A stretch of DNA of 64,000 bases, from the IMG/VR virus record IMGVR_UViG_3300011871_000042, one strand, 5' to 3'. The notes under the pieces are model-generated. The model was not told the origin of the DNA, made no database searches, and saw only the letters and a program-made list of their open reading frames with translations. The translations under genes were made by a program, and so were the position numbers. Below are positions 1 through 64,000 of this stretch, in pieces. This DNA comes from an uncultured virus (IMG/VR IMGVR_UViG_3300011871_000042) (Duplodnaviria > Heunggongvirae > Uroviricota > Caudoviricetes). Within the stretch, counting starts at the first letter, position 1; each line of letters opens with the position of its first letter.

Positions 1-977
1 CTGGAGCTTTTGATTCTATTGATGATAGAAGAGATGTTTTGATAGCAAATATTGGAAACGGATTAAAATATGCTGGAAAATTAGCAAGAGAGAAAAAAGA
101 AAAAGGTTATATACTTCATGAATTATTTGGAGCTAGAGGTATACATAAAGATGCTAAAAAATTAATAGTAAACTCAAATGATGCTATTGTTGAACCAGAA
201 TTAGTTATACCTGAAGATAAAGATAGATGGACAGAAATAAAAGCAATAGAAGAAGAAAAAGAAGCAATAGGTCTATGCTTATCTAAAAATATGTTTTCTA
301 TCTATCAGAAAAAATTGGGAGGTCTTGAAGCGGCAACTTCTTTAGGAGATGTAAACTCTAAACAACATTATCAAACATTCTTGTTTGCTGGTATTGTAAC
401 TAAGAAAGATGCATTAATAACCAAAAAAGACAAAAAACCAATAGCTTTTATAACGTTAGATGATGGTTTCTTTAGTCAAAAAATAGTCATGTTTGATTCA
501 GTTTATAAGGATAATATAGATAAATTCCAAGAAGGACAGTTTGTTGCTATAGAAGGACAGGTAAAACCACCTAAGAAAAATGATGAAGATACCTCTAATA
601 TAGTATCAGTGAATCAAGCGTTTACATTTGATGAGTTAAGAAGCAAACTTGTTACTGGAATACATCTTGCGTTAAAACAAGAAAAGCTTGATGGATTAAT
701 AGAGATATTAAGAAAAAATCAGGGCGAATCATCAGTAAAAATTTATTTACCTAACAATGAAAATAAATATACTTGTGCTACGCTAAATGAAAACTTTAAT
801 ATTAATCTAACTCCAGAGTGTATTAATGAACTTGAAAGTTATTTAGGTGCTAATAAAGTAAAGTTAGGTTTTAAAAAAGAAATGGAATTCCCTAAACCTC
901 TTTTTGCAAGAAAACCTTATAATAAACCTTACAATAATAAGACGAAAGATGAGCAAAGGCCAAGAATGAAGCCATAA
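1..977 (+). CDS. dnaE: DNA polymerase III alpha subunit, C-terminal part (gene starts before the window)
   Basis: Frame open from base 3 (GAFDSIDD..), EKEAIGLCLS motif, OB-fold (AFITLDD..IEGQV) and C-terminal domain typical of DnaE. Confidence 0.9.
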   Translation, partial: GAFDSIDDRRDVLIANIGNGLKYAGKLAREKKEKGYILHELFGARGIHKDAKKLIVNSNDAIVEPELVIPEDKDRWTEIKAIEEEKEAIGLCLSKNMFSIYQKKLGGLEAATSLGDVNSKQHYQTFLFAGIVTKKDALITKKDKKPIAFITLDDGFFSQKIVMFDSVYKDNIDKFQEGQFVAIEGQVKPPKKNDEDTSNIVSVNQAFTFDELRSKLVTGIHLALKQEKLDGLIEILRKNQGESSVKIYLPNNENKYTCATLNENFNINLTPECINELESYLGANKVKLGFKKEMEFPKPLFARKPYNKPYNNKTKDEQRPRMKP

Positions 978-980
978 AAG

Positions 981-1007
981 AAAAGAGGTGCTCGGCACCT
1001 CTTTTTT
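981..1007. terminator. Bidirectional intrinsic terminator
   Basis: AAAAGAGGTGC-TCG-GCACCTCTTTTTT between convergent genes. Confidence 0.85.
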
Positions 1008-1009
1008 AT

Positions 1010-1687
1010 TTAATATCTTTGTATCGTTTTTACTTCAAAAATATCTGGATATTGTTTATCAAGTCTACTTTGAACTTCAAATAAAGCTTTTGTAGTATCT
1101 TTTTTAGCATTTGAGCTAAAGAATGAATAGGTAGGTAATCTTAAAGCTAATACTTCTGCTGTAGCCTTTTTAACAGCTTCTACACCATAAACTTTCTGTA
1201 TATCTTGCTTACCCTTAGCATCTCTATGATCAACATATTTAAAGGTTTGTGGACCATCTTTAAATTTAGCTCTTGCTAATGCTTCATTAACAGAATAACT
1301 AACAATAGCGCCTGTTGTTTTACTATCTAAAACATAAACTACAACTGTTTTAAATGGCGTTCTATTTAAATCTCTATCTGCTGCGATTAATACAGGATCT
1401 GTTGGAACTTTTGTTACAGATTGCATTTTCACAATGGGCTTATGCAAAGCTGGGGCGTAGAAGTTTTCTTTCTTATCTGCTATTAAGACTTCTCTTTTTT
1501 TGATAACTTGGAAATCTCCAAAATTAGATTCTTTTTTCAAATCATAGGTGTTATCTACATCGAGTTTAGTAATAGTATATGTGTCTTGATGATGTAATGC
1601 TTTATCTTTATAAGAAAATTTATCACCAGCACAACCAGATAAAATAACGCTTGCAGATAATAAACCTAATACGAAATATTTATTCAT
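1010..1687 (-). CDS. Hypothetical lipoprotein
   Basis: Signal peptide with lipobox LSGC; SD GAGG upstream. Confidence 0.75.
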   Translation of the reverse strand: MNKYFVLGLLSASVILSGCAGDKFSYKDKALHHQDTYTITKLDVDNTYDLKKESNFGDFQVIKKREVLIADKKENFYAPALHKPIVKMQSVTKVPTDPVLIAADRDLNRTPFKTVVVYVLDSKTTGAIVSYSVNEALARAKFKDGPQTFKYVDHRDAKGKQDIQKVYGVEAVKKATAEVLALRLPTYSFFSSNAKKDTTKALFEVQSRLDKQYPDIFEVKTIQRY

Positions 1688-1767
1688 TTAAATGACCTCT
1701 TGTAAATTATTAATTTTTATTCTAAATCCTAATATAAAAAATAAAAAATGTCTATCTTCGATATAAA

Positions 1768-2250
1768 CTATATGTCTTTTTTATGTTTGTTTGTATGATT
1801 TATTGGAACAGGAGTTTCTACTTTATTTTCACTCTCATCTAAAGTAGCTCCCCATGATATTTTATCTCCATTAATATGCTGTTGAAGTATACAAGATAAA
1901 GGCATAGAGTATATTTCATAACTAGCTTGTTGAAGAGCAATAATAAAAGTAGCTGAATCCATTTCGGGAACAGATTCAAAAGCAGATATAATTTTTAAAA
2001 TTTTGTCAGAAGTGTCTAGATTTTCAAGATTTATTTTTTTCTGCAATAGAGAGTTAAACACATATTTTTTCACAGAATGGTATTTCCATGCGGATGTGTT
2101 CGGTAAAGCATTTTGTATCCAAGTAGGAACTAAGTTTATTTCACCTTCTTCACTACCTGATTTGTCGTCGTCTTCCCCCTCTTCCAAGGGGGCAGTTTCA
2201 ACTATTTTAATAGGTCTACTTGGAAATCTGTAACTCTCTTTATTAAGCAT
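1768..2250 (-). CDS. Hypothetical protein
   Basis: 160-aa ORF whose start overlaps the parC stop (TAATG). Confidence 0.65.
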   Translation of the reverse strand: MLNKESYRFPSRPIKIVETAPLEEGEDDDKSGSEEGEINLVPTWIQNALPNTSAWKYHSVKKYVFNSLLQKKINLENLDTSDKILKIISAFESVPEMDSATFIIALQQASYEIYSMPLSCILQQHINGDKISWGATLDESENKVETPVPINHTNKHKKDI

Positions 2251-4631
2251 TAACTATCGTCACCATTATTATCTTCATCAGGTTCATTAACAACATCTTC
2301 TTCTATTATATCTATTTTAAGTTGTTTATCAAATTTAACCCAATTTTGATTTTTATTTATAATTTTACCTTTAGCTGTTGATTTTCTAGCACCCAATACT
2401 TTCTTAATATCTTTATTAACTAAGTCGGCTTTGGTTCCATCTTCACTCACTAATGTAACTTTACCGTCAGCATCCGTCAAGCAAATATCTAATAATGTTT
2501 GATCTTTTGCTAAACCTAGTAACGCAACACCTTTTCCTTTACCAAGTTCTTTAATATCACCTAATGGTAAAGCTACGTTCTTATTATCACTTGTTAACAA
2601 CACTACGGATGTCTCTGCTGTAGCATCTGCTGGAATAGCTACTGGCTCTACTGGTTTTTCATTATCAGCTAATGTTAATATAGCTTTACCTTTTTTCTGA
2701 CGGTTAATCCAATTAGATGCTTTAATAATAAAGCCATATCCATTTTGTCCTGCTAAAATATATTTGTCATCAGGGTTTGAAGAAATAGCTCCTTCTAAAA
2801 TTTTAGCCCCCGTTTCAAACCAACTAATAACAGATTGTTCACCAGTTCTGCCAGAAAGGTCTATTAGGTTTAAACTATAACCTTGTCCATTCTGATCTAA
2901 AAGCATCAATGTATCAGCTCTGGAGCCAATAAATGTTCTACGTATTTTATCTCCAATTTTAACTTTAAAGTCAGAATCTTGTATTGGTCCAAGTTGTTTA
3001 GCAGCTTTCCATGAAATCCAACCTTTTTCTGTTAGTACAACAGCAATAGACTCATTAGATGCTTTATCTTGAACCATATTATCAGTAATATCTTTTGCTG
3101 ATGCTGCTGCCGCTGGCTCAACAAGAGTTCTTCTTTCATCACCAAATACTTTCAAGTCAGCATCAAGCTCTTTAATAGCTACTTTTCTTATATTCGCATC
3201 TGATGATAAAATATCTTCAAGCTCACCTTTCAATCTAGTTAGTTTAGCATGTTCTTCTTCAAGACTGATTTTAGCAAGCCTTGCTAAAGAACGAAGGCGC
3301 ATATCAAGGATATCTTCTGCTTGAATCTCATCAAGTTTAAACTTATCCATTAAATCTTGTTTTGGATTATCAGATTCTTTTAATACTTTTATTACCTTAT
3401 CTATTTTATCAAGAATAGATAAACGTCCATTTAAAATATGAAGTCTTGCATTAGTTTTATTAAGCCTATCAGTAATTCTTCTTCTGATAGTCTCTACACG
3501 ATATGTACACCATTCACCTAACCATTTTAAGATATTTTTATTCGTTGGGCGACCAGTATCATCAACAACAACAAAGTTTAAGTTAGCATTAATTTCAAGA
3601 CTCGTATGAGCAAGAAGTGCTCTAACTAATTCGTCTGGATCTTGTTTTTTATTTTTTGGGGTAATAGTAAGAGCCATTTTTCCATCAGCAGAAAGATCTT
3701 TAATAGATCCAATCATTTCACTAAATATTCTTTTTAAATGAATTTGCTGTGGAGTTAATTGCTTTTTCTTACCTTTTTTATCTACTGTTTGTTGTGGTTC
3801 AACAAGATTAGCTATTTGATTACTAATAGTGCTAATAGAAACTTCATGAGGAAGTTCATAAAATACAATAGCCCAATCTTTCCCTTTCTTTTCAATATTC
3901 CATCTTGCTCTAACTCGAACAGCACCACGTCCTTGTTCATAAACATTATAGATTTCTTCAGGTGAAGATATTATTTGACCTCCTGTAGCAAAATCAGGGC
4001 CTTTAATAATATCCATAATTTCTTTTAATGTTGATTTAGGTTTCTTCAAAAGAAGTTTTGCTGCTTCAACAACTTCACCGATATGATGAGAAGGGAAGTT
4101 TGTCGCCATACCAACACCTATACCATAAGAACCATTTAATAATAAGAATGGTAAACGACTAGGAAGAAGTATAGGTTCTTTTTCAGCACCATCGAAGTTA
4201 GGTTTATAATCAACGGTATCCCATGACAATTCATCAAGCAAACAACTTGCTATTTTTGACATACGGGCTTCTGTATAACGCATAGCAGCAAAAGATTTTG
4301 GTTCATCTCTATCACCCCAATTACCCTGACCATCGATAAGAGGATAACGGATATTAAAGTTTTGAGCCATACCAACCATAGCTTCATACACAGCAGAATC
4401 ACCATGAGGGTGGTATTTACCTATAACATCTCCGACAATACGAGCAGATTTTTTTCTTGGTTTATCCCAATCATTACTAAGAACATGCATAGCATAAAGA
4501 ATACGGCGATGAACAGGCTTAAGACCATCCTGAACGAATGGCAAAGCACGATCTGTTACTACATGCATCGCATATTTCAAATATGCATCTTTAGCATATT
4601 GCCCTAAATCAATAATTTCATTGTTATTCAT
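2250..4631 (-). CDS. parC: DNA topoisomerase IV subunit A
   Basis: [26 protein letters not shown] (catalytic Tyr); no GyrA-box seen; adjacent to parE. Confidence 0.92.
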
Positions 4632-4651
4632 TTAATTCATATTCCTTATTA

Positions 4652-6637
4652 TTAATTATCATATTCTACAGTGTTACCATATTCTTCCATCCATTCTTTA
4701 CGAGGAGGAATATTTTTACCCATGATTAGCTCAAAAGCATCTATGGTATCTTGTATGTTTTCAATACCAACTTCAAATAATTTTCTTTGGCTTGGATCCA
4801 TTGTTGTTTCTTTTAACTGATCAGGGTTCATTTCTCCAAGTCCTTTGAAGCGAGAAACTGTCCAGTTGGCATCTGTAAGACCTTCTTTAGCTAAATCTTT
4901 TAAAATACTATCTCTTTCTTGTTCTGTAATAGCATAGAATATCCTATTATCTTTTTTATTACCTTTTGAACCTTTCTTAGCTGGAGCATCTATACGATAT
5001 AAAGGTGGAACACCAATATATATTCTCTTATTCCTTATTAATTCAGGGAAATGCTTTAAGAATAGTGTTAATAATAATACCTGTATATGTAAACCATCTA
5101 CGTCAGCATCAGCAAGGATAATAATTTTACCATAACGTAATTTTGAAAGATCAACCTCTTCTGGTTTTTTATCTTTATGCGCTTCAACTCCAATAGCTAA
5201 AGAAATATCTCCAACAATAAATGCTTTATAAAGATCTTCATCTTTAGCATTCCATGTATTTAATAGTTTACCTCTTAATGGCAATATAGCTTGATACTCT
5301 CTATTACGCCCTTGTTTAGCTGAACCACCTGCGGAATCCCCTTCTACTAAATACAATTCAGTTAACTCTACTTCATCACTTTGACAATCTGAAAGTTTTC
5401 CCGGTAAAGCTGAAATAGAACTTATCTTTTTACGGTCAACTTTACTTGCTTCTTTTGTTCTTCTTGATGCTTCACTTACTACCATTTCAACAATGCTTTT
5501 AGCTTCATCTAAATGATTACTTAACCAAAGCTCTAAAACATCTTTTATTAAAGAGTTTACTAACTTGTTCGCTTGTCTTGATGTTAACTTATCTTTTGTT
5601 TGTCCCTGAAACTGTGGATCAGTTAGTTTTAAAGAAAGAACAAAAGACATTCGTGACCAAATATCATCAGCTTCTATTTTTAATTTGTTAGGTATAAGAT
5701 TTAATCTCTCAGCAAAGTTCTTTATAGCTTCAAAAACACCTGTTCTTAAACCTGCTTCATGTGTTCCTCCTGCTGGAGTAGGTATGAGGTTAACAAAGCT
5801 CTCACGAACAACTTTACCATAATCACTCCATCCTAATGCTAAAGCAAAGCCTTCACCTCGACGGAACTGTTCATTTGTTTCAAGTATATAAGTTTCATTA
5901 AAGAATGGTTCATCAGTTAACCAGTTAGATTCTCCCGCTTCTTCTTTAAGATAATCAGGAATACCATTTTCATAATGCCATTCAAGAGGAGCTTTATTAT
6001 TTTTTTCATAGACAAGAGAAACGCCTGACATTAAAACAGCTTTTGCTTTTAAATATCGTTCCATCTCTGTATTACTAATATTAGGAGAGTCAAAATATTG
6101 ACCATCAGGCCAAGTTTTAACCCTTGTTCCTGTTTTATCTTTTAACTCTGGAGGAAGTTTTTTTCTTTTTAAAGGTTCAACTAAATGACCATTTTCAAAA
6201 GCAAGACTATATTCATATCCATCACGCCATACAGTAGCTTCTAAACGTTTTGATAAAGCATTAGTTACTGAAACACCTACTCCATGTAAACCACCAGAGA
6301 ATTGATATGCTCCATCACCACTTGTTTTATTAAATTTACCACCTGAGTGGAGTTTAGTAAAAATAAGTTCAACAGCAGGTTTGCCTTCTTTTTTATGTNN
6401 NNNNNNNNCACGCCCATTATCTTCTATTGAATAAGCTCCATCATCATATTGTTTTACAATAATTTTAGTAGCAAATCCAGCTAATGCCTCATCTTGAGCA
6501 TTATCGATAACTTCTTGAATGATATGGTTTGGGTTTTCAGTTCGGGTATACATCCCCGGTCTATGTTTGACTGGCTCTAATCCTTCCAATACTTCAATAT
6601 CGTCTGAATCATATTTCTTTTTCTTTTCTGTAGCCAC
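4652..6637 (-). CDS. parE: DNA topoisomerase IV subunit B (contains an N gap)
   Basis: RPGMY, EVIDN, GGLHGVG, VEGDSAGGSAKQ, PLRGK, DADVDG, RFKGLGEMN. Confidence 0.92.
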   Translation of the reverse strand: MATEKKKKYDSDDIEVLEGLEPVKHRPGMYTRTENPNHIIQEVIDNAQDEALAGFATKIIVKQYDDGAYSIEDNGRXXXXHKKEGKPAVELIFTKLHSGGKFNKTSGDGAYQFSGGLHGVGVSVTNALSKRLEATVWRDGYEYSLAFENGHLVEPLKRKKLPPELKDKTGTRVKTWPDGQYFDSPNISNTEMERYLKAKAVLMSGVSLVYEKNNKAPLEWHYENGIPDYLKEEAGESNWLTDEPFFNETYILETNEQFRRGEGFALALGWSDYGKVVRESFVNLIPTPAGGTHEAGLRTGVFEAIKNFAERLNLIPNKLKIEADDIWSRMSFVLSLKLTDPQFQGQTKDKLTSRQANKLVNSLIKDVLELWLSNHLDEAKSIVEMVVSEASRRTKEASKVDRKKISSISALPGKLSDCQSDEVELTELYLVEGDSAGGSAKQGRNREYQAILPLRGKLLNTWNAKDEDLYKAFIVGDISLAIGVEAHKDKKPEEVDLSKLRYGKIIILADADVDGLHIQVLLLTLFLKHFPELIRNKRIYIGVPPLYRIDAPAKKGSKGNKKDNRIFYAITEQERDSILKDLAKEGLTDANWTVSRFKGLGEMNPDQLKETTMDPSQRKLFEVGIENIQDTIDAFELIMGKNIPPRKEWMEEYGNTVEYDN

Positions 6638-6756
6638 GATAACTCCTAATGTCCTTAATATTTAAAGGTAAGATATATAATAATTTTTCTTTTTTCAAAT
6701 TTAAAAAAGGCCCCTGCGAGCCTTTTTTAATATATGAGTCTTTTCTTAAATGTCAA

Positions 6757-7344
6757 TTATCTTTTATTGTTTACAGAATGACCTTTAGCGGCAAAATTAT
6801 TTAACATTCTGACTAATCCTAATGAAAGGGTTCTAATAAATAAAATTGCAAATGTCGATATGATAGCAAAAGCTGCATACAGACCAAACATAGAAACAAA
6901 TTGTGAAAATCCACCAGTAATAAGTGATGTTCTATATTCAGGGAAGCTATAAAGAAAATAAAAACTAAGTAGCACAGGAAGTGAAACATAAAATAGTCCT
7001 GTCGTAATAATACTTATATTCTTAACGATAAACGATATTGGATTGATGAACATTGATAGCCTCTCATAATATGTATGTCCCGCTCCAATGATAACATTCT
7101 TTATCCACATAAAAGCGGTAGGTTTAGTTGGAGCCTTTTCATTAGTTAAATAACTTTCATTTTTTTCTATAACTCTTTCTGGTTTTACAGGTTGAGTTAT
7201 TTCAGGTTGTTCGATTATATTATTATTTTCAGGTAAAAGCGAATTATTTAATTGAACAACATTATTTTGATTTTTCTTTTCTACTATTTCTTTCGTTTGA
7301 TTAAATAGCTCATCTATTTTTATTGTATTTCTAGCTGTATTCAT
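6757..7344 (-). CDS. Hypothetical membrane protein
   Basis: 195 aa with two hydrophobic C-terminal helices. Confidence 0.7.
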   Translation of the reverse strand: MNTARNTIKIDELFNQTKEIVEKKNQNNVVQLNNSLLPENNNIIEQPEITQPVKPERVIEKNESYLTNEKAPTKPTAFMWIKNVIIGAGHTYYERLSMFINPISFIVKNISIITTGLFYVSLPVLLSFYFLYSFPEYRTSLITGGFSQFVSMFGLYAAFAIISTFAILFIRTLSLGLVRMLNNFAAKGHSVNNKR

Positions 7345-7411
7345 AAGTTTTTCGAGTTCACTAAAAGTGTGGGATAGCGCTTTGTAAATACAAACCTTAC
7401 TCGATCTCCTT
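7345..7411 (-). promoter_or_regulatory. Structured RNA element between SD and AUG (copy B)
   Basis: AAGGAGA-UCGAGU...AAAGCGCUAUCCCA...ACUCGA-7 nt-AUG; same architecture as the nadE leader. Confidence 0.7.
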
Positions 7412-7570
7412 TATATTTTTTATGCTATCTTAAAGTTTAAATTAAATATAGTTTCTTCCAAATACAATACTGTCATAAAAATAAATAAGAATTCAAATTT
7501 TATTTTTGATTGACCTTAGACTATATAATTGAGATAATATATAATAGTTAAAATAAAGGAGGGTTTATAA

Positions 7571-8270
7571 ATGCCTGTTATCGTAGCAATTGCCGGACCA
7601 TCAGGAGCCGGGAAAACTGTTTTATCTGGAATGTTAAAAGATGAAGGATACGCTGAAATAGTAAGTGTAACAACTCGTGCTCCCCGCAAAGGAGAGCAAA
7701 ATGGAGTACATTATACTTTTTTAAATGAAGAACAATTTAAAGAACTTCAAAAAAATAATGGTTTAATAGAAAGTGTACATATGAATGGAAACTATTACGG
7801 AGTTCCAGCAGAAGAANNNNNNNNNNGCCATAAGAGTATCTCAAGAAGGTCGTCCAATAGTTGTTGTAGCTGAACCTCATGGAATAGCTCAAATAAATAA
7901 GTATTGTGAAGAAAATGGATGGAAATGCTATAGAGTATTTGTTAATTCACCTATTGAATTACTTATGGAGCGTTTAGAAGACAGATTTAAAAATGATCTA
8001 AGCAATCTAAATGAACAGTCTGAAACATATGAAGCAGATAAGAATAAAGTAATAAAAGCTTATGAATCAAGAAAAGAGCATGTTCTTGTAAAAGAGCAAA
8101 ATGAATGGGTTCGTCCAGCTTATGAAAATCCCGGATTATATGAGGCTGTTTTTGATAAGTTTGATAAATCAGTACAAGAACAAGTATTAGATGTAATCAA
8201 ATTAAACGTCGATTCTTTATTACAGGAAGATAATACTGTAAAAAAAAATAATAGAATGCGTTTCAAGTAA
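7571..8270 (+). CDS. gmk: Guanylate kinase-like protein (split into two ORFs by an N gap)
   Basis: GPSGAGKT P-loop, SVTTRAPRKGE.NGVHY, GNYYG; the frame change coincides with the N run near 7817-7826. Confidence 0.8.
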
Positions 8271-8436
8271 TATATAAAAAGGGAGAGCAAGGCTCTCCTT
8301 TTTATTAGTCATTTAATAAAATTTATTTTAATAAAAATTGAAAATAAAATGGAAATTTGAATAATGAATAATATAAGATGCGTTTATAGAAACAATGAAA
8401 TATATTATTTTTTAATTAATAACCAAGGAGTTATAA

Positions 8437-9546
8437 GTGGCTAAACAAGTAAGTAAAGAAGATAAAATGAAAGCTCTTGCGGCAGCAATGAGTGGTATTG
8501 AGAAACAGTTTGGTAAAGGCTCTATTATGAAGCTAGGCGATGATAGAAGCATGGACGTAGAAGTGACTTCTACAGGTTCTCTAAGTCTCGATATAGCTCT
8601 TGGTGCTGGTGGTCTTCCAATGGGACGTATCGTTGAAATATATGGTCCTGAATCTTCTGGTAAAACAACATTAACGCTTCAGGTTATAGCAGAAGCTCAA
8701 AGACAAGGTAAAATATGTGCATTTATAGATGCTGAACACGCTCTTGATCCAGTGTATGCTAGAAAACTTGGTGTTAACATTGATGAACTCCTTTGTTCTC
8801 AGCCTGATACTGGTGAACAAGCACTTGAAATTTGTGATGCTTTAGCTCGTTCTGGTGCTGTAGATGTTATTATCGTTGACTCCGTAGCAGCATTAACACC
8901 AAAAGCTGAAATCGAAGGTGATATTGGTGATTCTCATATGGGTCTTGCTGCTCGTATGATGAGCCAAGCTATGCGTAAAATCGCAGGTAATTTGAAAGAA
9001 TCCAACACACTTCTTATCATGATTAACCAAATTCGTATGAAAATTGGTGTAATGTTCGGAAGCCCTGAAACAACTACGGGTGGTAATGCTCTTAAATTCT
9101 ATGCATCAGTTCGTTTAGATATTCGTAGAATTGGATCTGTTAAAGACGGTAAAGATCTTCAAGGAAATGATAACGTTATTGGTAGTGAAACTCGTGTTAA
9201 AGTAGTAAAAAATAAAATTGCTGCTCCATTTAAACAAGCTGAGTTTTCTATTATATATGGAAAAGGCATATCAAAAGAACTTGAGATTATAACTCTCGGA
9301 GAAAAAGCAGGGATAATCGAAAAAGCAGGTGCATGGTATTCTTATAATGGAGAAAAACTTGGACAAGGTAAAGAAAAGGCTCGTATAACGCTTGAACAAG
9401 ATAAAAAACTTGCTGCTGAACTTGAAGATAAAGTACGTAAGTTCTATGCTGAAACCCCATTGGATGAAGTATTATCTCATGAAGGTGACGTAGAAGATTA
9501 CGAAAACGATGGTGATAGTGAAGAAGAATATAACGAAGAAGATTAA
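8437..9546 (+). CDS. recA: Recombinase RecA
   Basis: [42 protein letters not shown]. Confidence 0.98.
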
Positions 9547-9564
9547 TACTATTCGTAAATAATA

Positions 9565-9588
9565 AAAAGGAAGCCTCGGCTTCCTTTT
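9565..9588 (+). terminator. Intrinsic terminator after recA
   Basis: AAAAGGAAGCC-TC-GGCTTCCTTTT. Confidence 0.8.
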
Positions 9589-9639
9589 ATTTTATATTTT
9601 TTATGATATAAAAGTACATTGTTTTAAAAGGAGATAAAG

Positions 9640-10035
9640 ATGTCAAATAAAAGCACTTATAAAAATGCGACGGAAGAAAAAGAACAGGAATATGCAGAAA
9701 AAGTTCCAGAGCTTGAATGTTTGAAAGTATTTTCATTAGTTTTACCACGATGGGCTGCTGAAAATCAAAAAGATATAGGCTTTATAATACAAGGTCGAAG
9801 CCAACAAGCAGATGGTCTAGAAGTTCAAACAAGTATGTCTAAAAATGGCACAATAGATGATTTGGAGCAAGTAAATTATTTATTAGCAAAACATGAAGAA
9901 TTATTTAGGTTAAAATATCTTTATCATGTATTAGAAGAATATAGTAAAGATCCTGATTTTAGTTTCAAAAAATCAATGAGCGATATATATAAAAAACTTG
10001 ATAACATTATAAAAGATTTAAATCCTAATAAATAG
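9640..10035 (+). CDS. Hypothetical protein
   Basis: SD AAGGAG, 131 aa, followed by a UUCG-loop terminator. Confidence 0.7.
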   Translation: MSNKSTYKNATEEKEQEYAEKVPELECLKVFSLVLPRWAAENQKDIGFIIQGRSQQADGLEVQTSMSKNGTIDDLEQVNYLLAKHEELFRLKYLYHVLEEYSKDPDFSFKKSMSDIYKKLDNIIKDLNPNK

Positions 10036-10128
10036 CCACCTTCGGGTGGTTTTTTATCTATATGACTTGTCGATCTGTTATTTATTGTTTAAAATAAAAG
10101 TATTAAACAAATTAAAAGGAAGCAATAA

Positions 10129-10818
10129 ATGATAGAAAAAGATCTTACTGCCCAAAATGATAATTCTTTTATATTTAGTGGAAATAAAATTGTTATAAAT
10201 GAAAGGGCAATTGTTTTAGATGTAGATGGAGTATTATTAAGTTTTGATGACGGATATCTTAACGTAGCAAGAAAAATAATAGGATCTCATGTTATCAAAG
10301 CTAGTAATGAATACGCTTTAACAAAACGTTATAACATAACGGATGAACAAAACCAAAAAGTTTGGGATGCCTTAAATAATGGTGAAATGGGAAATCTTCC
10401 TATGTATAAAGGTGCTGATATAGCATTTAAGAAACTACAAGATGCTGGTTATGATATTCATTTAGTAACTGGTATTTGGGAAGAATCTAAAGATATGAGA
10501 TTAGAAAACTTATCTCGTTTTGGAATGATTCCTAAAACAATAGATTGTGTAGGTACAGGACGCTCTAAAAAAGATCTTGCAATAGCTCAATACTCACCTA
10601 AATATTTTGTTGATGACAGATTAGAACATATCAATGATGCCTTATTTGTTCCTAATAGAGTATGGGTAGATTTAAACGATCAGCAATTTGGATTAACACC
10701 TAATAATGTAACTTTTACTACAAGCTCATTTGCTAATTGGGTAGAAAATAGTAATGTATTAAAAGTTAATTTTGAAAATGATATTCAGGCTCCAAGAGCA
10801 CGAATGAGAATGAGATAA
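10129..10818 (+). CDS. HAD-superfamily phosphatase/nucleotidase
   Basis: LDVDGVL motif I, LVT motif II, FVDD motif IV. Confidence 0.8.
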   Translation: MIEKDLTAQNDNSFIFSGNKIVINERAIVLDVDGVLLSFDDGYLNVARKIIGSHVIKASNEYALTKRYNITDEQNQKVWDALNNGEMGNLPMYKGADIAFKKLQDAGYDIHLVTGIWEESKDMRLENLSRFGMIPKTIDCVGTGRSKKDLAIAQYSPKYFVDDRLEHINDALFVPNRVWVDLNDQQFGLTPNNVTFTTSSFANWVENSNVLKVNFENDIQAPRARMRMR

Positions 10819-10831
10819 TAAGGAAAAAATA

Positions 10832-11500
10832 ATGAGAATAGCTCCATTTATAACAGTTGAAGGGCCTGACGGCGCAGGTAAAAGCTCACACTTACCAATA
10901 ATAGTTGAAGAACTTGAAAGAGCTGGTTGGGAAGTGGTAAGAACAAGAGAACCCGGTGGTACTGTAATGTGTGAAAAAATTAGAAATTTAATTCTATTTC
11001 CTGATCAATATGAACCACTTACAAAAACAACAGAAGTAATGATGGCTTTTGCCTCTCGTTCTCAACACTATAGCTTAGTTATTGAACCATCTTTAGAGCA
11101 GGGTAAAGCTGTAATGTGTGATAGATTTACCGATTCCACATATGCTTATCAAGGAAGAGGTCAAGGTGTAGATATTGAAGTATTGAAACAACTAGAAGAA
11201 ATAAGTATAGGTTCAGCTAAGCCTGATTTAACAATATTATTTGATGTTCCTGTTGAAGTGTCAAGAAAACGTATGGGTATAAGAGGAAATGATGCTGATA
11301 CATTCGAATCAAAAGAAGATGATTTCTTACAGAGAGTGAGAGATGGTTATTTTGAAAGAGTAGCAGAAGATCCTGATAGATTTAGAGTTATAGATTCTAC
11401 AATGAGTTTAAAAGAAGTTTCCGATGCTGTAAGAAAAACAGTAAGAGAGTTTATAGAAAGTTATGAACCTCCTAGAAAAAAAAAGAGTTTTAGACCTTAA
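10832..11500 (+). CDS. tmk: Thymidylate kinase
   Basis: EGPDGAGKS, TREPGGT, DRFTDSTYAYQG, PDLT. Confidence 0.95.
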   Translation: MRIAPFITVEGPDGAGKSSHLPIIVEELERAGWEVVRTREPGGTVMCEKIRNLILFPDQYEPLTKTTEVMMAFASRSQHYSLVIEPSLEQGKAVMCDRFTDSTYAYQGRGQGVDIEVLKQLEEISIGSAKPDLTILFDVPVEVSRKRMGIRGNDADTFESKEDDFLQRVRDGYFERVAEDPDRFRVIDSTMSLKEVSDAVRKTVREFIESYEPPRKKKSFRP

Positions 11501-11606
11501 TTAATAAAATATAAAAATAGCGTAACAGCCGTTACGCTATTTTTTTTGTTTGCCAAAAAGTAAATAATTAACGATAAAAAATAAATATAATAATGGAGAA
11601 TATAAC

Positions 11607-11957
11607 ATGAGACCTTTAATCGTTACATTTAAAAGTATAGAATTGCTAAATACATATTATCTTGGGTTTATTAAGAATGGTGGGTTCTTTCTCCCCAAAC
11701 CTAATGAAATAGAAAACATTAGACCTAATGAACAAATATTATTAACAATGAAAATAGCTTTACCTGATATAACTATTCAGGAAAAAGTATTAGGTAGAGT
11801 TATTTGGATTACTCCTGCTGGAACATTAAATGAAGCACCAGAAGGTATAGGTATGGCTTTTGAAAATAATAAAGAAAATACAGAATTAAAAGAGAAAATA
11901 GAAAATTTGCTAAATGGAAAAGAAAAATTAGACAATCAACTTTTCTATTTAAAATAA
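11607..11957 (+). CDS. pilZ: Type IV pilus assembly PilZ-like protein
   Basis: L..YYLGFIKNGGFFLP..GRVIWITP..GIGMAF..KIENLL matches the PilZ (PA2960-type) pattern. Confidence 0.8.
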   Translation: MRPLIVTFKSIELLNTYYLGFIKNGGFFLPKPNEIENIRPNEQILLTMKIALPDITIQEKVLGRVIWITPAGTLNEAPEGIGMAFENNKENTELKEKIENLLNGKEKLDNQLFYLK

Positions 11958-11970
11958 GGTAGTAATAATA

Positions 11971-12930
11971 ATGAATAATATAATAGAGACTTGGTTATTC
12001 GCTAAGTCATTTTTTTCTGATCATTTAATAATATGGTATTCTTTAAATGCTTTATTAGGAATGTGTTTTGCAAGTTGTGTTGGTTTAATATCAGCAAGAT
12101 TACCTTCAATGGAACATTATAGATTCAAACTAAATTTAAAAGAAGCTTTAGATAGTGAAGGACTCGAAGTAACAAATAAGGATTATTTTTCTAACTTAAA
12201 AAAACCAGATGGATTGTGGTATCCCCCTTCTCGTTGTGATCATTGTCATACTCCTATTAAGTTGTGGCATAATATACCCATATTAGGTTGGTTAATGTTA
12301 GGAGGAAAATGTGCTTCATGTAAAACTAAAATACCTTTTACTGTTTTATTTGCTGAAATAGCAGGGGCTGCATTAGGTATAACTATAGCTTATATGGTTG
12401 GAATAACTCCGTGGGTATTTTTATGGATAGCTTTTGCTGCTTGGATTGCTGCAGCTGTATGGATAGATTGGAATACTGGATACTTACCAACTGAATCATT
12501 AGTATTATTAATGTGGATTGGATTCATTTTATCAACATTTCTTCCTGCTACAAGTTTAATGCCTAACCCTGAACAAAGTATTTTAGGGGCAGCTAGTGGG
12601 TATATGATTGTAAAAATTATAAGTAAGTTAGGATATTTATTAAAAGGTCAAGAAGGTTTTGGCGGCGGCGATTCCATATTAATGGCAACAATAGGTGCTT
12701 TTGTAGGTCCTGTTTGGGTTATTCATGGATTCTTTATTGCTACAATAGTTGCTGTTTTTATGATGCCTATTTTTATTTACCATACTAAAAATAAAAACAA
12801 AAATAATGAAGGGAATGGATATGAAGAAAGTACAATGCCATTTGGACCTGCTTTAGCATTTGGTGTATTTCTATCAATACTTTCAATGGGAGTATTTTCT
12901 ATCAGCCCTTATTTACCCATTCATTTTTAA
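11971..12930 (+). CDS. pilD: Prepilin peptidase/N-methyltransferase
   Basis: PPSRCDHC..NIPILGWLMLGGKCASC zinc motif, IDW, GGGD, PFGPAL; multiple TM helices. Confidence 0.9.
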   Translation: MNNIIETWLFAKSFFSDHLIIWYSLNALLGMCFASCVGLISARLPSMEHYRFKLNLKEALDSEGLEVTNKDYFSNLKKPDGLWYPPSRCDHCHTPIKLWHNIPILGWLMLGGKCASCKTKIPFTVLFAEIAGAALGITIAYMVGITPWVFLWIAFAAWIAAAVWIDWNTGYLPTESLVLLMWIGFILSTFLPATSLMPNPEQSILGAASGYMIVKIISKLGYLLKGQEGFGGGDSILMATIGAFVGPVWVIHGFFIATIVAVFMMPIFIYHTKNKNKNNEGNGYEESTMPFGPALAFGVFLSILSMGVFSISPYLPIHF

Positions 12931-13298
12931 CAGCCTTATCAGCGTCCCAAGCTAAATAGATTTTAGAATAAGGCATTGGAATATTTTCTTCAGGGGAAGT
13001 ATCTAATGTCTTTTCTTTTATAGACATCGTATTAAAATCTAATGTTTGATTATTACTTGTAAGAGAAATCCATTCAGAATGAGGTATAAATATATCCTCT
13101 TTATTTTTATTAATATAAACAAAGAACGAGACACCATTTGTATGTATCTTCAAATCAAAACAGGTTTTTTTACTAATTTTAAGTTTTATTCTTTTTTTCT
13201 TTTTAAAATATTCTGGAAGAACAATATTATTTGTTTTAAATTCTAAATAAACATCTAACTTATTATTCTCTGTAAGGTTTTAAAGAGTTTTCAGTCAT
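12902..13298 (-). pseudogene. SspB-like protein with a +1 frameshift near its start (or a homopolymer assembly error)
   Basis: SD AAGGA + ATG at 13298 gives MTENSLKPYRE*. The +1 frame is open from about 13279 (NLTENNKLDVYLEF..VLPEYF..IKLKISKKTCFDLKIHTNGVSF..IFIP) into the listed ORF 12902-13153 and resembles the SspB pattern. Confidence 0.45.
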
Positions 13299-13400
13299 TA
13301 CAAGTCCTTGTTTAAATTATTTAATTATAGACTACTAAAATTTTACATTTTGACAAGGTTCAAAGTATAATATCACTATAAATTATAAAATGGAGTAAAT

Positions 13401-15125
13401 ATGTTATCAATAAATGAGCTTTCCTATCCAGAAGGGATATCAAATGAAGATGTTATAAGATTATCAGATGCTGGAATAAATCCTTGGGTTGCACATTCTT
13501 TGGCATTAAGAGGTGTAAAAGATGTAGATATAGCAACCGGAAATTATGGTTTACAGCCGTATACTAAATTAAAAAATATAAAAACTATAGCTGAAAAATT
13601 GGCTGATATTATTATTGCTAAAGATAGAATTATAATCGTCGCTGACTATGACTGTGATGGAGCAACAGCATGTGCCATAGGTTTATTAGGTTTAAGAAGA
13701 CTTGGAGCAAACATAGATTTTATTGTCCCTAATAGATTTACTAATGGTTATGGATTAACGCCAAGTGTAGTAGATGAAGTTATAGAAAGATTTAATCCTA
13801 AATATATTTTAACTGTTGATAATGGAATAGCTTCACATGAAGGTGTAGAGTATTCAAATAAACATGGAATAAAAGTATTAGTAACTGATCACCATTTGCC
13901 AGCAACAGGTAAACCTCTTCCACCTGCTGAAGTTTTAGTAAATCCTAATCAACCCGGAGATAAATCTGGTCTTGGAAATATGGCTGGATGTGGTGTTATT
14001 TATTATGTTGTAGCAGCAACAAGAGATGCCCTCAAAAAAAGAAATTACTTTACAGATGAAAATCCCGCACCAAACATGGCTGAATGGCTAGATATTGTAG
14101 CATTAGGAACAGTCGCTGACGTAGTGAAACTTGATGAAAATAACCGTTGGTTAGTCAGAAATGGATTAATAAGAATTAAAAATAATATAACAAGACCGGG
14201 AATTAGAGCGTTATTTAGTGTAGCAAAGAAAAGAATAGAACAAGCTACTAGCCAAGATTTTGGGTTCGCTTTAGGGCCACGTATAAACGCTGCTGGACGC
14301 TTAAAAGATATGACTATTGGCATACGTTGTCTAATAGCAGATAACGATGAGGAAGCCCTACAATACGCTCATATGCTTGATGATCTAAATAAAGAAAGAA
14401 AAGATATTGGTAAGAGTATGGAAGATATAGCTTGGGATGTTATCGATGTTGAAAGCCAAAATGGTAAAATGACAAGGGTTGTTCATGGAGACACCTTCCA
14501 TGAAGGTGTTATAGGAATAGTAGCAGGAAGAATAAAAGAAATTACTAACTGTCCAACTATTGTTTTTGCAAATGCAGAAGAAGAAGGGTATATAAAAGGT
14601 TCTGGTCGTTCTGTTCCGGGGCTTCATTTAAGAGATGCATTAGATCTTGTTTATAAAGAACACCCTGAGATATTTAAAGGGTTTGGTGGTCATGCTATGG
14701 CGGCTGGTTTAACCATAAAAGCATTACGATTAACTGATTTTAAAGCAGGATTTGAAAAAGCTGTGGCATTTCTTATGAATGATACTCCTTTTGAAAAAAT
14801 ATTAGATGTAGATGCTTATCTTCCAACATCTTATATAAATGTTGAAACAACGATGGATATTCAGAATGAGGTTTGGGGTCAAGGCTTTATGGATCCAACA
14901 TGGATAGGAACATTTAAAGTTATCGAAACTAAGTTATTAGGGCAAGATCAAAACCACTTAAAAATGCTACTTGAAAAAGATGGAAAACAATTTGATGCTA
15001 TCCAATTTTTTAATGATAAAGCACCTGAAATAGGAGAAGTAATAGATGTGGTATACAAACTAGGAATAAATGATTTTAGAGGATTAAATGTTCAGTTATT
15101 GGTTGTTTGTAAAGAAGAAGATTAA
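13401..15125 (+). CDS. recJ: Single-stranded-DNA exonuclease RecJ
   Basis: DYDCDG, TVDNG, TDHH, GTVAD, PRINAAGR, GSGRS, GGHAMAAG. Confidence 0.95.
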   Translation: MLSINELSYPEGISNEDVIRLSDAGINPWVAHSLALRGVKDVDIATGNYGLQPYTKLKNIKTIAEKLADIIIAKDRIIIVADYDCDGATACAIGLLGLRRLGANIDFIVPNRFTNGYGLTPSVVDEVIERFNPKYILTVDNGIASHEGVEYSNKHGIKVLVTDHHLPATGKPLPPAEVLVNPNQPGDKSGLGNMAGCGVIYYVVAATRDALKKRNYFTDENPAPNMAEWLDIVALGTVADVVKLDENNRWLVRNGLIRIKNNITRPGIRALFSVAKKRIEQATSQDFGFALGPRINAAGRLKDMTIGIRCLIADNDEEALQYAHMLDDLNKERKDIGKSMEDIAWDVIDVESQNGKMTRVVHGDTFHEGVIGIVAGRIKEITNCPTIVFANAEEEGYIKGSGRSVPGLHLRDALDLVYKEHPEIFKGFGGHAMAAGLTIKALRLTDFKAGFEKAVAFLMNDTPFEKILDVDAYLPTSYINVETTMDIQNEVWGQGFMDPTWIGTFKVIETKLLGQDQNHLKMLLEKDGKQFDAIQFFNDKAPEIGEVIDVVYKLGINDFRGLNVQLLVVCKEED

Positions 15126-15155
15126 AAAGGCGGTATCGCCTTTTTTTTATAAATT

Positions 15156-16193
15156 ATGAGGTTTAAAATGTTTAAAACTAAAATTGAATCATCTCAAAAA
15201 TTGAAAAATAAAAACGATATAAAAATTTTTAAAAAAAGTAAAATTGCGAAAGTGTTAATAGGCATAGCATTATTTAGTGTTATAACTGTAAGTACAGCTT
15301 CATTATTCTATTCAACTCAAGTATCTCCTAAAATAAATGAAATAACTAAAACTATAAATGAAAATAAACAATATTTATCAAGTATTCCTGATTCTATTTT
15401 TAATGATGTTTATAGCGATAAAGATTTTAACGATGATATAAAATTATTTGATAGAATACATAAGACACTAACTACAGGTAAAAATTCTAAAGAAATGAAT
15501 GAGAAAAAAATAAGTTTTTTATTTACAACTCTTAACAGAATTACATATCTAAATATAGTAGAACCAACAGTAGGTTATAATAGAATCTATGAAGGTTTAA
15601 TAGTTATTCCAAATACTCTTATAAGTGATATTGATAACGAAAACAACAAAAAAATTAGAGATGAAAACTACAAATTTATGAATGAAAAATTTGGAAATAA
15701 AGGATATATTCCAGTTCTTATCGGTAATGGATTATTTCCCCCTACAAATAGTTATTATGAAAATATAATAAAAGAGTTTGATTTAAGGTACAAAAATAAA
15801 TCATATATAAAATCTTTTATTGTAAATGGAAGCGAAGTATTTAATATAGATAATGTAGAAGACAGCCCTAATGTATCAGAAAAAGATATGTCATTTACGA
15901 AAGACGCTTATGCTAAACAAATCGAAGAAATGAAATTGATTCAAAAAGATATTGAAGAAGCATATATAAATAAAGATTATGAAAAGTTAAAAATGTATTT
16001 TAAACAACAAAGAGAATTTTTTAAATACATAGCAGGATTAAATATAGGAAGCAATAAATTCTCTCCATATTATAACCTAAATAGTAAAGATAATAATTTA
16101 ATGGATATGGTAAAAATGGGATTAATTTATAAAACATTAAAAACAAAAGATGCTACTAATAAAGATGCTATAGAAAATATACATTTTTATTAA
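15156..16193 (+). CDS. Membrane-anchored hypothetical protein, paralog 1 of 3
   Basis: N-terminal TM; shared motif AY.NKDY.KLK.YFKQ. Confidence 0.75.
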   Translation: MRFKMFKTKIESSQKLKNKNDIKIFKKSKIAKVLIGIALFSVITVSTASLFYSTQVSPKINEITKTINENKQYLSSIPDSIFNDVYSDKDFNDDIKLFDRIHKTLTTGKNSKEMNEKKISFLFTTLNRITYLNIVEPTVGYNRIYEGLIVIPNTLISDIDNENNKKIRDENYKFMNEKFGNKGYIPVLIGNGLFPPTNSYYENIIKEFDLRYKNKSYIKSFIVNGSEVFNIDNVEDSPNVSEKDMSFTKDAYAKQIEEMKLIQKDIEEAYINKDYEKLKMYFKQQREFFKYIAGLNIGSNKFSPYYNLNSKDNNLMDMVKMGLIYKTLKTKDATNKDAIENIHFY

Positions 16194-16241
16194 AATAAGA
16201 TAGAAAAAAGAACCTGTTCATGAATAAAAGGAGCTATTAAT

Positions 16242-17276
16242 ATGTTAAAAGATATAATAAAAACAAGATTTGACTCGAAAAATAAAATTATAATAAAAAA
16301 AAGTAAAATTAATAAAATTTTTAGAGGATCTCTTTTTTTTATAGGTTTAACAATTGTATCATCTTTAACTTTTTATACAACAGTTATAAATCCTAAAGTC
16401 TTATCTGCTGAGAAAATAATTCAGTATAACAATCAGCATATTCAATCTATTTCTCCTGATAAAAATTACAAAGAAGTTCTTTTCAGTACGCCTTATACGG
16501 ATAATGATTTTAAAGATGATTTAATGCTTTTTACAATGGTTTATGATGAAGCTATAAAGGTTCCAGATCAAAGATTTAAAATAATAGAGAATAGGGATAA
16601 TTTTCTTTATTTTAGAACTTATATGATGATGAAAATGCTCAACAATAATTATTCTTATTCATATTATTTAGGTAAAAATAATGTTGATAAACAAGAAAGA
16701 GATAAAGTAATGACATTAGAAGAACTCTCATTACAAAATAAAAGATTGCAAGAAAGGAAGGAAGAATTACTAAATGTAACTGGAGGAAGAGAAGTAGAAG
16801 CTATTTATTCCATATTTGGATCATTTAAAATGTTTAATGCTTCATATGATAGTTTAGAGTATGCTTTTAAAAAAGAATATGGAGAAAATTCTTACTTAGA
16901 TTCTTTCACAAGAAAACCATTCGTTAAAATTGATGGCGATGAATCAGAAGATGAAAAACAATATTGGAACAAAAGATTTATAAGAGATAAAGAAATTAGA
17001 AAAAACATAATACAAGCTTATGAAAATAAAGATTATGATAAATTAAGGTTATATTTTAAGCAAAATAGAGAGTTTTTAAACTATATAGTTAAATTTAAAA
17101 TTGGTGAAGTTTCATATTCATATTTCAATAAACATGAAAGGCGTTTAGATATAGATAATGTAACTAATTTAGTTTTTTATTCCTTACTTTTTAAACAAAC
17201 CTATTTCAATAACAAAGATATAAAAAATATTAATGAAAGACAAGATAAAGTAATTGATGATTTAGCACTATACTAA
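16242..17276 (+). CDS. Membrane-anchored hypothetical protein, paralog 2 of 3
   Basis: N-terminal TM; AYENKDYDKLRLYFKQ. Confidence 0.75.
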   Translation: MLKDIIKTRFDSKNKIIIKKSKINKIFRGSLFFIGLTIVSSLTFYTTVINPKVLSAEKIIQYNNQHIQSISPDKNYKEVLFSTPYTDNDFKDDLMLFTMVYDEAIKVPDQRFKIIENRDNFLYFRTYMMMKMLNNNYSYSYYLGKNNVDKQERDKVMTLEELSLQNKRLQERKEELLNVTGGREVEAIYSIFGSFKMFNASYDSLEYAFKKEYGENSYLDSFTRKPFVKIDGDESEDEKQYWNKRFIRDKEIRKNIIQAYENKDYDKLRLYFKQNREFLNYIVKFKIGEVSYSYFNKHERRLDIDNVTNLVFYSLLFKQTYFNNKDIKNINERQDKVIDDLALY

Positions 17277-17292
17277 TAAGGAAAATAAGAAT

Positions 17293-18168
17293 ATGTTACT
17301 TTTTAAAAATAAAACCAAGACAACATACGAAATAAAAATAAACAATAAAAAAAATAATATACTAAGAAATACAGCTATAGCTATGGTTTTTTCTTTAGTT
17401 GGTTTGTCTTTTTTTGCTGGAATGAAAGTTTATAATATAGAAAATATTATTTCACATAATAAAGCAGTAATAGCATCTATTTCTGACGACAAAGATGCTA
17501 CTAATATTTTATTTTCTCAAGAATATACTGATGAGATGTTTCAAAAAGATTTGAAAAATTTTGAAGTAATGAATATAAAAAATAAAGAAACTACGGGAAT
17601 GTTTCCATTTCAACAGATAACTATATTACAAAAATATAAACCAAATATAAATACAGAAGAATATTTAAATTCACTTATAAAAGAGCATTCAAGCAAAATA
17701 ACTGAACAAGTGAAGGTGTCTGAACGTTTACCTTATGCGTTGTTAAGACTTGGTTTTACTCCTGTATCACAATATATTTATTCTGACTTAAATAAAGCTT
17801 TTAGAGATAAATATACTAACAATTCTTTTTTTGATACTTTCATCATTAAAGCATCTTTTAATAATTTAAGTTATGATGATAAAAACAGTGAAACAAAGGA
17901 TGAATTTGATAAAAAAGATAGAGAAGTAGCCCAAAGATTAAAAGTCGCTTATGATAATAAAGATTATGAAACATTAAAACTATATTTTAAACAATTTCAC
18001 GAATATATGGAATATGTAGGTAGTTTTAAGCATACTCCAATTTCAGTTTCTGGAATTAAAGAATCTAATTATAGTGATAGTATAATATCATATGGAGCAT
18101 TTGAAAAATATATAAATTACAAAAATCCAGAAGATATAGAGAAAGACATAACATTAAGTCTATTCTAA
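17293..18168 (+). CDS. Membrane-anchored hypothetical protein, paralog 3 of 3
   Basis: N-terminal TM; AYDNKDYETLKLYFKQ. Confidence 0.75.
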   Translation: MLLFKNKTKTTYEIKINNKKNNILRNTAIAMVFSLVGLSFFAGMKVYNIENIISHNKAVIASISDDKDATNILFSQEYTDEMFQKDLKNFEVMNIKNKETTGMFPFQQITILQKYKPNINTEEYLNSLIKEHSSKITEQVKVSERLPYALLRLGFTPVSQYIYSDLNKAFRDKYTNNSFFDTFIIKASFNNLSYDDKNSETKDEFDKKDREVAQRLKVAYDNKDYETLKLYFKQFHEYMEYVGSFKHTPISVSGIKESNYSDSIISYGAFEKYINYKNPEDIEKDITLSLF

Positions 18169-18248
18169 GTCTTCTTATAATAAATATATTAGTTGTATAT
18201 ACATCGTTTTTTTGTTATACTCCTACTAAAATTTATAGGAGGAGTATA

Positions 18249-18686
18249 ATGAAGGTATCTGCAGGAGTAATCTTTTATACAAAAGATAACAAAGTATTAC
18301 TGGCCCATGCGACTGGTCAAAAACATTGGGATATCCCTAAAGGTCAGCCAGAAGAGGGTGAGGATTTTATTGATACTGCTATAAGAGAATGTAAGGAAGA
18401 AATAGGCTTTTCAATAGAAGACAAGGATTATTTAGAAGCATTAGGTATAATGGATTATAATAGTCAAAAAAAGTTAGCGTTATTCCTTTATATGGGGCCA
18501 ACATTCCCAAATGTTGAAAATTGTATTTGTTCTTCTTTTTTTACAGATAGATGGAATAATGAAGTATTAGAAGTTGATGCTTTTCAATATATCCCTCTTG
18601 AAAAGATAGAAGAATACGCCACTAAAAATCTAAGTAAAACATTAAGAAATGCGATAGAAAAAGCAAAAGATAAATTTAATCTCTAA
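18249..18686 (+). CDS. NUDIX hydrolase
   Basis: WDIPKG..E.GE...TAIRECKEEIG Nudix box. Confidence 0.9.
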   Translation: MKVSAGVIFYTKDNKVLLAHATGQKHWDIPKGQPEEGEDFIDTAIRECKEEIGFSIEDKDYLEALGIMDYNSQKKLALFLYMGPTFPNVENCICSSFFTDRWNNEVLEVDAFQYIPLEKIEEYATKNLSKTLRNAIEKAKDKFNL

Positions 18687-18718
18687 TAATAAAAAAGCCT
18701 CTTTCGAGGCTTTTATTT

Positions 18719-20674
18719 TTATTTAATATCTGACATTTGACTACTACCAAATAGTTTAGATGGTTTATTTTTATTATCATCAAACTTACTTGTGTTATCA
18801 AAGTTAATTTTCTTAGGTTTTTTATCATCTTTTTTATCTTTAGCTTGTTCAGCCTTGATATTATCATAGATTTTACCCGAACTCATACTATTATCTTTAA
18901 CTACGGAATCTGGTGCTCCATCCCCAAGCGCACTATTTATACCAGTAATAACTTGAAGATCTCTTGCTCCCTTCCATAATGCTTGAACACTAGTTTTAGA
19001 AATAGCGCTATATTTAACTTTTATTCCTTTTAATGCCGGATTAGTATCATGAGGAGAAGTTGCTGGAACTCCATTATTAGATTTCATAACTAAATCTATT
19101 ATTTTATCTGAATACCCTCTATACAAAGTTATAAATATACCGAATATGTCAGCTATTCTTTCTTGATATTGTCTTTGTCCTATATCTTGATAGAAATGCA
19201 TTGTTGTATGAGAAAATTGATTATAGTTCATACCATAAGGATATAATCTTCTCATTGTAGGGGCAGCAATCCCCACTTTAGCTGCATCTGTAGCAAACCA
19301 AATATTCTGTTTAGGTAATACTTTATATCTCTCTAAGTTATCCATACAATGTGCAACTTGATGTCCTACTAAATAGGCGGCAGTAGCTTTTTTACCAATA
19401 ACACTACTATAAGGATCTAATACATTATTTTTCAATCCATTTAAACCTTCTTTTCTAAACATGATGTAACATGTAGGAATAAAAGATGAATTTACTTTTG
19501 TTTGTAAAGATAATACAGAAGATAAACCTTCATCGGTACCATCAAACGTTTCTTTATCTGTTCTTAAAATATTTTGAGCAATAAACTTCCTCATTAACGT
19601 GTTTTGTGTATTAACAACAACCACTTTCATAGGGACACCCGCTAACGTCATTGCATCCGCTTCATCTTGCATAACCGCAGTCCATGCATCATCAACACCG
19701 CTATAATCCTGAGCTGGAGCTTCGTTAGATAAACCAGCATAATTTATAGGTTCTCCATTAGCATTAACAGGGATTCCATTTGGATTAGATAAGTCTCCCG
19801 GCATACCTACCTGTATGTTTAAGTTAGGCATAAAATCTAATGGCAATGGAGGTAATGCTGTAGCTTCTGATGTTGGAAGAGCAATAGGTAAAGCAATACC
19901 ATTAGCTGCTCCCGGCAAAGGAGGCAAACTTGATGGCAATGGCATATTTTTTACATTCATTGGTGTTTTAACGGCTGGTGGTAAAACAGGTAATGAAGGT
20001 GAAGCTCCTAAACTTTGTTGATTTCTTTCTTTTTCTTCAAAAGATCTAAGTGTAGGTGTTGAATTATCATTATTATCATTTTTAACCGTATATCTGCCAG
20101 CATTTTTATCTCCACCTTGGAAAAATAAAACTCCAGCACTTCCTGTTCTTTCAGCTTTGCCTAAACCACCTTGATATTCATATTTTCTTGGTGGTTCTTG
20201 ATTCGCAGGTTGTTGTCCAACAGAAGCATTAACATCTCCATTATTTATTGGTGTTGCTGTTGCCTCTCCAATAGTTGCCTGAACCCCTCCGACTTTTCCA
20301 GAAGCTCCATTATTAAGTTGTTTTAACTTATCAGCACCGGAACTTCCTCCTTCAACAACAAATGCTCCATCACTATTAAGACTTTCATTTCTATTGTCAA
20401 ATGCTTTTACTGATGGTGTGGATGTTCTTTCTTTAGATAAAGACAAACCTGATTTATTAATGTTAGGATTAGTTATAGGGACATTATTGTTAGATTGACC
20501 GCCACTACCACTAACGGTTATAGAACCATCACTATTAACTGTCATTCCATTTGAAAGAGATTTTTGACTACCTCCTATGGTAGCTTTTATCACTGTTTTA
20601 TCATCAGCTATAGCTGTCTGTATAGACAGAGATAATAATAACAATGTGCCAACTACTTGTTTTTTCTTGAACAT
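18719..20674 (-). CDS. Secreted protein with a low-complexity/Pro-rich N-terminus and a degenerate zincin-like domain
   Basis: Signal peptide; HQVAHC..ERIADIFG (HExxH with E>Q). Confidence 0.7.
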   Translation of the reverse strand: MFKKKQVVGTLLLLSLSIQTAIADDKTVIKATIGGSQKSLSNGMTVNSDGSITVSGSGGQSNNNVPITNPNINKSGLSLSKERTSTPSVKAFDNRNESLNSDGAFVVEGGSSGADKLKQLNNGASGKVGGVQATIGEATATPINNGDVNASVGQQPANQEPPRKYEYQGGLGKAERTGSAGVLFFQGGDKNAGRYTVKNDNNDNSTPTLRSFEEKERNQQSLGASPSLPVLPPAVKTPMNVKNMPLPSSLPPLPGAANGIALPIALPTSEATALPPLPLDFMPNLNIQVGMPGDLSNPNGIPVNANGEPINYAGLSNEAPAQDYSGVDDAWTAVMQDEADAMTLAGVPMKVVVVNTQNTLMRKFIAQNILRTDKETFDGTDEGLSSVLSLQTKVNSSFIPTCYIMFRKEGLNGLKNNVLDPYSSVIGKKATAAYLVGHQVAHCMDNLERYKVLPKQNIWFATDAAKVGIAAPTMRRLYPYGMNYNQFSHTTMHFYQDIGQRQYQERIADIFGIFITLYRGYSDKIIDLVMKSNNGVPATSPHDTNPALKGIKVKYSAISKTSVQALWKGARDLQVITGINSALGDGAPDSVVKDNSMSSGKIYDNIKAEQAKDKKDDKKPKKINFDNTSKFDDNKNKPSKLFGSSQMSDIK

Positions 20675-20785
20675 GTATACCTCATTATAAAATACTTAGC
20701 GCTAATGATATCATAAGTATAATTTACTTTCATTTTTTGCAATTAAAAGTTATAATATCCTTTATTTAATTTTAAGGGCAAAAAA

Positions 20786-22798
20786 ATGTATTCTGAGAAT
20801 GAAAATTATAAAAAATTATTCATAGCATTAAAAAACAATCAATATAATGAGGCAGAAGCTATCTTAAGTCAAGGAGCTGACATAAACTATAAAAATAGTA
20901 GGGGAGAAAATCTATTATGGAAAGCCATTGATTTAAATAATATTGAAATGTTTGAATGGTTAATAAATAAAGGATGTATAATAGAAGCTTTAAATACATC
21001 TAATGAATCATTAATAACCCACGCAATAAATCAGAATAATTTTAATTTTCTATCTTTTATTCTGAATAAAAATAGAAGCAATATAAATAAAATATCATTA
21101 AAAGGATTTTCTCCATTAATGTTGGCCTGTTCTGAAAATAAAAAAGAAGCAATAAAGATTCTTGTAGAGTATGGTTGTGATATAAATATCCAAAATCAAT
21201 ATTTAAATACAGCATTAATAATAGCTATAGCTAAAAGTGATTATGATGTTGTTAGTTTTTTGATAGAAAATGGAGCTAATTTATCATTAGCTAATAATGA
21301 TGGAGATACCGCTTTAATTATCAGTGCAAAATATAGAAAATTAAAAAGTTTAATATATTTACTAAGAAATAGTTCTGAAGAGTTAATAAATAAAAGAAAT
21401 AAATATGGCTCTACAGTAACGAGTTTTATTATTAATAGTCAGTTTTTAGAAAAAACACCAGAAATTGTTATAGATCTTTTAATTGAAAAAAATGCTGATT
21501 TTAACGTTAATATTATTGCTGAAAGATCATCTTCTCCTTTTTTAGAATCTATTAAATCTGGAGATATTAAAACTTTTCTAAAACTTATAAATACAAACAA
21601 TATTGATGTAAATATAACAGATTCAAGCGGGAATGACATCATACATTACTTATGTCTTTATAATTATTTAACTCCAGAGCTTTTAAAAAGAATAATAAAC
21701 TGTGGATATGACGTAAAGAATGTAAAATCAAGAGATGGTTTTACACCATATTATGCTTTGATAAATAATAAATTAGCATATGAAGATATAGAGGAAATTA
21801 TTAAAATATTAAAGGAATATGATTTTAAAAATGCTTATAAAACATTAGATAATGAATATCTATTAAATGCTTGTATTTATAATAGGAAAAAAGAACTATT
21901 AAAACTGTTTTTTAATAACGGCATATTAAATATTAAAGATAGTTATAAAAATGGAAATAAACTTATCCATAAAATTACTGAAATAATAAAAGACAGTGAA
22001 GAAATCGGTATTTTATATCTTGAAGATGAACTCAATTCTGAAAAAGAGAGATTAATAGGAAATGATGACAATGAATATGTAGAGTCAGCTTTAGAGCATA
22101 TAAAAGAACAAGAAAATGAAGTAGAAGAAATGAAAAAAGATATAAAAAGTTTCCTATCTTTTATAATAAAAATTTGTTCTGAAAATGGTATTTCTATTAA
22201 TGATGTTAACGATGAAGGAGATACTCCTTTAATGTTATTAATATCAAGTGGTCAGGCAATAATGTTAGAATACTTTATGGCATATAATCCAAATATACTT
22301 ATTGAAAATGAATATGGTGAAAATTCGCTATGTTATGCTATAAAGTATGGACGATTAGATGTTTTCGAAAAATTGTTTGGTTTGATAAATAATAGTCAAA
22401 ATGAAGCATCTAAGTTATTAGTCAATATTATTTATAATCTTCCTGATGATGAACGAAGAAAAGCGATAACATTAATTACCATAGAAGATATAATAGAAAC
22501 ACTTATGCCTTATATAAATAACTCAGATGAAGATGGTAATACTCCATTAATAATAGCTTGTGCTTTAAATGAAGAACAAATGGTTAAGATATTACTAAAA
22601 TATGGAGCCAATGCTTTGTTAAAAAATAAATCAAATGAAACAGCATTAATGCATGCTTGTTCTAATAATAATATCAATATTGTAAAAGCCCTAATAGAAA
22701 AAGATGTTGATGTAAATGCAAGAAATAACAAAGGTAATTCTGCAATAGATTTAACGACAAATAAAGAGATTGAAGAAATGTTAATAAATAGAAATTAA
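20786..22798 (+). CDS. Ankyrin-repeat protein
   Basis: Multiple G.TPL/TAL..A..LL..GA repeats. Confidence 0.9.
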   Translation: MYSENENYKKLFIALKNNQYNEAEAILSQGADINYKNSRGENLLWKAIDLNNIEMFEWLINKGCIIEALNTSNESLITHAINQNNFNFLSFILNKNRSNINKISLKGFSPLMLACSENKKEAIKILVEYGCDINIQNQYLNTALIIAIAKSDYDVVSFLIENGANLSLANNDGDTALIISAKYRKLKSLIYLLRNSSEELINKRNKYGSTVTSFIINSQFLEKTPEIVIDLLIEKNADFNVNIIAERSSSPFLESIKSGDIKTFLKLINTNNIDVNITDSSGNDIIHYLCLYNYLTPELLKRIINCGYDVKNVKSRDGFTPYYALINNKLAYEDIEEIIKILKEYDFKNAYKTLDNEYLLNACIYNRKKELLKLFFNNGILNIKDSYKNGNKLIHKITEIIKDSEEIGILYLEDELNSEKERLIGNDDNEYVESALEHIKEQENEVEEMKKDIKSFLSFIIKICSENGISINDVNDEGDTPLMLLISSGQAIMLEYFMAYNPNILIENEYGENSLCYAIKYGRLDVFEKLFGLINNSQNEASKLLVNIIYNLPDDERRKAITLITIEDIIETLMPYINNSDEDGNTPLIIACALNEEQMVKILLKYGANALLKNKSNETALMHACSNNNINIVKALIEKDVDVNARNNKGNSAIDLTTNKEIEEMLINRN

Positions 22799-22857
22799 GA
22801 ATATTGGAGATTTACAAAAAAGCAAAAATATATTAACATTATAAAAAATAAAAGGAG

Positions 22858-23154
22858 GTGTTTATGAATATAAAAAACAAAATAGCAATGGTATGCTTAC
22901 CATTAATATTAGCTGGTTGTGCGTACTCTCCTATACAATCTGAAAGATTGTCTACCATTAGAAATGGAGACACAAAAGAACATTTAATAGCAGTTGCTGG
23001 ATGGCCTGATGATGTAGAAACCGTTAATTCTACAACAAAAGCTTATGTTTATAAAAATAAGCATTGGTTCAGCAAAGGGCAAGATGTGAGTACAATCTAT
23101 GTTAAAGATGGTAAAGTGTTTTTAATAAAGAATGTAGAGCATGAAGAGAAGTAA
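22858..23154 (+). CDS. Small lipoprotein (BamE/SmpA-OmlA-like)
   Basis: Lipobox LAGC; G.TKE.L....GWPD..YVY..KDGKV. Confidence 0.65.
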   Translation: MFMNIKNKIAMVCLPLILAGCAYSPIQSERLSTIRNGDTKEHLIAVAGWPDDVETVNSTTKAYVYKNKHWFSKGQDVSTIYVKDGKVFLIKNVEHEEK

Positions 23155-23187
23155 AATAAAGGGGCATAAGCCCCTTTACTATTTACA

Positions 23188-24072
23188 TTAACAACAATCC
23201 CAATTGAAATAAACTTTAGAAAAATCCCTTTCTTTTAGTTTACTCAACGAAATTCTCCAGTTAGCAACACCACAATCTCCCCACATCATATGTAGTTCGT
23301 CTTCGCTATCAAGCTGTAAAAGTAAAACCAAATCATTAGGAACATCCTTTTTACCTACATAATATAAAGGATCTGTTTGAGTGAAATAAGCATATCCTCC
23401 AACTTTAGAGCCAGCGTTATTAGCTTCTTCAACTTCATAATAAAGATCTTCATCATCCAAATTAAAACCTTGATTAGATGCTTTAAGGACTGCATGATTA
23501 TAAAGATCTTGTGTGCCTAATAGTTCTTCATGTTGTTTAAAGTTAACTTTAACAGATTTATCAAATGGCATATCATCATGGGTAGTATTAATATATATAA
23601 TATTTTCTGGAAGAAAATGTTCTACAGAAATATCCTCATGATAAACAACAAGAGTGCTTTCTTCTGTTTCAGGATATCCCCACATATCATCATCAAAAGC
23701 AAAGAAAAACTGAATAATCCCTTTTTGGGGGAAATCAGGAATTGCTTTATCAAATTGAATGCCGTCTTTTATAGCTTCTTCAATATTTAACTGAAAAATA
23801 AGTTTGGCTGTTTTACCATTTAATGTAGGATATTCTTTACCTTTAGGCCAATAGGGAACACCACCTATTTTTGATGAGAAAACATCTTTAAATTCATCAT
23901 ATGTGTCAGAAGATTTACCTATTTTAAAAAACGTCTTTAAAGTTGGTTGAAGTAATGAAACAATCGCNNNNNNNNNNNNNNNNNNNNNNNNNNNNNNNNN
24001 NNNNNNNNNNNNNNNNNNNNNNNNNNNNNNNNNNNNNNNNNNNNNNNTGTTTATCCATAAGGAACCTCTCAT
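23188..24072 (-). CDS. YwqG/DUF1963 family protein (5' end in an N gap)
   Basis: SKIGGVPYWP, FQLN, PQKGIIQFF, KVGGYAYFTQ.DP, LLQLDS, MWGDCG, WDC. Confidence 0.85.
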   Translation of the reverse strand: MRGSLWINXXXXXXXXXXXXXXXXXXXXXXXXXXXAIVSLLQPTLKTFFKIGKSSDTYDEFKDVFSSKIGGVPYWPKGKEYPTLNGKTAKLIFQLNIEEAIKDGIQFDKAIPDFPQKGIIQFFFAFDDDMWGYPETEESTLVVYHEDISVEHFLPENIIYINTTHDDMPFDKSVKVNFKQHEELLGTQDLYNHAVLKASNQGFNLDDEDLYYEVEEANNAGSKVGGYAYFTQTDPLYYVGKKDVPNDLVLLLQLDSEDELHMMWGDCGVANWRISLSKLKERDFSKVYFNWDCC

Positions 24073-24150
24073 ATAGTTAGTGAATACGAAGTATACCTTA
24101 AAAATGAATTTTTTTCAAACATAACATTTTTTTGATTAAGAAATATTATA

Positions 24151-24528
24151 ATGGTATATTTAAGGAATATGCTAAAAAATAAAATGATAGGAGCTGTTAT
24201 GTTTTTTAAAAAGAAAACTAATATGGATGTAGGAAAAATTAGTTTAGGAAATACTCTTTACTATATTTTTGGTCAAGATGATACACATCCCTATACAAGT
24301 GTTTATACTGACAAAGATATTTCAGTTATGTTTTATGGTTTATATGATGAACTAACAAAGAATACAAAAATGTATTTACATTGTTCAATAAAAAATGATA
24401 AGCCAATATTTTACATTGAAATAGAAGGATTTGAGCTAATAAAAAAAGCCTATCATATCAACATGACGCTTCAAAGATTCAATAAACTTTTTGAAGAAGA
24501 AAAATTAAAAGGAAATACAAAAAGTTAA
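24151..24528 (+). CDS. Hypothetical protein, paralog of 24641-25156
   Basis: GKISLG and LQRFNKLFEEEKLK shared with the neighbour. Confidence 0.6.
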   Translation: MVYLRNMLKNKMIGAVMFFKKKTNMDVGKISLGNTLYYIFGQDDTHPYTSVYTDKDISVMFYGLYDELTKNTKMYLHCSIKNDKPIFYIEIEGFELIKKAYHINMTLQRFNKLFEEEKLKGNTKS

Positions 24529-24640
24529 AATCATCAATTATATTATAAAAGTGTAAGTTATTTATTTAAAACTGGTTATTCTTTAATAGGGATTATATCT
24601 TCATTAGCTGTATTTATATTATATAACAAAAAAATTAAAA

Positions 24641-25156
24641 ATGAGAGAGGTTAATATGTTTAATGTGTTATCATTATTAGTAATGGCAGTATTGTGTGCA
24701 GGATCTATGGTTTCATTTTTTATTTCTAATAGTAGTTCTTACACTTTTAGCTTTCTGGCAGGAATGTTTTTATCATCATTAGGAGCTTTATACTTTGCAA
24801 ATAAAATTGTAACTAAAGAGCATCAGGAAAAAACTATATTGGGTAAAATCAGTTTAGGTAAAATTTCCCACTTTGGATATACAAAATATTCTAACTCTTA
24901 TTGGGGAACCCAAATATACACTCAAGATAATCATGCATTTGTAATAACAAGTGAATTAAAAGATTTAGAAAAAGATGAAGAAATATTTTTAACAGCATAT
25001 TCAGGAGGCGTATCCGGGAAGAATTATTTTTTAATAGTTAGAAATAATGGAAAAGAATATGGTTTTGAAAAAAGCAACTTTAATCTGGAAAAGTTTAATA
25101 AAATATTCGAAGAACAGAAATTAAAAATAAGAAGTAAAGAGAATGTATATAGCTGA
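24641..25156 (+). CDS. Hypothetical membrane protein
   Basis: Two N-terminal TM helices; GKISLG, LEKFNKIFEEQKLK. Confidence 0.7.
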   Translation: MREVNMFNVLSLLVMAVLCAGSMVSFFISNSSSYTFSFLAGMFLSSLGALYFANKIVTKEHQEKTILGKISLGKISHFGYTKYSNSYWGTQIYTQDNHAFVITSELKDLEKDEEIFLTAYSGGVSGKNYFLIVRNNGKEYGFEKSNFNLEKFNKIFEEQKLKIRSKENVYS

Positions 25157-25201
25157 AAATAAAAAGCCTCGTGAGAGGCTTTTATAAAATATTCATATTT
25201 T

Positions 25202-26005
25202 TTAATGACAATCGAAGCTATAAAAAATGTTGTTAAAATCCAATTTTTTCAGATCTTCTATATCTATACGCCAATTGGCAACACCACAATCCCCCCAACA
25301 CATATCTTCTAAATCACTGTCAATCTGAAAAAGTAAAACTAAAGGATAAAGTTCATCAGGATATTTATCTATAAACTGATTATATTCATTCCATAAGGGA
25401 TCTTCTTGAGTAAAATAAGCATATCCACCTAATTTAGTTCCAGAGGTATAAGATTCAGGAATTTCGTCATTTTCCCACTGAATAATTTCTAATAGAGATT
25501 CATCTTTAAGTTCTTTTATATGCTTAGCTAAAAATCCTTGATAAAAAGAATCACAACAACCAATTAATTCTTTGGATTCATTCTTTAATGTAATTCTAAA
25601 GGATTCTTCATATCCAACATATTCATCATTAAGAGCTGTTTTTATTTGTTCATCTGTCAAGAAATGTTCTTGTTCTGTATTAGGATGATAAACAACTAAA
25701 GTATCTTCCCAGCATTCATCATGTTCAACCAAAAAGAATTGTAATATTCCTGTTGTTGGATAATAAGGGGAAATATTTTTTAGATTTACTTTTTTACTTA
25801 AATCATCAAGATTAAGTTGAGTAATCATTTTATAATTATTACCCTCAAACATAGGATATTTCTTATCTTTGGGCCAGTAAGGTATTCCACCTATTTTTGA
25901 AACCGTTATATCTTTATAAATATCATAAGGTGCTTCATCTAATATAAAATAATAAGCAGATCTTTCACTTGGTTTTAATTTATATTTTAGAGTTTTTATA
26001 TCCAT
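25202..26005 (-). CDS. YwqG/DUF1963 family protein
   Basis: SKIGGIPYWP, GILQFF, KLGGYAYFTQEDP, WGDCG. Confidence 0.85.
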   Translation of the reverse strand: MDIKTLKYKLKPSERSAYYFILDEAPYDIYKDITVSKIGGIPYWPKDKKYPMFEGNNYKMITQLNLDDLSKKVNLKNISPYYPTTGILQFFLVEHDECWEDTLVVYHPNTEQEHFLTDEQIKTALNDEYVGYEESFRITLKNESKELIGCCDSFYQGFLAKHIKELKDESLLEIIQWENDEIPESYTSGTKLGGYAYFTQEDPLWNEYNQFIDKYPDELYPLVLLFQIDSDLEDMCWGDCGVANWRIDIEDLKKLDFNNIFYSFDCH

Positions 26006-26111
26006 TAATATCTCCTTTTAAATAATATTCATCATAACATTTATTATATTATTTTCAATAATATAAGTATATTAATTAGATAGTATAAAAAAGAAAAGCC
26101 TCTTGGGAGGC

Positions 26112-26654
26112 TTACATTTTAAGTTTATACTTATTTTCGAAACAACTATCTAAAACAGCCTGATAAGCTTTTCTCCATTTATGATGTTTTTCCCTCACAT
26201 TATTTTTATTAATAAATACTCTATCTGTGCTTTCATGAGATATATTGAAGTCAAGTATTTCAAATTGAGTTACCTTATAAAATAACTCTATGCCTTTTTC
26301 AGGATATCCATTTTCCATAGCAAGTGGAGCATTGGAGTTATCGACTAATATACCACCTATAACTTCATAATTTAAAGGAATAATAGAAGCTTCCTCTCTT
26401 GCCTCTCTAATAAGAGCTTGTTCTGGAGTTTCATCTTTCTCAATATGTCCTCCAATAATATCAATACCTCTATGATTAATAGTAAATAAAACATCATCAT
26501 TCAAAATAGGAAAGCAATGCGATGTTATTATAAAAGAATGAGGAAAAGATAAAACTTCTTCTTTATTCAAGAAATAAAGATCTACTTCACCATATTTAAA
26601 TTGTGTTTTTTCTGTAAAAATCATTTTATAATCCTTTTTTATAAAATTAGCCAC
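26112..26654 (-). CDS. NUDIX hydrolase
   Basis: GGHIEKDETPEQALIREAREEA Nudix box. Confidence 0.85.
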   Translation of the reverse strand: MANFIKKDYKMIFTEKTQFKYGEVDLYFLNKEEVLSFPHSFIITSHCFPILNDDVLFTINHRGIDIIGGHIEKDETPEQALIREAREEASIIPLNYEVIGGILVDNSNAPLAMENGYPEKGIELFYKVTQFEILDFNISHESTDRVFINKNNVREKHHKWRKAYQAVLDSCFENKYKLKM

Positions 26655-27846
26655 ATTGGGTTCCGGCTGTTATATTTTCAAAATTTAGTATTTTTAAATC
26701 GTCTTCATTTATATAAAAACAAAAAGCTCCAGAGTCTCCCCAATACATACCAGTATTTTCTGAGCACATTGTTTGTAATAAAACTCTATCATTACTACCT
26801 AGTTCTTGAACAGGTATTTCATAAGCTAATAAAGAATGCATGGATGTATAATCAAGTGAAATATGGGAATATGTAGCCATATGTTGTAAATCTGAAACAT
26901 CAGTTAATAATTCCAACTCTTCTGCTGTAAGATTAAATTGTTCCAAAATTTTCTCTTCTTTATAAAGAGGATATGAATCAGCATAATCTATATCAATAGC
27001 TACTTCATTTAATTTAAAATAATAATTGTTTTTTCTTTTAAGTTCTGACTTTTCAACATCAAGATAGTAAACTTGATTTGTTCCTTTTTCATCTATTTTA
27101 TCAAGGAAATAAATATAATCATCATAATCTAGATGTGCAACAGCACTAAAAAAATAAAGAAATCCTGTATTTGGTAATAAATTGTCTGACATGTTAGGAT
27201 CTATTTCTGATAAATCTATTTGAGCCAAAAATGTTAATGGTTTATTATCACATGTAGGCCATAAAAAATCTTTTGGTAAATCGGGTTGTCCTCCTAATTT
27301 TGAAGAACCTTTAGTTATTTTTTTATTAATATTCTCAATCAACATAACAGACTTTTTCTTTGTCTTTTCAAAAATATATCTATATTTATCAGCTTGTTTA
27401 TATTCAATAGCCCAATCTAAGATATCTTCTTTACTTAGTTTTTCATTAAATACTTTTTTAAAAAAATCGTAATGATATTGTTTTTTGTAATTGTTATATA
27501 CATTATCATATGATTTTTTTATCAAATAAAATATGAAGTTTTCATTATTCTTATTTATTTTATAAATGGGGATTTCATACCAATTATATTCATCAAGATC
27601 TTCTCCCCATGATCGTTTTTTAGTGTCATAAATTAAATTAGGATAATCTTGTTTATCTTTTTTGTATATTCGTAACAAAATAACATCTTCATAAAACATA
27701 ATAAAATCAGGAATCCCCCAATTAAATATTCTATAAGATAAACAACTTTTAAATACATGTTTTCCTTTTTTTAAACCTCTATATATATTAATTGTAGAAA
27801 AAGGGAGTGAAGCACTATATTCTATAAATTTTTGGCATTTATTCAT
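26647..27846 (-). CDS. YwqG/DUF1963 domain protein with an extra N-terminal domain
   Basis: SKLGGQPDLP..WP..PLTFLAQIDL, LPNTGFLYFF, WGDSG. Confidence 0.8.
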   Translation of the reverse strand: MNKCQKFIEYSASLPFSTINIYRGLKKGKHVFKSCLSYRIFNWGIPDFIMFYEDVILLRIYKKDKQDYPNLIYDTKKRSWGEDLDEYNWYEIPIYKINKNNENFIFYLIKKSYDNVYNNYKKQYHYDFFKKVFNEKLSKEDILDWAIEYKQADKYRYIFEKTKKKSVMLIENINKKITKGSSKLGGQPDLPKDFLWPTCDNKPLTFLAQIDLSEIDPNMSDNLLPNTGFLYFFSAVAHLDYDDYIYFLDKIDEKGTNQVYYLDVEKSELKRKNNYYFKLNEVAIDIDYADSYPLYKEEKILEQFNLTAEELELLTDVSDLQHMATYSHISLDYTSMHSLLAYEIPVQELGSNDRVLLQTMCSENTGMYWGDSGAFCFYINEDDLKILNFENITAGTQCG

Positions 27847-27881
27847 ACTAAATCCTTATTTTAAAATTTGAGTTAAAACTA

Positions 27882-28544
27882 TTATTTTACATTTAAATAT
27901 ACTGGTTTATAACTCATCCTATGAAATCCATCAATAGGTCCATATTTCTGTAGAGCTTCTAAATGAAGGGCTGTTCCATATCCTTTATGATTTTCAAAGC
28001 CATACAAAGAATAAGGTTCAGTCTTAGCTATATCCATAATATCTCTATCTCTCGTAACTTTAGCTAAGATTGATGCTGCAGAAATACACTGAATATGAAA
28101 ATCGCCTTTAATACAAAAATCATGTTCAATAGATAAACCTTGTGGAACTTTATTGCCATCAATAACAGCATATTCTACTTTCTTTAAACCATTTATGGCT
28201 CTCTTAAATCCTTCCATACGAGCATTAAAAATATTAATAGAATCTATTTCTTGTGGTGTAATTTTAATAATGCAATAATCTAAAGCATTTTCTAAAATTA
28301 ATGGAAATAAAGCATCTCGTTTCTTTTCAGTTAATTTTTTACTATCATTTAAACCCAAAATAGGTTTTGTTGGATCAAGAATTACAGAAGCTACAACTAA
28401 ATCACCACATAAGGGTCCAGCTCCCGCCTCATCTACGCCACATGAATATAATGTATTTGATATTTTATTCTTAATATTTTCTATTTTTTGAATATTTAGC
28501 TGCTCAATTATTGCTAGTTCTTCTGGAGTTTTGATTTTAGCCAA
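27882..28544 (-). CDS. rnhB: Ribonuclease HII
   Basis: GVDEAGAGPLCG, LNDSKKL, IDGN, KGD, AASILAKVTRD, HKGYGT. Confidence 0.95.
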   Translation of the reverse strand: MAKIKTPEELAIIEQLNIQKIENIKNKISNTLYSCGVDEAGAGPLCGDLVVASVILDPTKPILGLNDSKKLTEKKRDALFPLILENALDYCIIKITPQEIDSINIFNARMEGFKRAINGLKKVEYAVIDGNKVPQGLSIEHDFCIKGDFHIQCISAASILAKVTRDRDIMDIAKTEPYSLYGFENHKGYGTALHLEALQKYGPIDGFHRMSYKPVYLNVK

Positions 28545-28708
28545 TTTTTCTTCCTTTTTTAATTTGATTTATTGTTTAAAAATTAATATATAGATTATAC
28601 CATATTTTTTATTTTGTACGAAAATAAAATAACTTTTTTGACAAAAAGGGGAAATATAGTATAAGAAAATTCTAAAATTGGCTTTTTGGTAGTATTCAGA
28701 GGACTAAA

Positions 28709-29386
28709 ATGATACGAAAGCGTACTCTATATTCATCATTGCTTGCCCTAACAATGATGGTGCCAATGATTTCATCAGCACAAAATATACAAACAGGGAA
28801 CAACTACTCAGGTAGCAATATTAATAACTCTAACAGTCAATATGTTTATTCAAACGGAAGAACATATTATGGAAGTGGCTTACAACAGCAAGTTAAACAA
28901 GCCCCACAACAACAGCAACAAGTAAGTAATCAAGTAGCTCAAGTTAATACTAATCAAAGAGTTGCTTCAAAACAGAGTTCAACTCAGGTTTATTATATAA
29001 AAGGTTCAAGACCTTGTTGGGAAGAAGCGGCAGCATTTCATAATGTGGATCCGTGGTTATTAATGTCTATAGCTTATGTTGAGTCAAGATTTAATCCAAA
29101 TGCTGTAAACAGAAATAAGAATGGAAGTTACGATACAGGAATGATGCAAATTAACAGCATTTGGTTCCCGACTCTTAGAAAAAATGGGATAGATCCAAGT
29201 TTATTAAAAGATGCATGTGCTTCGACTTATATTGGCGCTTGGATTTTATCTAAAAATATTAAGCAATATGGTTATACTTGGAGAGCAATAGGAGCTTATA
29301 ACTCAGCAAAACCAAGTCTTGGTTATAAATATGCTCAAAAAGTTGATGCTGCACACGCAAAACTGACTGCTATGAGAAATAATTAA
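28709..29386 (+). CDS. Secreted lytic transglycosylase (SLT, IagB-like)
   Basis: Signal peptide, Q-rich linker, IAYVESRFNP.A, GMMQINS, AIGAYNS. Confidence 0.9.
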   Translation: MIRKRTLYSSLLALTMMVPMISSAQNIQTGNNYSGSNINNSNSQYVYSNGRTYYGSGLQQQVKQAPQQQQQVSNQVAQVNTNQRVASKQSSTQVYYIKGSRPCWEEAAAFHNVDPWLLMSIAYVESRFNPNAVNRNKNGSYDTGMMQINSIWFPTLRKNGIDPSLLKDACASTYIGAWILSKNIKQYGYTWRAIGAYNSAKPSLGYKYAQKVDAAHAKLTAMRNN

Positions 29387-29483
29387 TATAACTAAAAGTT
29401 TAAATAAATTTGAATTTATTAAAAAAATAAGATATTAATTAGCTTTACTCGTAATTTTAACAAATAATATAAAGGGGTTTCAT

Positions 29484-29771
29484 ATGAGTTCAGAAGTGCA
29501 TAAAAAATTAGGTAGTTGGGTAGCTGGTAAACTTGCTGATAAAGAACAGCGTTTAAGTGAAGGTGAAGATGCAACAGTAGTTTTAAATGATTACAATCTT
29601 GCATTTAATGCCGCAAAACAAGTTCTTGTCATTACTGATGTTGAAGAAGCAGATTTAGAATCTCTTGACTTGGCTCTTGAGTTGATTGATGAAGAATTCG
29701 AAGATCTTGAAAGAAGTAGACAACGTGCTGCTAAAAAAGCGAAACTTGAAAAAATCGCTGCTGGTAAATAA
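29484..29771 (+). CDS. Hypothetical protein
   Basis: SD AAGGGG, 95 aa, terminator downstream. Confidence 0.65.
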   Translation: MSSEVHKKLGSWVAGKLADKEQRLSEGEDATVVLNDYNLAFNAAKQVLVITDVEEADLESLDLALELIDEEFEDLERSRQRAAKKAKLEKIAAGK

Positions 29772-29778
29772 GATAAAG

Positions 29779-29802
29779 AAAACGCCCTCCGGGGCGTTTT
29801 TT
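29779..29802. terminator. Bidirectional intrinsic terminator
   Basis: AAAACGCCC-TCCG-GGGCGTTTTTT. Confidence 0.85.
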
Positions 29803-29803
29803 A

Positions 29804-30811
29804 TTAGATGTTTTTCTTGGGTATTCTAATAGAAACTTCAAAAATACCTTCTATTTCTTTCGTTCTAAATCTATGTTTATTTGGATATAGCCATTCCAAT
29901 CTTTCTGCTAAGTTAGGTAGAGTTACACCATTACCCGGCTTCTTCGATCTATTATCACTAATAGGATTAGAAATCGTTACATTAATATAATCTTTTTCTT
30001 CCCATCCTTTAACAAATATTTCTGGATTATATTCAGCTTCAATAGGCTCTATACCATATTTTATAGCATTTTCTAATAAAGGCTGTAAAAGTAAAGAAGG
30101 TAAGCGAGTATTATCATTTATTGTCCAATCCCAATTTACTTTAAGTTTTTCATCCATTCTTAATTTTTCTAATCGTAAATAAGCTTCTGCGTTAGCCCTT
30201 TCCTCTATAGCCGCTATTTCAGGTTCTTTTTGAAGCATTGCGCGAGATAAATCAGCTAAATCTAAAACAGCATTCTCTGCTCTATCAGAATCTATTTGTA
30301 TCATTTCTGCAAGATTATTCAGCGTATTGAATAAAAAATGAGGTCTCATTCTTGCCTGTAACATATCTAATCTAGCTTTTGCCCAAGAAGAAGATCCTCT
30401 TCTATGTTCTCCATCAAAAAAATATAAAAGTAAAAATACAAAAAGTATATCTCTACTCAATCGTTCTATAAGATATGACCATGTAACAAAAACAAAGTTC
30501 GTTTCATTAATGGCAGCAACACATAAAGAAAATGTACAAGTAAGAACAGCCCATGCTACCCAAGACCATGCTATATTTAATTTCCTTAACCACTTTCCGC
30601 CATATCCAAAAGTAAGCAATAGTAAGAATGATAATGGAATCCACGTTTTTGTTAAAACAAGAAAGTTAGATAACCAATCATCAGTATTTGTGACTAAAGT
30701 TCCAAAAATAGTTAGTGCTATTGTTCCAATAGACCATCGAGTAATTACTCCCGGCCTATCTAAAATAGGAAAAAACCATCTTTCATCATAATTAGGTCTC
30801 GACATTTGCAA
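29804..30811 (-). CDS. LytS-type sensor histidine kinase (AlgZ/FimS-like)
   Basis: TM helices; LQARMRPHFLFNTLN, LQPLLENAIKYG, GNG..L.NL.ERL. Confidence 0.88.
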   Translation of the reverse strand: MQMSRPNYDERWFFPILDRPGVITRWSIGTIALTIFGTLVTNTDDWLSNFLVLTKTWIPLSFLLLLTFGYGGKWLRKLNIAWSWVAWAVLTCTFSLCVAAINETNFVFVTWSYLIERLSRDILFVFLLLYFFDGEHRRGSSSWAKARLDMLQARMRPHFLFNTLNNLAEMIQIDSDRAENAVLDLADLSRAMLQKEPEIAAIEERANAEAYLRLEKLRMDEKLKVNWDWTINDNTRLPSLLLQPLLENAIKYGIEPIEAEYNPEIFVKGWEEKDYINVTISNPISDNRSKKPGNGVTLPNLAERLEWLYPNKHRFRTKEIEGIFEVSIRIPKKNI

Positions 30812-30863
30812 TTTCCATAGTTATAAGTATTATATATTTTATGTTATATACAATAATGGAGAA

Positions 30864-31547
30864 ATGTCGATGAAAAATAATAAAGTATTTTTATCTGTAA
30901 TAGCCGCTATGGGTTTAAGTTTATCTTTAGGAGCTAATGCAGCAGTGGTAAGTGTAACAACAGGATCAAATCCTTATTACCAATATCAGCAAGAAAACCT
31001 TGCATCCCAACAGCAACAGCAACCACAAACACTTCCTCAAAGTGCTACAAATATTCAAGCACAACAGAGGATGCAGACTATGCAACAACAAAATACACAA
31101 GCTAATACACCTTTTGATCCAACAGCTCAGGCATACCAAGATGCTGCCAATATAAATCAACAAGGAAATACTCAACAAACTCAAACTCAAGCACAGACTC
31201 AGCAAAAAGATACAGGGCCTAAAAATGCTTTTGAACAAGGATATGGTAGTGAACAAGAGTCTTTAGCTCAACAAGAAGCGTTAGAAGAGTGGGTAAGCCT
31301 ACAATCAGCAAGACAAAAAGGTGAGACAGTGAATGTGCCAGTATTTAAATCATCAAATGCTGTTGGAAGTGATAAAAGATCAAGCGTATGGTTAACTAAC
31401 TGGAAAGGTATTCTTGTAGAACAAGTTGGTATGAAACCTGAAAAAGTGGATTTTGAAGCATCAAGATTAACTAAAGAAGAGTTTGCGGCTTGGGCCTCAA
31501 GACAAGTAAGATATGTAGAACCAAATACAATTGCTGTTAACCCTTAA
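30864..31547 (+). CDS. Secreted Gln-rich hypothetical protein
   Basis: Signal peptide (ANA-A), Q/T-rich region. Confidence 0.7.
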   Translation: MSMKNNKVFLSVIAAMGLSLSLGANAAVVSVTTGSNPYYQYQQENLASQQQQQPQTLPQSATNIQAQQRMQTMQQQNTQANTPFDPTAQAYQDAANINQQGNTQQTQTQAQTQQKDTGPKNAFEQGYGSEQESLAQQEALEEWVSLQSARQKGETVNVPVFKSSNAVGSDKRSSVWLTNWKGILVEQVGMKPEKVDFEASRLTKEEFAAWASRQVRYVEPNTIAVNP

Positions 31548-31557
31548 TAGGTAAAAA

Positions 31558-31986
31558 ATGAAAAGAATCGCTGTTACTCATTTAATAAATATCACAAAAT
31601 GTGAAAATCAAACCATGCTTAATATGATCTATAAACCTAAAATAGATAAAGAAGTAAAAGAAAGGCAAAAAATGGGTATCAAAGATCATAAAAAGTTTGA
31701 AAATTTAAACAATAAATATGCTGGTAATACATCAAAAGTAGTGGAAGAAATGAATAGATCCAATGATAAGCGTTGCTATGTTGCTACCGCAATATTCGGT
31801 GCTTATTCTTCTGAAACTATTTTATTAAGAAAATGGAGAGACGATAAATTAAGAAAAACCATTTTAGGTAGATTATTTATTAAATTATATTATAAGATTT
31901 CTCCATTATTGTTAAGAATATTGCCGAAATGGACATCTCCTATGACTAAATATATCTTAACAAAGTTTATAAAAATTATAAGGTAA
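31558..31986 (+). CDS. CFI-box-CTERM domain protein
   Basis: CYVATAIFG..LLRKWRD..L..T.LGRLFIKLYYKISP. Confidence 0.8.
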   Translation: MKRIAVTHLINITKCENQTMLNMIYKPKIDKEVKERQKMGIKDHKKFENLNNKYAGNTSKVVEEMNRSNDKRCYVATAIFGAYSSETILLRKWRDDKLRKTILGRLFIKLYYKISPLLLRILPKWTSPMTKYILTKFIKIIR

Positions 31987-31995
31987 ATGTAAAAA

Positions 31996-32514
31996 ATGAA
32001 TTTTATTCTATCAGAACACAGTATTATTTTAATATTAGAATGTTTATTAATATTTTTCATTCTTTACACCTTTATTAAACGTTTTATTGGTTCTTCAAAA
32101 GATAAAGAAACGCTTTTTATGTCAGAGAAATATATAGGTATAGATACACCTATAGCATTACATGGATATCCAGATCGTGTTATAAAAACACCAGATGGAT
32201 ATCTTAGGGTAGATGATTTTAAAACAAGAAGTCAGTTAAGAGTTTATGATTCTGATATATGGCAGTTATCTTGCTATAAATATATTTTAAGAAGAACTCA
32301 AAAACTTCCTGTAATGGAAGAATCTCATGTTATAGTTAAAAATAATAAAGAAACAAAATCATTTGTCATAAAACTAAAAAGTGATGAACAAGTAGAAAAA
32401 CTATATAAAACATATGTAGATGTTCTTAATGGAAATAAATCTCCATCATATTGTAGTAATAAAAAATATTGTCAGAAATGCCCTTATTATAAAGATAAAT
32501 GTTTTCCTGATTGA
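31996..32514 (+). CDS. PD-(D/E)XK (Cas4-like) nuclease with an N-terminal TM helix
   Basis: G.PDRV, DFKTR, QLSCY, C-terminal Cys cluster CSNKKYCQKCPYYKDKC. Confidence 0.75.
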   Translation: MNFILSEHSIILILECLLIFFILYTFIKRFIGSSKDKETLFMSEKYIGIDTPIALHGYPDRVIKTPDGYLRVDDFKTRSQLRVYDSDIWQLSCYKYILRRTQKLPVMEESHVIVKNNKETKSFVIKLKSDEQVEKLYKTYVDVLNGNKSPSYCSNKKYCQKCPYYKDKCFPD

Positions 32515-32548
32515 TTATAAAAAATAAAGCGCCCGGAGGCGCTTTATT

Positions 32549-33763
32549 CTATCTCAAAGATGGGCTTTTTACTCTTGGAGGTTGAACATCTCCAACCATC
32601 ATAAGAATTGTAGTCTGTTCTTTTAAATCGTTCAATTTTTCAAGAACAGGAATTCTTGTTTTAGTTTGAGATAATTCTGTTAATAAGTCTTTAGATTCTT
32701 GAGTAGCATGGATTTTTAGATTATCTAAAGCACTAATATATTCATAAAAATTTTTTATAGGATTTTCTCTATCAAATGTTTCATTAATATTTAAAATTTT
32801 AGGACTGGCAAAATCTTTATATGGTATTTGTCTCCCATCTAAAAGTTTACTAAATAAAAGTTTATTAAGGTCTGTTTCATTTTCTACAGCCGCAACCTGA
32901 TTTGCTTCATTTAATAAAACATTAAAATGACTAGTAACAGCTAATGATTCATCCTCGTTAAAATTTCTATTCATATCCAAGCCTAATTTTTTATTAAGTT
33001 CTGGAATGATTCTAAGTTTATCATTTAAAATAAAATCAACTAAAATAGACTGGCTTTTACCATATACTGTATTTATATCAAAATCAGAATATTTTTTCTC
33101 AATTGCCTCTACTCTATCTTCTATATTTTCAATTTTATCATCGAGACTAATAAGATTAAGAATAACAGGTCTAACATTTTCTAGAAGCTCAGGAGCATCA
33201 AACATATATCCTTTAAGTTTACGTGAGGTATTGGTTAGTTCAGAAAATTTCACATAATTTTGAGAGAAAACTGTTTTTAAAATTTCTCCAGTATTATCAG
33301 GATTAACTAGTGGAGAATGAAGCCATTTACTGATCTCTTTGATAGTAGGAACAGGAACATTTAGAGATGGCTCTTGACTTTTTGAATAATAATAAAGTTC
33401 ATAAACTTCTTGAACAGCCCAAGGTTGTCCACCTTCAAAAGCTTTCTGAAAAAGGGAAGTAGAAAAACTTTCTCTTTCTTCTTTTACTACACCAGTGTTA
33501 GGTTCACTTGAACTTATTAAAAATCTATTTACTACAGAATTAAATTTTTTCTCTCCAAGGTTATCTAAACTACTTTTTATAAGCTCATCGAAAGATTCTT
33601 TTAATGGAGATTGTATAACAGCACTAATGAAGCTTTCTTGAGTATCATCATAAGATACTTTAGTTTCCATACCTACACCTAAAGTTCTAAGAGCGTCATA
33701 AACATCTTTATTACCATTTCTTACTTTATCATATAACTCATAAAGATTTTTTAAATTTTCCAT
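32549..33763 (-). CDS. Hypothetical protein with basic C-terminal tail
   Basis: 404-aa ORF with SD AAGGA, ends PPRVKSPSLR. Confidence 0.7.
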   Translation of the reverse strand: MENLKNLYELYDKVRNGNKDVYDALRTLGVGMETKVSYDDTQESFISAVIQSPLKESFDELIKSSLDNLGEKKFNSVVNRFLISSSEPNTGVVKEERESFSTSLFQKAFEGGQPWAVQEVYELYYYSKSQEPSLNVPVPTIKEISKWLHSPLVNPDNTGEILKTVFSQNYVKFSELTNTSRKLKGYMFDAPELLENVRPVILNLISLDDKIENIEDRVEAIEKKYSDFDINTVYGKSQSILVDFILNDKLRIIPELNKKLGLDMNRNFNEDESLAVTSHFNVLLNEANQVAAVENETDLNKLLFSKLLDGRQIPYKDFASPKILNINETFDRENPIKNFYEYISALDNLKIHATQESKDLLTELSQTKTRIPVLEKLNDLKEQTTILMMVGDVQPPRVKSPSLR

Positions 33764-33881
33764 ATATATTCCTTTTATTTATAATCAATAATTTTTTGTA
33801 ACATTATATTTAATTATAAATCGAAATAAAAAAAAGGAAAGCCTACCACAAGTGATAGGCTTGATTTTATTAGTTGTATAT

Positions 33882-35588
33882 TTAATCTAAAAGTTTAGAA
33901 ACTGTATTTTCTGAGATAAATGTCTTCCTCGCAATAGGAATATTTCTTCCCAATCCAAATGTATTGCTTCTTACGCGAATAATAGGGCAAGATTGTTTTC
34001 TTTTAAATTCTGCGAGTTCAACTTTCTTAAGGATTTCCATTCCCTTTTCATGGCTAAATTTATTTTCTCTCAAAAACTCTTTACGTTTAAGAATACTTTC
34101 TTCATCCATAGATTTACCTTCAAGATAAAGCTGTAAAAAAGCATCAAGAATAGGGTAATCAGGTAAAGAATCTTGATCAGTCTGTCCCGGAAATAGTTCC
34201 GCTGATGGTGCTTTTTCAATAACAGAACGAGGCATTTTACCAAGATCAGCATAATGTTCCAGCATTCTGTAAACTTCTGTTTTATAGAGATCTCCAATAG
34301 GGTTTAAACCACCATTAGTATCGCCATAAAGCGTACAATAACCAACAGAGACTTCACTCTTATTACCTGTAGACAATACAAGAGAGTTATCCTGATTAGA
34401 CCATGCCATAATAGATGTTCCACGGATACGAGCTTGTAGGTTTTCCATAGTTAAACGGTTAGGCTCCTGACCAAAAGCAGTCTTAAATGCCTCAACAGCA
34501 GCTTGGAAATCATCTTTACTAGGCCGCTCCTAAAGTTTGACACCCAACATTTCAGCAAGTGCCTGACTGTCTGTAACACTACCAGCAGAAGAAATCTGAC
34601 TTGGCATCGTTACTGCTGTAATATTATCAGCCCCTAAAGCATCAACAGCTAATGCTAATACTAAAGAACTATCCGCACCACCAGACAATGCTAAACTTGC
34701 TCTTTTAATACCATTCTTATAGAAAAAATCCCTAATTCCCATAACCAACTGATGTTTTACAAATCCTATCCACTGCTCATTGTCAGTATCAATACTTGCA
34801 TCTTTATCAAATACAGATTCTCCAAGCCATTTCGTATCAAATGATTGTGTATCGACAGTTAAAACACCTTCTGAAAAGAAAGGAGCTTGTTTAATCTCAC
34901 CATTAGGTAAAGCAATATAGCTACCACCATCAAAAACAATAGTATCATTACCACCAACTTGATTCACAGAAATGTAAGGAATTTGTTTTTCTTTAGCAAT
35001 ACCCCCAAAGATCTTTTTCCTTAAATGATTTTTACGCAAACTTGACGGAGATGCGTTAATAGATAAATAAAAATCGATACCTTCACTTGCCAGATCATTA
35101 ACAGGGTTTACTTTATATGAACCATCAGTATTCCAACCATCCTCACAAATAAGAACACCAACATGATGCTCATTCAAAGAAATACTTTCAGATTTTTCTC
35201 CCGCTTCGAAATAACGATTTTCATCAAATACATCATAAGTCGGAAGAAGGCGTTTTACTGCAACAATTTTTACATTTTTACCATCTAGTAAGACAGCCTG
35301 ATTTTCATGAGACTTACCGTATAAGCGAGTATTAATTCCAACACGTCCTACAATAGCTTTTTGATTTCTTGAAGCTAACCATGAATTTAATTCATTAATA
35401 ACACTATTTTGTTCATCTAAAAAATCCTGACGATGAATCATGTCATTGATTTGATATCCACTGAAAGTTAACTCTGGACCAACCAAAAGATGATCGCATG
35501 GTACATTCAAAGCAAGTTCCTTGAATTTTTCCAGATTCCCTTTAAAATCACCAACAGTAGAATTTAATTGAATAAGAGCTATTTTCAT
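33882..35588 (-). CDS. nadE: Glutamine-dependent NAD+ synthetase, interrupted by one in-frame TAG at 34530-34532
   Basis: Nitrilase domain (PEL, KRLLP.YDVFDE, ICED) + LSGGADS, ENLQARIRG, TGNKSE, PSAEL; the two listed ORFs are in the same frame (..GVKL*ERPSKDDF..LTMEN). Confidence 0.9.
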
Positions 35589-35650
35589 ATTATTTTGCAG
35601 AAACTTATTACTAAGTTGGGATAGCCGCTTTCGCCCCTTCTGCTCTCCTT
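35589..35650 (-). promoter_or_regulatory. Structured RNA element between SD and AUG of nadE (copy A)
   Basis: AAGGAGA-GCAGA...AAAGCGGCUAUCCCA-ACUUA GUAA UAAGU-U-UCUGC-8 nt-AUG. Confidence 0.7.
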
Positions 35651-35723
35651 TTTATTTTGCTATCTTTTTATATATTTTATGGTTCTTTTTAATCTGATTA
35701 AAATAAGCCCCGAAGGGCCTATT

Positions 35724-36923
35724 TTATTTAGCTAACTCTGGCTTGAAAACATGAGTTAAATAGTTAACGTAATCCTGATCATCACTCATTGTTTTACCTA
35801 CAGCATCAGACAACTTAGCCACAGGAAGATCATTACAACGAACCATTTTAAGAACTACCTGTAGCGCTTTAACACCCACATCATTCGTTAAATCTGTACC
35901 AATACCAAAGTTTGGTTTACAACGTTCTACAAAATAATCATGTAAATCTAACATTTTAGGAATATTCAAACCATCAGAGAACGTAAAAGTCTTCGTTAAT
36001 GGGTCAATACGATTATTTTTGTAATGCTGGATAATAGTATCACCCCAAACTTTTGGATCACCAGAGTCATGACGAACACCATCAAATAACTTACAGAAAT
36101 ACAAATCAAAATCTTTAAGGAAAGCATCAAGACCAATAACATCAGTCAAAGCAATACCTAAATCACCACGATATTCCTGCGCCCATGCTTCAAAAGCGAA
36201 TTTCTGGAAATAACGAAGAGTTGGACCAAGAACCTGACAAGCCTGAAGATATTCATGAGCCATTGTTCCAATAGGTGTTAAACCAAGTTCTTTAGCCATC
36301 CATACGTTGCTAGTACCAGTAAAGCTTTCTGGAAGAGCTTCTTTCAATGTTTTTACTACTTCAAAATGCCATTCACCATTAAAACGACGACGAGTACCAA
36401 AATCAGAAAAACTCAACTTTTTATTATTTGGATGAGATTTAATAACTTCAATTTTCTGCTGTAGACGTTTACGACCTTCTACATACAGTTCTTCTTTATC
36501 AAGATCTTCATAGTGAATCTGATTAATAATTGCTAAGATATAGATTTCAAAAAGAATAGTCTGAACCCAAGGGCCTTTAACAATAATATCAACAGAGTCT
36601 GGACGAACAAGTGATGGTTTAACAGTCACATATTTTCTTTGAAGCTTAAAGTTTCTCAAAAAGTCAACAAAGTCAGCTTTCATATAACGAAGGGAACCAA
36701 GATAGCTCAATTCATCTTCTGTGAAAGTAAGAGAACAGATATGATCAATCTCTTCATTAATGCGAGCCAAATCATTTACTAAACCTGCATTTTCTGTGCG
36801 GCAACGGAAATGATATTCAACGTTAGCGCCAGAAAAGTTATGAAGTACAGTTTGCATCATAGTAAATTTATAAAGGTCTGTATCTGTAAGGTGTTCAATA
36901 GCATGTGGGTATTTAATAGTCAT
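35724..36923 (-). CDS. pncB: Nicotinate phosphoribosyltransferase
   Basis: DTDLYKFTM, DFGTRRR, GTSNV, GTMAHE, GVRHDSGDP, FSDGL, FGIGT, AKLSD. Confidence 0.95.
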   Translation of the reverse strand: MTIKYPHAIEHLTDTDLYKFTMMQTVLHNFSGANVEYHFRCRTENAGLVNDLARINEEIDHICSLTFTEDELSYLGSLRYMKADFVDFLRNFKLQRKYVTVKPSLVRPDSVDIIVKGPWVQTILFEIYILAIINQIHYEDLDKEELYVEGRKRLQQKIEVIKSHPNNKKLSFSDFGTRRRFNGEWHFEVVKTLKEALPESFTGTSNVWMAKELGLTPIGTMAHEYLQACQVLGPTLRYFQKFAFEAWAQEYRGDLGIALTDVIGLDAFLKDFDLYFCKLFDGVRHDSGDPKVWGDTIIQHYKNNRIDPLTKTFTFSDGLNIPKMLDLHDYFVERCKPNFGIGTDLTNDVGVKALQVVLKMVRCNDLPVAKLSDAVGKTMSDDQDYVNYLTHVFKPELAK

Positions 36924-36983
36924 ATTTTTCTCTCTTTTTTAAGTTGTTTAGTATCTTAACCGATGAATAGAGTATACACCAAG

Positions 36984-37004
36984 TTATTGTAAAAAGTCAA
37001 CTAA
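36984..37004. promoter_or_regulatory. Putative NrtR operator overlapping the pncB -35 (TTGACT-18-TATACT on the minus strand)
   Basis: Imperfect palindrome TTATTGTAAAAAGTCAACTAA; 14/21 identical to the site upstream of nrtR. Confidence 0.6.
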
Positions 37005-37190
37005 GTAATAATATTTTATTTATTATAAAAATCATATAGTTAAGAAAAAATTAAAAAATATTGTAAAATAATTGATATATTTTTCAAATTAAAGGTAATA
37101 AAACAAAAGGACTTGATTATAAATCCTTCATAAGATATAACTTAATAATATGACTTAATTTTGTATTAAATATAATAACAAGGATAAACA

Positions 37191-38099
37191 ATGAATTTTT
37201 TAAAGATAAAGCTTGCAGCTTTAGTAATGATATCTACAGTATTATCAGGGTGTGATAAAGTTGATGATATACCAGCCGTTCCTACACCATCTGCTGTTGT
37301 TATAAATAACGGACAAATTGAGCAGGGTGGTCCATGCGCTAAACTTGCTCCTTGGGGATATCCTAAGTACAATCCTAAACAAGATGCGAACCAATTTGTA
37401 TGTCATGATGGTTATGCTTTTGAATTTAATCCTCGCTCAAGAACATCTATGTGGGTAGTACAACATATTACTGCGGCTAATTTAAATAATAAAATTGCCA
37501 AAAGCACTAATGATTTTAGACCAGATCCTGCTTTACGTGATGAAGTAGGTCCACAACTAGTAGATTATGAATCAAAAAAATATATAGGAATGCAGCTTGC
37601 ATCTCCACAAGATTTTGTACATTCTAAAAAACAAACTAGTCAAAGTTTTTATTTAACTAATATTATCCCTGTAAACCCTTATACCGCCAATGATACATGG
37701 CAAAAACTAAATGAAAATGTAAGGCAATGGGCTAAAGATTATGGTGAAGTATATGTTGTTTCAGGTCCTTTATATTTACAAGGAAAATCTATCGACAGCA
37801 TAGGAAGAAGAACGACTGCAGCATTAATAGCTGAAGAACACAATGCTTATTTAGGTGATGCTGTTCAAGGTAGTATTCAAGTTCCTACCCACATTTATAA
37901 AGTGATACTTGCTCCTAAAATTAAACAAGCAAGAGCATTTATTATACCCAACCAACCTACAACATCAGCATACCTTCCTCAATTTTCTGTGAGTATGGGA
38001 ACTGTTCAAATGTATACAGGTTTAACATTTTTCCCTCAGATCCCACAACCTTTAAAGGGACAACTTGATAATTCTATAGGTCAATGGCCTATCAGATAA
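37191..38099 (+). CDS. Lipoprotein of the DNA/RNA non-specific endonuclease (NucA/EndoG) fold, catalytic motif degenerate
   Basis: Lipobox LSGC; FRPDP, SFYLTNIIP, YVVSGP, VPTHIYKV; DRGH replaced by IGMQ. Confidence 0.8.
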   Translation: MNFLKIKLAALVMISTVLSGCDKVDDIPAVPTPSAVVINNGQIEQGGPCAKLAPWGYPKYNPKQDANQFVCHDGYAFEFNPRSRTSMWVVQHITAANLNNKIAKSTNDFRPDPALRDEVGPQLVDYESKKYIGMQLASPQDFVHSKKQTSQSFYLTNIIPVNPYTANDTWQKLNENVRQWAKDYGEVYVVSGPLYLQGKSIDSIGRRTTAALIAEEHNAYLGDAVQGSIQVPTHIYKVILAPKIKQARAFIIPNQPTTSAYLPQFSVSMGTVQMYTGLTFFPQIPQPLKGQLDNSIGQWPIR

Positions 38100-38115
38100 T
38101 AAAGAAAAAAGCCTC

Positions 38116-39240
38116 TTAGGAGGCTTTTCTTTTATCTTCTAAGTATTTAAATATCACATCAGCATCTTGTGATAATGGGAGTAGTTCTGATGCAATATTA
38201 CCATTAATATTTTCTATAGTTAAATCACATCCTCTTTCAACTAATATTTGAATGAAATTAAAATCTGCATTTTTACAGGCGAAAAAAATAGCTGATTCTT
38301 TATATTTCCCTGATAAATAATCTATATTAACTTTACTAATTAGGTATTTGAAAACATTCGTTGCGTTTAATAAAACTGATAAACTTAAAAGAGAAATATC
38401 TCGTTCGTCTGAAATATTATAATTTATATAATCAGGATTGATTTTTTTAATTGTCTCATAAGGATTATTAATTATTGTGTTAAAATTCTGTTCATTATTA
38501 TCATAAAATGCTAAAATATTTACATCATCTGTAATAATACTAAGAACCAAAAGATTGACATTATTTAAATAAGATTTTTTAGAAATAACAGTTTTTAACT
38601 CATTTAGCCATGATGAATCACCATATAAAATAATTAAATCAGCCCAAGAAAAAGAAAATTTATCTTCAAAATAGAATATTGTACCTCGCCCATTCAGAGA
38701 CTTAATAACATCTAATACGACAACTACTTTTTCATCAGAAGGTTTATGCTGTATAATATTTTTAACTATTTCTATTTTCTTTTTGATAATCGAATAACGT
38801 GTTTTATTATTAATATTAAAATTCATGTAAAAAAAACTATTTTGAAGATTATGGTCAATAAAAATCATGTCCGATATATGATAAAAATTAGATGTTGAAA
38901 TAATTTTTTCATTAATGATTTTGCGTTTAAAAAAGACGTGTTTATCTATAAAAAGCTGATTAATCATAAAATCAAGTACATTAATATCATTGTTTATAGA
39001 ATCCATAAAATTATAGTAAAGTTCTGGTTGTCTTTCTTTAAAAACTGACAAAACATTAAGATTTTCAGAAAATTTTATTTCATATTTGGATTCTTTATAA
39101 AAATAAAATTGAGCAGGGATGTCTTCATATAAACTAAATAAAAGAGTAGCAATATCTTTTACACAATTAAAAAACACTTTACTATTTGTAATAGGGGGAA
39201 AATTATAATTATAATCTGGTATTTTCCATTTTTTTAACAT
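38116..39240 (-). CDS. Protein with C-terminal ankyrin repeats
   Basis: SAIFFACKNADFNFIQILVERGCDLTIENINGNIA. Confidence 0.7.
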   Translation of the reverse strand: MLKKWKIPDYNYNFPPITNSKVFFNCVKDIATLLFSLYEDIPAQFYFYKESKYEIKFSENLNVLSVFKERQPELYYNFMDSINNDINVLDFMINQLFIDKHVFFKRKIINEKIISTSNFYHISDMIFIDHNLQNSFFYMNFNINNKTRYSIIKKKIEIVKNIIQHKPSDEKVVVVLDVIKSLNGRGTIFYFEDKFSFSWADLIILYGDSSWLNELKTVISKKSYLNNVNLLVLSIITDDVNILAFYDNNEQNFNTIINNPYETIKKINPDYINYNISDERDISLLSLSVLLNATNVFKYLISKVNIDYLSGKYKESAIFFACKNADFNFIQILVERGCDLTIENINGNIASELLPLSQDADVIFKYLEDKRKAS

Positions 39241-39319
39241 GTTAGCCTCTTTAAAAATTTTTATAGGATAGTATTATATATTATTTTCATAATAAAATAA
39301 AAGTATTTTAAAGGGGTTA

Positions 39320-40075
39320 ATGATGTCAGAAGAAAATTTAAAAATAGTATCTTATAATATTCATAAAGGTTTTTCACGATTCAGAAGATTAAAAGTTCAT
39401 GATCTAAAACAAAAAATACTGATATGGAATCCAGATATACTTTTCTTGCAAGAAGTTCAAGGTCTTCATACTATCCATGCTCGAAAAAAAATGTGGCCTG
39501 ATGCTGCCCAACATGAGTTTTTAGCAGGTAATGATTTTCCCTTTAAAGCATATGGGCCTAATAGGTTTTATAATCATGGGCATCATGGAAATGCTATATT
39601 AAGTAAGTATCCTATATTAGATATGAATAATTATGATATTTCAACATCTAAATATGAAAAAAGAGGTGCTCTTTATTGCAAAATAGAGCATCCTATAATG
39701 CCTGTAAACGTTTTATGTGTTCATTTGTCTCTCTTAGCAAAAGATAGGAAATGGCAGTATATTGAAATAGCCAAAATTATAGAAAACTATATAAAGAAAG
39801 ATGAGCCTTTAATTATGGCGGGTGATTTTAATGACTGGAAAAATGAAGCGGATAAATATTTAGTAGAAAAATTAGGTTTAGATGAGATTATGTCTCAATA
39901 TAACAATGGTAAATTATTAAGAAGCTTCCCAAGCGAATTTCCATTACTTGCTTTAGATAGAGTATATTCAAAAAATATTATACCCCATAGTGCTTCTATT
40001 ATAAAAGATTGCTCAAGAATATCAGATCATTCTCCAATAAAGGCAGATTTCATAATAGAAAGAAATACAAAGTAA
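39320..40075 (+). CDS. EEP-family endonuclease/exonuclease/phosphatase (YbhP-like)
   Basis: SYNIHKG, LQEV, HGNAILS, GDFND, LDR, SDH. Confidence 0.9.
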   Translation: MMSEENLKIVSYNIHKGFSRFRRLKVHDLKQKILIWNPDILFLQEVQGLHTIHARKKMWPDAAQHEFLAGNDFPFKAYGPNRFYNHGHHGNAILSKYPILDMNNYDISTSKYEKRGALYCKIEHPIMPVNVLCVHLSLLAKDRKWQYIEIAKIIENYIKKDEPLIMAGDFNDWKNEADKYLVEKLGLDEIMSQYNNGKLLRSFPSEFPLLALDRVYSKNIIPHSASIIKDCSRISDHSPIKADFIIERNTK

Positions 40076-40135
40076 AAATATTTTTTTATTTCTTTTTTTA
40101 ATGATATTATTAAGAAAAAGTAAAAAGGAAATTAT

Positions 40136-40930
40136 ATGTCAACAAAAACATCATCAGCAGCAGAACTGCCCGATTTAAGGCTTGGAGTTCTAATAGATGC
40201 TGAAAATATATCTCACAACAATATTGGACTTGTTTTATCAGAAATAGCTAAGTTAGGTAATACAGTTTTTAAAAGAGTTTATGGAGATTTTTCTCACAAT
40301 TTATTAGCAGGATGGAAAACACAAGCTCAAATGTATGCGTTACAACCTGTTCATTGTTTTAGAAATGTATCAGGAAAAAGTAATAGTGATATGGCTTTAA
40401 CTATAGATGCAATGGATTGGCTCCATTCAGGAAAAATAGACTGTTTATGTCTTGTAACAAGCGATAGTGATTTTTCAGCATTAGCAGTAAGAATAAAAGA
40501 ATCAAGTTTAGTAGTTTATGGTTTTGGTGAAATAAAAACACCTAAATCTTTAGTCAATGCCTGTCATAGATTTTGGTATATAGAATCTTTAATGGTTTCA
40601 GAAAACCCCAAAAAAGTAAAAACATCTGAAATAGAAATAAAAGAAGATAGTATAAATCCAGCACTTGAAGAAGTGACCTTACCTTGGGAAGATCTAAAAT
40701 TTGAAATCAAAAGAGCTATATTAGATAAATCTGATGCTAATGGATGGGCCGCTTTATCAACAGTGGGTCATATGTTAGGAAAAAGATTTCCTGATTTTAG
40801 CGCTCAAAACTATGGATATACAAAGCTTGCTTATTTAATGGAAAGTGCCGGATTTAAAGTTCAGAAAAAAGGGGATGAATTAAATAAATCGAGTGTTTAT
40901 GTATCAATAAAAAAGGATGAAGAAAAATAA
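40136..40930 (+). CDS. NYN-domain (LabA/DUF88) protein with C-terminal OST-HTH/LOTUS domain
   Basis: IDAEN, YGD, GK..SD..L.IDAMD, SDSDF, PDFS..NYG..KL. Confidence 0.88.
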   Translation: MSTKTSSAAELPDLRLGVLIDAENISHNNIGLVLSEIAKLGNTVFKRVYGDFSHNLLAGWKTQAQMYALQPVHCFRNVSGKSNSDMALTIDAMDWLHSGKIDCLCLVTSDSDFSALAVRIKESSLVVYGFGEIKTPKSLVNACHRFWYIESLMVSENPKKVKTSEIEIKEDSINPALEEVTLPWEDLKFEIKRAILDKSDANGWAALSTVGHMLGKRFPDFSAQNYGYTKLAYLMESAGFKVQKKGDELNKSSVYVSIKKDEEK

Positions 40931-40932
40931 AA

Positions 40933-41457
40933 ATGAACAAAATAATAATGTATTGTGATGGAGCATGTAAAGATAATCAAAATTATGAAATATCAAGAGG
41001 CGGCTTTGGAGCGTTAATTTCTTATGGAGATATACAAAAAGAGTTGTTAGGTGGTGAGGCTCCAACTACAAATAATCGTATGGAACTAAATGCTATAATC
41101 CAACCATTAAAATTATTAAAAAAACCTCAAGAAGTTATAATCTTTACAGATTCTATGTATGTAAAAAAAGGAATGCTAGAGTGGAGATTTAATTGGGTCA
41201 AAAGAAATTGGATAAAATCTGATGGAGAACCTGTAAAAAATAGTGAGCTTTGGAAAGAATTATTGAAGCTATGTGAAATTCATAAGGTAGATTTCAAATG
41301 GGTGAAAGGACATAACGGAGATCCCGGTAATGAAAAAGCTGACGATTTAGCGAATGAAGGTTGTATATATGCAGTTGATTGTAAGAAAAAAGGAATAGCT
41401 CCTAAAATAATATTCAGAGATGCTGCAGTAAAAGTAAATTTGATTAAATCTTATTGA
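40933..41457 (+). CDS. rnhA: Ribonuclease HI
   Basis: DGAC, TTNNRMEL, TDS.YV, WVKGH.G..GNE.AD.LA. Confidence 0.95.
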   Translation: MNKIIMYCDGACKDNQNYEISRGGFGALISYGDIQKELLGGEAPTTNNRMELNAIIQPLKLLKKPQEVIIFTDSMYVKKGMLEWRFNWVKRNWIKSDGEPVKNSELWKELLKLCEIHKVDFKWVKGHNGDPGNEKADDLANEGCIYAVDCKKKGIAPKIIFRDAAVKVNLIKSY

Positions 41458-41471
41458 TTTTGTTATAACGA

Positions 41472-41837
41472 ATGATATGTTTTTATTTTAATATTGAGGA
41501 AAGTAATATGTTATCTAATTTTTTTTATATTTTTAAATTTCTTTTAATAGCTGTTTTTACAGGAGCTATTATGATTGCATTAGGTATGATGCTAAAACTT
41601 GGAGATATAGGAATTTATATCCAGCCTATATTGGTAGGTGGAGGTTCGGCTCTCATTGTTTTAGGTATATCAAGACAAATCAGCACAATGAAAGAAGATG
41701 GTTACTTTGATAATTTTTCTTTTAAAAACATCTTTAAGAAAAAAAATAAAAAGAAAGTAATAAATAAAAGTGTAAAAACAACGACAAAAAAAACTGAACC
41801 TGTAAGCGTTAAAAAAGAGGCTGTTGATAAAAAATGA
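41472..41837 (+). CDS. Small membrane protein (true start probably the ATG after GAGG, about 41508)
   Basis: Two TM helices, basic tail. Confidence 0.6.
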   Translation: MICFYFNIEESNMLSNFFYIFKFLLIAVFTGAIMIALGMMLKLGDIGIYIQPILVGGGSALIVLGISRQISTMKEDGYFDNFSFKNIFKKKNKKKVINKSVKTTTKKTEPVSVKKEAVDKK

Positions 41838-42571
41838 TAAGTAGTATAAAAAGCGGTTCCATATTTTTTATTAATGCTTGGAAAAATCTAAGCTATAAAA
41901 AAGCTATGGTATGGGGAATTTTAAGCTCCATTTACACAGGAGCTTTTTTATTATCAATCAATTATATATCTGAAAAAATTAATGATCCTTTGTTAGGATA
42001 TGTTTTTAAATCTGTCATATCAATACTTATTATTATTCCTATTTTTTTAATAGCTTATATTATCACAGATAAAAAGAATATATCTCATTTTAAAAATAAT
42101 ATATATAGTTTTTATATATGGTTATTACCAAGTTTAATGATAGCTTGTTTAGCTGGATTAGAAATGATATTTTTGGGAAATATATACATATTCTATTTAT
42201 TACTACTATTGAATGTTATATATTTAGTAGCGACAATGTTCTCACCATATTATCTATTTAAACATAAAGATTTAAAAGAAAGTATGATTGCCAGCATAAA
42301 AAGGATCCGCAGCGAACCTCAAATATTAGTTTCAGTAATTTTTAATATCATATTAACGATAATAATTTTCAATCTTATAAATACTATAGCATATTTAATA
42401 GCAGGTTATAATTTAAATGCTGGATTGATATTAACTATTTTTATTTCCTTATTTAAACCTTTATTATATTCTTTGCCTTTATTTAACTTATTAGAAACAA
42501 TAAGAATGGTAAAAGATAAAGAAGACAAAAAGAGAGATGTAAAAGTCGATAAAATAGGAGATATTATATAA
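41834..42571 (+). CDS. Polytopic membrane protein
   Basis: About six hydrophobic helices; ATGA overlap with the upstream gene. Confidence 0.7.
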   Translation: MISSIKSGSIFFINAWKNLSYKKAMVWGILSSIYTGAFLLSINYISEKINDPLLGYVFKSVISILIIIPIFLIAYIITDKKNISHFKNNIYSFYIWLLPSLMIACLAGLEMIFLGNIYIFYLLLLLNVIYLVATMFSPYYLFKHKDLKESMIASIKRIRSEPQILVSVIFNIILTIIIFNLINTIAYLIAGYNLNAGLILTIFISLFKPLLYSLPLFNLLETIRMVKDKEDKKRDVKVDKIGDII

Positions 42572-42583
42572 TAAAAAAGGCTC

Positions 42584-43081
42584 TCATGAGCCTTTTCTTT
42601 TTTCTTCAATAAATTTTCTAAAGAAATCTAATGTCTGTTCCCAATCTTTATATTTTCCATATGGGCCAAAATGTAAAACGGTCCCATTAAAATCCATAAC
42701 ATTAGCTTTATGAATCCTATCATCAATTAAAAAATCATCTTTTGTACCAAGCTGACCTTTATTGGGAGTGATCGTGGTATGTGGCAACATATGAGGTAAA
42801 TATTTTTCTAACCATAACAGTTTTTCTGTTGCTGCATAAGGATTATGGGTAGGGATTTTAGTTGCGATATGTGTATTAAATCCCATGTCTGCTATTTCTT
42901 TTAATGCGTCAAAAGCTCCGGGATAAGGCTCTAACTCTAAGTAAAGATTCCTAACTAGTTTTAGTTCTGAACCAACAATTCCCCTCTCAATAGATGCTCT
43001 TTCANNNNNNNNNNCAGCTAAAACACCATCCATATCAAAATAAACTGTTGGCACATAAATATTTTTTATTTCATTATACAT
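42584..43081 (-). CDS. HAD 5'(3')-deoxyribonucleotidase-like protein (contains an N gap)
   Basis: FDMDGVLA, EK..WL, LIDD. Confidence 0.8.
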   Translation of the reverse strand: MYNEIKNIYVPTVYFDMDGVLAXXXXERASIERGIVGSELKLVRNLYLELEPYPGAFDALKEIADMGFNTHIATKIPTHNPYAATEKLLWLEKYLPHMLPHTTITPNKGQLGTKDDFLIDDRIHKANVMDFNGTVLHFGPYGKYKDWEQTLDFFRKFIEEKRKGS

Positions 43082-43143
43082 CTTAACTATTCCTTTTTTA
43101 ATTTATAAACTTATTATGTATTTATCCACTAAAAATAGCAATT

Positions 43144-43168
43144 AAAAAAGGGCCGAAGCCCTTTTTTT
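43144..43168 (-). terminator. Intrinsic terminator after rpoD
   Basis: AAAAAAGGGC-CGAA-GCCCTTTTTT (UUCG loop on the minus strand). Confidence 0.85.
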
Positions 43169-44970
43169 TAATCAATTAAATCTTGCATTTCTTCAACACG
43201 ATGAGGTTTCTTAAGCTTATCTATTGCTTTAGCCTCTATCTGGCGTATACGCTCACGAGTTAGATTCATATCTTCACCTACTTCTTCTAATGTATGTTCG
43301 CGCTGCATATCAATACCAAAACGCATTCTAAGAACTTTAGCTTCTCTTGGATCCAAGGTACTAAGGATGCTATTTAAACGCTTATTTTGGCTTTCTTGTT
43401 CAATCATTTCTTGAGGCATCATTTGCTCATCTTCAATGAAATCACCTAATGTACTTGAGCCATCATCACCTACAGGAGTTTCAAGAGAAACAGTTTCTTT
43501 AGCAGCAGCATAAATAGCTTTTATTTTGGCTTCTGTTGTCCCCATATATTTAGCTAGATCTTCAATCGTTGGAGCTTTACCAGTTTCTTGTAAAATAATA
43601 CGAGTAGCTTTCTTCAATCGTTGAATAGAATCAACCATATAAACTGGAACTCTAACTGTTCTGCTTTGATCAGCTAAAGCACGAGTAATAGACTGTCGAA
43701 TCCACCAAGTAGCATATGTTGAAAACTTAAATCCACGTCTATGTTCAAACTTATCTACAGCTTTCATCAATCCAATATTGCCTTCCTGAATAACATCAAG
43801 TAAAGTTAATCCATAATGGAAATATTTTTTAGCAATCGAAACAACCAGTCTAAGGTTAGATTCAATCATTTTCTTTTTAGCGCCTTTCATTGTTTCATGA
43901 GCATTTGTAGCTTTAGTGCTAATTTGCTTTAACTTAGGAACTGAAAGACCATTTACACCTACAATAGCAACTATAGCTTGTTGTTTCTGTTCAATCTTTT
44001 CTAAATAAGCTTGGATTTTTTCTTTATTTTTATCATTCAATCCAATATGCCAATTACTATTTACCTCATTGCCAATAAATGCTTTACGGAAATCTTCAAA
44101 GACAACACGAGCTTTTAAAGTCACAATATCTTTTATTTCTTTTTCTATTTCACGAATTTTAGTAATATCTTGTTTTAACGTAGTATTAAGTTTATCAACA
44201 GTTTTCTGTGTAAATCTAATGTCAGTTAACAATGTGTTCATATCATTACAGGCATTAATATAAGTAATACTATTTTCACCTTCTTTCAAACCTTCCTTCA
44301 TTGCTGAAAGGATAGCAGGAATTTTTTCAGAGATAGCCGCAATTTCAATACGAATTTTCTCGGAGTTAATATCGTTAATATCATAGTCTTCGTCTTCATT
44401 TTCAGAGAAATTCAATGGTGACGAAATATCAGAATCATCTTCTACATCTTCCTCATTTTCAGAAATAACGATACCTTCATCTAAAAAGCTAATCCCGTCA
44501 ATAACTTCATTAACATCTACTTTTTTATCAACAACATCAACTAAAAGGGTATACAAATCATAACAAACAGAAGGTGAAAGAATCATAACATTTAGATGTT
44601 CTTGTCTAGCTTTTTCAATAATATCACACAACTCATACTCTTTTTCTTTAGTTAAAAGAGGAGAACGACTAAGATTTCTCATATAAAGTCTAGTAGAATC
44701 AGTGCTTACAACATCACTCGCAGATGCAATTTCGTCCATAGCATCATCACGATCAATAGAATCAACAAATTTATCTACAGTATCATGTTCTTCTTCAGAA
44801 GCATCATTTACAACAATACCAAGCTCTTGGATGGTATGAACTACGTGTTCAAAAGTACTTTCACTTGTATCGGCAGGAAGAGCCTCTTTAATATCTTCCA
44901 GAGTTAAAAATCCATTAACTTCACCTGTCTCTATCAAACTTGAAATATTTACTGAACTACTTTTATTCAT
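43168..44970 (-). CDS. rpoD: Primary-type RNA polymerase sigma-70 factor
   Basis: Regions 1.1, 1.2 and [59 protein letters not shown]. Confidence 0.93.
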
Positions 44971-45175
44971 ATAGGAACTCCTGATTTAGATTTTTGGAAT
45001 ACTTTATTAAGCTAAGGACGGTAGTATATACATTTTCTTTATGCAATGCTCGTGTTTTTTTCATTTTTTTTAAATTATTTTTCTTTGTATAAATATTAGA
45101 CAATAATAGCACATCTAGTGTGCTATTATTCATATTATATAAATGGGAAATAATTATTTAGTTTCAACCTCGTAT

Positions 45176-46713
45176 TCAATTATTAATGAATATTAAATCA
45201 TCAATTGATGTTGTGATAAAAGGAATAAAGGGATTAAACAATATCAAATACCTCTGTAATATCATTAAGCCCTCAATAGCAATGTCTTTGTTATTATTCC
45301 ATAATTCCTTTTTATTTTGTTCAATCCAATAGTCACAAAAGTAAGATCTGAAATGATTCTGAAGCTGCCTTGAACAAGTAGAAAATTTATCCTTTGAAAG
45401 CAAATCATACCATGTTTCTGTGATTTTGTCCATTTCTGATGAAATGAAATCCCTCTCTTTTATATCCTTTTTATTATCTATAAAATAGGTATGCATATTA
45501 ATAAATCTTGATGCTTGCCATATTTTATTAATAAATTTCTTTTCTTCATTTAGCCAATCAAGATTAAATTTTATATCTAATCCGGGTTCTGTATGATTAC
45601 ATAATGTCCATCTTAGGCAATCAGCACCATGAGACTCTATACAAAGTAAAGGATCTATTCCGTTCCCCAAAGATTTAGACATTTTCTTATTATTTTTATC
45701 TCTTATTATTCCATGTAAATAAATTTCATTAAAGGGATATTTACCTGTGATTAATTTACACATCATTAACATTCTTGCACACCAAAAGAAAATAATATCA
45801 TCCGCTGTTTCAAGCCATGAGCAAGGATAAAATTGTTCAAAATCGGTTGTTTTGTGAGGCCATCCAAGAATTGCTGCAGGCCATATAGAAGATAAAAACC
45901 ATGTATCAAAAGTAAAGTTTTCTTTTATCCAGTTGGGATCACTGTGATCTATATCGCTAAAACGAGCTGTACGCTCTTCTAATGAGTTATAAGCTATAGG
46001 GATAGGCAAACCCCAAGGTATCTGTCTTGATATGCACCAAGGCTCTATATTTTTAAGAAAACTGATCAGTGTATTTTTACCACTTTCAGGAGTAATTTTA
46101 ATTATACCAGATTCAAGATCTTTTAAAAGCTCTTGAGCTAAATTAGTCATATCTAAATAATACTGATTATTTTCTCTATACAACATTCCATTTTCATAAC
46201 AAATATCAAAAGCTTTCAGAGAAGATTTTTTATATTCTTCATCAAGTGTAAAACGTTCTTTATTCCAGTTACAGGAAGCTCCCATACTAAAAATCTGAGT
46301 TTTTATTCTGCGTTGATAAAAATCTTTCCAAATATTGGCTTCTTCAAAATAAGCAGAAAGATCGTTAGGATCTAAATTTTTCTCATTCATTGAAAGTAAT
46401 ATTTTTTCATGAGTTGCTAAACCTGCATGATCCGTTCCCGGAATCCACAATGAATTATTCCCAATAATAGTATTAAATCTGGTTTTAATATCTTGTAATG
46501 TTAAGAACAATGAGTGTCCTAAATGTAATTGACCTGTAATATTAGGTGGTGGCATTGGTAGGAACCAATTTTGTTTTTTATGATTAGGTAAAGACAGTTT
46601 GAAGTGATTTAAAAGATCTTGCTGAGGATTATTTCCCCATTTTGAAATTAATCTAGATTCCTCAGATTGGAAATCAAAGAATTTATTTAGTTCATTACGT
46701 TTAACTGTGTCAT
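45176..46713 (-). CDS. valS: Minimal valyl-tRNA synthetase (no CP1 editing domain or C-terminal coiled coil); start is out of frame
   Basis: PPPNITGQLHLGH, PGTDHAG.AT, WCISRQ, DTWF.S, FFWCARM, KMSKSLGN; the frame is open about 53 codons upstream of 46555 with FDFQSEE..SKW but has no in-frame ATG/GTG/TTG. Confidence 0.85.
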
Positions 46714-46957
46714 AGCATCCTCCTATTTATTTTTACTTGACGAAAAAATAATAAAATATTTCAAAGTAATTTTCAATTGTTTTTTACGTATTTTTTGAAA
46801 AAATAATCTTCCAAGAAATCCAAAATTTGTACCTATTTTTTAAAACCAAAATTTTACCTTAGAAGAAAAACTGTAATTAAATTATAATTAAGAATTAATT
46901 AAGGGGGAAAAAAAGGCTATTTTTTCTTTAATATTCAATAAGATAAAAATACGAACA

Positions 46958-47139
46958 TATCCACTCACTACGGTAAAATAGCTACTCACTACGGTATTTT
47001 AGCCACCGCCTACGGTAATTTTAGCTACTCACTACGGTAAAATAGCTACTGCCTACGGTAATATTAAGTGTGAAATATTGCTTTTTTTAGCCACTCACTA
47101 CGGTAGAAACGGATAAAAATATAGCCACTCACTACGGTA
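46958..47139 (+). repeat. Seven 18-bp iterons (consensus TAGCYACTCACTACGGTA), putative replication origin
   Basis: Copies start at 46958, 46979, 47000, 47022, 47043, 47088, 47122; 21-22 bp period for the first five; AT-rich tract upstream; rep gene downstream. Confidence 0.9.
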
Positions 47140-47224
47140 AAAGGAGAAATAAAAAAGTTGTTAAAAATAATATTTTGACGTATGATAAAAACTTTAAATA
47201 TATAATATCGTAATAGGGTTAAAA

Positions 47225-48271
47225 ATGGAAAAAGAATTAGAGTTAGAAAAAGAAAGTGTCATTAATAAGAATAAAATAAAAATAATAAAACCCGCCATAA
47301 TAATAGCAGCAGATAATATAGAAAGTAAGGTAGAAAATGAAGAATTGACACCTTGGCCTATTGTAAGGAATTTCGGCATTCCTAATAAAATGTTAAGAAG
47401 TGCCTTGTTTGGAATTCAAAGAGAAAGGTCGGGAGTAGTTCCAGTTGATGATATGATTATTCCATGTCCTGAAGGAACTAAAATAAAGTATTCTGGACCA
47501 GTATTAAATCAGGATGATTCTTTGGTTTGGCAAATGATTGTTAGAGCTATTAGACAGAATAAAGCGCCTATGGGAGGATTAATTCAGCTATCTTCTCAAG
47601 AGATGTTAAAAGTATTAGATAGAACAGATGGTGGCCCTAATTTTTTATGGTTAAAATCATGTTTAGATAGATTAACAAAAGCTCATATTGTTATAGATAC
47701 ACCTAATGACGAAATAAGAAGTCATTTATTAGTAGGATATAGAGTAGATAAAAAGACAAAAAAAATAAACGTAGGAATAAGTGCTCTCCTTTATCCATTA
47801 TTTATTGGAGATCTTACTGATATTGATGTTATTAGAAAAACAAAGTTAAAAAGTCAAATATCAAGATGGCTTCATGATTTTTATTCTTCTCATTCAGAAC
47901 CTGTTCCTTATACTATTCAGAGGATTCAGGAACTATCAAGATCTAACAAACAAACAAGTAAGTTTAGAAAAATGATAGAAGGTGCAATAGAAGAGTTAAA
48001 ATATTGTGATCCTCCTCTTTTCACAGAAGATAGCTATTTAGATAAAAAAACAGATCAGCTTATTATCTATAAAGCAACTAATAGCCCCGGAGAAGCTCCT
48101 AAAAAAGTTTATGAGGCTAAATCAATAAAAACCATAGAAAGTAAATCAGATAAGAATTCAAGAGATGTAGAGTTAATAATGCATAGATTTAATATGACAG
48201 AAGAAGAAGTCGTATCACTAAATAATAGAGATTTTAAAAATTTACTTCAAAGCTTAAAACTAGCTTTATAA
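47225..48271 (+). CDS. trfA: TrfA-family plasmid replication initiator
   Basis: PN.MLRSALFG, IKYSG..LNQDD.LVW, R.DGG.N...L..CLDRL, WLH.FYSSH..P.P; next to iterons. Confidence 0.8.
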   Translation: MEKELELEKESVINKNKIKIIKPAIIIAADNIESKVENEELTPWPIVRNFGIPNKMLRSALFGIQRERSGVVPVDDMIIPCPEGTKIKYSGPVLNQDDSLVWQMIVRAIRQNKAPMGGLIQLSSQEMLKVLDRTDGGPNFLWLKSCLDRLTKAHIVIDTPNDEIRSHLLVGYRVDKKTKKINVGISALLYPLFIGDLTDIDVIRKTKLKSQISRWLHDFYSSHSEPVPYTIQRIQELSRSNKQTSKFRKMIEGAIEELKYCDPPLFTEDSYLDKKTDQLIIYKATNSPGEAPKKVYEAKSIKTIESKSDKNSRDVELIMHRFNMTEEEVVSLNNRDFKNLLQSLKLAL

Positions 48272-48289
48272 ATAAGGATGAAATAAAAT

Positions 48290-49354
48290 ATGAATTTAGA
48301 TGAAGATTCAATAGTTGACTATATTATTGAAAATTACCAGATTAATTACTTTGATACTATTGATTTTCTTAAAGATAATAAAAAATCTTTAAATAAGGAA
48401 ATATTAAAAAAAATAATGGTTGGGCTTTATTTTTCTTATTCATATAAAATTTCCGAAAGATACTTATCAAGTTATTGTCCTTATTTTGAAATTTCTTATC
48501 AAGAATTTGATGAAATGGAAAAAGATGTTTTTATTACAAATAATCAAGAACTGCCATACTACAAGCTTTTTTTAGATTTTCTATCCAATGATAAAATTGA
48601 TTTTAATTTGAAGAATACTTATATATCTTCAAAAAATATAGAGGAGGAGTATTGGTATAATTTAATCATAGAAGCTATTAAGTTTGGTAATCTAGATGAA
48701 ATATCTGAATATTTATTAAAGCATTTAAAAAATGTCGATTTTTGCTTTGATAATAAAGTCAATTTCTATAACTATGTTATTTCAGGTGATAATATAATTA
48801 GTCGTAAAAAGAAGGCCGATTATATTAATTATATAAAATTATTTAGAAAACTTGGATTTGATATAAATAATAAAGATTCAACCGGTATGGTGCCTTTACA
48901 TAATGCTATTAGAAAAAAAGAAAAGCAAATGATTGTATCTATTATAAAGTATAAACCTGAATGTGATATATTCATCGAAAATAATCATTTATGGAATTTG
49001 TATTTAGAAAAATTTAGATATGATGAATACAATTATAATGTGTATCAATATTTTTTAAAAAATGTATCGTTAGAAAGCTTAAAAAAAATGGTAGGGGGAT
49101 ATTATTTATGTGGTAGAGTATTAAATAAAAGCAATATAGGAAATGCCACAAAAGAACTTATAAAGAAAAGTTTTTCTTTTTATAATGATAAAAATAGTTT
49201 TAAGGATAAAACTATTAGAGAAAGAATGATAAGTCATCCAATCATTGGAAAACTTTTTAGAGAAGAAGAAATGATTTATTTGGAAAATAAAATAATACAT
49301 TCTATGAAGAATAAAACTATTGAAGATAGTAGGTTAGCAAGAAGAAGAATATAA
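48290..49354 (+). CDS. Hypothetical protein with a degenerate ankyrin repeat
   Basis: GFDINNKDSTGMVPLHNAI; ends RLARRRI. Confidence 0.65.
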   Translation: MNLDEDSIVDYIIENYQINYFDTIDFLKDNKKSLNKEILKKIMVGLYFSYSYKISERYLSSYCPYFEISYQEFDEMEKDVFITNNQELPYYKLFLDFLSNDKIDFNLKNTYISSKNIEEEYWYNLIIEAIKFGNLDEISEYLLKHLKNVDFCFDNKVNFYNYVISGDNIISRKKKADYINYIKLFRKLGFDINNKDSTGMVPLHNAIRKKEKQMIVSIIKYKPECDIFIENNHLWNLYLEKFRYDEYNYNVYQYFLKNVSLESLKKMVGGYYLCGRVLNKSNIGNATKELIKKSFSFYNDKNSFKDKTIRERMISHPIIGKLFREEEMIYLENKIIHSMKNKTIEDSRLARRRI

Positions 49355-49777
49355 ATCAGTACTATATTTTTCAATTATTTCGCTGAAATTACGCTCAAAA
49401 TCATCTATTCTTTTTTCCATTATTGAAAAATATTGTTTTTCCAATGAATCAAAATCTATCACGTAACCTTGATAATTTTTATTGATATCTATTTTTTCAG
49501 ACAATAAGTTTAAGATTAATCTAACATCATAATGCTTACCTATAAAATACTCAATGAGTATAATAGCATTATGATTATCTAATTTTAAGTTATTCCATCT
49601 GATAATAATTTCAAGAAAATTTGCAATGACTTCTCTTCTTTGAGCTTTTCTTAAAGCTCCTATTTTTTTACCTAAAAGAGAAGCCTCGTGGTTCCACTGA
49701 TTATAATTATCATCTTTTGAAACTGTTATCTTATAGTCATGTAAAATAGTTTTTATTTCGTTTTCAAATTTATTCAT
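49334..49777 (-). CDS. Hypothetical protein
   Basis: 147-aa ORF with SD AGGA. Confidence 0.55.
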   Translation of the reverse strand: MNKFENEIKTILHDYKITVSKDDNYNQWNHEASLLGKKIGALRKAQRREVIANFLEIIIRWNNLKLDNHNAIILIEYFIGKHYDVRLILNLLSEKIDINKNYQGYVIDFDSLEKQYFSIMEKRIDDFERNFSEIIEKYSTDLYSSSC

Positions 49778-49880
49778 ATGGTTATTCCTACCATTATTTA
49801 TTTAATACATTTTTAACATGAAATTTATTATTATCAATAATAAGATATAAAAAAGGGGCCGAAGCCCCTTATATTTTATA

Positions 49881-52046
49881 TTATTTTGAAATTTCAACAT
49901 CATTTAATGTGGCAGAAACAATAACCTCATTTGTAATCCCTTCAGGTTTTATTGTTAAAGTATTATCATCTAATCCATCCATATCACTAAACCAGCAATG
50001 TCCAACAATAATACAAAACTTAATTTTTGCCAACTCATTATTTAAACTTCTTGTCTTTTTAACTGCTGAATCAGCTTCGCTATCAAGCCAAGTAATAAGA
50101 AGTGCTTGAGGATCGGCAGCATTTTTATAAATATCAGATTGTTTAAATTCTTGTACTCTTTTTATTGCTCTTGCCATCACTTCTTCTCTTAATGTTAATG
50201 ATTTTTTCTCATTAAGTTTCTTTTCAACATCATCTACTTTAGGGAGACTTGATAAACCTTTAACACTAATATTCATTTCTTTAGCTAAATAAACATCACC
50301 AGAAGATACAGATGTTGTTGATGGACTAAAACCACTATAATCTGTAAGTCCTACGCTCTTAAGCCATTCTGCAGCCTCTTTTCCATAAATAACAGTATAT
50401 CCTTGGCTTGTTTTTTCAACAAGTTGAGCTTTATAGAACTTAAATACTTTTTGATCACCTTTTAAATATTCCAATTCAAAAGCTTTTGCAAAAGTCTCTT
50501 TAGCTGAAACTTTCTTAACCATATTTCTATTAATAATAGGAAGTTTAGAAACATCTAAGCTATATATTTTTTTCTCTTGATAAACTTCATTTTCCAACAA
50601 TCCATGAGATTTTAGGGTATTAAAAGTTTCTTCTGAAAGAGAAACAGGCAATTTTCTACTATGAACAATACCATCTTTAATTATAGTGTAGTTTCTATAT
50701 ATGAATGATGGGAATTTTTCTGGTAAATTTTTAAATGGTTTGTCTAAAGGTAAAGAAACAAAACCTTCAATTTTTACGTTAACAGAAATATTTGGTCTTT
50801 TTTCATTATAAACAAGACTTCTCATAGGAACGCCCGGATTATCATCATATGCTGTAAATTTAAAACTATCATCTTTTGCTACAGTTTCTTTCCCAATGCT
50901 TTGATAGTTAAATGACTTATCAAATGGATAGAAATAGTTTCCTTCATTGCTAATAAGTAAATTTATCGCATCAAGAACAGTATAAGCATCTTCATTTGGG
51001 ATAGCATTAGGATCTCTACCTTCTAAGAACCTTTCTTTTTCATTAAATGCCAATAAAAGACATTCATTGTAAAAGTCATTATAATCTTGTTTACTAAAAC
51101 AGTTTACAAAATGGTTAACAAGTTTTACATCAGCCAAAGATTTTAGGGTATCGAATATTTCATCAGTTTTTAATCTTTGTGCAAGAGTAGCAAGACCAAC
51201 ATATGTTAATACATCGACAGGATCTTCTACACCATCTACACCATCATTAAAATAAGCAATGAATTCTGTAGTGTCAGGAAGTAATACTTCATTATTTTCA
51301 TCTACAGAAAATGTTTGAACGTTATGTTCACTATCAAAAGTAAAAGCATATCCAAGCTTAGGAGTATGATCTAATTTAACTTGAATTTTCTTTATTGCAA
51401 AGCCGGGACGAAGAAGTTGGTTCTCGAAACTTGCTTCATAATCGACAAAGTGTTCATTAAATACAAGTTGTCCTCCAACGGTTTCAGCCATTTGAGAAAG
51501 AAGTTTTCTATTACAGTTCCATCCATATTCAATAAATGTAGCACTTGCTAATTCTTTCTGTAATGGAGCAACGACATTTAATATTTCCTGTGTTTTCCAT
51601 TCATTATCATATCCATCTGTCATAAAGAATAAAGAAAATACACCAGTAGAGTCATTTTGCTTAATTCTTTTTATTACTTGAGCGGCCTCTTCAAGAGGTT
51701 GCTTAAATCCTGTAAGACCAACAGGTTGTAAAAACTTATCGATTGCGGCATTTAATTTTGTAAGATCCGTTACTTTTTTAACGGGAACAGCTTCTTGCAA
51801 TACACCAAATTGGTTTTTACCACTAAACCAAATTAAGGTAATAGTATCTTTTTCTTTTACTAATGTAGGAAGCTTATTTTTTAATTGCTTTCTTAATTCA
51901 GGAAGATCGTGATACATAGATCCAGAGCAATCAATAACAGCTATATGATGAGTTGGGACGTTTTTAGGTTTTGGAGCATCTTCTTTTTTTATTGATTGTA
52001 TTGATAATCCTAGATTTTTAGATAATCTTATATTTTTACTTTGCAT
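49881..52046 (-). CDS. von Willebrand factor A domain protein
   Basis: MIDAS motif DCSGSM, T, FMTDG. Confidence 0.85.
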   Translation of the reverse strand: MQSKNIRLSKNLGLSIQSIKKEDAPKPKNVPTHHIAVIDCSGSMYHDLPELRKQLKNKLPTLVKEKDTITLIWFSGKNQFGVLQEAVPVKKVTDLTKLNAAIDKFLQPVGLTGFKQPLEEAAQVIKRIKQNDSTGVFSLFFMTDGYDNEWKTQEILNVVAPLQKELASATFIEYGWNCNRKLLSQMAETVGGQLVFNEHFVDYEASFENQLLRPGFAIKKIQVKLDHTPKLGYAFTFDSEHNVQTFSVDENNEVLLPDTTEFIAYFNDGVDGVEDPVDVLTYVGLATLAQRLKTDEIFDTLKSLADVKLVNHFVNCFSKQDYNDFYNECLLLAFNEKERFLEGRDPNAIPNEDAYTVLDAINLLISNEGNYFYPFDKSFNYQSIGKETVAKDDSFKFTAYDDNPGVPMRSLVYNEKRPNISVNVKIEGFVSLPLDKPFKNLPEKFPSFIYRNYTIIKDGIVHSRKLPVSLSEETFNTLKSHGLLENEVYQEKKIYSLDVSKLPIINRNMVKKVSAKETFAKAFELEYLKGDQKVFKFYKAQLVEKTSQGYTVIYGKEAAEWLKSVGLTDYSGFSPSTTSVSSGDVYLAKEMNISVKGLSSLPKVDDVEKKLNEKKSLTLREEVMARAIKRVQEFKQSDIYKNAADPQALLITWLDSEADSAVKKTRSLNNELAKIKFCIIVGHCWFSDMDGLDDNTLTIKPEGITNEVIVSATLNDVEISK

Positions 52047-52326
52047 ATTTTAGCCTCTTCGGGATATTTGGTTTAATGTTTCGTTAAAAAATGACCTTTT
52101 TAACTTATGAAAATAGTAACATATTTTCTTAAAAAGATCCAATTTATAACAGTTTTAATTCTTTTTTATATTATTAAAATTCAATAACTTATAAGTGTTC
52201 GTAAAAGTTTTTTATAACATTTAACGCTATAGGAATTGTCTAATTTTGTGAAGAATTTGTGAAGAAGATTGTATTTTATTCACTTTTAAGTTATTGTATC
52301 GAAACAATAATGAAAGGAGATATATT

Positions 52327-52470
52327 ATGAAAAAGATGCTTTTAACTTTTACTTGTTTGTCAGTGCTTGTTTTATCTGGATGTAATACATTCAGAGGGGT
52401 TGGTGAAGATGTTCAGGCTGGCGGCAGTGGAATTTCTCATGCTGCGACGAAAACGCAATCTAAAATGTAA
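52327..52470 (+). CDS. ecnB: Entericidin A/B-family lipoprotein, EcnB-like (missed by the ORF track)
   Basis: SD AAGGAG; MKKMLLTFTCLSVLVLSGCNTFRGVGEDVQAGGSGISHAATKTQSKM; terminator 52483-52510. Confidence 0.85.
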   Translation: MKKMLLTFTCLSVLVLSGCNTFRGVGEDVQAGGSGISHAATKTQSKM

Positions 52471-52508
52471 AAACCATAAAGTAAAAGAGCTTCTTTCGAA
52501 GCTCTTTT

Positions 52509-53201
52509 TTATTTTTGATCTTGTTTCGTTTCACTTAATAATAGCTTTAAAATACTATCACCATCTTCCTCTGTTTGAGTATCCGAAAGAGAAACTTTAG
52601 ATATTTTCATTGATGTTCTTCTGTTTTCCTCTGCTTTAAAGACAGGATCCTCATCAACAGTTGATGATTTTTGACTATTAATATGATTCTTGGCATAGTC
52701 ATCTTCTAAATTTATTTCATTTTTATTTTCTTTTTCATTTTGATAGTTATCTTGGTCATATTCTGTTTCGTCAGTATCATTATCATCATTTTCAGAAGAT
52801 ACGCCTTCATCAATATATACCTGAACTTCATCTACTAAAGAAAGTATTACGTCATATAAAAAATCAAGCTCTATATCATCTTTAGCTTCATCTCTGATGT
52901 AAACACCATATTTTTTAATTTTAAATTTATATTGTTGTTTTATTTCTGGATTTTTATCTACTTTTGTCTTTATCAATCCAGCAGCATCATCTAAAGAATT
53001 TATAGTATCTTCTGAAAAATCATCATCATTGCTGTCAATGTGGATGAAAAAATCAGCTTCATCAGGGTTTAAAGTTTTTGGATAATCTTTAGGTGAAATA
53101 TGCAGTTTCACATTTATGTTCATATCTTCTAACATGAAAATTTTCTGTTTCATAATTGTTCCATTTGTTTTACCTACGTAATAAACAATATTACACAGCA
53201 A
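52509..53201 (-). CDS. Acidic hypothetical protein (start probably at the internal MKQK)
   Basis: Long D/E-rich ORF. Confidence 0.6.
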   Translation of the reverse strand: MLCNIVYYVGKTNGTIMKQKIFMLEDMNINVKLHISPKDYPKTLNPDEADFFIHIDSNDDDFSEDTINSLDDAAGLIKTKVDKNPEIKQQYKFKIKKYGVYIRDEAKDDIELDFLYDVILSLVDEVQVYIDEGVSSENDDNDTDETEYDQDNYQNEKENKNEINLEDDYAKNHINSQKSSTVDEDPVFKAEENRRTSMKISKVSLSDTQTEEDGDSILKLLLSETKQDQK

Positions 53202-53235
53202 AAAATAAAATCAAGCGTGAAGAATTACAAAATAG

Positions 53236-53688
53236 TTGATTTTCGAGAATCTAAGTTTTATGATTGAACAACGTTGTTTATGGAGACAGAAAATGGTTAA
53301 GAAAAATACAATAGATTGCCCACTTTCAGACTGGATTGGGTTGATAGAAAATTTAAAGTTGAAGTTAAATGCTCTAGATAAAGAAGTAGATAAAAAAATA
53401 CATACATATGACACGTTATCGATGGAGGATAAGCAAGATGGGATGAGATTGCTTATAGAAATCCAAGGGATTAATGAATTTATAAATAAAGCAAATTCTT
53501 ATCTTTATAAGAACAAAAGCTATCGTATGATAAATGTCACTTTAAATAACATGGCGGAAATAGAGATAAACAAATCAAATGATAGTAGTTCATTGTTAAA
53601 AGAGATGTCAGAGGCATTGAATAATTATTATTCAGAAAAAGTGATGATAAAATTTGATAAACCTATTAATGAGTATATAGGCTATTAA
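53236..53688 (+). CDS. Hypothetical protein (start probably at MVKK after GGAG)
   Basis: Coiled-coil-like ORF. Confidence 0.6.
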   Translation: MIFENLSFMIEQRCLWRQKMVKKNTIDCPLSDWIGLIENLKLKLNALDKEVDKKIHTYDTLSMEDKQDGMRLLIEIQGINEFINKANSYLYKNKSYRMINVTLNNMAEIEINKSNDSSSLLKEMSEALNNYYSEKVMIKFDKPINEYIGY

Positions 53689-53772
53689 AATATTTTAAAT
53701 AAAGCTTTGTAATTGGTTATAAAATAGTTATAATTAATAAGTTGACATTGTTTATTTAAAAAAGGCTATTTT

Positions 53773-55194
53773 ATGAATCGATTATTAAATTTTTTTAAAG
53801 AGAAAAACAAGGTAGTAGCCCATTCCCATGTTGAAGAAAGTGATATTTCTCCTAATTATTTTCTATCATCTTGTAAAGCTGTTGGTATGACAATAGCTTT
53901 ATTAACAGCATCCTCATTATCAATAGGTGTAGCTAATGCTGCTTCTGTTGATAATTCAATTCCTTTTGGTGTTACTGTTGACCGTTTGCTTAACGAATAT
54001 AATAGTATGGGGCTATTTCCTAATAATTCTATTCCCAATGTAAAAATAGTAGATCGTAATGAAAGTAGTTCCTCGGCACATATTGCTGGAATAAAAAATT
54101 CTTGTGATATTAAAATATCTTTAGATTCAAATGGTAAAGCAGAATCTCTAATACCAGATGTTGAAATTAGTTTTAACAATAATAGTATTTATAGAGAAGC
54201 ATCTTTAAATCATGAAATTGGGCATTGCTATTCCAATAAAGTATTTAAAAACTCTGGTTTATCTAAAACTTCCGAAAGATGGATGAATGAATGGGTTATA
54301 GGAGATTACGTAGGATCTAATCCTATAAAAAATCTATATGAAGAAAATTTCGCTGATACCTATGGTTTAATGCTAACTCTTCATAACCATAATTTTTCTA
54401 AGGAATCTATATCATTGTTAAAAAAATGGAAAGAAACAAGAAAAATTAAAAGAGAGAGTGGAGAGAAAAATGGAGATTCATTATTAAGTAATTCCCACCA
54501 AACAGATTTTGCGTTAGATTATCTTTATAAAAATTTAGAAAAAGTAAAAAAAATGGATATAAAGAACTATGCCAGTTTTGCAATGGAAGCCTCTAGCCGC
54601 TCTGTTATTTATATTTTAAACTCTAATAGAGAAATGGTTAAAAAAATATCATTTAATAATGAAGGTGACTGGGTTCAAGGTAGTTCAAATAATAGAGTGG
54701 GTGAACAAGGATTAGATCTTATAAATCAAGTTATTGGTTCTTACAGAGATAATGTTTTTAATTATGCTAAAGTATTAACATACAAACAAACAATAGAACC
54801 TAATACGTTAGAAACATCTTACAAAAATGATATACCAGAAACTACAAGAAGAGTAATAAATAGTACGAACTTACTTGATAAAGTAAAAATAAATAGTACA
54901 AGAGTAAATAACCATGAGATATCATGGAATATAGAAGGTGGTGAAGCAGGGAAAACAGCAGTATTTGTTATGCTTAATGGTAAAAAGTTAGACTTTGAAA
55001 TGTCTAAACTAAAAGATAAATACAACTATAATGCTTTCCAAGAAAATATAGAAAAAGTATTAAAATCACCTTATGAATTAAATGAAGTAAAAGCTGATAA
55101 TAAAGCTGAAAAAATACAAACCTTAAAGAAGGTTTTAGCGAATAGCCCTTTCCAAAATGATAGAATGAAAGCGAAAACATTAAAATTAAAATAA
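53773..55194 (+). CDS. Putative zinc metallopeptidase with an N-terminal hydrophobic anchor
   Basis: LNHEIGHC..EENFADTYG; ends RMKAKTLKLK. Confidence 0.7.
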   Translation: MNRLLNFFKEKNKVVAHSHVEESDISPNYFLSSCKAVGMTIALLTASSLSIGVANAASVDNSIPFGVTVDRLLNEYNSMGLFPNNSIPNVKIVDRNESSSSAHIAGIKNSCDIKISLDSNGKAESLIPDVEISFNNNSIYREASLNHEIGHCYSNKVFKNSGLSKTSERWMNEWVIGDYVGSNPIKNLYEENFADTYGLMLTLHNHNFSKESISLLKKWKETRKIKRESGEKNGDSLLSNSHQTDFALDYLYKNLEKVKKMDIKNYASFAMEASSRSVIYILNSNREMVKKISFNNEGDWVQGSSNNRVGEQGLDLINQVIGSYRDNVFNYAKVLTYKQTIEPNTLETSYKNDIPETTRRVINSTNLLDKVKINSTRVNNHEISWNIEGGEAGKTAVFVMLNGKKLDFEMSKLKDKYNYNAFQENIEKVLKSPYELNEVKADNKAEKIQTLKKVLANSPFQNDRMKAKTLKLK

Positions 55195-55252
55195 ATTAAA
55201 AAAACCAAATCGCCTGATTTGGTTTTTTATTTGTAAATATGAAAAAATACCC

Positions 55253-56008
55253 TTATTGACCTAAAAGAAATTTGGTTTGACCTAATAAATCATTAGCGCT
55301 ATAAGGTTTAGGAAGGAAGCTATCCACGCCCTCATGTGCTCCTATTTTAAAATGTAGTTCAACATTTCCTGTAACAACAATAATTGGAATGTCAGATAAG
55401 GCAAGTGTTTCTTTCATTCTTGTGACTAAATCTAATCCATTAAGTCTTGGCATATCAACATCCGTAACAACTAGATCTGGTTTTTTCTCTCTCATTTTTT
55501 CTAAAGCATCAATACCGTCTTCTGCTGTTATAATATTATAGTCTTTTTCTAATGCTCTAGTAGCACTTTTTAAAGATGTTTTTGAATCGTCAACAATTAA
55601 TATAGTAGGCACTTTTTCCTCAGCTCTTGTAATGTTAATATTCGAAATATTATTATTTAAATCCAAGTCTAAGGATTGTTTAAGAATTTCATTATCTGGA
55701 ACATTATGAGATCCTAAAACGTCAAGAACAGCATCATTTCTTATTTTGCTATTATCTTGCTTATCTTGAGGAATTAAACGAGGTCTAACTTTTATTTTTT
55801 TATTCTTTTTTTCTTCATCTTCATCAATAACAATTCCATCGGGATTTCCCGGAGAATATCTTTTTCTTGTATTTTTTTGTTGCTTTTCTTTTTCTTGTAA
55901 GTTTTTTATTTCCAATTGCTTTTTCTTATTTTTTTGATTCAATAAAAAAATAATAACAATTGAGGCTAACAAAACAGCACCACCAGATAGTATAAATAAA
56001 TTATTCAT
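55253..56008 (-). CDS. Membrane-anchored response-regulator receiver protein
   Basis: N-terminal TM; ILIVDDS, PDLVVTDVDMPRLNG, VVT, FLPKP. Confidence 0.85.
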   Translation of the reverse strand: MNNLFILSGGAVLLASIVIIFLLNQKNKKKQLEIKNLQEKEKQQKNTRKRYSPGNPDGIVIDEDEEKKNKKIKVRPRLIPQDKQDNSKIRNDAVLDVLGSHNVPDNEILKQSLDLDLNNNISNINITRAEEKVPTILIVDDSKTSLKSATRALEKDYNIITAEDGIDALEKMREKKPDLVVTDVDMPRLNGLDLVTRMKETLALSDIPIIVVTGNVELHFKIGAHEGVDSFLPKPYSANDLLGQTKFLLGQ

Positions 56009-56203
56009 TTTTTCCTCATATTTTCTTAAAACTCTTTATTATTTACTGTCTAAGTAAAAAAAAGTAAATAGCAAAATATGAAAACGATATTTATTTTATT
56101 AGAAATTTGTAATTATTATTAAAATATTATATTTTCAGAGTAGTATATCATAATTTGAATTAAGTGATATTATAATAAATATATTAACCATTAAGAGATA
56201 GAT

Positions 56204-57181
56204 ATGGATAAAAATAGAATTTCCAATCATAATTGGATTTGTAGAACACTAACTGGAACAATAGCATTAGAAGAAACTTCTATGACACTTAAACAAAGAA
56301 ATTTTCTAAGGCAATTATCTAAACCCGTTCGTGTTAGTGATCTTTACAAAATATTAAAAGAAAAATATCCGAATGATTACAGTAGAACAAGTGATTTTGT
56401 AGAAATCGTTAATTTTACAAATAAAAAAATATGGATAGAAAAGGTCGAAAAACCTCAACTATTAGAAGAATCTGATAGTAAGAAAGATGATTCTGAACAT
56501 TCTCTTGAAGATTCAAGGGATAGTTCATCTCTGCCTGAAGAATTATTAAACCTATCAAGAAAAGCTCAAAGTGGTTATAGTGAAGAAAGTAACGTCTTTG
56601 CTGTAGAATTTGAAGATCCAGAAGAAAAAGAAGATATTAAAAAATGGTTTAATGAGGCAGATGAATATGAAGAACAACAAGTTGAATTTATTCATGATGA
56701 GCAAACTAAAGATTTAATTTTGAAATTAGGATTAGGCTCTGTAAATTCAAATAATATGGATGAGTTTGAAATTCCTGAAGATAATCCATTTATTAGTAAA
56801 GGTGGTAATGTAAGTAAGACAGAAGCTGCCGAACAGGTATTAAACTTTTTAGATCAATTTGATGAAAAAGATTTAGAGGATAATATTTCAGATGAAGAAG
56901 ATAGTGAAAAAGAGATTTTTTATAATCAAGAAGAAAATATTAACCAAATCTTCAACCAAGAAAAAGAAATAGTAGAAGATAAAGAAAATATTCATGAAGT
57001 AGAGCAAAAAAAAGAAGAAGATAATGTTAGGGAAATATCATCCGTTGATAGAGAAAGTAAAAGACAGGAGAGATTAAGTAAAAGAAATAACTTACCTCCT
57101 ATTAAAAAAAATGAACCCAAAAAAGAACAAGGTATACTTGGAAGTTTAAAAAATGGTATAAAAAAAATAATTGGAAAATAA
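56204..57181 (+). CDS. Acidic hypothetical protein
   Basis: 325-aa ORF, E/D-rich. Confidence 0.65.
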   Translation: MDKNRISNHNWICRTLTGTIALEETSMTLKQRNFLRQLSKPVRVSDLYKILKEKYPNDYSRTSDFVEIVNFTNKKIWIEKVEKPQLLEESDSKKDDSEHSLEDSRDSSSLPEELLNLSRKAQSGYSEESNVFAVEFEDPEEKEDIKKWFNEADEYEEQQVEFIHDEQTKDLILKLGLGSVNSNNMDEFEIPEDNPFISKGGNVSKTEAAEQVLNFLDQFDEKDLEDNISDEEDSEKEIFYNQEENINQIFNQEKEIVEDKENIHEVEQKKEEDNVREISSVDRESKRQERLSKRNNLPPIKKNEPKKEQGILGSLKNGIKKIIGK

Positions 57182-57187
57182 GTAAAT

Positions 57188-58222
57188 ATGTATAAAGATT
57201 TTTTAGAAAAATTAGAAGATGAAGAAAATTTAAAAGATCGAGAGCTATGGATTGAATTAGCTTATATCAATAATCCCTTAGTTGAGAAGAAAATAACTCA
57301 AAAAGGATATAGTTTTCTTAGTCCTATATTAAAGAAGTCTGATAATTTAGAAGAAGTAATTACCCCACTTCTTCTTTTGTGCTATGATAAAGAAATACCT
57401 AATAAAAATGAAATCCTTTCCAGATGGCTTGCTGAAACATTAATACAAGAAAAATTCACTAAAAGTAAAAATACAATAAATTATAGAAATCATCAACAAG
57501 AAAAGTTATTTATGTTTTTTATTGAACAAAATAATATAGATATGATAGAAAAAATAATTTATTGGAGTAAGGAAATGCCTTATCCTCATAAAGTTATAAG
57601 TTATGAAGATGTAAAAAAATATATATTTAAAAATCTTTCAATAGAAGGATTAAAAAATTTTAGTTCTTCATGGAGTGACAATGTTTGGCTAACTAAATGG
57701 AAATTTGAAAAAAATTTATGGGATTACGAGCCTCATGACTTTGAGGCCAATCCTGAAAGTTTCTGGCCTATAGAAAGGCAATCATTTAATTTAGATTGGA
57801 TGAAGGCCGTGTTAGAAGCAGGTTGTCCAACAAACATGTTAATGCAAGGTTTTTTTGATGAAAAAGAAATAGAAACAATAATGTTAAGAATATTAAAGCT
57901 TTCTTTTTATTTCCATAATCATGAATATCATAATAAAAATAACGAAAATATAAAAAAGTTATGGATACGTGATGAAAAATATTTAATGAAAATGTTAAGC
58001 TTATTTGTTAGTCATGGAGGAAAAATAGAAGGCAATTGGAATGGTATCGCTTGGTGGGAAGAATGGAGAAATTTAAGGAAAAATATAAAGGATTGGACTA
58101 GTTGGAATGAACAAACATTATCATACATTGATAGTTTTGCTCAACAACATGAAATTAATAAAAAAATGAGTATAAGTATGGCTCATAAAAAAGTAGAAAA
58201 AAATCTTAAAGAAAGAATATAA
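57188..58222 (+). CDS. Hypothetical Trp-rich protein with basic tail
   Basis: 344-aa ORF ending KKVEKNLKERI. Confidence 0.65.
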   Translation: MYKDFLEKLEDEENLKDRELWIELAYINNPLVEKKITQKGYSFLSPILKKSDNLEEVITPLLLLCYDKEIPNKNEILSRWLAETLIQEKFTKSKNTINYRNHQQEKLFMFFIEQNNIDMIEKIIYWSKEMPYPHKVISYEDVKKYIFKNLSIEGLKNFSSSWSDNVWLTKWKFEKNLWDYEPHDFEANPESFWPIERQSFNLDWMKAVLEAGCPTNMLMQGFFDEKEIETIMLRILKLSFYFHNHEYHNKNNENIKKLWIRDEKYLMKMLSLFVSHGGKIEGNWNGIAWWEEWRNLRKNIKDWTSWNEQTLSYIDSFAQQHEINKKMSISMAHKKVEKNLKERI

Positions 58223-58315
58223 AAAATGCTTGACTTGAATGTTGATTTTCGTATATGATGGTTTCGTTGAGCAAATCAACATACTTTAAACAATAAAACA
58301 AATAGGAAAATAAAT

Positions 58316-58417
58316 ATGAAACACTAGACTTTAAATGTAAGAGCACCTCCACCTTGGATTATTAATTTATTCATGCAGTTCTATTATATAAAATTTAATA
58401 ATCAATCAAAAAGGTGA
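58316..58417 (+). promoter_or_regulatory. Leader peptide MKH(TAG)TLNVRAPPPW.. with an anti-SD hairpin
   Basis: SD AGGA, ATG 58316, TAG 58325-27, in-frame RAPP 58340-51, TGA 58415-17; CACCTT 58350-55 complementary to AAGGTG 58411-16; promoter TTGACT-18-TATGAT at 58230-59. Confidence 0.7.
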
Positions 58418-58860
58418 AAATTATGACTACTTTAAATATCGAAAACAAATCTTTTATTCTTTCTAAAGAAAAAGCATTAGAAGCTAAATCTATCTGGAAA
58501 GATCTATCAAAAAATAAAAAAGCAACATTATCTCATCATGTATTTTATTTCTTATTAATATCACATGATCCAGAATTAGTGTTTAAAAAAGCTTTTTCTC
58601 CATTAGTAAATTCCAATAAAATTCAAAATGTTGGTGGTGATGTCTACTTTGCTGTCAAACAAGAATTAGGAAGTTTATCTTCTAAAAATTTAGAATTTAA
58701 ATATATTGAGCCTTGGATTTCCATCTTATTGAATGAAGATGAATATAAAATAAAAGGTCATTGGTCTAAAATTGTTGAAACAGAATCTGAGCTTATTAAT
58801 GATATTCGTAAAAAAGCTCAACTTGTTTTGGATTTTTTTAATGGTAAAAAAGAGGTTTAA
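58414..58860 (+). CDS. Hypothetical protein (start GTG 58414 or ATG 58423)
   Basis: SD AAGGTG; co-oriented with the downstream PTH gene. Confidence 0.7.
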   Translation: MKIMTTLNIENKSFILSKEKALEAKSIWKDLSKNKKATLSHHVFYFLLISHDPELVFKKAFSPLVNSNKIQNVGGDVYFAVKQELGSLSSKNLEFKYIEPWISILLNEDEYKIKGHWSKIVETESELINDIRKKAQLVLDFFNGKKEV

Positions 58861-58863
58861 TAA

Positions 58864-59238
58864 ATGTATTTAAAATATGATGGCAAGGCTCCTTTTGAAA
58901 AAGATGAAGCTAAATATGTATATGTATTAATCAGAACGGATTTATCATTAGCTCAGCAAGGCGTACAGGCTGTTCATGCTGGTATGGCTGCTATACATGA
59001 ATTTGGTGGTTTAACGGATGATACTCGTTTAGCAATGCTTTCTGTTAATAGTGAAAAGGAACTTGAACTTTGGGCAGAAAGACTTGAAATGAATGGAATT
59101 AACTTTAAAATATTTTGGGAGCCTGATAATAATACTGGATGGTCAGCATTAGCAACAGCACCAATTAGTAGACAAGAAGGGAAAGTGTTAAAAAAGTTAA
59201 TGAGATGGAATCCTGAAAGAGATCTGATGGCAGCATAG
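58864..59238 (+). CDS. Peptidyl-tRNA hydrolase, PTH2-like
   Basis: YVLIRTDL..AQQGVQAVHAG, L.V.SE.EL, F.EPD...SALATAP. Confidence 0.75.
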   Translation: MYLKYDGKAPFEKDEAKYVYVLIRTDLSLAQQGVQAVHAGMAAIHEFGGLTDDTRLAMLSVNSEKELELWAERLEMNGINFKIFWEPDNNTGWSALATAPISRQEGKVLKKLMRWNPERDLMAA

Positions 59239-59273
59239 TAAAAATATAATAAAAAGGAAGCGCAGCTTCCTTT

Positions 59274-59525
59274 TTATTTGATTAATGAAAGTTTTGGTTT
59301 TTTATAATAAGGTTTATCTAGCATAGGTTTCTCAAATCTTTCTAATTGAGGAAAAGTTTTCTCTAATGCTTCATATCTACTACTTGCTAATACATCTTTT
59401 GTTTTTATTCCTACTTTATTAAGATTGATCAATAAATTTAATGTAACATCATTACTTTCGATAGAAATAAAATCATTAAGTTCTGTATCAAACCATACTT
59501 TATATAAAACTTGATTATCTTTCAT
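59274..59525 (-). CDS. Hypothetical protein
   Basis: SD AAGGA; ends KKPKLSLIK. Confidence 0.6.
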   Translation of the reverse strand: MKDNQVLYKVWFDTELNDFISIESNDVTLNLLINLNKVGIKTKDVLASSRYEALEKTFPQLERFEKPMLDKPYYKKPKLSLIK

Positions 59526-59648
59526 TTATCCTTCCTATTGATATTTTAATACTATGTCTATATCATACATATAATATATAAAAAAACAAAAAAAATAGTG
59601 AAAGTAAGTACGAAAGTGTGATATAAAAGAAACAACAGAGGAGACACT

Positions 59649-60791
59649 ATGGAAAAAAGTACAAAAAGTTCTTGGCAAGAAGTTGTCTTTAAAACAAAAG
59701 AATGGCATAAAACATTAATTCAATTTGAATTAACAGATGAGTTAAGCCAACCACTAACAGCTTATAATCCTATTTTATGTGAAAAGGAATGGGATGCTAT
59801 CCAAGCAATAAAAAAATGGAGAAATGAATCTGGTTTACATTTTTCTTTACAAGATTTTGATGATAATGAAAGAATTTCATTTGAAAAATTAACAGAGAAA
59901 AGTAAAAACGTTTATTTTAAAAAGAATGATGCCAAACCATATAAAAAAGTATTTTATGTTCCTTTTGCTGTTTGGAATGATGATGTTGATGCTGCTCCAG
60001 ATTTTATTCCATTAAAAGATAAGACAATAATAAGACAATATGCTAGTAGTTTATATAATAGTTTAAAAATAAGAGCTTTAAATTCCATGAATACTTTTTT
60101 TAATGGGGTTAAAGTAGGAACTGAATATGGATTTGAAACAGGAAGTTTGTGGTTAAAATCAAATATAGATAAATTATTACAAGATGGCATAGACCTATCT
60201 GAAATGGAATTAACAGATATAGATGAAAATTTAATTCATAGTCTTAGTGGGGTAACGAAAGAATTTCAGGAAGAATGGCTACAATCGGCATTAATACCAA
60301 TAGTAATAGCTGCAACTGAATATGAAGATATTTCAGATTTTGATTTTAATTATGATGGTCAGTTAGATGTTGAAATGAAAAGCTTAAAAACCATGAGAGC
60401 TGATTTTGAACAACCCATGAGTTTGAATAAAGCTTTAAAAAGATTGGAAGCTCTGAAATTTTCTTTATGGGCAAAAAGCGTAGTTTATGATAATTTCGTA
60501 GAAGGAGGAGTAAAAAGAGAAAGCGTTATCCAATTTCATATAAATAATGGTGATGTGGTATACGTAAGTGTGGCTGTAATGGATATAGATAAAAATGATG
60601 AAGAATTGATTACTCTTACATATGGAAGAAGAATTAATGATCATTATGAAATACAAGAAACATTATTACCTTGGGTAATGTGTGCTGATCCTAGAATGAC
60701 TTGGAGTGTTATGTATACCGAAGATGACTTTGAAGAAGATAATTTACCCAATAACTATAAAATTACTTATGAGAACACTACCATACATTAA
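59649..60791 (+). CDS. Hypothetical protein
   Basis: SD GAGGAG; 380 aa. Confidence 0.7.
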   Translation: MEKSTKSSWQEVVFKTKEWHKTLIQFELTDELSQPLTAYNPILCEKEWDAIQAIKKWRNESGLHFSLQDFDDNERISFEKLTEKSKNVYFKKNDAKPYKKVFYVPFAVWNDDVDAAPDFIPLKDKTIIRQYASSLYNSLKIRALNSMNTFFNGVKVGTEYGFETGSLWLKSNIDKLLQDGIDLSEMELTDIDENLIHSLSGVTKEFQEEWLQSALIPIVIAATEYEDISDFDFNYDGQLDVEMKSLKTMRADFEQPMSLNKALKRLEALKFSLWAKSVVYDNFVEGGVKRESVIQFHINNGDVVYVSVAVMDIDKNDEELITLTYGRRINDHYEIQETLLPWVMCADPRMTWSVMYTEDDFEEDNLPNNYKITYENTTIH

Positions 60792-60792
60792 T

Positions 60793-60818
60793 AAAAAAAG
60801 GCCATCTGGCCTTTTTTT
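60793..60818. terminator. Bidirectional intrinsic terminator
   Basis: AAAAAAAGGCCA-TC-TGGCCTTTTTTT. Confidence 0.85.
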
Positions 60819-61501
60819 TATTTGGTAAGATTACTTCTGAAGCAAACTAAAGCATCTGGTTTAAGTTGGAAAAGTTCAGCAGGACGGTGTTTACCTGTTA
60901 AAACTTCACCTGTTTCTTCAAGAAAATCTAATTCATTTATTTTCTTTCTAAAAGCAGATTTATCAATTGGTGTACCTAAAACTTGCTCATAAACCTTTTG
61001 CAATTGTGTTTTAGTAAACTTTTTAGGCAACAAATAAACAGGAAGCGTAGAGTAGTTTACTTTATTTCTTAATCTTTCTAGTGCCATTTCAATAATGTTT
61101 TCATGATCGAAAGCAAGGCTGCCTTTTTTAATTTCATCAACAGCTTTCCACTCAATACCTGTAACGTTGCGCCCTGCCTGAGCATTTTCTACTTCTTCCC
61201 ACGGCATTAAAGATACATAAGCAATACTAATAGACCAACCACGAGAATCACGCTTAACAGAACCAAAAGTATGTAGTTGTTCAAAATAAGATGATTGAAC
61301 ACCTGTTTTTTGGAATAAAACTCTATTTACAGAATCATCTAAAGTTTCATCTTGATCGGTAAAAATAAAACCACCGGGCAAGCCTAATTTACCTGCATAA
61401 GGTTCTTTCTCTCTCTCAACAAGTAAAACATGTAGTTTTTCATTTTTTAATGTCAGGATAACAGCATCAACTGAAGCAATAGGTGTATCATATTCTTTCA
61501 T
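60818..61501 (-). CDS. nrtR: NrtR: Nudix-wHTH transcriptional regulator of NAD metabolism
   Basis: SVDAVI..L.VLLV.R..P..G..LPGGF, EQL.TF...RD.RG..IS.AY, LAFDH, FT..QLQ.VYE..LG..DK..FRKK, HRPA.LF. Confidence 0.9.
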   Translation of the reverse strand: MKEYDTPIASVDAVILTLKNEKLHVLLVEREKEPYAGKLGLPGGFIFTDQDETLDDSVNRVLFQKTGVQSSYFEQLHTFGSVKRDSRGWSISIAYVSLMPWEEVENAQAGRNVTGIEWKAVDEIKKGSLAFDHENIIEMALERLRNKVNYSTLPVYLLPKKFTKTQLQKVYEQVLGTPIDKSAFRKKINELDFLEETGEVLTGKHRPAELFQLKPDALVCFRSNLTK

Positions 61502-61521
61502 CTTTATCTCCTAATTTTAAC

Positions 61522-61542
61522 TTAGTGTAATAATACCACTAT
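61522..61542. promoter_or_regulatory. Putative NrtR autoregulatory operator over the nrtR -10 (TTGATT-17-TATTAT on the minus strand)
   Basis: TTAGTGT-AATAATA-CCACTAT imperfect palindrome. Confidence 0.65.
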
Positions 61543-61676
61543 CTTATATTAAAATCAATATATTTATTCTTATTATTGTTTTTTAACATTATTATATAAA
61601 ATTCAGTAAGTTAGAGTAATATTTTGAATTTTATTTTTTTTGTATTACTATGTACAAATTACCAGTGGAGGTCAAC

Positions 61677-61991
61677 ATGAAAAATGATACTATAGATTCA
61701 ACAGTGATAGAAAAAAAGTCCGACACAAGGATTCAAAAACCTTCAATGTATAATGTTATATATTTAAATGATGACTATACTACTATGGAATTTGTAATCT
61801 GGACTTTAATGAAATTTTTTAATAAAAATGAAGATCAAGCTGTCTTGATAACTCAAAGCATTCATAAGGAAGGTAGAGGCGTTGCGGGATTATATTCAAA
61901 AGAAATTGCTGAAACAAAAATATATGAAGTACAAAATATAGCTAGGCTTAATGATTTTCCTTTAGTTTTAATAATGGAAAAAAGCGAGTAA
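61677..61991 (+). CDS. clpS: ATP-dependent Clp protease adaptor ClpS
   Basis: PSMYNVIYLNDDYTTMEFV..IH.EGRGVAG.Y..EIAETK; SD GGAGG before ATG 61677. Confidence 0.92.
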   Translation: MKNDTIDSTVIEKKSDTRIQKPSMYNVIYLNDDYTTMEFVIWTLMKFFNKNEDQAVLITQSIHKEGRGVAGLYSKEIAETKIYEVQNIARLNDFPLVLIMEKSE

Positions 61992-62000
61992 GGAAAAATA

Positions 62001-62669
62001 ATGACTTCACCCTATTTAAAACAATCCATTATATGGTTATCTATTAGCAAGGAAATAAATACCTTAGAAAATAATATCAATAAATCTCCTGATAATGAAA
62101 GGCGTCAGAAATTATGGTTATCTTTATCAGAAAGACTTATTTATTTAACAAAAATGAATATAAGTGATGAAAATACAAAAAAAATAACATTGGGTATTAT
62201 ACGGTATTTGAGATGTTTGTTTTTTTGGAATTGTCATAGATGGGATGAACTAGAGTATGAAGTAAATATTGGAATAAAAGAAGATGTTGATTCATCTATT
62301 TATTTAATGATTAAAGGTTTTATTTATTTAAGACCTTTAGCTAACCCCTCAGTAGTTTCAGAGGTGTGGAGTGAAGGTTTTCCTTTTGATAAGAAAAAAG
62401 AATTACTTGCTTATGCTCAAAAATGTTTTAAAAAAGCAATAAAAAAGTCAAAAAGTAATCAAGGATCTATTAATATAGCTATTAAATGGACCAATGCTTG
62501 GATGTTATTAATATCTGGAAATATTGAAAAATCTGAAAAGTGTGTTTTAGAAGTATGGAGCTTAGAAGAAAATTTTGGTGAAGGGTGGTCATTATGGATG
62601 AGATGGTTAGGTGGTATTATAAGTGAAAAAGAACATATAAAATTAATAAAATGTCTAAAAAATACCTAA
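62001..62669 (+). CDS. Hypothetical helical (TPR-like) protein
   Basis: 222-aa ORF, SD AAGGA; A..CFKKAI pattern. Confidence 0.55.
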   Translation: MTSPYLKQSIIWLSISKEINTLENNINKSPDNERRQKLWLSLSERLIYLTKMNISDENTKKITLGIIRYLRCLFFWNCHRWDELEYEVNIGIKEDVDSSIYLMIKGFIYLRPLANPSVVSEVWSEGFPFDKKKELLAYAQKCFKKAIKKSKSNQGSINIAIKWTNAWMLLISGNIEKSEKCVLEVWSLEENFGEGWSLWMRWLGGIISEKEHIKLIKCLKNT

Positions 62670-62747
62670 AATATAAAAAAATAGCTTTATTAGATTTTAA
62701 TATAATGATAAAATATATACATTATCTTAACTTAAAAGGAAAAACAT

Positions 62748-63959
62748 ATGCCATTAGCTTCTTACGCTATTACTGATGAAAACAGTAAAGGTCGCCAATA
62801 CCCAATAAAAAAAGCTCAAGATAGAGATGAATTTGAGCGAGATTTTGATCGTATACTTCATTCTGGAGCGCATAGAAAACTCAGAGCTAAAACACAAGTT
62901 TTCCCTCATGATGCTGCAGGAGATATTTATCGTAGTAGATATGATCATTCTATGGAAGTTTGCCAGATTGCAAAATCAATAGCCAAGGATCTTGGTTTAA
63001 ATCAGCATTTAGCAGCAACATTAGCTATTTGTCATGATATCGGACATGCACCTTTTGGACATTTAGGCCAAGATACACTCGATGAATTAATGAAAGATCA
63101 TGGAGGATTTGAACATAATATTCAAGCATTACGTATAGTAGATAAATTAGAAAGCCCTTATTTCCCTGAACATGAAGGTCTGAATTTAATGTTTGAAACT
63201 CGTGCTGGATTATTAAAACATTGTTCAACACAAAATGCAGTTTTACTTGGAGAAATAGCTGAAAGACATTTAATTGGAGAGCAGGGTTCTCTCGAATCTC
63301 AAGTGGTTGATAAATCTGATGCAATAGCTTATGTTCACGCTGATTTAGAGGATGCTTTTGTTCTTGATCTTTTAAAACCAACAGATTTATTTGAAGCTCC
63401 GGGATATATGTTGGCTTGGGAAAGAGTGAAAAAAGAACACCCTAATTTTGAGTTGCCATCAAATGATAATTATTTAAATGGCTCAAGAGATGAAATTAGA
63501 GCAACAAAAGGTATTGTAAGAACAATAATACGCGATATGTTCTCTTATTCTTTAAATAATATAAAGACTAATACAGCAATGAGAATTAGAGATTCAGGAA
63601 TAATCACTCCAGATGATGCTAAATCTTATAAAGAAGAGTTAGTGCAGTTTACCGATAATCAATATAAGCTTCATAAAGAATTGAAGAAATTCTCTAGAAT
63701 CCATATTTATGAACATCCAACGATTGACTCTAATCGTCAGGTTCAGAAGCAAATGGTAATTGACCTATTTAATGCTTATAGTAAAGATCCGAAAGAAATG
63801 TCAGGAATAGGAGTAGATCCTAAAGAAGACTTTTATCGTTCTTTAGCAGATCATATTTCAGGCATGACTGATAGATTTGCTGTAATGGAACATAAAAGAA
63901 TTTTGGAAGAACGTCCAGAATTAATAGCAAGAAATCAAAGAAGAATGAAACATTTTTAA
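62748..63959 (+). CDS. dgt: dGTP triphosphohydrolase (HD family)
   Basis: RDFDRILHS..RKL..KTQVF, R..HSMEV, HDIGHAPFGH.G, FEHN.Q.LR, D.IAY..DLED, SGMTDRFA. Confidence 0.92.
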   Translation: MPLASYAITDENSKGRQYPIKKAQDRDEFERDFDRILHSGAHRKLRAKTQVFPHDAAGDIYRSRYDHSMEVCQIAKSIAKDLGLNQHLAATLAICHDIGHAPFGHLGQDTLDELMKDHGGFEHNIQALRIVDKLESPYFPEHEGLNLMFETRAGLLKHCSTQNAVLLGEIAERHLIGEQGSLESQVVDKSDAIAYVHADLEDAFVLDLLKPTDLFEAPGYMLAWERVKKEHPNFELPSNDNYLNGSRDEIRATKGIVRTIIRDMFSYSLNNIKTNTAMRIRDSGIITPDDAKSYKEELVQFTDNQYKLHKELKKFSRIHIYEHPTIDSNRQVQKQMVIDLFNAYSKDPKEMSGIGVDPKEDFYRSLADHISGMTDRFAVMEHKRILEERPELIARNQRRMKHF

Positions 63960-64000
63960 TACCATTATTAAAGTATAAAAGGATTACAGGTGTAATCCTT

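Follow-up and report, generated by a model that had tools for sequence, protein, structure and literature searches.

The window, by which we mean the whole 64,000-nucleotide stretch of the uncultured-virus record IMGVR_UViG_3300011871_000042, carries on its minus strand a gene for a membrane protein with a structured leader (Table 1). A 53-nt insert, closed by a stem of 6 bp (P1), lies between the Shine-Dalgarno (SD) box AAGGAGA and the AUG, which are 60 nt apart in the linear sequence. The arrangement from AAGGAGA to AUG over positions 7345-7411, first described in a sequence-only reading of this DNA, was borne out by direct reading. The element reaches 20 nt further 5′ than that description, up to the exact word AAGAUAGCA. 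The window contains this word in two places only, one upstream of each SD box considered here, at distances of 7 and 11 nt. The GAUAGC of AAGAUAGCA is a perfect complement of GCUAUC inside the insert and, as this pairing crosses P1, it would be a pseudoknot. The single-sequence folding energy of the two window leaders is unremarkable, with z values of -0.87 and -1.36.

Table 1. Positions of the leader elements and associated genes in the window (SD, Shine-Dalgarno; P1, P2, P2a and P3, helices)
Feature	Position	Strand	Remark
Exact word AAGAUAGCA	7423-7431	-	Conserved element extends 5′ to this word
GAUAGC, 5′ arm of the long-range (pseudoknot) pairing	7424-7429	-	Inside exact word AAGAUAGCA
A-rich linker UAAAAAAUAUA	7412-7422	-	Varies among relatives
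SD box AAGGAGA	7405-7411	-	Sole SD-like sequence ahead of the membrane-protein gene
P1 5′ arm UCGAGU	7399-7404	-	Read from sequence; all 6 P1 pairs change on both sides in the family
AAGG	7395-7398	-	GG at 7395-7396 pairs with CC after GCUAUC (P2)
P2a hairpin UUUGU-AUUU-ACAAA	7381-7394	-	5/5 pairs covary
Core GCGCUAUCCCA	7370-7380	-	GCUAUC, pseudoknot 3′ arm; CC, P2 3′ arm
Exact GCTATCCCA	7370-7378	-	Inside the GCGCUAUCCCA core
P3 hairpin CAC-UUUUA-GUG	7359-7369	-	4/4 pairs covary
Single A between P3 and P1 3′ arm	7358	-	
P1 3′ arm ACUCGA	7352-7357	-	Sequence and family covariation
7-nt spacer AAAACUU	7345-7351	-	Without SD; read from sequence
Start codon AUG	7342-7344	-	Begins AUGA (presumed TCAT target on the other strand)
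Gene for 195-aa membrane protein	6757-7344	-	10 homolog clusters; family unknown
Sister copy ahead of nadE	35586-35666	-	56.4 bits, E 1.3e-9 with model R2
nadE copy, AAGAUAGCA	35658-35666	-	
nadE copy, SD	35644-35650	-	
nadE copy, P1	35639-35643 with 35597-35601	-	
nadE copy, GCUAUCCCA	35617-35625	-	
nadE AUG	35586-35588	-	
NrtR-like regulator (Nudix and NrtR winged helix)	60818-61501	-	Same window as pncB-nadE

The sister copy is positioned directly after the pncB terminator and ahead of nadE. Its parts follow in the order AAGGAGA, GCAGA, AGGG, GC-GAAA-GC, G-GCUAUCCCA, ACUUA-GUAA-UAAGU, U, UCUGC, 8 nt and AUG, with 55 nt from SD to AUG in sequence. With P1 formed, the SD-to-AUG count over the two leaders becomes 0-1 plus 7-8 nt. 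Reading both leaders confirmed that they share the SD, the GG and GCUAUCCCA, and that all three stems differ yet pair. The proposal that one is a second copy of the other also holds, in that a covariance model derived from three Methylococcaceae-type sequences, run over both strands of the window with filters off, finds both places (E 9e-8 and 3e-4; the third-best match has E 0.13). A scan of the window for the SD/stem/AUG layout returned it at only these two true gene starts.

The start of the membrane-protein gene is supported because an MNTAR N-terminus is conserved in nine of the 10 homolog clusters, the tenth being N-terminally short. The protein has no Pfam family and no informative protein Atlas match. 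Relatives come from four metagenome loci only (L001-L004), on contigs of up to 866 kb, with none in the viral contigs or the species-genome collection searched; L001 is the window's own sequence, and L002-L004 are syntenic relatives with 54-55% protein identity to the window. The leaders of L003 and L004 differ from that of the window mostly in the A-rich linker UAAAAAAUAUA and the hairpin loops. The P2a loop is shorter (UUU) in L002-L004, and L004 has ACGG at the position of AAGG. Between the membrane-protein gene and parE there is a 119-nt intergenic stretch (6638-6756), 89% identical to L003/L004 and conserved like the leader, that holds a terminator-like hairpin and the parE upstream region.

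The window is AT-rich and contains an unusual mix of genes: rpoD, recA, parC/parE, recJ, RNase H/HII and a piece of a tRNA synthetase, together with TrfA, a 670-aa ankyrin-repeat protein, three DUF1963 paralogs, three paralogous unknown ORFs at 15156-18168 and many ORFs without a family. A phage or plasmid origin was considered and dropped; only recA matched in the phage and plasmid collections. The sequence includes 110 N in masked stretches (33882-35588 on the minus strand, 7785-7873 and 4652-6637), which split the nadE frame into pieces of 352 and 188 aa and leave runs of X in the kinase-like gene and in parE; since the N stretches cause them, these interruptions are not real gene breaks.

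A pattern built on three conserved words gave 55 matches in the species-genome collection, each of which was read by eye. Eleven display the full layout, from Methylomicrobium/Methylotuvimicrobium, two 'Proteobacteria' MAGs, Alkanindiges, Acidithiobacillus-like genomes, Azomonas, Thorsellia and Marinobacterium; the other 44 are chance, coding or unrelated sequence. A Cellvibrio match (L012) was discarded, not being recovered by the covariance model, and in viral contigs a pattern of the same kind produced three chance matches only. The first covariance model (R1) was constructed from three methanotroph sequences alone. The second (R2) likewise recovered both window copies and identified 2, 6, 8, 3 and 2 copies per genome in five of the pattern-matched genomes. 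With strict filters, R2 matches were observed in 3 of 150 other genomes sampled from the class; they were also present in 5 of 40 other genomes of the family to which the genome with the Azomonas locus (G003) belongs. Model matches occur in 19 of 39 other genomes from the order of the Acidithiobacillus-like genome. The aligned copies, 43 and 28, amount to 71 and are gammaproteobacterial, with the caution that L033 and L097, identical in leader and ORF, may be one place fetched twice. The element is a multi-copy gammaproteobacterial family, its members near-identical inside one genome and different between genomes.

The genes downstream are unrelated. They encode, among others, a CsgG-like lipoprotein, LexA, PgsA, GlgB, NrdD, RlmE/FtsJ, CobU, GSTs, cation efflux, DjlA-like (DnaJ/TerB), LysR, SDR, TraG and TraH proteins, and Pfam domains of unrelated function are found in 31 of 40 distinct downstream ORFs. 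About a third of the copies abut short ORFs, not genes. No NAD-biosynthesis gene is present among the downstream genes examined outside the window. One contig (C286 of genome G002) carries four copies in 17 kb, preceding NrdD (anaerobic ribonucleotide reductase), a U32 peptidase, an SCP2 protein and a SoxA/TsdA-type cytochrome c (L073, L076, L081 and L079), and elsewhere in that order the element is again found before these same genes (L119/L123, L106/L109 and L114/L115). Comparison with Rfam 15 gave no family at gathering score for the window, none at E up to 10 for the membrane-gene leader, only chance-level rows, none of them a riboswitch, for the nadE leader, and no match for 14 related loci.

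The structure is conserved. In the 43-row alignment, which was fitted to the model and in which many rows are related, standard pairs occupy 96.3% of pair cells as against 78.8% in shuffles, and slid controls have only 32-53% of cells paired. Both sides have changed in 15 of the 23 pairs and the covariation score is 0.446 versus 0.137, a value of 0.446 being reached in none of 500 shuffles. The covarying pairs comprise all of P1 (six), P2a (five) and P3 (four), such that the stems remain paired and covarying across the 43 aligned copies, as the sequence-only reading had anticipated for homologs. The GG/CC helix (P2) is 100% paired, with GC in 42 and 43 of the 43 copies. The pseudoknot GAUAGC/GCUAUC is 98.8% paired over the same copies with one-sided (wobble) changes only. 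It is compensated, GGUAGC with GCUACC, in the cytochrome-c leaders L079, L114 and L115. In L081 and L113/L124 it is displaced or lengthened, AUAGCGC or GUAGCGC pairing with GCGCUAU.

These pairings had been taken as the signature of a functional RNA structure. That a conserved, covarying nucleic-acid structure is present stands; its assignment to RNA does not follow from covariation, which would be equally expected from a single-stranded DNA structure used in transposition. Counts of G.U against A.C, 25 versus 17 overall, give no clear strand bias, whilst wobble changes inside the pseudoknot, 7 versus 2, favour the outward strand. We infer that the pseudoknot forms in RNA.

The physical context of the copies identifies the element. 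A tnpB gene adjoins 11 of the 71 copies, diverging 26-30 nt from the 5′ end of the motif; seven are intact and four broken or internally deleted. The intact ORF, of approximately 375-385 aa on the opposite strand, is assigned as TnpB because it has HTH_OrfB_IS605, OrfB_IS605 and Cas12f1-like_TNB domains. In 15 of the 71 copies (11 full, four partial), found in the Acidithiobacillus-like order, an iscB gene (470 aa, RRXRR and HNH) on the same strand ends in the motif. Two TnpB elements of one genome are 98.7% identical over 1317 nt, and this identity stops just after ...GAUG on the motif side and at ...GCAGTCAA on the far side. Copy-to-copy identity within a genome likewise ends at the AUG of the motif, and motif divergence is in step with tnpB divergence. 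According to Meers et al. (10.1101/2023.03.14.532601), the right end delimits the conserved RNA found ahead of iscB, and the Geobacillus IscB element ISGst5 has TTCAT as its TAM. On that description iscB runs from right end to left end, so that whether it adjoins iscB or the divergent tnpB the motif is the left end (LE) of the element, seen on its bottom strand.

Several further details concern the junctions. An A follows the ATG in 63 of the 71 copies (38/43 and 25/28), which is TCAT on the transposon top strand, and both window copies have it, AUGAAU for the membrane-protein gene and AUGAAA for nadE; the copy junctions fit a target ending in TCAT. The P3 loop reads CUGAAG in transposon-linked copies. 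Most of the seven TnpB elements compared repeat this loop in the hairpin of their right end, where it reads CTTCAG, and some have a variant of it. P3 and the right-end hairpins are putative transposase-binding hairpins, for which a shared loop would be expected. The P3 loops in the window have diverged, to UUUUA ahead of the membrane-protein gene and GUAA ahead of nadE. Intact transposons are placed exactly at the starts of cation-efflux, GST, CobU, LivM-like and HtrA-like genes, and in cases such as the cation-efflux and GST genes are wedged exactly between the native leader and the ATG. The family is the left end of TnpB- or IscB-carrying insertion sequences of the IS200/IS605 family.

Two copies, L093 and L098, are internally deleted transposon derivatives resembling the non-autonomous PATE forms; in them the left end is fused to a piece from near the right end or to the first 32 codons of iscB. 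They are situated where genes for FtsJ/RlmE and for a DEAD-box helicase begin. We also note that the iscB frame runs through the whole left end in 10 of 12 IscB-linked copies with the C-terminal motif found, encoding a tail of the form ...TKIA.D.GDAG.G...AALSLPG.NAGVSR.. (IscB-linked loci are L101, 1503-2915 on the minus strand, L104, L103, L068, L102, L118, L110 and L117). The frame stops at the UGA in CUGAUG or in the target AUGA and so overlaps the host start codon, an overlap that may allow termination-reinitiation coupling or may be incidental.

No remnant of tnpB or iscB was detected in the window by tblastn and no right-end-like sequence is present beside the window copies. The distance from motif to neighbouring gene is 57 nt to pncB for the nadE copy and about 140 nt to the divergent kinase-like gene for the membrane-gene copy, gaps so short that a transposase remnant has no room. 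The window copies are solo-end relics, without mobility, and the two genes share an insertion ancestry. Against L003/L004, identity is about 90% in the membrane-gene leader, 65% in the 100 nt upstream, 63% in the coding sequence and 44-47% at four-fold-like third positions of parE and recA; synonymous sites are thus saturated in relatives that retain an approximately 90% identical leader. The stems of the window lineage have turned AU-rich yet still pair. Since a lone end cannot transpose, conservation of the leader and continued pairing of its AU-rich stems argue for a host-level function in this lineage.

What that function might be is suggested by the geometry. Across the 43 aligned copies, without exception, 1-4 nt separate the end of the SD core (GGAG or GAGG) from P1, and a further 7-10 nt separate P1 from the AUG. 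The block enclosed by P1 is 47-80 nt in length, and the spacers between P1 and AUG have little or no SD. The flanking ATG is the true start, with Pfam domains from residues 1-5 in LexA, PgsA, GST, CobU, SDR and LysR proteins. Stranded raw RNA reads show that the solo leader of a methanotroph csgG-like gene is transcribed with the gene, read depth rising from a baseline of about 35 upstream of the motif 5′ end until it reaches about 190 at the AUG. No pile-up of read starts marks the transcription start, whose position is approximate, and GAUAGC may therefore fall outside some transcripts.

A mechanism can be proposed. Elements of this type would insert 3′ of TCAT, leaving the LE abutting ATGA on the other strand, and ATGA often amounts to a start codon plus the base that opens a codon for Lys, Asn, Thr, Ile, Ser or Arg. 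Such an insertion would sever the gene from its own ribosome-binding site. The LE carries an outward-facing SD, with P1 closing off 47-80 nt that contain P3 (the hairpin presumed to be recognised by transposase), P2a and the pseudoknot GAUAGC/GCUAUC stacked on GG/CC. Folding of this block would put the SD some 8-14 nt from the flanking AUG and create a split ribosome-binding site. A gene behind an intact transposon would be 1.3 kb away from any SD if the left end did not provide its translation signals. In the window lineage the rest of the transposon would have been lost, and purifying selection would have retained the end in the role of translation-initiation region for the membrane-protein gene and for nadE. 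A point against this is the precision of transposase excision, which does not by itself account for a solo end.

We consider it probable, with some reservation, that the leader is an exapted solo LE of an IS200/IS605-family element working as a split ribosome-binding site. Directly supported are membership of the family, identity as a transposon end, the junction at ATGA and the fixed geometry, together with covariation, conservation and the transcription of one homologous leader along with its gene. Use of this SD by the ribosome across the folded insert is what the arrangement points to, and the two window genes probably share this way of starting translation. A wider proposition, to which we would give a little less than an even chance, is that the IscB/TnpB family evolved a portable translation module in its LE, that TCAT targeting combined with this module made insertion at start codons tolerable, and that hosts then fixed stranded copies, as at nadE, lexA and pgsA.

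Is the conserved feature an RNA that acts in translation, or is it selected as DNA? A relic under selection as DNA, whether as a promoter piece, a protein-binding inverted repeat or a site for transposase or a host factor, with translation proceeding without the distant SD, appears unlikely. There are sequences that would suit it: GATAGCAT or GAUAGCAU might serve as a -10-like box, TAGCAT has T1, A2 and T6 of such a box, GATAGC/GCTATC is an inverted repeat, and in TnpB-linked copies TTGCTA (the complement of TAGCAA in GAUAGCAA) is found at the putative -35 place of tnpB; the structure could equally be single-stranded DNA, given wobble pairs without overall strand bias. It leaves unexplained, however, why SD and AUG hold fixed positions about P1 in 43 of 43 copies and why the spacers lack an SD of their own. 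P1, P2a and P3 stay paired through AU-enriching changes with no transposase remnant nearby, the wobble changes within the pseudoknot lie on the outward strand (7 versus 2), and RNA depth in the methanotroph climbs, as roughly placed, from about the 5′ end of the motif and not downstream of GAUAGC. An RNA switch in which the fold (pseudoknot and three-way junction) responds to a general signal (small molecule, ion, protein, sRNA or temperature) and so turns the juxtaposition of SD and AUG on or off, or a device to protect the 5′ end, is also improbable in our assessment. The approximately 20 near-invariant nucleotides kept in old solo copies (GAUAGC, GG and GYGCUAUCCC) speak for it, exceeding the apparent need of simple bridging, and a 5′-terminal pseudoknot arm would suit protection from 5′-end-dependent decay. 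Most of these invariant bases, though, are explained by the helices of the pseudoknot and P2, no single theme unites the genes that follow, no Rfam family matches and no result points to a ligand or factor. For the split ribosome-binding site that we favour, the pseudoknot, P2 and P2a of old solo copies are more than bridging alone accounts for, as a plain hairpin would do; a possible extra role is compaction, protection of the mRNA 5′ end or factor binding.

The sequence-only reading had concluded that the membrane protein is co-regulated with NAD synthetase, and a metabolite-specific, NAD-related cis-regulator of both genes is the form that this idea would take. With two copies in one window, one of them ahead of nadE and directly downstream of pncB, and the gene for an NrtR-like regulator in the same window, the attraction is clear. 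We nevertheless regard it as very improbable, and the co-regulation claim is not sustained: the same element precedes dozens of functionally unrelated genes, none examined outside the window concerned with NAD biosynthesis, it is physically the left end of a TnpB/IscB transposon, and the nadA and pnuC riboswitch models are without a match. A NAD-related signal common to the two window genes is not supported; the NrtR-like regulator is a more ordinary candidate for NAD-related control of pncB-nadE. Hardly credible is removal of the insert from the RNA as a small intron-like or processed element, attractive in that deletion of the P1-enclosed block gives an ideal SD-AUG spacing and in that IStrons of the IS605 family offer a precedent for transposons splicing out of RNA. 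The homologous methanotroph leader reads continuously, with no joints at a 10% threshold in one organism and one condition, and group I and II introns are much larger than 47-80 nt; no ribozyme family matched.

Some simpler possibilities were also considered. Neither window leader has a stop in frame with the AUG, and gene callers placed the starts of two homologs (P0006 and P0009) further upstream; a coding leader was nevertheless ruled out by L003, where two loop indels have lengths not divisible by three and a UAG lies in frame. A tRNA-like acceptor end (GCUAUC-CCA) was excluded since the CCA is not conserved, the sequence being mostly CCCUCC, and CsrA-type GGA sites were dismissed for want of a conserved A after the second GG. 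With respect to an anti-SD role, the tnpB genes are mostly without an SD that the element could sequester.

If the proposal of a split ribosome-binding site is correct, then TnpB/IscB elements, the most abundant transposons with RNA-guided nucleases, lower the cost of insertion whilst aiming at start codons, and a replacement ribosome-binding site travels folded into the transposon end. It would represent a natural, modular case of a large structured insert between SD and AUG, with a bearing on how the 30S subunit accommodates mRNA. It would account for a class of gene starts with a 'missing SD' in Gammaproteobacteria and help annotators to recognise true starts and old insertions. In this window a testable evolutionary account replaces a tempting NAD-riboswitch story. 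Full-text searches of the literature found no account of IS200/IS605 ends with an outward SD or a split ribosome-binding site.

The element resembles the left ends of IS200/IS605 transposons in adjoining tnpB (divergent) or the 3′ end of iscB (co-oriented), in having a target ending in TCAT and a subterminal hairpin with a loop that, in most of the TnpB elements compared, recurs at the right end, and in the existence of internally deleted derivatives (L093 and L098). Unlike mobile left ends, the window copies have no transposase, right end or second end nearby. The outward SD, the closing P1 and the pseudoknot are not mentioned for such left ends in the passages of 10.1101/2023.03.14.532601 consulted. 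In Borrelia, free-standing IS605 stem-loops are kept at the RNA level beside lipoprotein genes, and evolve with RNA-type (G-U) pairing, according to Delihas (2009, PMC2775950). Both systems have transposon-end structures that outlive the transposase, are phylogenetically conserved and adjoin host genes; the Borrelia examples are single stem-loops at the 3′ ends of genes, whereas here a left end of about 90 nt is situated between SD and start codon with fixed spacing.

IStrons (10.1101/2023.11.20.567912) are IS605-family elements fused to a group I intron. They and the present element would have in common that an IS200/IS605-type element eases the harm of its own insertion by a device at the RNA level. 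IStrons splice out of the transcript; in contrast, no splicing was seen in the methanotroph leader and the device proposed here would act at translation initiation. With NAD+ riboswitches (nadA, pnuC) there is a likeness in that one copy precedes a NAD-biosynthesis gene and the SD is involved. The differences are that no riboswitch model matches, that the gene contexts are unrelated to NAD and that the SD is in no conserved helix. A parallel for the proposed mode of action comes from phage T4, in which genes 38 and 25 have split ribosome-binding sites where structure between SD and AUG is looped out. As proposed here, an intervening structure brings SD and AUG to a working distance. The T4 cases are single short hairpins with SD and AUG about 20-27 nt apart, one gene each, whereas the element described here is a pseudoknotted three-helix fold of 47-80 nt that travels with a mobile element and recurs from genome to genome.

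Follow-up and report, generated by a model that had tools for sequence, protein, structure and literature searches.

In the known classes of riboswitch the aptamer lies upstream of the Shine-Dalgarno (SD) sequence or overlaps it, and ribosome-binding sites that are bridged by RNA structure are textbook curiosities from two genes of phage T4. In T4 gene 38 a hairpin shortens the distance between SD and AUG from 22 to 5 nt and in gene 25 from 27 to 11 nt, and destabilizing mutations lower initiation, according to a review (PMC3014915, covering Nivinskas et al., 1999; Malys & Nivinskas, 2009). For Escherichia coli thrS and rpmE, two further papers describe a ribosome that accommodates a stable operator hairpin within the initiation region (PMC7297116, PMC3936740).

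The locus considered here precedes nadE in a 64,000 nt stretch of DNA recorded as an uncultured virus (IMGVR_UViG_3300011871_000042), the whole of which we refer to as the window. We consider it probable that this element is a structured leader RNA that forms a split ribosome-binding site, with several helices and an invariant core, and that it recurs across genes and lineages. Searches of the literature on split ribosome-binding sites and on parE, riboswitch and RNA motifs found no description of this motif; the 5' UTR of Vibrio cholerae parE appears as the candidate 'RLE0226' in PMC2836559.

The leaders of nadE and orf195

On the minus strand, 5' to 3', the nadE leader is composed of an upstream block, an A-rich linker, an SD sequence, a 47 nt element, 8 nt and the AUG; from the SD onwards this is exactly what the initial annotation described, and the upstream block is an addition to it. 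The block (AAGATAGCA / AAGAUAGCA, 35658..35666), whose GAUAGC (35659-35664) is exactly complementary to the GCUAUC of the core, is separated by the short linker from the SD AAAGGAGA (35644..35651, with AAGGAGA at 35644-35650). The 47 nt insert (35597..35643) forms a three-way junction in both its minimum free energy (MFE) and its centroid fold. The closing helix P1 pairs GCAGA (35639-35643), which adjoins the SD without a gap, with UCUGC (35597-35601); one A separates the 5' strand of P1 from a G-run (35635-37) that is able to pair with CCC (35618-20). The GC-GAAA-GC mini-hairpin (35627-35634) is followed by a single G, the core GCUAUCCCA (35617-35625), the P3 hairpin ACUUA-GUAA-UAAGU (35603-35616), one U and the 3' strand of P1, from which the A/U spacer AAAAUAAU (8 nt, 35589..35596) leads to the AUG (35586-35588). 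The pair probability of P1 is 0.95-1.0 for a leader that stops at the AUG; it falls to 0.56-0.64 once coding sequence beyond the AUG is added to the fold, and the SD can then pair elsewhere.

The gene itself encodes a glutamine-dependent NAD+ synthase by Pfam and NCBIfam (33882..35588, minus strand; a 568-codon frame). The AUG is its true start: MK[IL]AL stands here at the N-terminus of all six relatives retrieved (P0001, P0002, P0006, P0007, P0009 and P0012; 56-99% identical). A protein scan of species genomes returned only an unrelated nadE of Eubacteriaceae, with 23% identity. The frame carries an in-frame TAG at 34530-34532 (minus strand), where the relatives (P0001 and others, 568 aa) have Tyr, and two more residue differences lie just downstream of it; the TAG could be a nonsense mutation, a sequencing error or a site of read-through.

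A second copy had been reported before the gene at 7344, and it is real: the core is the same, and P1 is built from UCGAG (7400-7404) and CUCGA (7352-7356), all on the minus strand. The gene, orf195 (6757..7344, minus strand), encodes a membrane protein for which no family or fold match was found, and lies upstream of parE (4652..6637) and parC (2250..4631). Its leader begins with the same AAGATAGCA / AAGAUAGCA block (7423..7431) and SD AAAGGAGA (7405..7412), followed by a 53 nt structured insert (7352..7404). Directly after UCGAG comes UAAGG, the GG of which is at 7395-96, and then the hairpin UUUGU-AUUU-ACAAA (7381-7394), separated by GC from the core GCUAUCCCA (7370-7378). P3 is CACU-UUU-AGUG (7359-7369), with AA between it and CUCGA, and the 7 nt spacer AAAACUU (7345..7351) precedes the AUG at 7342-7344. 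Within the window AAGATAGCA / AGATAGCA is exact only in these two leaders (two exact among 61 matches with at most one mismatch), and GCTATCCCA is exact three times, in the two leaders and once inside the ORF at 49881..52046.

The position of the insert is as regular as its content. In these two leaders and in a third, that of parE in record G001 described below, P1 follows GGAG(A) at a distance of 0-1 nt, and between its end and the AUG there are 8 nt in nadE, 7 nt in orf195 and 9 nt in G001 parE. The linear distance from SD to AUG is 56 nt for nadE (from the last G of GGAG to the A of AUG), 61 nt for orf195 (from GGAG to AUG) and 48 nt for G001 parE, and with the predicted P1 closed it becomes approximately 9, 8 and 9 nt, the spacing of ordinary genes in the window; the claim that the nadE spacing is canonical only when the element folds out is thus upheld. 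GGAG, GAGG and AGGA are absent within 20 nt of both window AUGs, in line with the earlier remark that nadE has no other SD near its start. In the mechanism that we propose, an SD 48-61 nt from the AUG of the linear mRNA would be too far away to act, and closure of P1 would bring the two to within 8-9 nt of each other so that the 30S subunit would see a normal ribosome-binding site. The element would then be a family of leader RNAs, 39-53 nt in length, set exactly between a strong SD and the start codon and folded as a three-way junction of P1, a G-run/CCC arm that may carry an extra hairpin of variable size, and P3. Translation would then depend on the fold.

A near SD (GGAG, GAGG or AGGA at -6 to -20) accompanies 37 of the 62 listed ORF starts and is missing from the other 25, so SD-independent initiation probably occurs in the window. 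This bears on a different reading, in which the fold is real and serves as a repressor site, an mRNA-stability or processing element or a standby platform, with SD-independent initiation at the A/U-rich proximal region. The proximal spacers are indeed A/U-rich, and noncontiguous translation initiation regions with an operator hairpin are described for thrS and rpmE (PMC7297116, PMC3936740). However, in all three leaders a strong AAAGGAG abuts P1 at 0-1 nt and P1 ends 7-9 nt from the AUG, a geometry for which a stability element or a plain operator has no need. Against it also stands a leader in the same genome, that of pncB (36917..36957, minus strand), which reads AAGAUA.., an A-rich stretch, AAGAGAG, AAAAAU and AUG, and thus has the same layout of AAGAUA, A-rich stretch, purine SD and AUG minus the insert. 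We regard this other role as unlikely and retain the split ribosome-binding site as the preferred reading.

Copies in metagenomes and in a second lineage

A metagenome scan with the pattern AAGGAG-N14-36-AAAGCG-N0-1-CTATCCCA gave 59 loci, four of which (L016, L026, L029 and L033) are true leaders of an orf195 orthologue, with synteny to parE, orf195, gmk and recA kept; the other 55 were judged to be chance matches, many of them coding for (E)KRYP. The leader of L033 is identical to that of the window, L016 equals L029 over the leader, and L026 is distinct. Because the pattern needs at least 14 nt from AAGGAG to AAAGCG, the scan misses leaders of the nadE type, in which this distance is 13 nt, and also those of the G001 type, in which AAAGCG is absent; it therefore undercounts. 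In two of the metagenome loci, L004 and L039, repeated TAGGAAAGCG units come after a perfect palindrome, GGATAGCGCTTTCC...GGAAAGCGCTATCC, an arrangement unrelated to the leader motif.

In 60-column windows over 7329-7418 the copy-2 leader is 88-95% identical between the window and L026 or L029. In the same comparison identity is approximately 75-85% in most coding windows of recA and parE and 30-68% over much of the intergenic and orf195 sequence that flanks the leader; the upstream AAGATAGCA / AAGAUAGCA block is a conserved island amid variable sequence. None of the 26 modelled stem nucleotides differs among the window, L026 and L029, and the differences that do occur are an A/C in J1/2, a 1 nt indel in the P2 loop (L2), and changes in the P3 loop and its fourth pair (U-A, U.G or G.A). 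At the level of these alignments, the copy-2 leader is shown to be under strong purifying selection.

The neighbouring DNA yielded some observations of its own. The intergenic region 6638-6756 (minus strand), upstream of parE, is 97-98% identical to L026 and L029, above any coding part. Besides a TTGACA-17-TATATT promoter it has two hairpins, one of GGCTCGCAGGGGCC with a T-run behind it and one of CCTT...AAGG immediately ahead of AGGAG-GTG, and it may act as a second leader that regulates parE. The window contains masked runs of N at 7817-7826, 6399-6408, 23968-24047 and 43005-43014, and the first of these, 10 N long, accounts for the apparent split of guanylate kinase (7571..7873 and 7785..8270); L026 has an intact gmk of 228 aa.

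Other readings of the inserts were tried and rejected. A MITE or a palindromic repeat of RPE or Correia type does not fit, the ends being different in every copy and the copies few. An upstream ORF or leader peptide is not encoded in the nadE leader, which has no start codon after the SD; in copy 2 the UUG frames differ among the window, L029 and L026, and because 1 nt indels shift the frame between these orthologues both an upstream ORF and an N-terminal extension are ruled out. Candidate hexamers for a sigma-70 promoter inside the insert are poor and, by eye, not conserved, and a promoter search listed none there.

A scan of IMG/VR with GATAGCA-N4-20-AAGGAG-N8-38-GCTATCCCA, a pattern that specifies no stems, gave two loci, one of them real: L063, in the 215 kb record G001 (IMGVR_UViG_2903405734_000002). 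The other, L064, lacks P1, P3 and the 9 nt spacer and has nothing else in common with the leaders. Of two further scans of viral contigs, one gave two chance matches and the other gave 17, the single real one being G001 again. Its leader reads GAUAGCA, a linker, AAAAAGGAG, UCGGA, GGGG, U, GCUAUCCCA, CUUGC-AAA-GCAAG, UU, UCCGA, GUAACAAUC and AUG, with P1 formed by UCGGA and UCCGA, P3 by CUUGC-AAA-GCAAG and 9 nt between P1 and the AUG; the sequences of the stems are new. The gene that follows is parE (932.7 bits against a cut-off of 723.35), then parC, with RecG, DnaE and TopB encoded nearby. G001 ParE is 45% identical to the window ParE, and its nearest named relatives, at 63-64%, are from Alteromonas and Vibrio; the contig is gammaproteobacterial. 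IMG/VR classes G001 as a 90%-complete virus, but since it encodes ParE, ParC, DnaE, RecG and TopB it looks like a fragment of a bacterial chromosome and not a phage. It also encodes an EAL protein. In E. coli K-12, parE lies 28 nt after yqiA, without such a leader.

The G001 copy has no extra hairpin and can be drawn as GGGGU-GCU-AUCCC or with GGG closing a 7 nt loop. It therefore represents the minimal form, in which a short G/C arm has the 'core' as its loop and 3' strand, and the nadE and orf195 copies are this minimal arm with an additional hairpin inserted in its loop. A promoter, TTGACA-17-TACAAT, matches sigma-70 at 11 of 12 positions 145 nt upstream of the AUG; the 5' UTR predicted from it includes the SD, GAUAGCA and the junction. 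Folding of this whole predicted 5' UTR gives the junction as its MFE structure and also as its centroid (z -2.06; 5 of 200 shuffles are as good); GAUAGC sits at the tip of a hairpin, so that a loop-loop contact is also possible.

Absence of further copies from relatives had been set beforehand as a test on which the proposal could fail; copies were found both in metagenome contigs, as orthologues of copy 2, and in G001. Their number and form bear on the suggestion that a small palindromic mobile element of MITE or RPE type happened to insert into two leaders, and that what is left of it is tolerated because it folds out. The element does resemble an insertion relative to the pncB leader, and P1 supplies terminal inverted repeats. 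However, the repeats are entirely different from copy to copy and it is the interior core that stays constant, the reverse of what a transposable element shows; the copies number only two in 64 kb, one exact core in the 215 kb of G001 and one pattern match in each of three contigs of 866, 453 and 164 kb; and the orthologues are conserved under strong constraint and the element is present in a lineage with 45% ParE identity. Such an origin is very improbable. The possibility that the nadE element is a processed mini-insert, which the initial annotation had also entertained, found no backing: contigs from two RNA and two DNA runs cross the leader with no joint, indel or variant in 35589-35650, although this is weak evidence, as these are contigs and DNA carry-over is possible; they contribute no covariation, nor do they establish that the leader is transcribed.

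G001 has a pncB gene (start at 102167) with a nadE-like gene next to it at 103587. The pncB leader (102050-102170 in G001; 2050-2170 in L070) has ACTATCCCA 15 nt before the ATG, with AGATAGTAT, which contains the AGATAG motif, and GAACTATC around a TTGACA promoter, and is without the architecture of SD and P1. The core-like motif there could be due to chance, or could be a link of NAD genes to the motif at the level of DNA or RNA.

Pairing, chance and competing folds

Common to all copies are AAAGGAG, the invariant GCUAUCCCA and the upstream GAUAGCA, and the AAGATAGCA block is invariant across all five distinct leader sequences. P1 and P3 differ in sequence and nevertheless stay complementary in the three independent leaders. 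When the variable segments were shuffled with the anchors fixed (20000 shuffles per leader), a P1 of at least 5 bp together with a P3 of at least 4 bp was reached in 2.2% of shuffles for nadE, 5.0% for the leader at 7344 and 4.1% for G001. The shared fold is beyond chance, and pure chance is unlikely as an explanation. The free-energy z-scores of the window copies, -1.36 to -0.28, are not significant and were counted against structure; that of the G001 copy is about -2. A loose descriptor of SD, helix and AUG fits 46 of the 2501 ATGs of the window, so a bridging helix alone is not rare, and a generic descriptor of this kind, applied to the window and to G001 (with many internal coding matches in the latter), revealed no other genuine gene start that has the core.

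A covariance model (R1) was built from the three copy-2 orthologues only, with P1, P2 and P3 as its structure. In the window it places the nadE leader second among 31 matches, at full length, with 26.3 bits (E 0.019) and every P1 and P3 pair compensated; when that alignment was modelled by sequence only (R3), the nadE leader scored 8.2 bits (E 0.18) and ranked third of 45, over part of its length only. The alignment of the five distinct leaders and the pncB leader (A7) was fitted to the model and hence leans towards it; in it 56 of 56 cells pair and seven of the 13 pairs change on both sides (11 cells), whereas 27-47% of cells pair in controls in which the 3' partners were slid by one to three columns. 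The covariation comes from three independent leaders in two lineages, too few for statistics of the R-scape type, and GAUAGC, GCUAUCCCA and the G-run/CCC pairing never vary and thus contribute none. Together, R1 and the pairing in A7 support the description of a structured insert between SD and AUG with a conserved core and stems that are different yet complementary. The best other match of both covariance models is the window pncB leader with the whole insert deleted (23.4 bits, E 0.19-0.21), which is not significant alone. A model designated R2 found no third copy in the 64 kb window and, in G001, which has one exact core in its 215 kb, no copy beyond the one. The view that the element belongs to no known riboswitch class is consistent with Rfam, in which no family matches it even at E values of up to 10: at the gathering score Rfam 15 has no match in the 64 kb window, the best weak matches over the window leaders are far below gathering (for example 17.9 against 72), L026 and L029 have none at E of 1 or less, and none of four weak matches in L063 overlaps the element.

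These results also weigh on an explanation at the level of DNA, namely that the GATAGC(A)/GCTATC inverted repeat is a pair of transcription-factor operators flanking the start of the transcribed region, the hairpins being incidental. It would account for the invariance of GATAGC and GCTATCCCA in all copies without covariation, and for the motif before G001 pncB, which occurs outside any SD-P1 arrangement as a DNA site would. It leaves unexplained the compensatory changes of P1 and P3 in three independent leaders, the fixed register of P1 relative to the SD and 7-9 nt from the AUG, and the gain of 18 bits from modelling pairs; moreover, the stems of the orthologues are fully conserved while the loops vary, the half-sites are 26, 34 and 45-46 nt apart, and a 1 nt indel lies beside the core. 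We therefore think operators an improbable account of the motif and continue with the split ribosome-binding site.

If the leader works in that way, competition between folds could make it a switch. A fold enforced by pairing GAUAGC with GCUAUC and the P1-junction fold are 1.1-4.4 kcal/mol apart, and which of them wins varies by sequence: the junction does so in the two window copies, and the competing fold, which also buries the SD, is the MFE structure in L029 and L026, where the probability of P1 is 0.06-0.34 if GAUAGC is transcribed. The invariant upstream GAUAGC(A) is a candidate switch strand. The core and this upstream complement would be the handle for a shared factor, whether a ligand, a protein or temperature or ions, which would move the RNA back and forth between ON (the folded form) and OFF (the competing one). 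The invariance of the core across genes and lineages suggests that something reads it, and control of the element by a ligand or a protein is plausible, while the gene context of the copies indicates no particular ligand or protein.

The genes concerned are nadE, orf195 upstream of parE-parC and, in G001, parE-parC directly; it is therefore the link to topoisomerase IV that is conserved, with nadE added in the lineage of the window. A switch driven by a shared factor would co-regulate nadE and the topoisomerase IV locus. The regulon that the initial annotation had envisaged thus gains members through the further copies, but it is small (two copies in 64 kb and one in the 215 kb of G001) and combines nadE with topoisomerase IV genes instead of comprising NAD genes alone. 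More speculative, and in our judgement rather doubtful, is an RNA switch of a new class, with its sensing fold placed between SD and AUG: the GCUAUCCCA/GAUAGC core would bind a signal from the cell, be it an ion, a protein or a metabolite of nucleotide type, and this binding would fold the junction and assemble the ribosome-binding site. Such an ON switch would co-regulate parE-parC and nadE in at least two proteobacterial lineages.

Genomic context and comparison with known systems

The window has a GC content of approximately 30%, and on ParE its organism is assigned to a deep, AT-rich, betaproteobacteria-like lineage, the best named matches being 53-54% identical. A plasmid-type replicon module is present on DNA that also carries rpoD, recA, parC/parE and recJ: about eight iterons of TAGCYACTCACTACGGTAAAA, mostly 21-22 nt apart (46949-47153, plus strand), lie directly upstream of a TrfA-family replication initiator (47225..48271, plus strand; PF07042, E 1.8e-13). 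A plasmid collection gave only similarity to pncB coding sequence. The ORFs at 20786..22798, 38116..39240, 26647..27846 and 45176..46555 comprise two ankyrin-repeat proteins, a DUF1963 protein and an apparent fragment of a class I aminoacyl-tRNA synthetase, and these genes and the low GC content fit a host-associated, eroding genome. DNA near-identical to 33880-36930 occurs in runs of 15 studies (20 rows, some of which may be the source sample) that cover wastewater, gut, groundwater, insects, biofilm, soil and plants; the organism is widespread.

Should the preferred reading hold, the split ribosome-binding-site logic of T4 would occur as a recurring, sequence-conserved module in bacterial chromosomes, before essential genes for topoisomerase IV and NAD synthase, and an invariant core in two distant lineages invites a trans-acting signal. 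If translation is truly dependent on the fold, folding of the RNA between SD and AUG would set the output of the leader, which would make it a compact natural part and, for synthetic biology, a design that is easy to test. In uncultured genomes rich in AT, genes annotated without an SD may hide a distant one that would be functional under the split-site model.

The element resembles translational ON riboswitches built on small junctions or pseudoknots (purine/add, preQ1 and SAM-II, for example) in its small size, its predicted variable helices around invariant nucleotides, its closeness to the SD and a putative competing pairing. It differs from them in having no Rfam match and in its order, which is SD, aptamer-like fold and AUG; we know of no other example of this order, and the geometry of folding between SD and AUG is, to our knowledge, absent from current riboswitch catalogues.

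According to the sources cited at the outset, thrS and rpmE share with these leaders a structure inside the ribosome-binding region; theirs is stable and serves as a regulatory operator. Their hairpin divides an A/U-rich enhancer from an SD that is beside the AUG, whereas here the fold lies between SD and AUG. Their regulator is the gene's own product, and since the genes behind the present element differ, autoregulation by one product is unlikely.

Closest are T4 genes 38 and 25, in which, as here, the SD is too remote from the AUG, no proximal SD is present and an intervening fold restores the spacing, a restoration that in our leaders is predicted. The T4 folds are single hairpins, each before one phage gene, whereas the present element is a multi-helix junction of 39-53 nt with an invariant 9 nt core and an upstream complement, and recurs before unrelated chromosomal genes (nadE, orf195 and parE) in two lineages at 45% ParE identity. 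It is this multi-helix junction with an invariant core, placed before different genes in distant lineages, that is new here.

Follow-up and report, generated by a model that had tools for sequence, protein, structure and literature searches.

The window, a 64,000-nucleotide stretch of DNA, carries on its minus strand a gene for a shortened valyl-tRNA synthetase (ValRS), the body of which, stop codon included, spans positions 45176–46699. The ValRS frame matches the Pfam families tRNA-synt_1 (PF00133) with 279 bits and Anticodon_1 with 32.6 bits, and it contains both a HIGH motif, in the form HLGH (46525-46514), and a KMSKS motif (45685-45671). In a phmmer comparison, the ValRS of T. thermophilus (PDB entry 1GAX) was matched with an E-value of 2e-82, with IleRS behind at about 1e-29. 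Residues 13-186 and 185-508 of the frame align to residues 3-170 and 355-690 of 1GAX, respectively; Leu13, the first residue that matches canonical ValRS, aligns to Leu3 of the T. thermophilus enzyme. The jump of this alignment from residue 170 to residue 355 of 1GAX at query residue 185/186 corresponds to the absence of the CP1 editing domain, and the C-terminal coiled coil is also absent from the aligned protein. Compared with canonical bacterial ValRS (860-950 residues), the form encoded in the window (about 512 residues) thus shares the Rossmann-fold catalytic core, its two signature motifs (HIGH and KMSKS) and a helical domain for anticodon binding, but does without about 185 residues of CP1 and about 170 C-terminal residues. 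Judged from these alignments, the protein is a ValRS-derived mini form of the type found in huge phages, and we may wonder what role an editing-deficient ValRS plays for a phage.

The start of this gene is unusual. The ValRS frame is open from 46726, directly after a TAA at 46729-46727, and reads IGGCYDTVKRNELNKFFDFQSEES...WFLPMPPPN, with no ATG, GTG or TTG for 57 codons; its first ATG is found at 46555 (codon 58). A Shine–Dalgarno sequence, AGGAGG (46719–46724, minus strand), serves an ATG located at 46713 with a spacing of 5 nt, and this ATG opens a leader ORF of 8 codons (46687–46713; ATG ACA CAG TTA AAC GTA ATG AAC TAA, encoding MTQLNVMN), relative to which the ValRS frame is -1. The TAA that closes the leader (46689-46687) overlaps the ValRS-frame Leu codon CTA (46690-46688), the two together covering 46687–46690. 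Within the leader, the Asn codon AAC (46701-46699) is preceded by an A (46702) and directly followed in 3′ by the Val codon GTA (46698-46696). This A_AAC_GTA string (46696–46702) is our proposed shift site, based on a comparison across 17/17 loci (see below), AAC being the P-site codon and GTA the A-site codon; CGT (Arg, 46697–46699) would be the first ValRS-frame codon decoded after a -1 shift. A sequence-only reading of the same DNA had already reported the AGGAGG, the 5 nt spacing and the MTQLNVMN leader, a ValRS frame -1 to it that is open just after a stop and start-less up to PPPN, and a slippery-like string followed by a GTA codon. All of these elements were recovered on the minus strand at the same positions.

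Upstream, a σ70-like promoter match (TTGAAA, 17 nt, TATTAT; 46748–46776, minus strand) lies about 24 nt from the Shine–Dalgarno sequence. It agrees with the consensus at 10/12 positions and is the joint best in the region, although such sites are as frequent as expected from shuffled sequence, which makes it weak evidence. Six of the open frames of at least 100 residues in the window were flagged for an out-of-frame Shine–Dalgarno–ATG pair nearby; valS is the only one for which this pair lies at the very start (codon 4), with 57 codons devoid of an in-frame start and no in-frame Shine–Dalgarno–ATG pair. We consider that the out-of-frame leader arrangement is more than chance.

The 44 ValRS codons that separate the leader stop from the first in-frame ATG (46556–46686, minus strand) could be evaluated through their evolution. 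In six related phage loci, this stretch differs 78, 68 and 216 times at the first, second and third codon positions, respectively. Read in the ValRS frame, it shows 143 synonymous versus 112 non-synonymous codon differences, compared with 32/248 and 31/239 in the two other frames. Since this N-terminal stretch evolves as coding sequence and aligns to the N-terminus of a ValRS of solved structure, the gene does not begin at the ATG of position 46555.

We then compared 17 loci, namely the window and 16 relatives for which DNA is available, including four complete phage genomes of 436-578 kb, all of which carry terminal repeats, and the cultured Stenotrophomonas phage RAS14, which also has the leader arrangement. 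A Shine–Dalgarno-like block and an ATG in the leader frame are present in 17/17 loci, at a distance of 14-20 nt between the Shine–Dalgarno block and the P-site codon (our own count, 17 loci), and the homologous leaders count 6-11 codons, stop excluded, in 16/16 relatives. The base before the P-site codon is that codon's own first base in all 17 (A_AAC in five, G_GAC in ten and G_GAA in two); these states fall into two or three clades and therefore represent few independent events. The codon that follows is a Val codon in every case (14 GTA and three GTC), and the first post-shift codon is CGT in 15 loci and AGT in two (L095 and L180). The leader stops 0, 1, 2 or 5 codons after the Val codon, and in 17/17 loci the stop overlaps the ValRS-frame codon located at the canonical N-terminus (CTA in 12, CTG in four and ATG in one). 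At the slip position, the ValRS frame would encode Lys (AAA) or Gly (GGA), a radical difference, whereas the leader frame encodes the similar residues Asn, Asp or Glu; the next ValRS-frame residue varies between Arg and Ser, but the first two bases of the Val codon, GT, never change. Finally, two bases upstream of the slip, a G and a T, are invariant in 17/17 loci. They form a Val codon (GTT, GTG or GTC) in the ValRS frame, and the G is conserved although it falls at the third codon position in the leader frame.

The sequence-only reading had suggested looking among homologous mini valS genes for a conserved out-of-frame AUG and an (A)AAC-GTN string. This comparison is positive in 17/17 loci, window included, with a site rule broader than had been anticipated: N_NAC or N_NAA, followed by GTA or GTC. 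Its main alternative, a deletion of one nucleotide during assembly, has to be abandoned: contigs from two other runs span positions 46300-47000 without gap or indel, as does, across the leader, a contig from an RNA library, and the out-of-frame ATG is kept in 16/16 homologous loci. The run data used for this check are contigs rather than raw reads.

Database searches for further loci gave a contrasting yield depending on the query. With a family-specific block, 80 metagenome matches were obtained, five of which are mini loci, the other 75 being canonical-length or cut ValRS of the alphaproteobacterial type. A search of genome contigs with whole-protein alignment returned canonical ValRS only, among the matches listed, a degenerate nucleotide pattern that encodes the leader motif gave two chance matches only in viral contigs, and two protein searches limited to N-terminal regions recovered nothing beyond the query itself or P0002. 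At the protein level, the 116 nearest clusters with a PPPN were examined, and about 108 lack an ordinary start: gene models begin at MPPPN only in 67 clusters, the leader motif appears in translated form in 24, seven start at the V position and ten at an internal Met. The other eight have a plausible ordinary N-terminus. Most family members are annotated 50-60 residues too short, and because these gene models start at MPPPN, catalogues of phage synthetases carry truncated models. In some relatives, leader-like residues and ValRS-frame residues follow each other in a single frame (P0021, MPSKQLNARLTRHFDH; P0012, MPSNQGPRTSRLSRHFDH; P0098, VPSNLTKHF; P0125, MNRWSKYFDH). These N-termini look like the predicted trans-frame product, and the called N-terminal extensions of relatives have only R or S at the first post-shift position.

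We propose that the true start of valS is the leader ATG at 46713. The ribosome would read M-T-Q-L-N, at which point its P site would hold Asn-tRNA paired with AAC and its A site the codon GTA; a fraction of the ribosomes would then slip back by one base, from AAC to AAA, decode CGT (Arg) and continue in the ValRS frame, giving a product of about 512 residues in which five leader residues precede the ValRS frame, entered at R10. The remaining ribosomes would decode Val and stop three codons later at the TAA. The mechanism would be a one-tRNA (‘hungry’) P-site slippage, for which no downstream RNA structure is necessary. The comparison of loci gives good support to a -1 shift that occurs while AAC occupies the P site, and we assign a probability of roughly 0.75 to a programmed -1 shift in the leader by one-tRNA P-site slippage. 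The AGGAGG may double as a 5′ stimulator of the shift.

There is experimental precedent for such a slip (PMC6771820): when the A site is empty, one tRNA in the P site can move back by one base without any 3′ structure, and in the sequence GGG-GAA-AGA the tRNA-Glu on GAA slips by -1 under slow decoding of AGA. The slip site documented there, G_GAA, is the same as in L095 and L180. When G_GAC re-pairs on GGA, only the first pair is kept, next to a G-U in the middle; for G_GAA, the second pair also becomes G-U. A classical X_XXY_YYZ heptamer is absent, as G_TTA_AAC and G_TTG_GAC both bar P-site re-pairing of tRNA-Leu, and no conserved 3′ structure was found in folds of the 70 nt downstream, which differ between loci (z from +1.3 to -3.4). 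We therefore rejected a classical two-tRNA -1 frameshift, which would have a slippery heptamer and a consistent hairpin or pseudoknot located 5-9 nt downstream. A stem of 4 bp can be drawn between GTNW and the stop codon plus one base; it is fully paired in 11/17 loci and has three of its four pairs in the six others, but two of the pairs are automatic from the composition of stop codons and a single covariation (in L093) supports it, so that this evidence is weak. It should be noted that the slippage model leaves the invariant upstream G and T unexplained, and that their conservation would fit translation of the ValRS frame from that point.

Several other mechanisms were considered and set aside. 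Transcriptional slippage is ruled out by the lack of a homopolymer run at the site. An altered genetic code does not apply, the fault lying in the frame and not in the stops; moreover, all three stop codons (TAG, TGA and TAA) terminate reading frames in the window. Neither a T-box or other known RNA family (Rfam included), nor a nearby tRNA gene, nor a tRNA-like fold was found. Mimicry of the anticodon loop of tRNA-Val was dismissed on inspection, as the NAC triplet lacks a preceding U. Bypassing of the stop by a hop that takes off at the last leader codon would suit the window (from AAC to AAT) but fails, also on inspection, in L084 and L087. Transcription attenuation by a leader peptide would have to operate with one Val codon only and without any terminator-like site within 46555-46726; the leader overlaps the coding frame and hence leaves no room for a terminator.

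The codon in the A site is one that is served by the enzyme's own product, and the likely logic is thus that of a sensor and an effector in one. Scarce Val-tRNA would prolong the pause at GTA, increase slippage and so raise the production of ValRS, in the way that RF2 senses UGA in prfB. This valine dependence of slippage and the resulting autoregulatory circuit, already suggested by the sequence-only reading, are the part that we infer. We regard a response of the shift to Val-tRNA as plausible, although somewhat short of an even chance, and it is with the same reserve that we consider the extension to the whole family, in which phage-type mini valS genes would be switched on by a valine-sensing -1 shift in a leader of 6-11 codons, the ribosome pausing at its single Val codon and entering the frame of the enzyme only under a shortage of Val-tRNA. 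Codon usage bears on this question in two ways. In sampled ORFs of four megaphage records (G001–G004), GTA represents 9-18% of the Val codons, and 11% in L093, and GTA is kept at the site even in these genomes, in which it is the rarest Val codon. The window is AT-rich and GTA makes up 37% of its Val codons; GTA being common there, rarity cannot explain a pause in the window.

A second leader provides a further element. In runs X1 and X4, which contain this DNA, a second contig of the same depth matches only positions 46692-46724, with 31/33 identical bases. Its copy of the leader runs into a -1-frame peptide, RNDLIEIYNTHS, that resembles the N-terminus of CysRS, and it has TTA at the position of the codon that overlaps the stop. 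There are only two differences in this copy, too few for its Val codon to have been turned into one for Cys. It thus seems that valS is not the only gene of this organism to have such a leader, and the apparent presence of a near-identical leader before a CysRS-like gene weakens a strictly valine-specific reading. The leader may be a portable cassette, a near-identical copy of which seems to drive the CysRS-like gene in the same organism. No further leader was found in the window, in RAS14 or in five megaphage records, where the extra motif matches lie inside ordinary coding sequence. The IleRS, MetRS and CysRS genes of the same megaphages have ordinary in-frame ATGs, and the 634-kb phage LR745206 encodes a different mini class I enzyme, also with an ordinary ATG.

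These observations have to be weighed against other readings of the locus. The -1 shift may be real yet indifferent to valine, acting as a throttle of fixed ratio by which the enzyme is kept at a low level, or responding to a different cue: a general stress on translation, a factor encoded by the phage or the modification of the tRNAs for Asn, Asp or Glu, for example. We hold this to be possible, at distinctly less than even odds. The tRNAs that decode the P-site codons for these three amino acids have a heavily modified wobble base, and GT could be kept simply because the post-slip codon (CGT or AGT) must be decoded fast. The leader ahead of the CysRS-like gene in the same runs and the abundance of GTA in the window both speak for this explanation, as does the fact that a cognate codon would occupy the A site by chance in roughly 4 of 61 cases. 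On the other hand, the A-site codon is for Val in 17/17 loci, from about 29% GC to GC-rich, even though the overlapped residue varies between Arg and Ser; GTA is retained where it is rarest, and the match between enzyme and codon is precisely what a sensor needs. It is also conceivable, but unlikely, that no frameshift takes place and that the leader is a separate small ORF, with ValRS produced by termination–reinitiation (translational coupling) at the CTA, CTG or ATG that overlaps its stop. The constancy of this overlap in 17/17 loci, despite a variable distance from the Val codon to the stop, and its location at the canonical ValRS N-terminus would be accounted for; RAS14 even has ATGA, the classic coupling arrangement, and an M at that position is the first residue of P0109 and P0070. 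However, RAS14 is the only one of the 17 loci with a start codon at the stop, the others having CTAA, CTGA or CTAG, and CTA is not known as an initiator codon. Furthermore, P0133, a relative of RAS14, has Ile at this position and the second leader copy has TTA. The recurring NTR followed by A is thus better explained by a leader stop combined with a hydrophobic residue than by a start codon. Reinitiation also does not predict the leader-like N-terminal residues of the in-frame relatives, and coupling would decrease when ribosomes stall at the Val codon, the opposite of what a synthetase gene would need.

Direct initiation in the frame of ValRS, whether at the conserved GTN that lies two codons ahead of the Arg or at a different non-canonical start, appears very improbable. 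It would make sense of the invariant G and T with a variable third base in 17/17 loci. The codon is indeed GTG in four of them (L083, L088, L089 and L181), gene callers place the start of P0079, P0090 and P0103 there, and P0075 has an in-frame ATG three codons upstream (MGNVGR). Yet it is GTT in 12 loci and GTC in one, and close relatives swap GTG and GTT (L083 and L181 versus L084 and L179), which would be intolerable for a working start codon. P0017 has Ile at this position, the V-K/G residues are missing from three in-frame relatives (P0021, P0012 and P0098), and in the window the Shine–Dalgarno sequence is 13 nt away (our own count). An artefact or a decaying gene, whether through an assembly indel, a pseudogene or a start at the ATG of MPPPN, is strongly disfavoured. 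The 67/116 relatives that gene callers start at MPPPN and the use of contigs instead of raw reads could be put forward in its favour, but the independent contigs are free of indels, the arrangement recurs in 16/16 relatives, the 39 codons before MPPPN evolve as coding sequence and align to the solved ValRS, and the HIGH and KMSKS motifs are intact.

Natural regulatory frameshifting has very few examples in bacteria, prfB being the classic one. The valS leader resembles it in three respects: a short first ORF has its own Shine–Dalgarno sequence and ATG while the functional protein lies in another frame; the frame-0 stop is at or near the shift site; and the A-site codon is decoded through the activity of the gene product itself, a shortage of which lengthens the pause and increases shifting in prfB; of this logic, the valS leader shows the cognate match of codon and enzyme. 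The two systems differ in direction (+1 in prfB and -1 here) and in the A-site codon, a stop read by RF2 itself in prfB and here a sense codon for Val read by the tRNA that ValRS charges. Moreover, the valS leader is devoid of CUU_UGA_C, and its Shine–Dalgarno sequence is 14-20 nt from the P-site codon, compared with 3 nt in prfB. With regard to the slippage itself, PMC6771820 describes one-tRNA hungry-codon -1 shifts (dnaX with a vacant A site, the FFR route of HIV-1 and GGG-GAA-AGA suppression) in which a single P-site tRNA slips while awaiting a scarce aminoacyl-tRNA, without 3′ structure. Those cases correspond to laboratory starvation, suppressors or side routes of heptamer sites, whereas the valS site is conserved in a family and would be the sole route to the enzyme. 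In the part of a 2016 review that deals with hungry-codon shifting to functional trans-frame proteins, it is stated that ‘no examples are known’ (PMC5009743), and we found no published description of such a valS frameshift leader in the literature. If our reading is true, the valS leader would provide the first example in nature of a hungry-codon frameshift that serves as sensor and effector at once. Conserved in complete huge-phage genomes and in the cultured phage RAS14, the candidate is directly testable.

The expression of synthetases is tied to the charging of their cognate tRNAs by leader-peptide attenuation in pheST, by operator mimicry in thrS and by T-box leaders; in pheST, a short leader ORF that contains cognate codons is likewise involved. 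In contrast to these three systems, the valS leader overlaps its gene, leaving no place for a terminator or antiterminator, contains a single cognate codon and matches no Rfam family, T-box included. If true, the valS leader would thus represent a fourth, purely ribosomal way to regulate a synthetase gene.

On the minus strand, a Shine–Dalgarno sequence (SD), AGGAGG (46724-46719), stands 5 nt before the ATG of an eight-codon leader, ATG ACA CAG TTA AAC GTA ATG AAC TAA (46713-46687, stop 46689-46687), encoding MTQLNVMN. The frame of a shortened valyl-tRNA synthetase (mini ValRS) lies −1 to this leader: it opens at 46726, directly after a TAA, and ends at 45176 (516 codons), and its first ATG, GTG or TTG comes at 46555, as codon 58 (the M of MPPPN). 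Every detail of the anatomy claimed by the sequence-only reading (SD, leader ATG and a −1 ValRS frame without its own start) was reproduced on the window sequence. Among the window frames of at least 100 aa, six were flagged for a nearby out-of-frame SD–ATG, and valS is the only one of them with the SD–ATG at its very start and no start codon of its own frame in the first 57 codons. A 701-base stretch around the site is present in 20 runs from 13 studies among the matches listed, and contigs from four such runs were compared with the window; these are assembled contigs, and run X1 is possibly the source sample. The X1 contig (88 kb) spans 46300-47000 with 0 base differences and no gap, the contig of run X4 (39 kb) spans it with 1 base difference and no gap, and an RNA-library contig (X16, record 7) spans 46648-47000 with a sole indel at 46797, outside the leader. 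Runs labelled as plant, groundwater, microbial mat, gut and air metagenomes, together with several single-organism runs (13 studies overall), carry a near-identical copy of 46300-47000, matching in 94-100% of sampled words; the element is either very widespread or a common contaminant.

The ValRS frame encodes a class I synthetase according to its Pfam matches (tRNA-synt_1, 279 bits; Anticodon_1, 32.6 bits), with the HLGH and KMSKS motifs intact. The best solved relative of the protein is the T. thermophilus ValRS (1GAX; E = 2e-82), query 13-186 aligning with residues 3-170 and query 185-508 with residues 355-690; the homology begins at the Leu codon overlapping the leader stop. Since the alignment skips these parts, the window enzyme (45176-46699, minus strand) lacks the CP1 editing domain as well as the C-terminal portion; the C-terminal coiled coil is absent, like CP1. 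Without its editing domain, such a ValRS should mischarge threonine. The same mini form occurs in complete phage genomes of 436-578 kb and in phages RAS14 and CM1. The motifs FFWCARM and IEPWC[IL]SR are common to the mini enzymes and to the full-length ValRS of metagenome loci L096-L171, whose N-termini are of the MLEKTFEP and MEFKKYNH types and which we judged to be alphaproteobacterial; the comparison suggests that the mini form may derive from this lineage through CP1 loss.

DNA was gathered from 16 mini-ValRS loci of relatives: ten viral contigs (L083-L089, L179-L181), five metagenome contigs (L092-L095 and L106, that is 5 of 80 loci, the other 75 holding canonical-length or cut ValRS) and one cultured phage, Stenotrophomonas phage RAS14 (L185). 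Among the viral records, four are complete and bear terminal repeats, with genome lengths of 436-578 kb. The window's arrangement was found again in all 16, and the out-of-frame ATG, whose conservation in homologous mini-valS genes had been proposed as a test, lies +1 to ValRS in 17/17 loci, window included. The order of elements is likewise constant: an SD-like block, the ATG, zero or two codons, a T-N-R codon (TTA, TTG, TGG or TCA), an Asn, Asp or Glu codon and a Val codon. The test proposed for (A)AAC-GTN gave a positive outcome in a more general form: the P-site codon is AAC (5), GAC (10) or GAA (2), always preceded by a base identical to its first (17/17), and a Val codon comes next in 17/17 loci. 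The Val codon is GTA in 14 loci and GTC in three, followed by 0, 1, 2 or 5 codons and a stop (TAA 11, TGA 5, TAG 1) that in every locus overlaps the ValRS-frame codon of the first conserved residue (CTA 12, CTG 4, ATG in RAS14). Leader peptides include MTQLNVMN (window), MTQLNVI, MSPLNVI, MSPLNV (RAS14), MTLLDVI, MTTLDVSN, MLDVSN, MWDVRS and MTTLEV. The L092 mini ValRS, likewise preceded by this leader, comes from a 1,859,102-bp metagenome contig on which long ORFs are sparse; its neighbour ORFs have no Pfam match.

Between leader and MPPPN, six related loci show 78, 68 and 216 differences at codon positions 1, 2 and 3, with 143 synonymous and 112 non-synonymous codon differences in the ValRS frame, against 32/248 and 31/239 in the other frames. 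The stretch thus evolves as translated sequence, which rules out both a start at MPPPN and decay. We also scanned the whole library of 50%-identity representative proteins (16,156 matches at E ≤ 0.001), in which only about twenty mini-type cluster representatives come top, ranked above full-length ValRS. When the 120 clusters nearest to the window protein were sorted by N-terminus, the called start was MPPPN in 67; 24 have the leader translated in the ValRS frame (motif GG[CS][YHD][VD][TI][VI][KG][RS]), preceded by a start that lies upstream by chance, 7 start at the V position, 10 at an internal Met, 4 are without PPPN, and 8 have a plausible ordinary N-terminus. A normal start is therefore missing from most of the family. 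The informative in-frame relatives, P0021 (MPSKQLNARLTRHFDH), P0012 and P0020 (MPSNQGPRTSRLSRHFDH), P0098 (VPSNLTKHF) and P0125 (MNRWSKYFDH), have N-termini resembling leader residues (M-S/P-P/S-..-L-N) joined to ValRS-frame residues from Arg, without Val, as predicted for a shift that takes place while Asn occupies the P site. In the 10-nt core, the leader frame conserves the chemistry of its residue (Asn/Asp/Glu) where the ValRS frame has Lys or Gly; the ValRS-frame residue after that switches between Arg and Ser (AGT in place of CGT in L095 and L180; Ser in P0088 and P0062), while the Val codon keeps its G and T throughout.

We put at about 75% the probability that the enzyme is produced by way of a −1 shift in the leader. 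The ribosome would pause with the Val codon in its A site, and the lone P-site tRNA would slip −1 into the ValRS frame. The conserved features correspond to the needs of one-tRNA slippage, namely a P-site codon re-pairing one base back and a delayable A-site codon. A classical heptamer-and-structure site was rejected: no X_XXY_YYZ is present at the site, and the folds predicted in the downstream 70 nt vary from locus to locus, with no shared structure. In the review by Korniy, Rodnina and colleagues (PMC6771820), a single P-site tRNA slips −1 next to a vacant A site, slowly and without a 3′ structure, and on GGG-GAA-AGA it is tRNA-Glu on GAA that slips upon delayed AGA decoding; this G_GAA site is the same as in L095 and L180. 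The P-site codon follows the SD at a distance of 14-20 nt (counted manually on the locus sequences), and the SD may add a pull on the ribosome, as in dnaX. Scarcity of Val-tRNA would lengthen the pause, increase shifting and raise ValRS, a prfB-like loop that is the natural reading given a ValRS gene whose A-site codon is invariably Val. That the shift also responds to Val-tRNA is a more tentative proposal, which we rate a little short of even odds. GTA is kept where all other Val codons are commoner (9-18% in sampled ORFs of megaphage records G001-G004; 11% in L093), and is common in the window (37% of Val codons). The IleRS, MetRS and CysRS genes of the same phages have normal starts.

Several other explanations were weighed. 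An artefact or decay is barely credible: the 1-nt assembly deletion once held to be the main alternative is contradicted by the gapless X1 and X4 contigs and by the arrangement kept in 16/16 relatives, the latter being, in our view, the stronger argument. Reinitiation after termination of the leader would be in keeping with ATGA at the RAS14 leader stop, a coupling signature; however, P0133, a RAS14 relative, has Ile at that position, the general pattern N-T-R-A amounts to a stop plus a hydrophobic residue, and the N-termini of P0021, P0012/P0020, P0098 and P0125 do not fit a start at the Leu codon, which makes it unlikely. These N-termini also disagree with a direct start in the ValRS frame at the GTN codon formed by the G and T before the T-N-R codon (GTT 12, GTG 4, GTC 1); GTG could initiate directly in four loci, but GTG and GTT interchange among close relatives, and we consider this start very improbable. 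That G-T is nonetheless invariant (17/17), even where G is the third position of variable leader codons such as CAG, CCG, CTG, ACG, ATG and TCG, and slippage at the next codon leaves the invariance unexplained; an E-site effect is possible, as a guess. The upstream Val position is not absolute, since P0017 has Ile there.

A genuine shift that is constitutive, or governed by a different signal, is possible, though we lean against it. A second contig in X1 (23,566 bp) and X4 (6,801 bp) matches only 46692-46724 (31/33 bases identical), at depths like those of the window contig (439 vs 408 and 66 vs 69). Beyond the match, its leader ends ...ATG ATT TAA, and the −1-frame peptide, RNDLIEIYNTHS, is similar to the N-termini of CysRS, for example MLEIYNS in L203. 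Two differences cannot make GTA a Cys codon, so a near-identical leader probably also precedes a non-cognate, CysRS-like gene in the window's organism. Such a leader may serve synthetase genes as a portable cassette; no second copy was found in the window, RAS14 or five megaphage records.

The window (about 29% GC) encodes gyrase subunits, RecA, RecJ, Tmk, RNase H and HII, NadE, PncB, ankyrin proteins and many ORFans, with one strong PHROG match (phrog_2426, E = 2e-192) and no tRNA genes found; in the protein atlas, the nearest cluster is 97% in viruses. The window may come from a huge phage, a megaplasmid or a bacterium with a small genome. An RpoD-type sigma factor of full length (43168-44970, minus; regions 1.1 to 4) adjoins valS directly downstream, and a TrfA-like replication initiator (47225-48271, plus) is divergent from it, an unusual mix for a phage or a chromosome. 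The glutamine-dependent NAD synthetase (CN_hydrolase and NAD_synthase; 33882-35588, minus) is split by an in-frame TAG (34532-34530) and forms a single 568-codon frame when this is read through. TAG ends 5 of 64 long window ORFs and so gives no sign of general reassignment; for this one, a nonsense mutation, readthrough and an error are all conceivable. DUF1963 is represented by three neighbouring paralogues (23188-24072, 25202-26005 and 26647-27846, minus), the first containing an 80-base N run; 10-base N runs occur at 6399, 7817 and 43005, and the one at 43005 falls within an NT5C-like gene.

The feature belongs neither to leader-peptide attenuation nor to the T-boxes, the latter set apart after an RNA-family check. 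The consulted passages of the review by Atkins and colleagues (2016; PMC5009743) state of hungry-codon shifting giving functional trans-frame proteins that 'no examples are known', and include no synthetase gene among regulatory cases. One 'tRNA synthetase' cluster, with +1 transitions, is classed as phase variation in the portion consulted of the GeneTack clusters paper, and the words synthetase, frameshift and aaRS are absent from a 2026 jumbo-phage review (PMC13282480). Full-text searches of open-access articles returned, in the text available, no description of a ValRS or other synthetase frameshift, hungry-codon autoregulation, an editing-less phage ValRS or RAS14/CM1 in this respect. The feature would be a variant of regulatory frameshifting without a description in the literature searched; its closest system is prfB in logic and hungry one-tRNA slippage in mechanics.

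What the first reader, a model, noticed from the sequence alone, without database searches (positions are those of the whole stretch)
58230..59238. Stop-codon-readthrough sensor: MKH-TAG-RAPP arrest leader gating a peptidyl-tRNA hydrolase operon
Seen: a sigma70-like promoter, an SD, then ATG AAA CAC TAG. Past the TAG the same frame reads TLNV-RAPPP-WIINLF.. and stops at TGA 58415-17, on top of the next gene's SD/GTG. The Pro codons contain CACCTT (58350-55), complementary to that SD (AAGGTG 58411-16). GATTATTAA (58357-65) pairs with TTAATAATC (58395-403) and TTTAT (58366-70) with ATAAA (58388-92), forming a long SD-sequestering hairpin. Known: RAPP/RAGP is the stalling motif of ApdA, ApdP and SecM arrest peptides, and PTH2-like enzymes recycle peptidyl-tRNA. 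Inference: normal termination at codon 4 leaves the hairpin closed. When termination fails (RF1 limitation, suppression, misreading), the ribosome reaches RAPP, stalls over the anti-SD and switches on the unknown ORF and PTH. I know of no described attenuator with this logic.
Basis: partly seen in the sequence, partly recalled or inferred. Interest (0 to 1): 0.9.

Follow-up and report, generated by a model that had tools for sequence, protein, structure and literature searches.

The report
Amber-gated RAPP stall leader, unproven
A tiny translated leader in front of a two-gene operon has a UAG stop followed in frame by a strong ribosome-stalling motif that overlaps the mask of the next gene's ribosome-binding site, so it may switch the operon on when UAG is read through, but only one sequence could be examined.

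Summary
The sequence is as described. An RBS-preceded ATG AAA CAC TAG (58316-58327) is followed in frame by TLNV-RAPPP and 20 more open codons. These end at a TGA inside the SD (AAGGTG 58411-16) of the next gene. Contigs of 4 runs from 4 studies show no difference there, so the TAG is not an error of one assembly.

Corrections:
- The next gene starts at ATG 58423 (145 aa), not GTG 58414.
- The 124-aa protein has a PTH2 fold but fails Pfam's cut-off, and Gln sits where a solved hydrolase has Lys.
- The hairpin is no stronger than shuffles (z -0.19). SD masking ranks 13th of 62 genes.

RAPP occurs once in all six frames of the window (0.05 expected). My simulation still leaves roughly 0.3-5 chance constellations over a 250,000-window scan.

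No DNA of close relatives could be reached, so conservation is untested. Earlier notes of this scan describe the same syntax in phages with UAG-reading tRNAs.

Best reading (about 0.35): a UAG-read-through-gated RAPP stall leader that unmasks the SD. Rivals:
- an RNA-only SD mask,
- chance,
- a decayed RAPP leader.

The parts
58230..58259 (+). Sigma-70-like promoter, TTGACT, 18 nt, TATGAT
   Evidence: 10 of 12 matches. The scan as a whole found no more sites than shuffles give (12 found, 12.0 expected).
58239..58282 (.). Perfect 10-bp inverted repeat ATGTTGATTT / AAATCAACAT (58239-48 and 58273-82) flanking the -10 box. A possible operator.
   Evidence: I2, 100% complementary. 10-bp inverted repeats occur about 2.2 per kb in the window, so it is only suggestive.
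58304..58327 (+). RBS (AGGA 58304-07) and mini-ORF ATG AAA CAC TAG (58316-58327, MKH-stop)
   Evidence: The RBS resembles those of real genes in the window. The TAG is unchanged in contigs of 4 runs.
58328..58417 (+). Same frame behind the TAG: 29 open codons TLNV-RAPPP-W...KR, then TGA 58415-17 inside the next SD. RAPPP codons lie at 58340-58354.
   Evidence: This is the only RA[PG]P in six frames of the window. Comparable open frames occur in 1073 of 7040 (15%) 29-codon windows of the other intergenic DNA.
58344..58355 (+). Two overlapping anti-SD copies, CACCU 58344-48 and CACCUU 58350-55, which are also the Pro codons
   Evidence: AGGUG 58412-16 is paired with probability about 1.0, 0.83 to the first copy and 0.17 to the second.
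58357..58403 (+). A-U-rich inner stem, 58357-70 with 58388-403
   Evidence: I1, 12 nt, 92% complementary.
58411..58416 (+). SD AAGGTG of the 145-aa gene, 6 nt before ATG 58423
58423..58860 (+). Gene 1: 145-aa helical protein of unknown family
   Evidence: 9 homologues of 145-146 aa, 66-99% identical. No Pfam hit at E 0.01 or better (at E up to 10 only Cornichon, E 0.12), no NCBIfam or PHROGs hit, and in PADLOC only LmuC at E 0.011. Model pLDDT is 58 and it has no PDB match.
58864..59238 (+). Gene 2: 124-aa protein with a PTH2 fold, ending ...MAA TAG TAA
   Evidence: pLDDT 87.7. The 11 top-ranked Foldseek rows are archaeal Pth2-type chains and human Bit1, TM 0.58-0.73. The Pfam PTH2 hit is below cut-off. 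16 homologues. Distant homologues occur in jumbo phages.
59248..59278 (.). Terminator-like GC-cored hairpin closing the two-gene unit
   Evidence: 14 pairs, listed on the - strand, palindromic with A/T runs on both sides.

Best explanation
The leader is a UAG-gated ribosome-stalling switch for a two-gene operon (an unknown 145-aa protein plus a PTH2-fold protein).

- Off state: ribosomes load on a normal RBS, translate Met-Lys-His and terminate at UAG. The SD of the 145-aa gene stays paired with CACCU.
- On state: if the UAG is decoded instead, by a UAG-reading tRNA or because termination is slow, the ribosome runs five codons further and meets Arg-Ala-Pro-Pro. It arrests with the Pro codons in its P and A sites.
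- Consequence: those Pro codons are the anti-SD, so the arrested ribosome holds the SD open and other ribosomes can start on the operon. A long-lived stall would amplify rare read-through events.

What is shown: the sequence syntax, the reality of the TAG, that TAG otherwise acts as a stop here, the predicted pairing, and the PTH2 fold.

What is inferred: that read-through happens, that this short nascent chain stalls, that the stall unmasks the SD, and what supplies the read-through.
For: 1. Syntax. RBS, ATG, 2 codons, TAG, 4 codons, RAPPP, then an open frame to a TGA inside the next SD.
2. Rarity of the motif. RAPP occurs once in six frames of 64 kb against 0.05 expected, and it lies in a sense-strand 5' leader.
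3. Chance estimate. A first-order Markov model of this window's intergenic DNA gives 2e-6 RAPP-coding 12-mers per nt. It gives 0.138 for 21 open codons behind the motif. It gives 0.0073 for an in-frame ATG within 12 codons with exactly one stop that is TAG, or 0.0004 with an SD as well.
4. The RBS. TAGGAAAATAAAT-ATG matches the RBS style of real genes here.
5. The TAG is real. Contigs of runs X2, X3, X16 and X17 (4 studies) show zero differences across the leader.
6. TAG acts as a stop. It ends 5 of 63 ORFs, and only one real gene has an internal TAG.
7. Pairing. The SD core pairs with probability about 1.0 to the Pro-codon anti-SD.
8. Literature. RAPP supports robust, EF-P-refractory arrest in several contexts and regulates downstream genes of diverse function. 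Arrest occurs with the two Pro codons in the P and A sites (PMC12992588 abstract and sections 8, 10, 13, 14).
9. Leads not checked by me. Notes of this scan report the same amber-then-RAPP syntax, conserved in 19 to about 80 relatives, in phages with UAG-reading tRNAs.
10. Link to phages. The PTH2-fold family has distant homologues in 35 phage records; all 20 listed are genomes of 309-735 kb. One is a 735-kb phage whose copy carries two in-frame TAGs.
Against: - Conservation is untested. No DNA of the nine related clusters could be fetched (look-up of encoding contigs closed).
- No UAG-reading tRNA is known here. There are 0 tRNA genes in the window and no genome is held.
- The RNA structure is unremarkable. 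The fold has z -0.19, SD masking ranks 13th of 62 genes, and 9-bp inverted repeats occur about 3 per kb.
- The layout is atypical. RAPPP lies 20 codons from the frame's stop with only 8 residues before it and no localisation signal. Described RAPP peptides carry the motif near the C-terminus and mostly have signal or membrane segments.
- Stalling is not predictable. The residues just before RAPP modulate or abolish it (PMC10951233 passages).
- Look-elsewhere effect. With one search's figures and about 9,000 nt of leaders per window, I estimate 1e-6 to 2e-5 chance constellations per window. That is 0.3-5 over 250,000 windows.
- The Pro codons resemble an anti-SD anyway, so pairing is not independent evidence.
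Confidence: 0.35

Rival explanations
1. RNA-only control. The 155-nt 5' UTR simply masks the SD with a CACCU anti-SD and an A-U-rich stem, acting for example as a thermosensor or the target of a factor. The mini-ORF and the RAPP reading of the anti-SD are incidental.
For: - The SD core is paired with probability about 1.0.
- CACCTCC occurs only once per strand in the whole window, so the G+C-rich island is itself unusual and could be selected as an anti-SD.
- The leader is long: a 200-nt gap against a median of 78 nt.
Against: - The fold is no more stable than shuffles.
- 12 of 62 genes show stronger predicted SD masking.
- No Rfam family matches, even at E up to 1.
- An anti-SD does not explain the Arg and Ala codons in front, the 29 open codons, or the in-frame RBS and ATG.
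Confidence: 0.25
2. Chance. An ordinary A+T-rich leader in which a short ATG...TAG and a RAPP-coding 12-mer happen to share a frame, with no regulatory role for either.
For: - Only one sequence could be examined.
- From I estimate 0.3-5 such constellations by chance over a scan of 250,000 windows, and more if other stops or stall motifs would also have been flagged.
- The hairpin statistics are unremarkable.
Against: - The joint probability per window is about 1e-6 to 2e-5 (plus my multiplication).
- The same syntax is reported as conserved in phage families (unchecked notes).
Confidence: 0.25
3. Decayed leader. Relatives carry an intact 33-codon RAPP arrest uORF and this clone has a nonsense mutation at codon 4.
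For: - The frame is otherwise open from ATG to the SD.
- The same assembly has a second in-frame TAG, in nadE, where all 14 aligned relatives have Tyr or Phe and a 98% identical relative is intact.
Against: - An unconditional cytosolic RAPP uORF with no way of release would trap ribosomes permanently and is not a described design.
- The TAG is identical in contigs of 4 runs from 4 studies, though these may all be one clone.
- No intact leader ORF turned up among 1.84 billion representative proteins. The only hit was an unrelated 621-aa protein, which is weak evidence because such short ORFs are rarely called.
Confidence: 0.1

Closest known systems
RAPP/RGPP-type regulatory arrest peptides (ApdA, ApdP, ApcA, CruR, Streptomyces lividans uORFs; SecM with RAGP)
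   Same: - An Arg-Ala-Pro-Pro motif encoded upstream of a co-directional gene.
- Arrest with the Pro codons in the P and A sites.
- The arrested ribosome is expected to prevent an RNA helix that blocks downstream initiation.

Sources: PMC12992588 sections 13-14 and PMC10951233 introduction passage.
   Different: - Here a UAG stop stands between the start codon and the motif.
- Only 8 residues precede the motif and there is no signal or membrane segment.
- The motif lies 20 codons from the frame's stop.
- The downstream genes are not protein-localisation or metal genes.
Amber-gated RAPP leaders of phages noted earlier in this scan (e1-5878212, e1-5846441, e1-5965075, e1-5911500 and others)
   Same: A tiny leader, a UAG after 2-3 codons, then RAPP, and a masked RBS of the next gene.
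   Different: - Those lie in phages that carry their own UAG-reading tRNAs and are said to be conserved in 19 to about 80 loci.
- This one lies among bacterial housekeeping genes (RecA, ParC/ParE, RpoD, ClpS), with no such tRNA known and no relatives examined.
- Those notes are unchecked AI notes.
prfB (RF2) programmed frameshift
   Same: An early in-frame stop codon whose decoding efficiency sets the expression of what lies behind it (recalled knowledge; no call).
   Different: - prfB uses a +1 frameshift within one gene and regulates the release factor itself.
- Here no frameshift route exists: the +1 frame hits TAA at once.
- The output is a separate operon controlled through SD unmasking.
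Synthetic amber-gated leader peptide switch (Liu, Qi, Yanofsky, Arkin 2011, as described in review PMC6412442 section 6)
   Same: A TAG placed in a regulatory leader peptide makes downstream expression depend on amber suppression (passages read).
   Different: That switch is engineered, acts on transcription through the tna/trp leaders, and uses an orthogonal tRNA. This leader is natural and would act on translation initiation.
PepNL of E. coli
   Same: A natural tiny arrest peptide whose behaviour depends on stop-codon read-through (PMC11890864 abstract passage).
   Different: The logic is the inverse. PepNL stalls at its stop codon and read-through relieves the stall. Here read-through would cause the stall.

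Membership tests
RAPP-type regulatory arrest peptide | RAPP, RGPP or RAGP core motif | tested here: met
   RAPPP at 58340-58354. It is the only RA[PG]P in six frames of the window.
RAPP-type regulatory arrest peptide | Uninterrupted ORF from a start codon to the motif | tested here: not met
   TAG at codon 4. No ATG, GTG or TTG lies in frame between the TAG and RAPP.
RAPP-type regulatory arrest peptide | N-terminal signal or membrane segment that lets a cellular activity release the arrest | tested here: not met
   Only MKH-x-TLNV precedes the motif. Described members mostly carry such segments.
RAPP-type regulatory arrest peptide | Motif near the C-terminus of the ORF, with a co-directional downstream gene | tested here: inconclusive
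   A downstream gene is present 5 nt after the frame's stop, but the motif lies 20 codons before that stop.
RAPP-type regulatory arrest peptide | Experimentally shown arrest (peptidyl-tRNA accumulation, toeprint) | not testable with these tools
   This needs in vitro translation.
RAPP-type regulatory arrest peptide | Conservation of the uORF and motif among relatives | not testable with these tools
   No DNA of relatives could be reached. The peptide search found no homologue.
PTH2 peptidyl-tRNA hydrolase (PF01981), for the 124-aa protein | Sequence match above Pfam's gathering score | tested here: not met
   E 0.024, 15.3 bits against a cut-off of 23. The family profile against PDB sequences gives E 0.047 to one peptidyl-tRNA hydrolase.
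PTH2 peptidyl-tRNA hydrolase (PF01981), for the 124-aa protein | PTH2 fold | tested here: met
   Model pLDDT 87.7. The 11 top-ranked Foldseek rows are archaeal Pth2-type chains (3erj, five chains of 2zv3, 1wn2, 1xty, 1rlk; several deposited as structural-genomics or unknown-function entries) and human Bit1 (1q7s, two chains), with E 1e-5 to 2e-4 and TM 0.58-0.73.
PTH2 peptidyl-tRNA hydrolase (PF01981), for the 124-aa protein | Conserved Lys of the GK motif before the Q..HA helix. That this Lys is catalytic is recalled, not taken from a call. | tested here: not met
   In the HMMER alignment the family's invariant Q31-Q32 align with K-K of the solved hydrolase 24bt_A. Activity is therefore uncertain.
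Genome-wide TAG reassignment (code-15-like) | Frequent in-frame TAG inside conserved genes | tested here: not met
   Only nadE has an internal TAG among the real genes of the window. TAG ends 5 of 63 ORFs.

The most novel reading that the evidence does not exclude
A bacterial chromosome carries a sensor for foreign UAG-reading tRNAs. When a stop-codon-recoding phage expresses its suppressor tRNA, host ribosomes read through the leader's UAG and jam on RAPP. This switches on a tRNA-directed PTH2-fold effector and its partner, as a defence or as a captured phage timing module. The alternative signal is failing RF1 termination in the cell itself.
Probability: 0.08. Interest if true: 0.9.

Novelty: new variant of a known kind. 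Interest (0 to 1): 0.5.

Why it matters
If real, this would be a natural switch that converts rare stop-codon read-through into strong gene activation by using the most robust known stalling motif as an amplifier. It would show that cells, and not only phages, monitor how UAG is decoded. It would also tie an uncharacterised PTH2-fold family, shared with jumbo phages, to that signal. The idea is directly testable with simple reporters. If it is chance, it is a useful warning that an anti-SD made of CCU/CCA codons reads as Pro-Pro in one frame out of three.

Tried and rejected
Searches for relatives' DNA
- No whole genome is held. L001 has no handle.
- Genome contigs: nothing for the 145-aa family. 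For the PTH2-fold family only two distant loci, L002 and L003.
- Metagenome contigs: only L001, which is identical to the window.
- Viral contigs: nothing for the 145-aa family and one 34% hit for the PTH2-fold family, L004.
- The 145-aa protein has no match in plasmids or phages. The PTH2-fold protein has none in plasmids.

Leader peptide
- Read with TAG=Q, it was too short for the search for homologous proteins.
- Against 1.84 billion representative proteins the only hit was an unrelated 621-aa protein.

RAPP-class motifs near distant PTH2-fold homologues
- In the 900 nt upstream of the match in L002-L004, 0 of 3 have a plausible leader. The one RAGP, in L002, sits in a frame broken by stops.
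- In the + strand of L005-L008, 0 of 4 have such a motif.
- The N-terminal domain fused to the homologue in phage XacN1 is not related to the 145-aa protein (hhalign probability 0.3%).

Function of the 145-aa protein
- Atlas, PADLOC, PHROGs, NCBIfam and Foldseek on a low-confidence model gave nothing usable.

Alternative routes to RAPP
- There is no in-frame start between the TAG and RAPP.
- The +1 frame holds an ATG TAA start-stop (58335-40) and no long frame, so frameshifting was rejected.

Other points
- General TAG reassignment was rejected.
- A transcription terminator inside the leader was rejected, because no T run follows the stem.
- Contigs of RNA runs X16 and X17 cover the leader but begin upstream of the promoter. 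They are contigs and say nothing on transcript ends.
- The window is bacterial rather than phage. RecA is 77% identical to enterobacterial RecA found in the phage collection's contaminant records. ParC/ParE, RpoD, RecJ and ClpS are present.

Full report
**What is there**

One search shows the 200-nt gap between a 344-aa ORF (ending at 58222) and the next gene. It contains:
- a promoter-like TTGACT-18-TATGAT (58230-59);
- a perfect 10-bp inverted repeat around the -10 box (58239-48 and 58273-82);
- AGGA (58304-07), followed 8 nt later by ATG AAA CAC TAG (58316-27).

The same frame continues ACT TTA AAT GTA AGA GCA CCT CCA CCT TGG and stays open for 29 codons. It ends at TGA 58415-17, which lies inside AAGGTG (58411-16).

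All 9 homologues of the next protein are 145-146 aa and begin MTT/MNT. A 124-aa gene follows after 3 nt, and a terminator-like hairpin (59248-78) closes the unit.

**Is the TAG real, and is TAG a stop here?**

- Contigs of runs X2, X3, X16 and X17 (4 studies) cover the leader with zero differences. 19 of the 23 runs listed, from 10 studies, hold the stretch or a part of it. These may all be one clone, but the TAG is not an error of one assembly.
- Among 63 ORFs of 110 aa or more, stops are TAA 52, TGA 6 and TAG 5.
- When only TAA and TGA are treated as stops, the single real gene with an internal TAG is nadE. TAG is therefore not generally a sense codon.
- The nadE case: the TAG (34530-32, minus strand) stands where all 14 aligned relatives have Tyr or Phe. 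A 98% identical relative is an intact 568 aa. Two further differences from that relative lie within 20 nt of the TAG. From the window's codons I infer that all three look like T>G changes, but the relative's DNA was not seen. I could not check reads there.

**How unusual is the arrangement?**

- RA[PG]P occurs once in all six frames of the 64 kb. Second-order Markov simulations gave 0.05 RAPP per window (0.05 of the 60 simulations held at least one) and 0.3 for the wider motif class.
- The mini-ORF's RBS looks like those of real genes in the window.
- A first-order model of the window's intergenic DNA gives:
  - 2e-6 RAPP-coding 12-mers per nt;
  - 0.138 for 21 open codons behind the motif;
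  - 0.0073 for an in-frame ATG within 12 codons with exactly one stop that is TAG;
  - 0.0004 if an SD-like word is also required.
- With about 9,000 nt of sense-strand leaders per window, my multiplication gives 1e-6 to 2e-5 per window. That is 0.3-5 such constellations by chance in a scan of 250,000 windows. Chance is unlikely for one window but cannot be dismissed for the scan as a whole.

**The RNA structure**

- In the fold of 58266-58442, AGGUG 58412-16 is paired with probability about 1.0. The share is 0.83 to CACCU 58344-48 and 0.17 to 58350-54.
- The fold of 58266-58440 is no more stable than shuffles (z -0.19).
- 12 of 62 genes in the window show stronger predicted SD masking.
- 9-bp inverted repeats are common here, about 3 per kb.
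- No Rfam family matches.
- RAPP codons in an A+T-rich genome tend to spell CACCUCC anyway, so the pairing adds little independent evidence.

**The genes behind the leader**

- The 145-aa protein has no family, no confident model and no structural match.
- The 124-aa protein folds with pLDDT 87.7. Its model matches archaeal Pth2-type chains and human Bit1 with TM 0.58-0.73.
- The Pfam PTH2 hit is below cut-off. The family's invariant Gln-Gln aligns with Lys-Lys of a solved hydrolase. Hydrolase activity is therefore open.
- Its distant homologues in the phage collection occur in 35 records; all 20 listed are genomes of 309-735 kb. One is a 735-kb uncultured phage whose copy has two in-frame TAGs, at L005 2483-85 and 2585-87.
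- The window itself is bacterial. RecA is 77% identical to enterobacterial RecA, and ParC/ParE, RpoD, RecJ and ClpS are present.

**Mechanism**

- Toeprinting of CruR places the arrest with the two Pro codons of RAPP in the P and A sites. RAPP arrest is robust and refractory to EF-P (PMC12992588 abstract and sections 8, 10, 14).
- Here that puts CCU 58346-48 in the P site.
- My inference from usual ribosome dimensions is that the footprint then covers both anti-SD copies and the foot of the inner stem. A ribosome terminating at the UAG would reach only to about 58337.
- The switch logic is therefore physically coherent. Its input would be UAG read-through.
- Against it, the residues just before RAPP can weaken or abolish stalling (PMC10951233 passages). 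Described members have long N-terminal parts with localisation signals and carry the motif near the C-terminus (PMC12992588 section 13).

**Context from this scan and from print**

- Notes of earlier agents describe amber-then-RAPP leaders in several phage groups with UAG-reading tRNAs, said to be conserved in 19, 22 and about 80 loci. I did not check them. They raise the prior that this syntax is a real device, and they suggest a UAG-reading tRNA as the input here.
- Three full-text searches found no paper describing a natural amber-gated arrest leader.
- The nearest items were a synthetic TAG-in-leader switch (review PMC6412442, passages) and PepNL, where read-through relieves a stall (PMC11890864, passage).
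- PMC7897499, PMC10987492 and bioRxiv 10.1101/2021.08.26.457843 were seen only as search listings with the start of the abstract.

**Verdict**

1. The true start is ATG 58423.
2. The upstream anti-SD copy is the preferred partner of the SD.
3. PTH2 membership rests on fold only.

It rests on one sequence, and conservation could not be tested because no DNA of the relatives could be reached. My odds are:
- 0.35 for a UAG-gated RAPP stall switch;
- 0.25 for an RNA-only SD mask;
- 0.25 for chance;
- 0.10 for a decayed RAPP leader.

Noticed in passing
window 33882-35588 (- strand); TAG at 34530-34532: The glutamine-dependent NAD synthetase gene is split by a single in-frame TAG where all 14 aligned relatives have Tyr or Phe. 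A 98% identical relative is an intact 568 aa. Two more differences from that relative lie within 20 nt, one of them at a nearly invariant Ile. This is either a local error or mutation cluster, or a hint of UAG suppression in this strain.
   Followed up: partly
window 45176-47224 (- strand) and 47225-48271 (+): A 459-aa ORF matches only the middle of ValRS (profile positions 351-679 of 860). It is preceded by a 669-nt stretch full of stops, the longest gap in the window. Next to it lies a TrfA-like replication initiator gene. This may be a truncated synthetase gene and a plasmid-type origin region.
   Followed up: no
window 58239-58248 / 58273-58282: A perfect 10-bp inverted repeat brackets the -10 box of the operon's promoter-like site. 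It is a candidate operator, so transcription may also be regulated.
   Followed up: partly
window 58335-58340: An ATG TAA start-stop in the +1 frame lies 7 nt after the leader's TAG and just before the anti-SD. A re-initiating ribosome parked there would also touch the anti-SD. Its chance frequency was not worked out.
   Followed up: no
L005 (LR756501.1) 2477-2860: The PTH2-fold homologue of a 735-kb uncultured phage has two in-frame TAGs, at its codon 3 and about codon 37. That phage therefore reads TAG as sense.
   Followed up: partly
window 49881-52046 (- strand): A 721-aa protein with no Pfam hit matches phrog_2426 at E 2e-192. It is 36-37% identical to a vWA-domain protein of Serratia, Salmonella and Dickeya phages of about 150-160 kb.
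   Followed up: partly
window 23188-24072, 25202-26005, 26647-27846 (- strand): Three DUF1963 paralogues lie within 5 kb.
   Followed up: no
window 58100-59300: The stretch is held at or near 100% of sampled words in runs of 10 studies labelled microbial mat, gut, chicken gut, wastewater, soil and others. That is an unusually wide spread for one clone.
   Followed up: no
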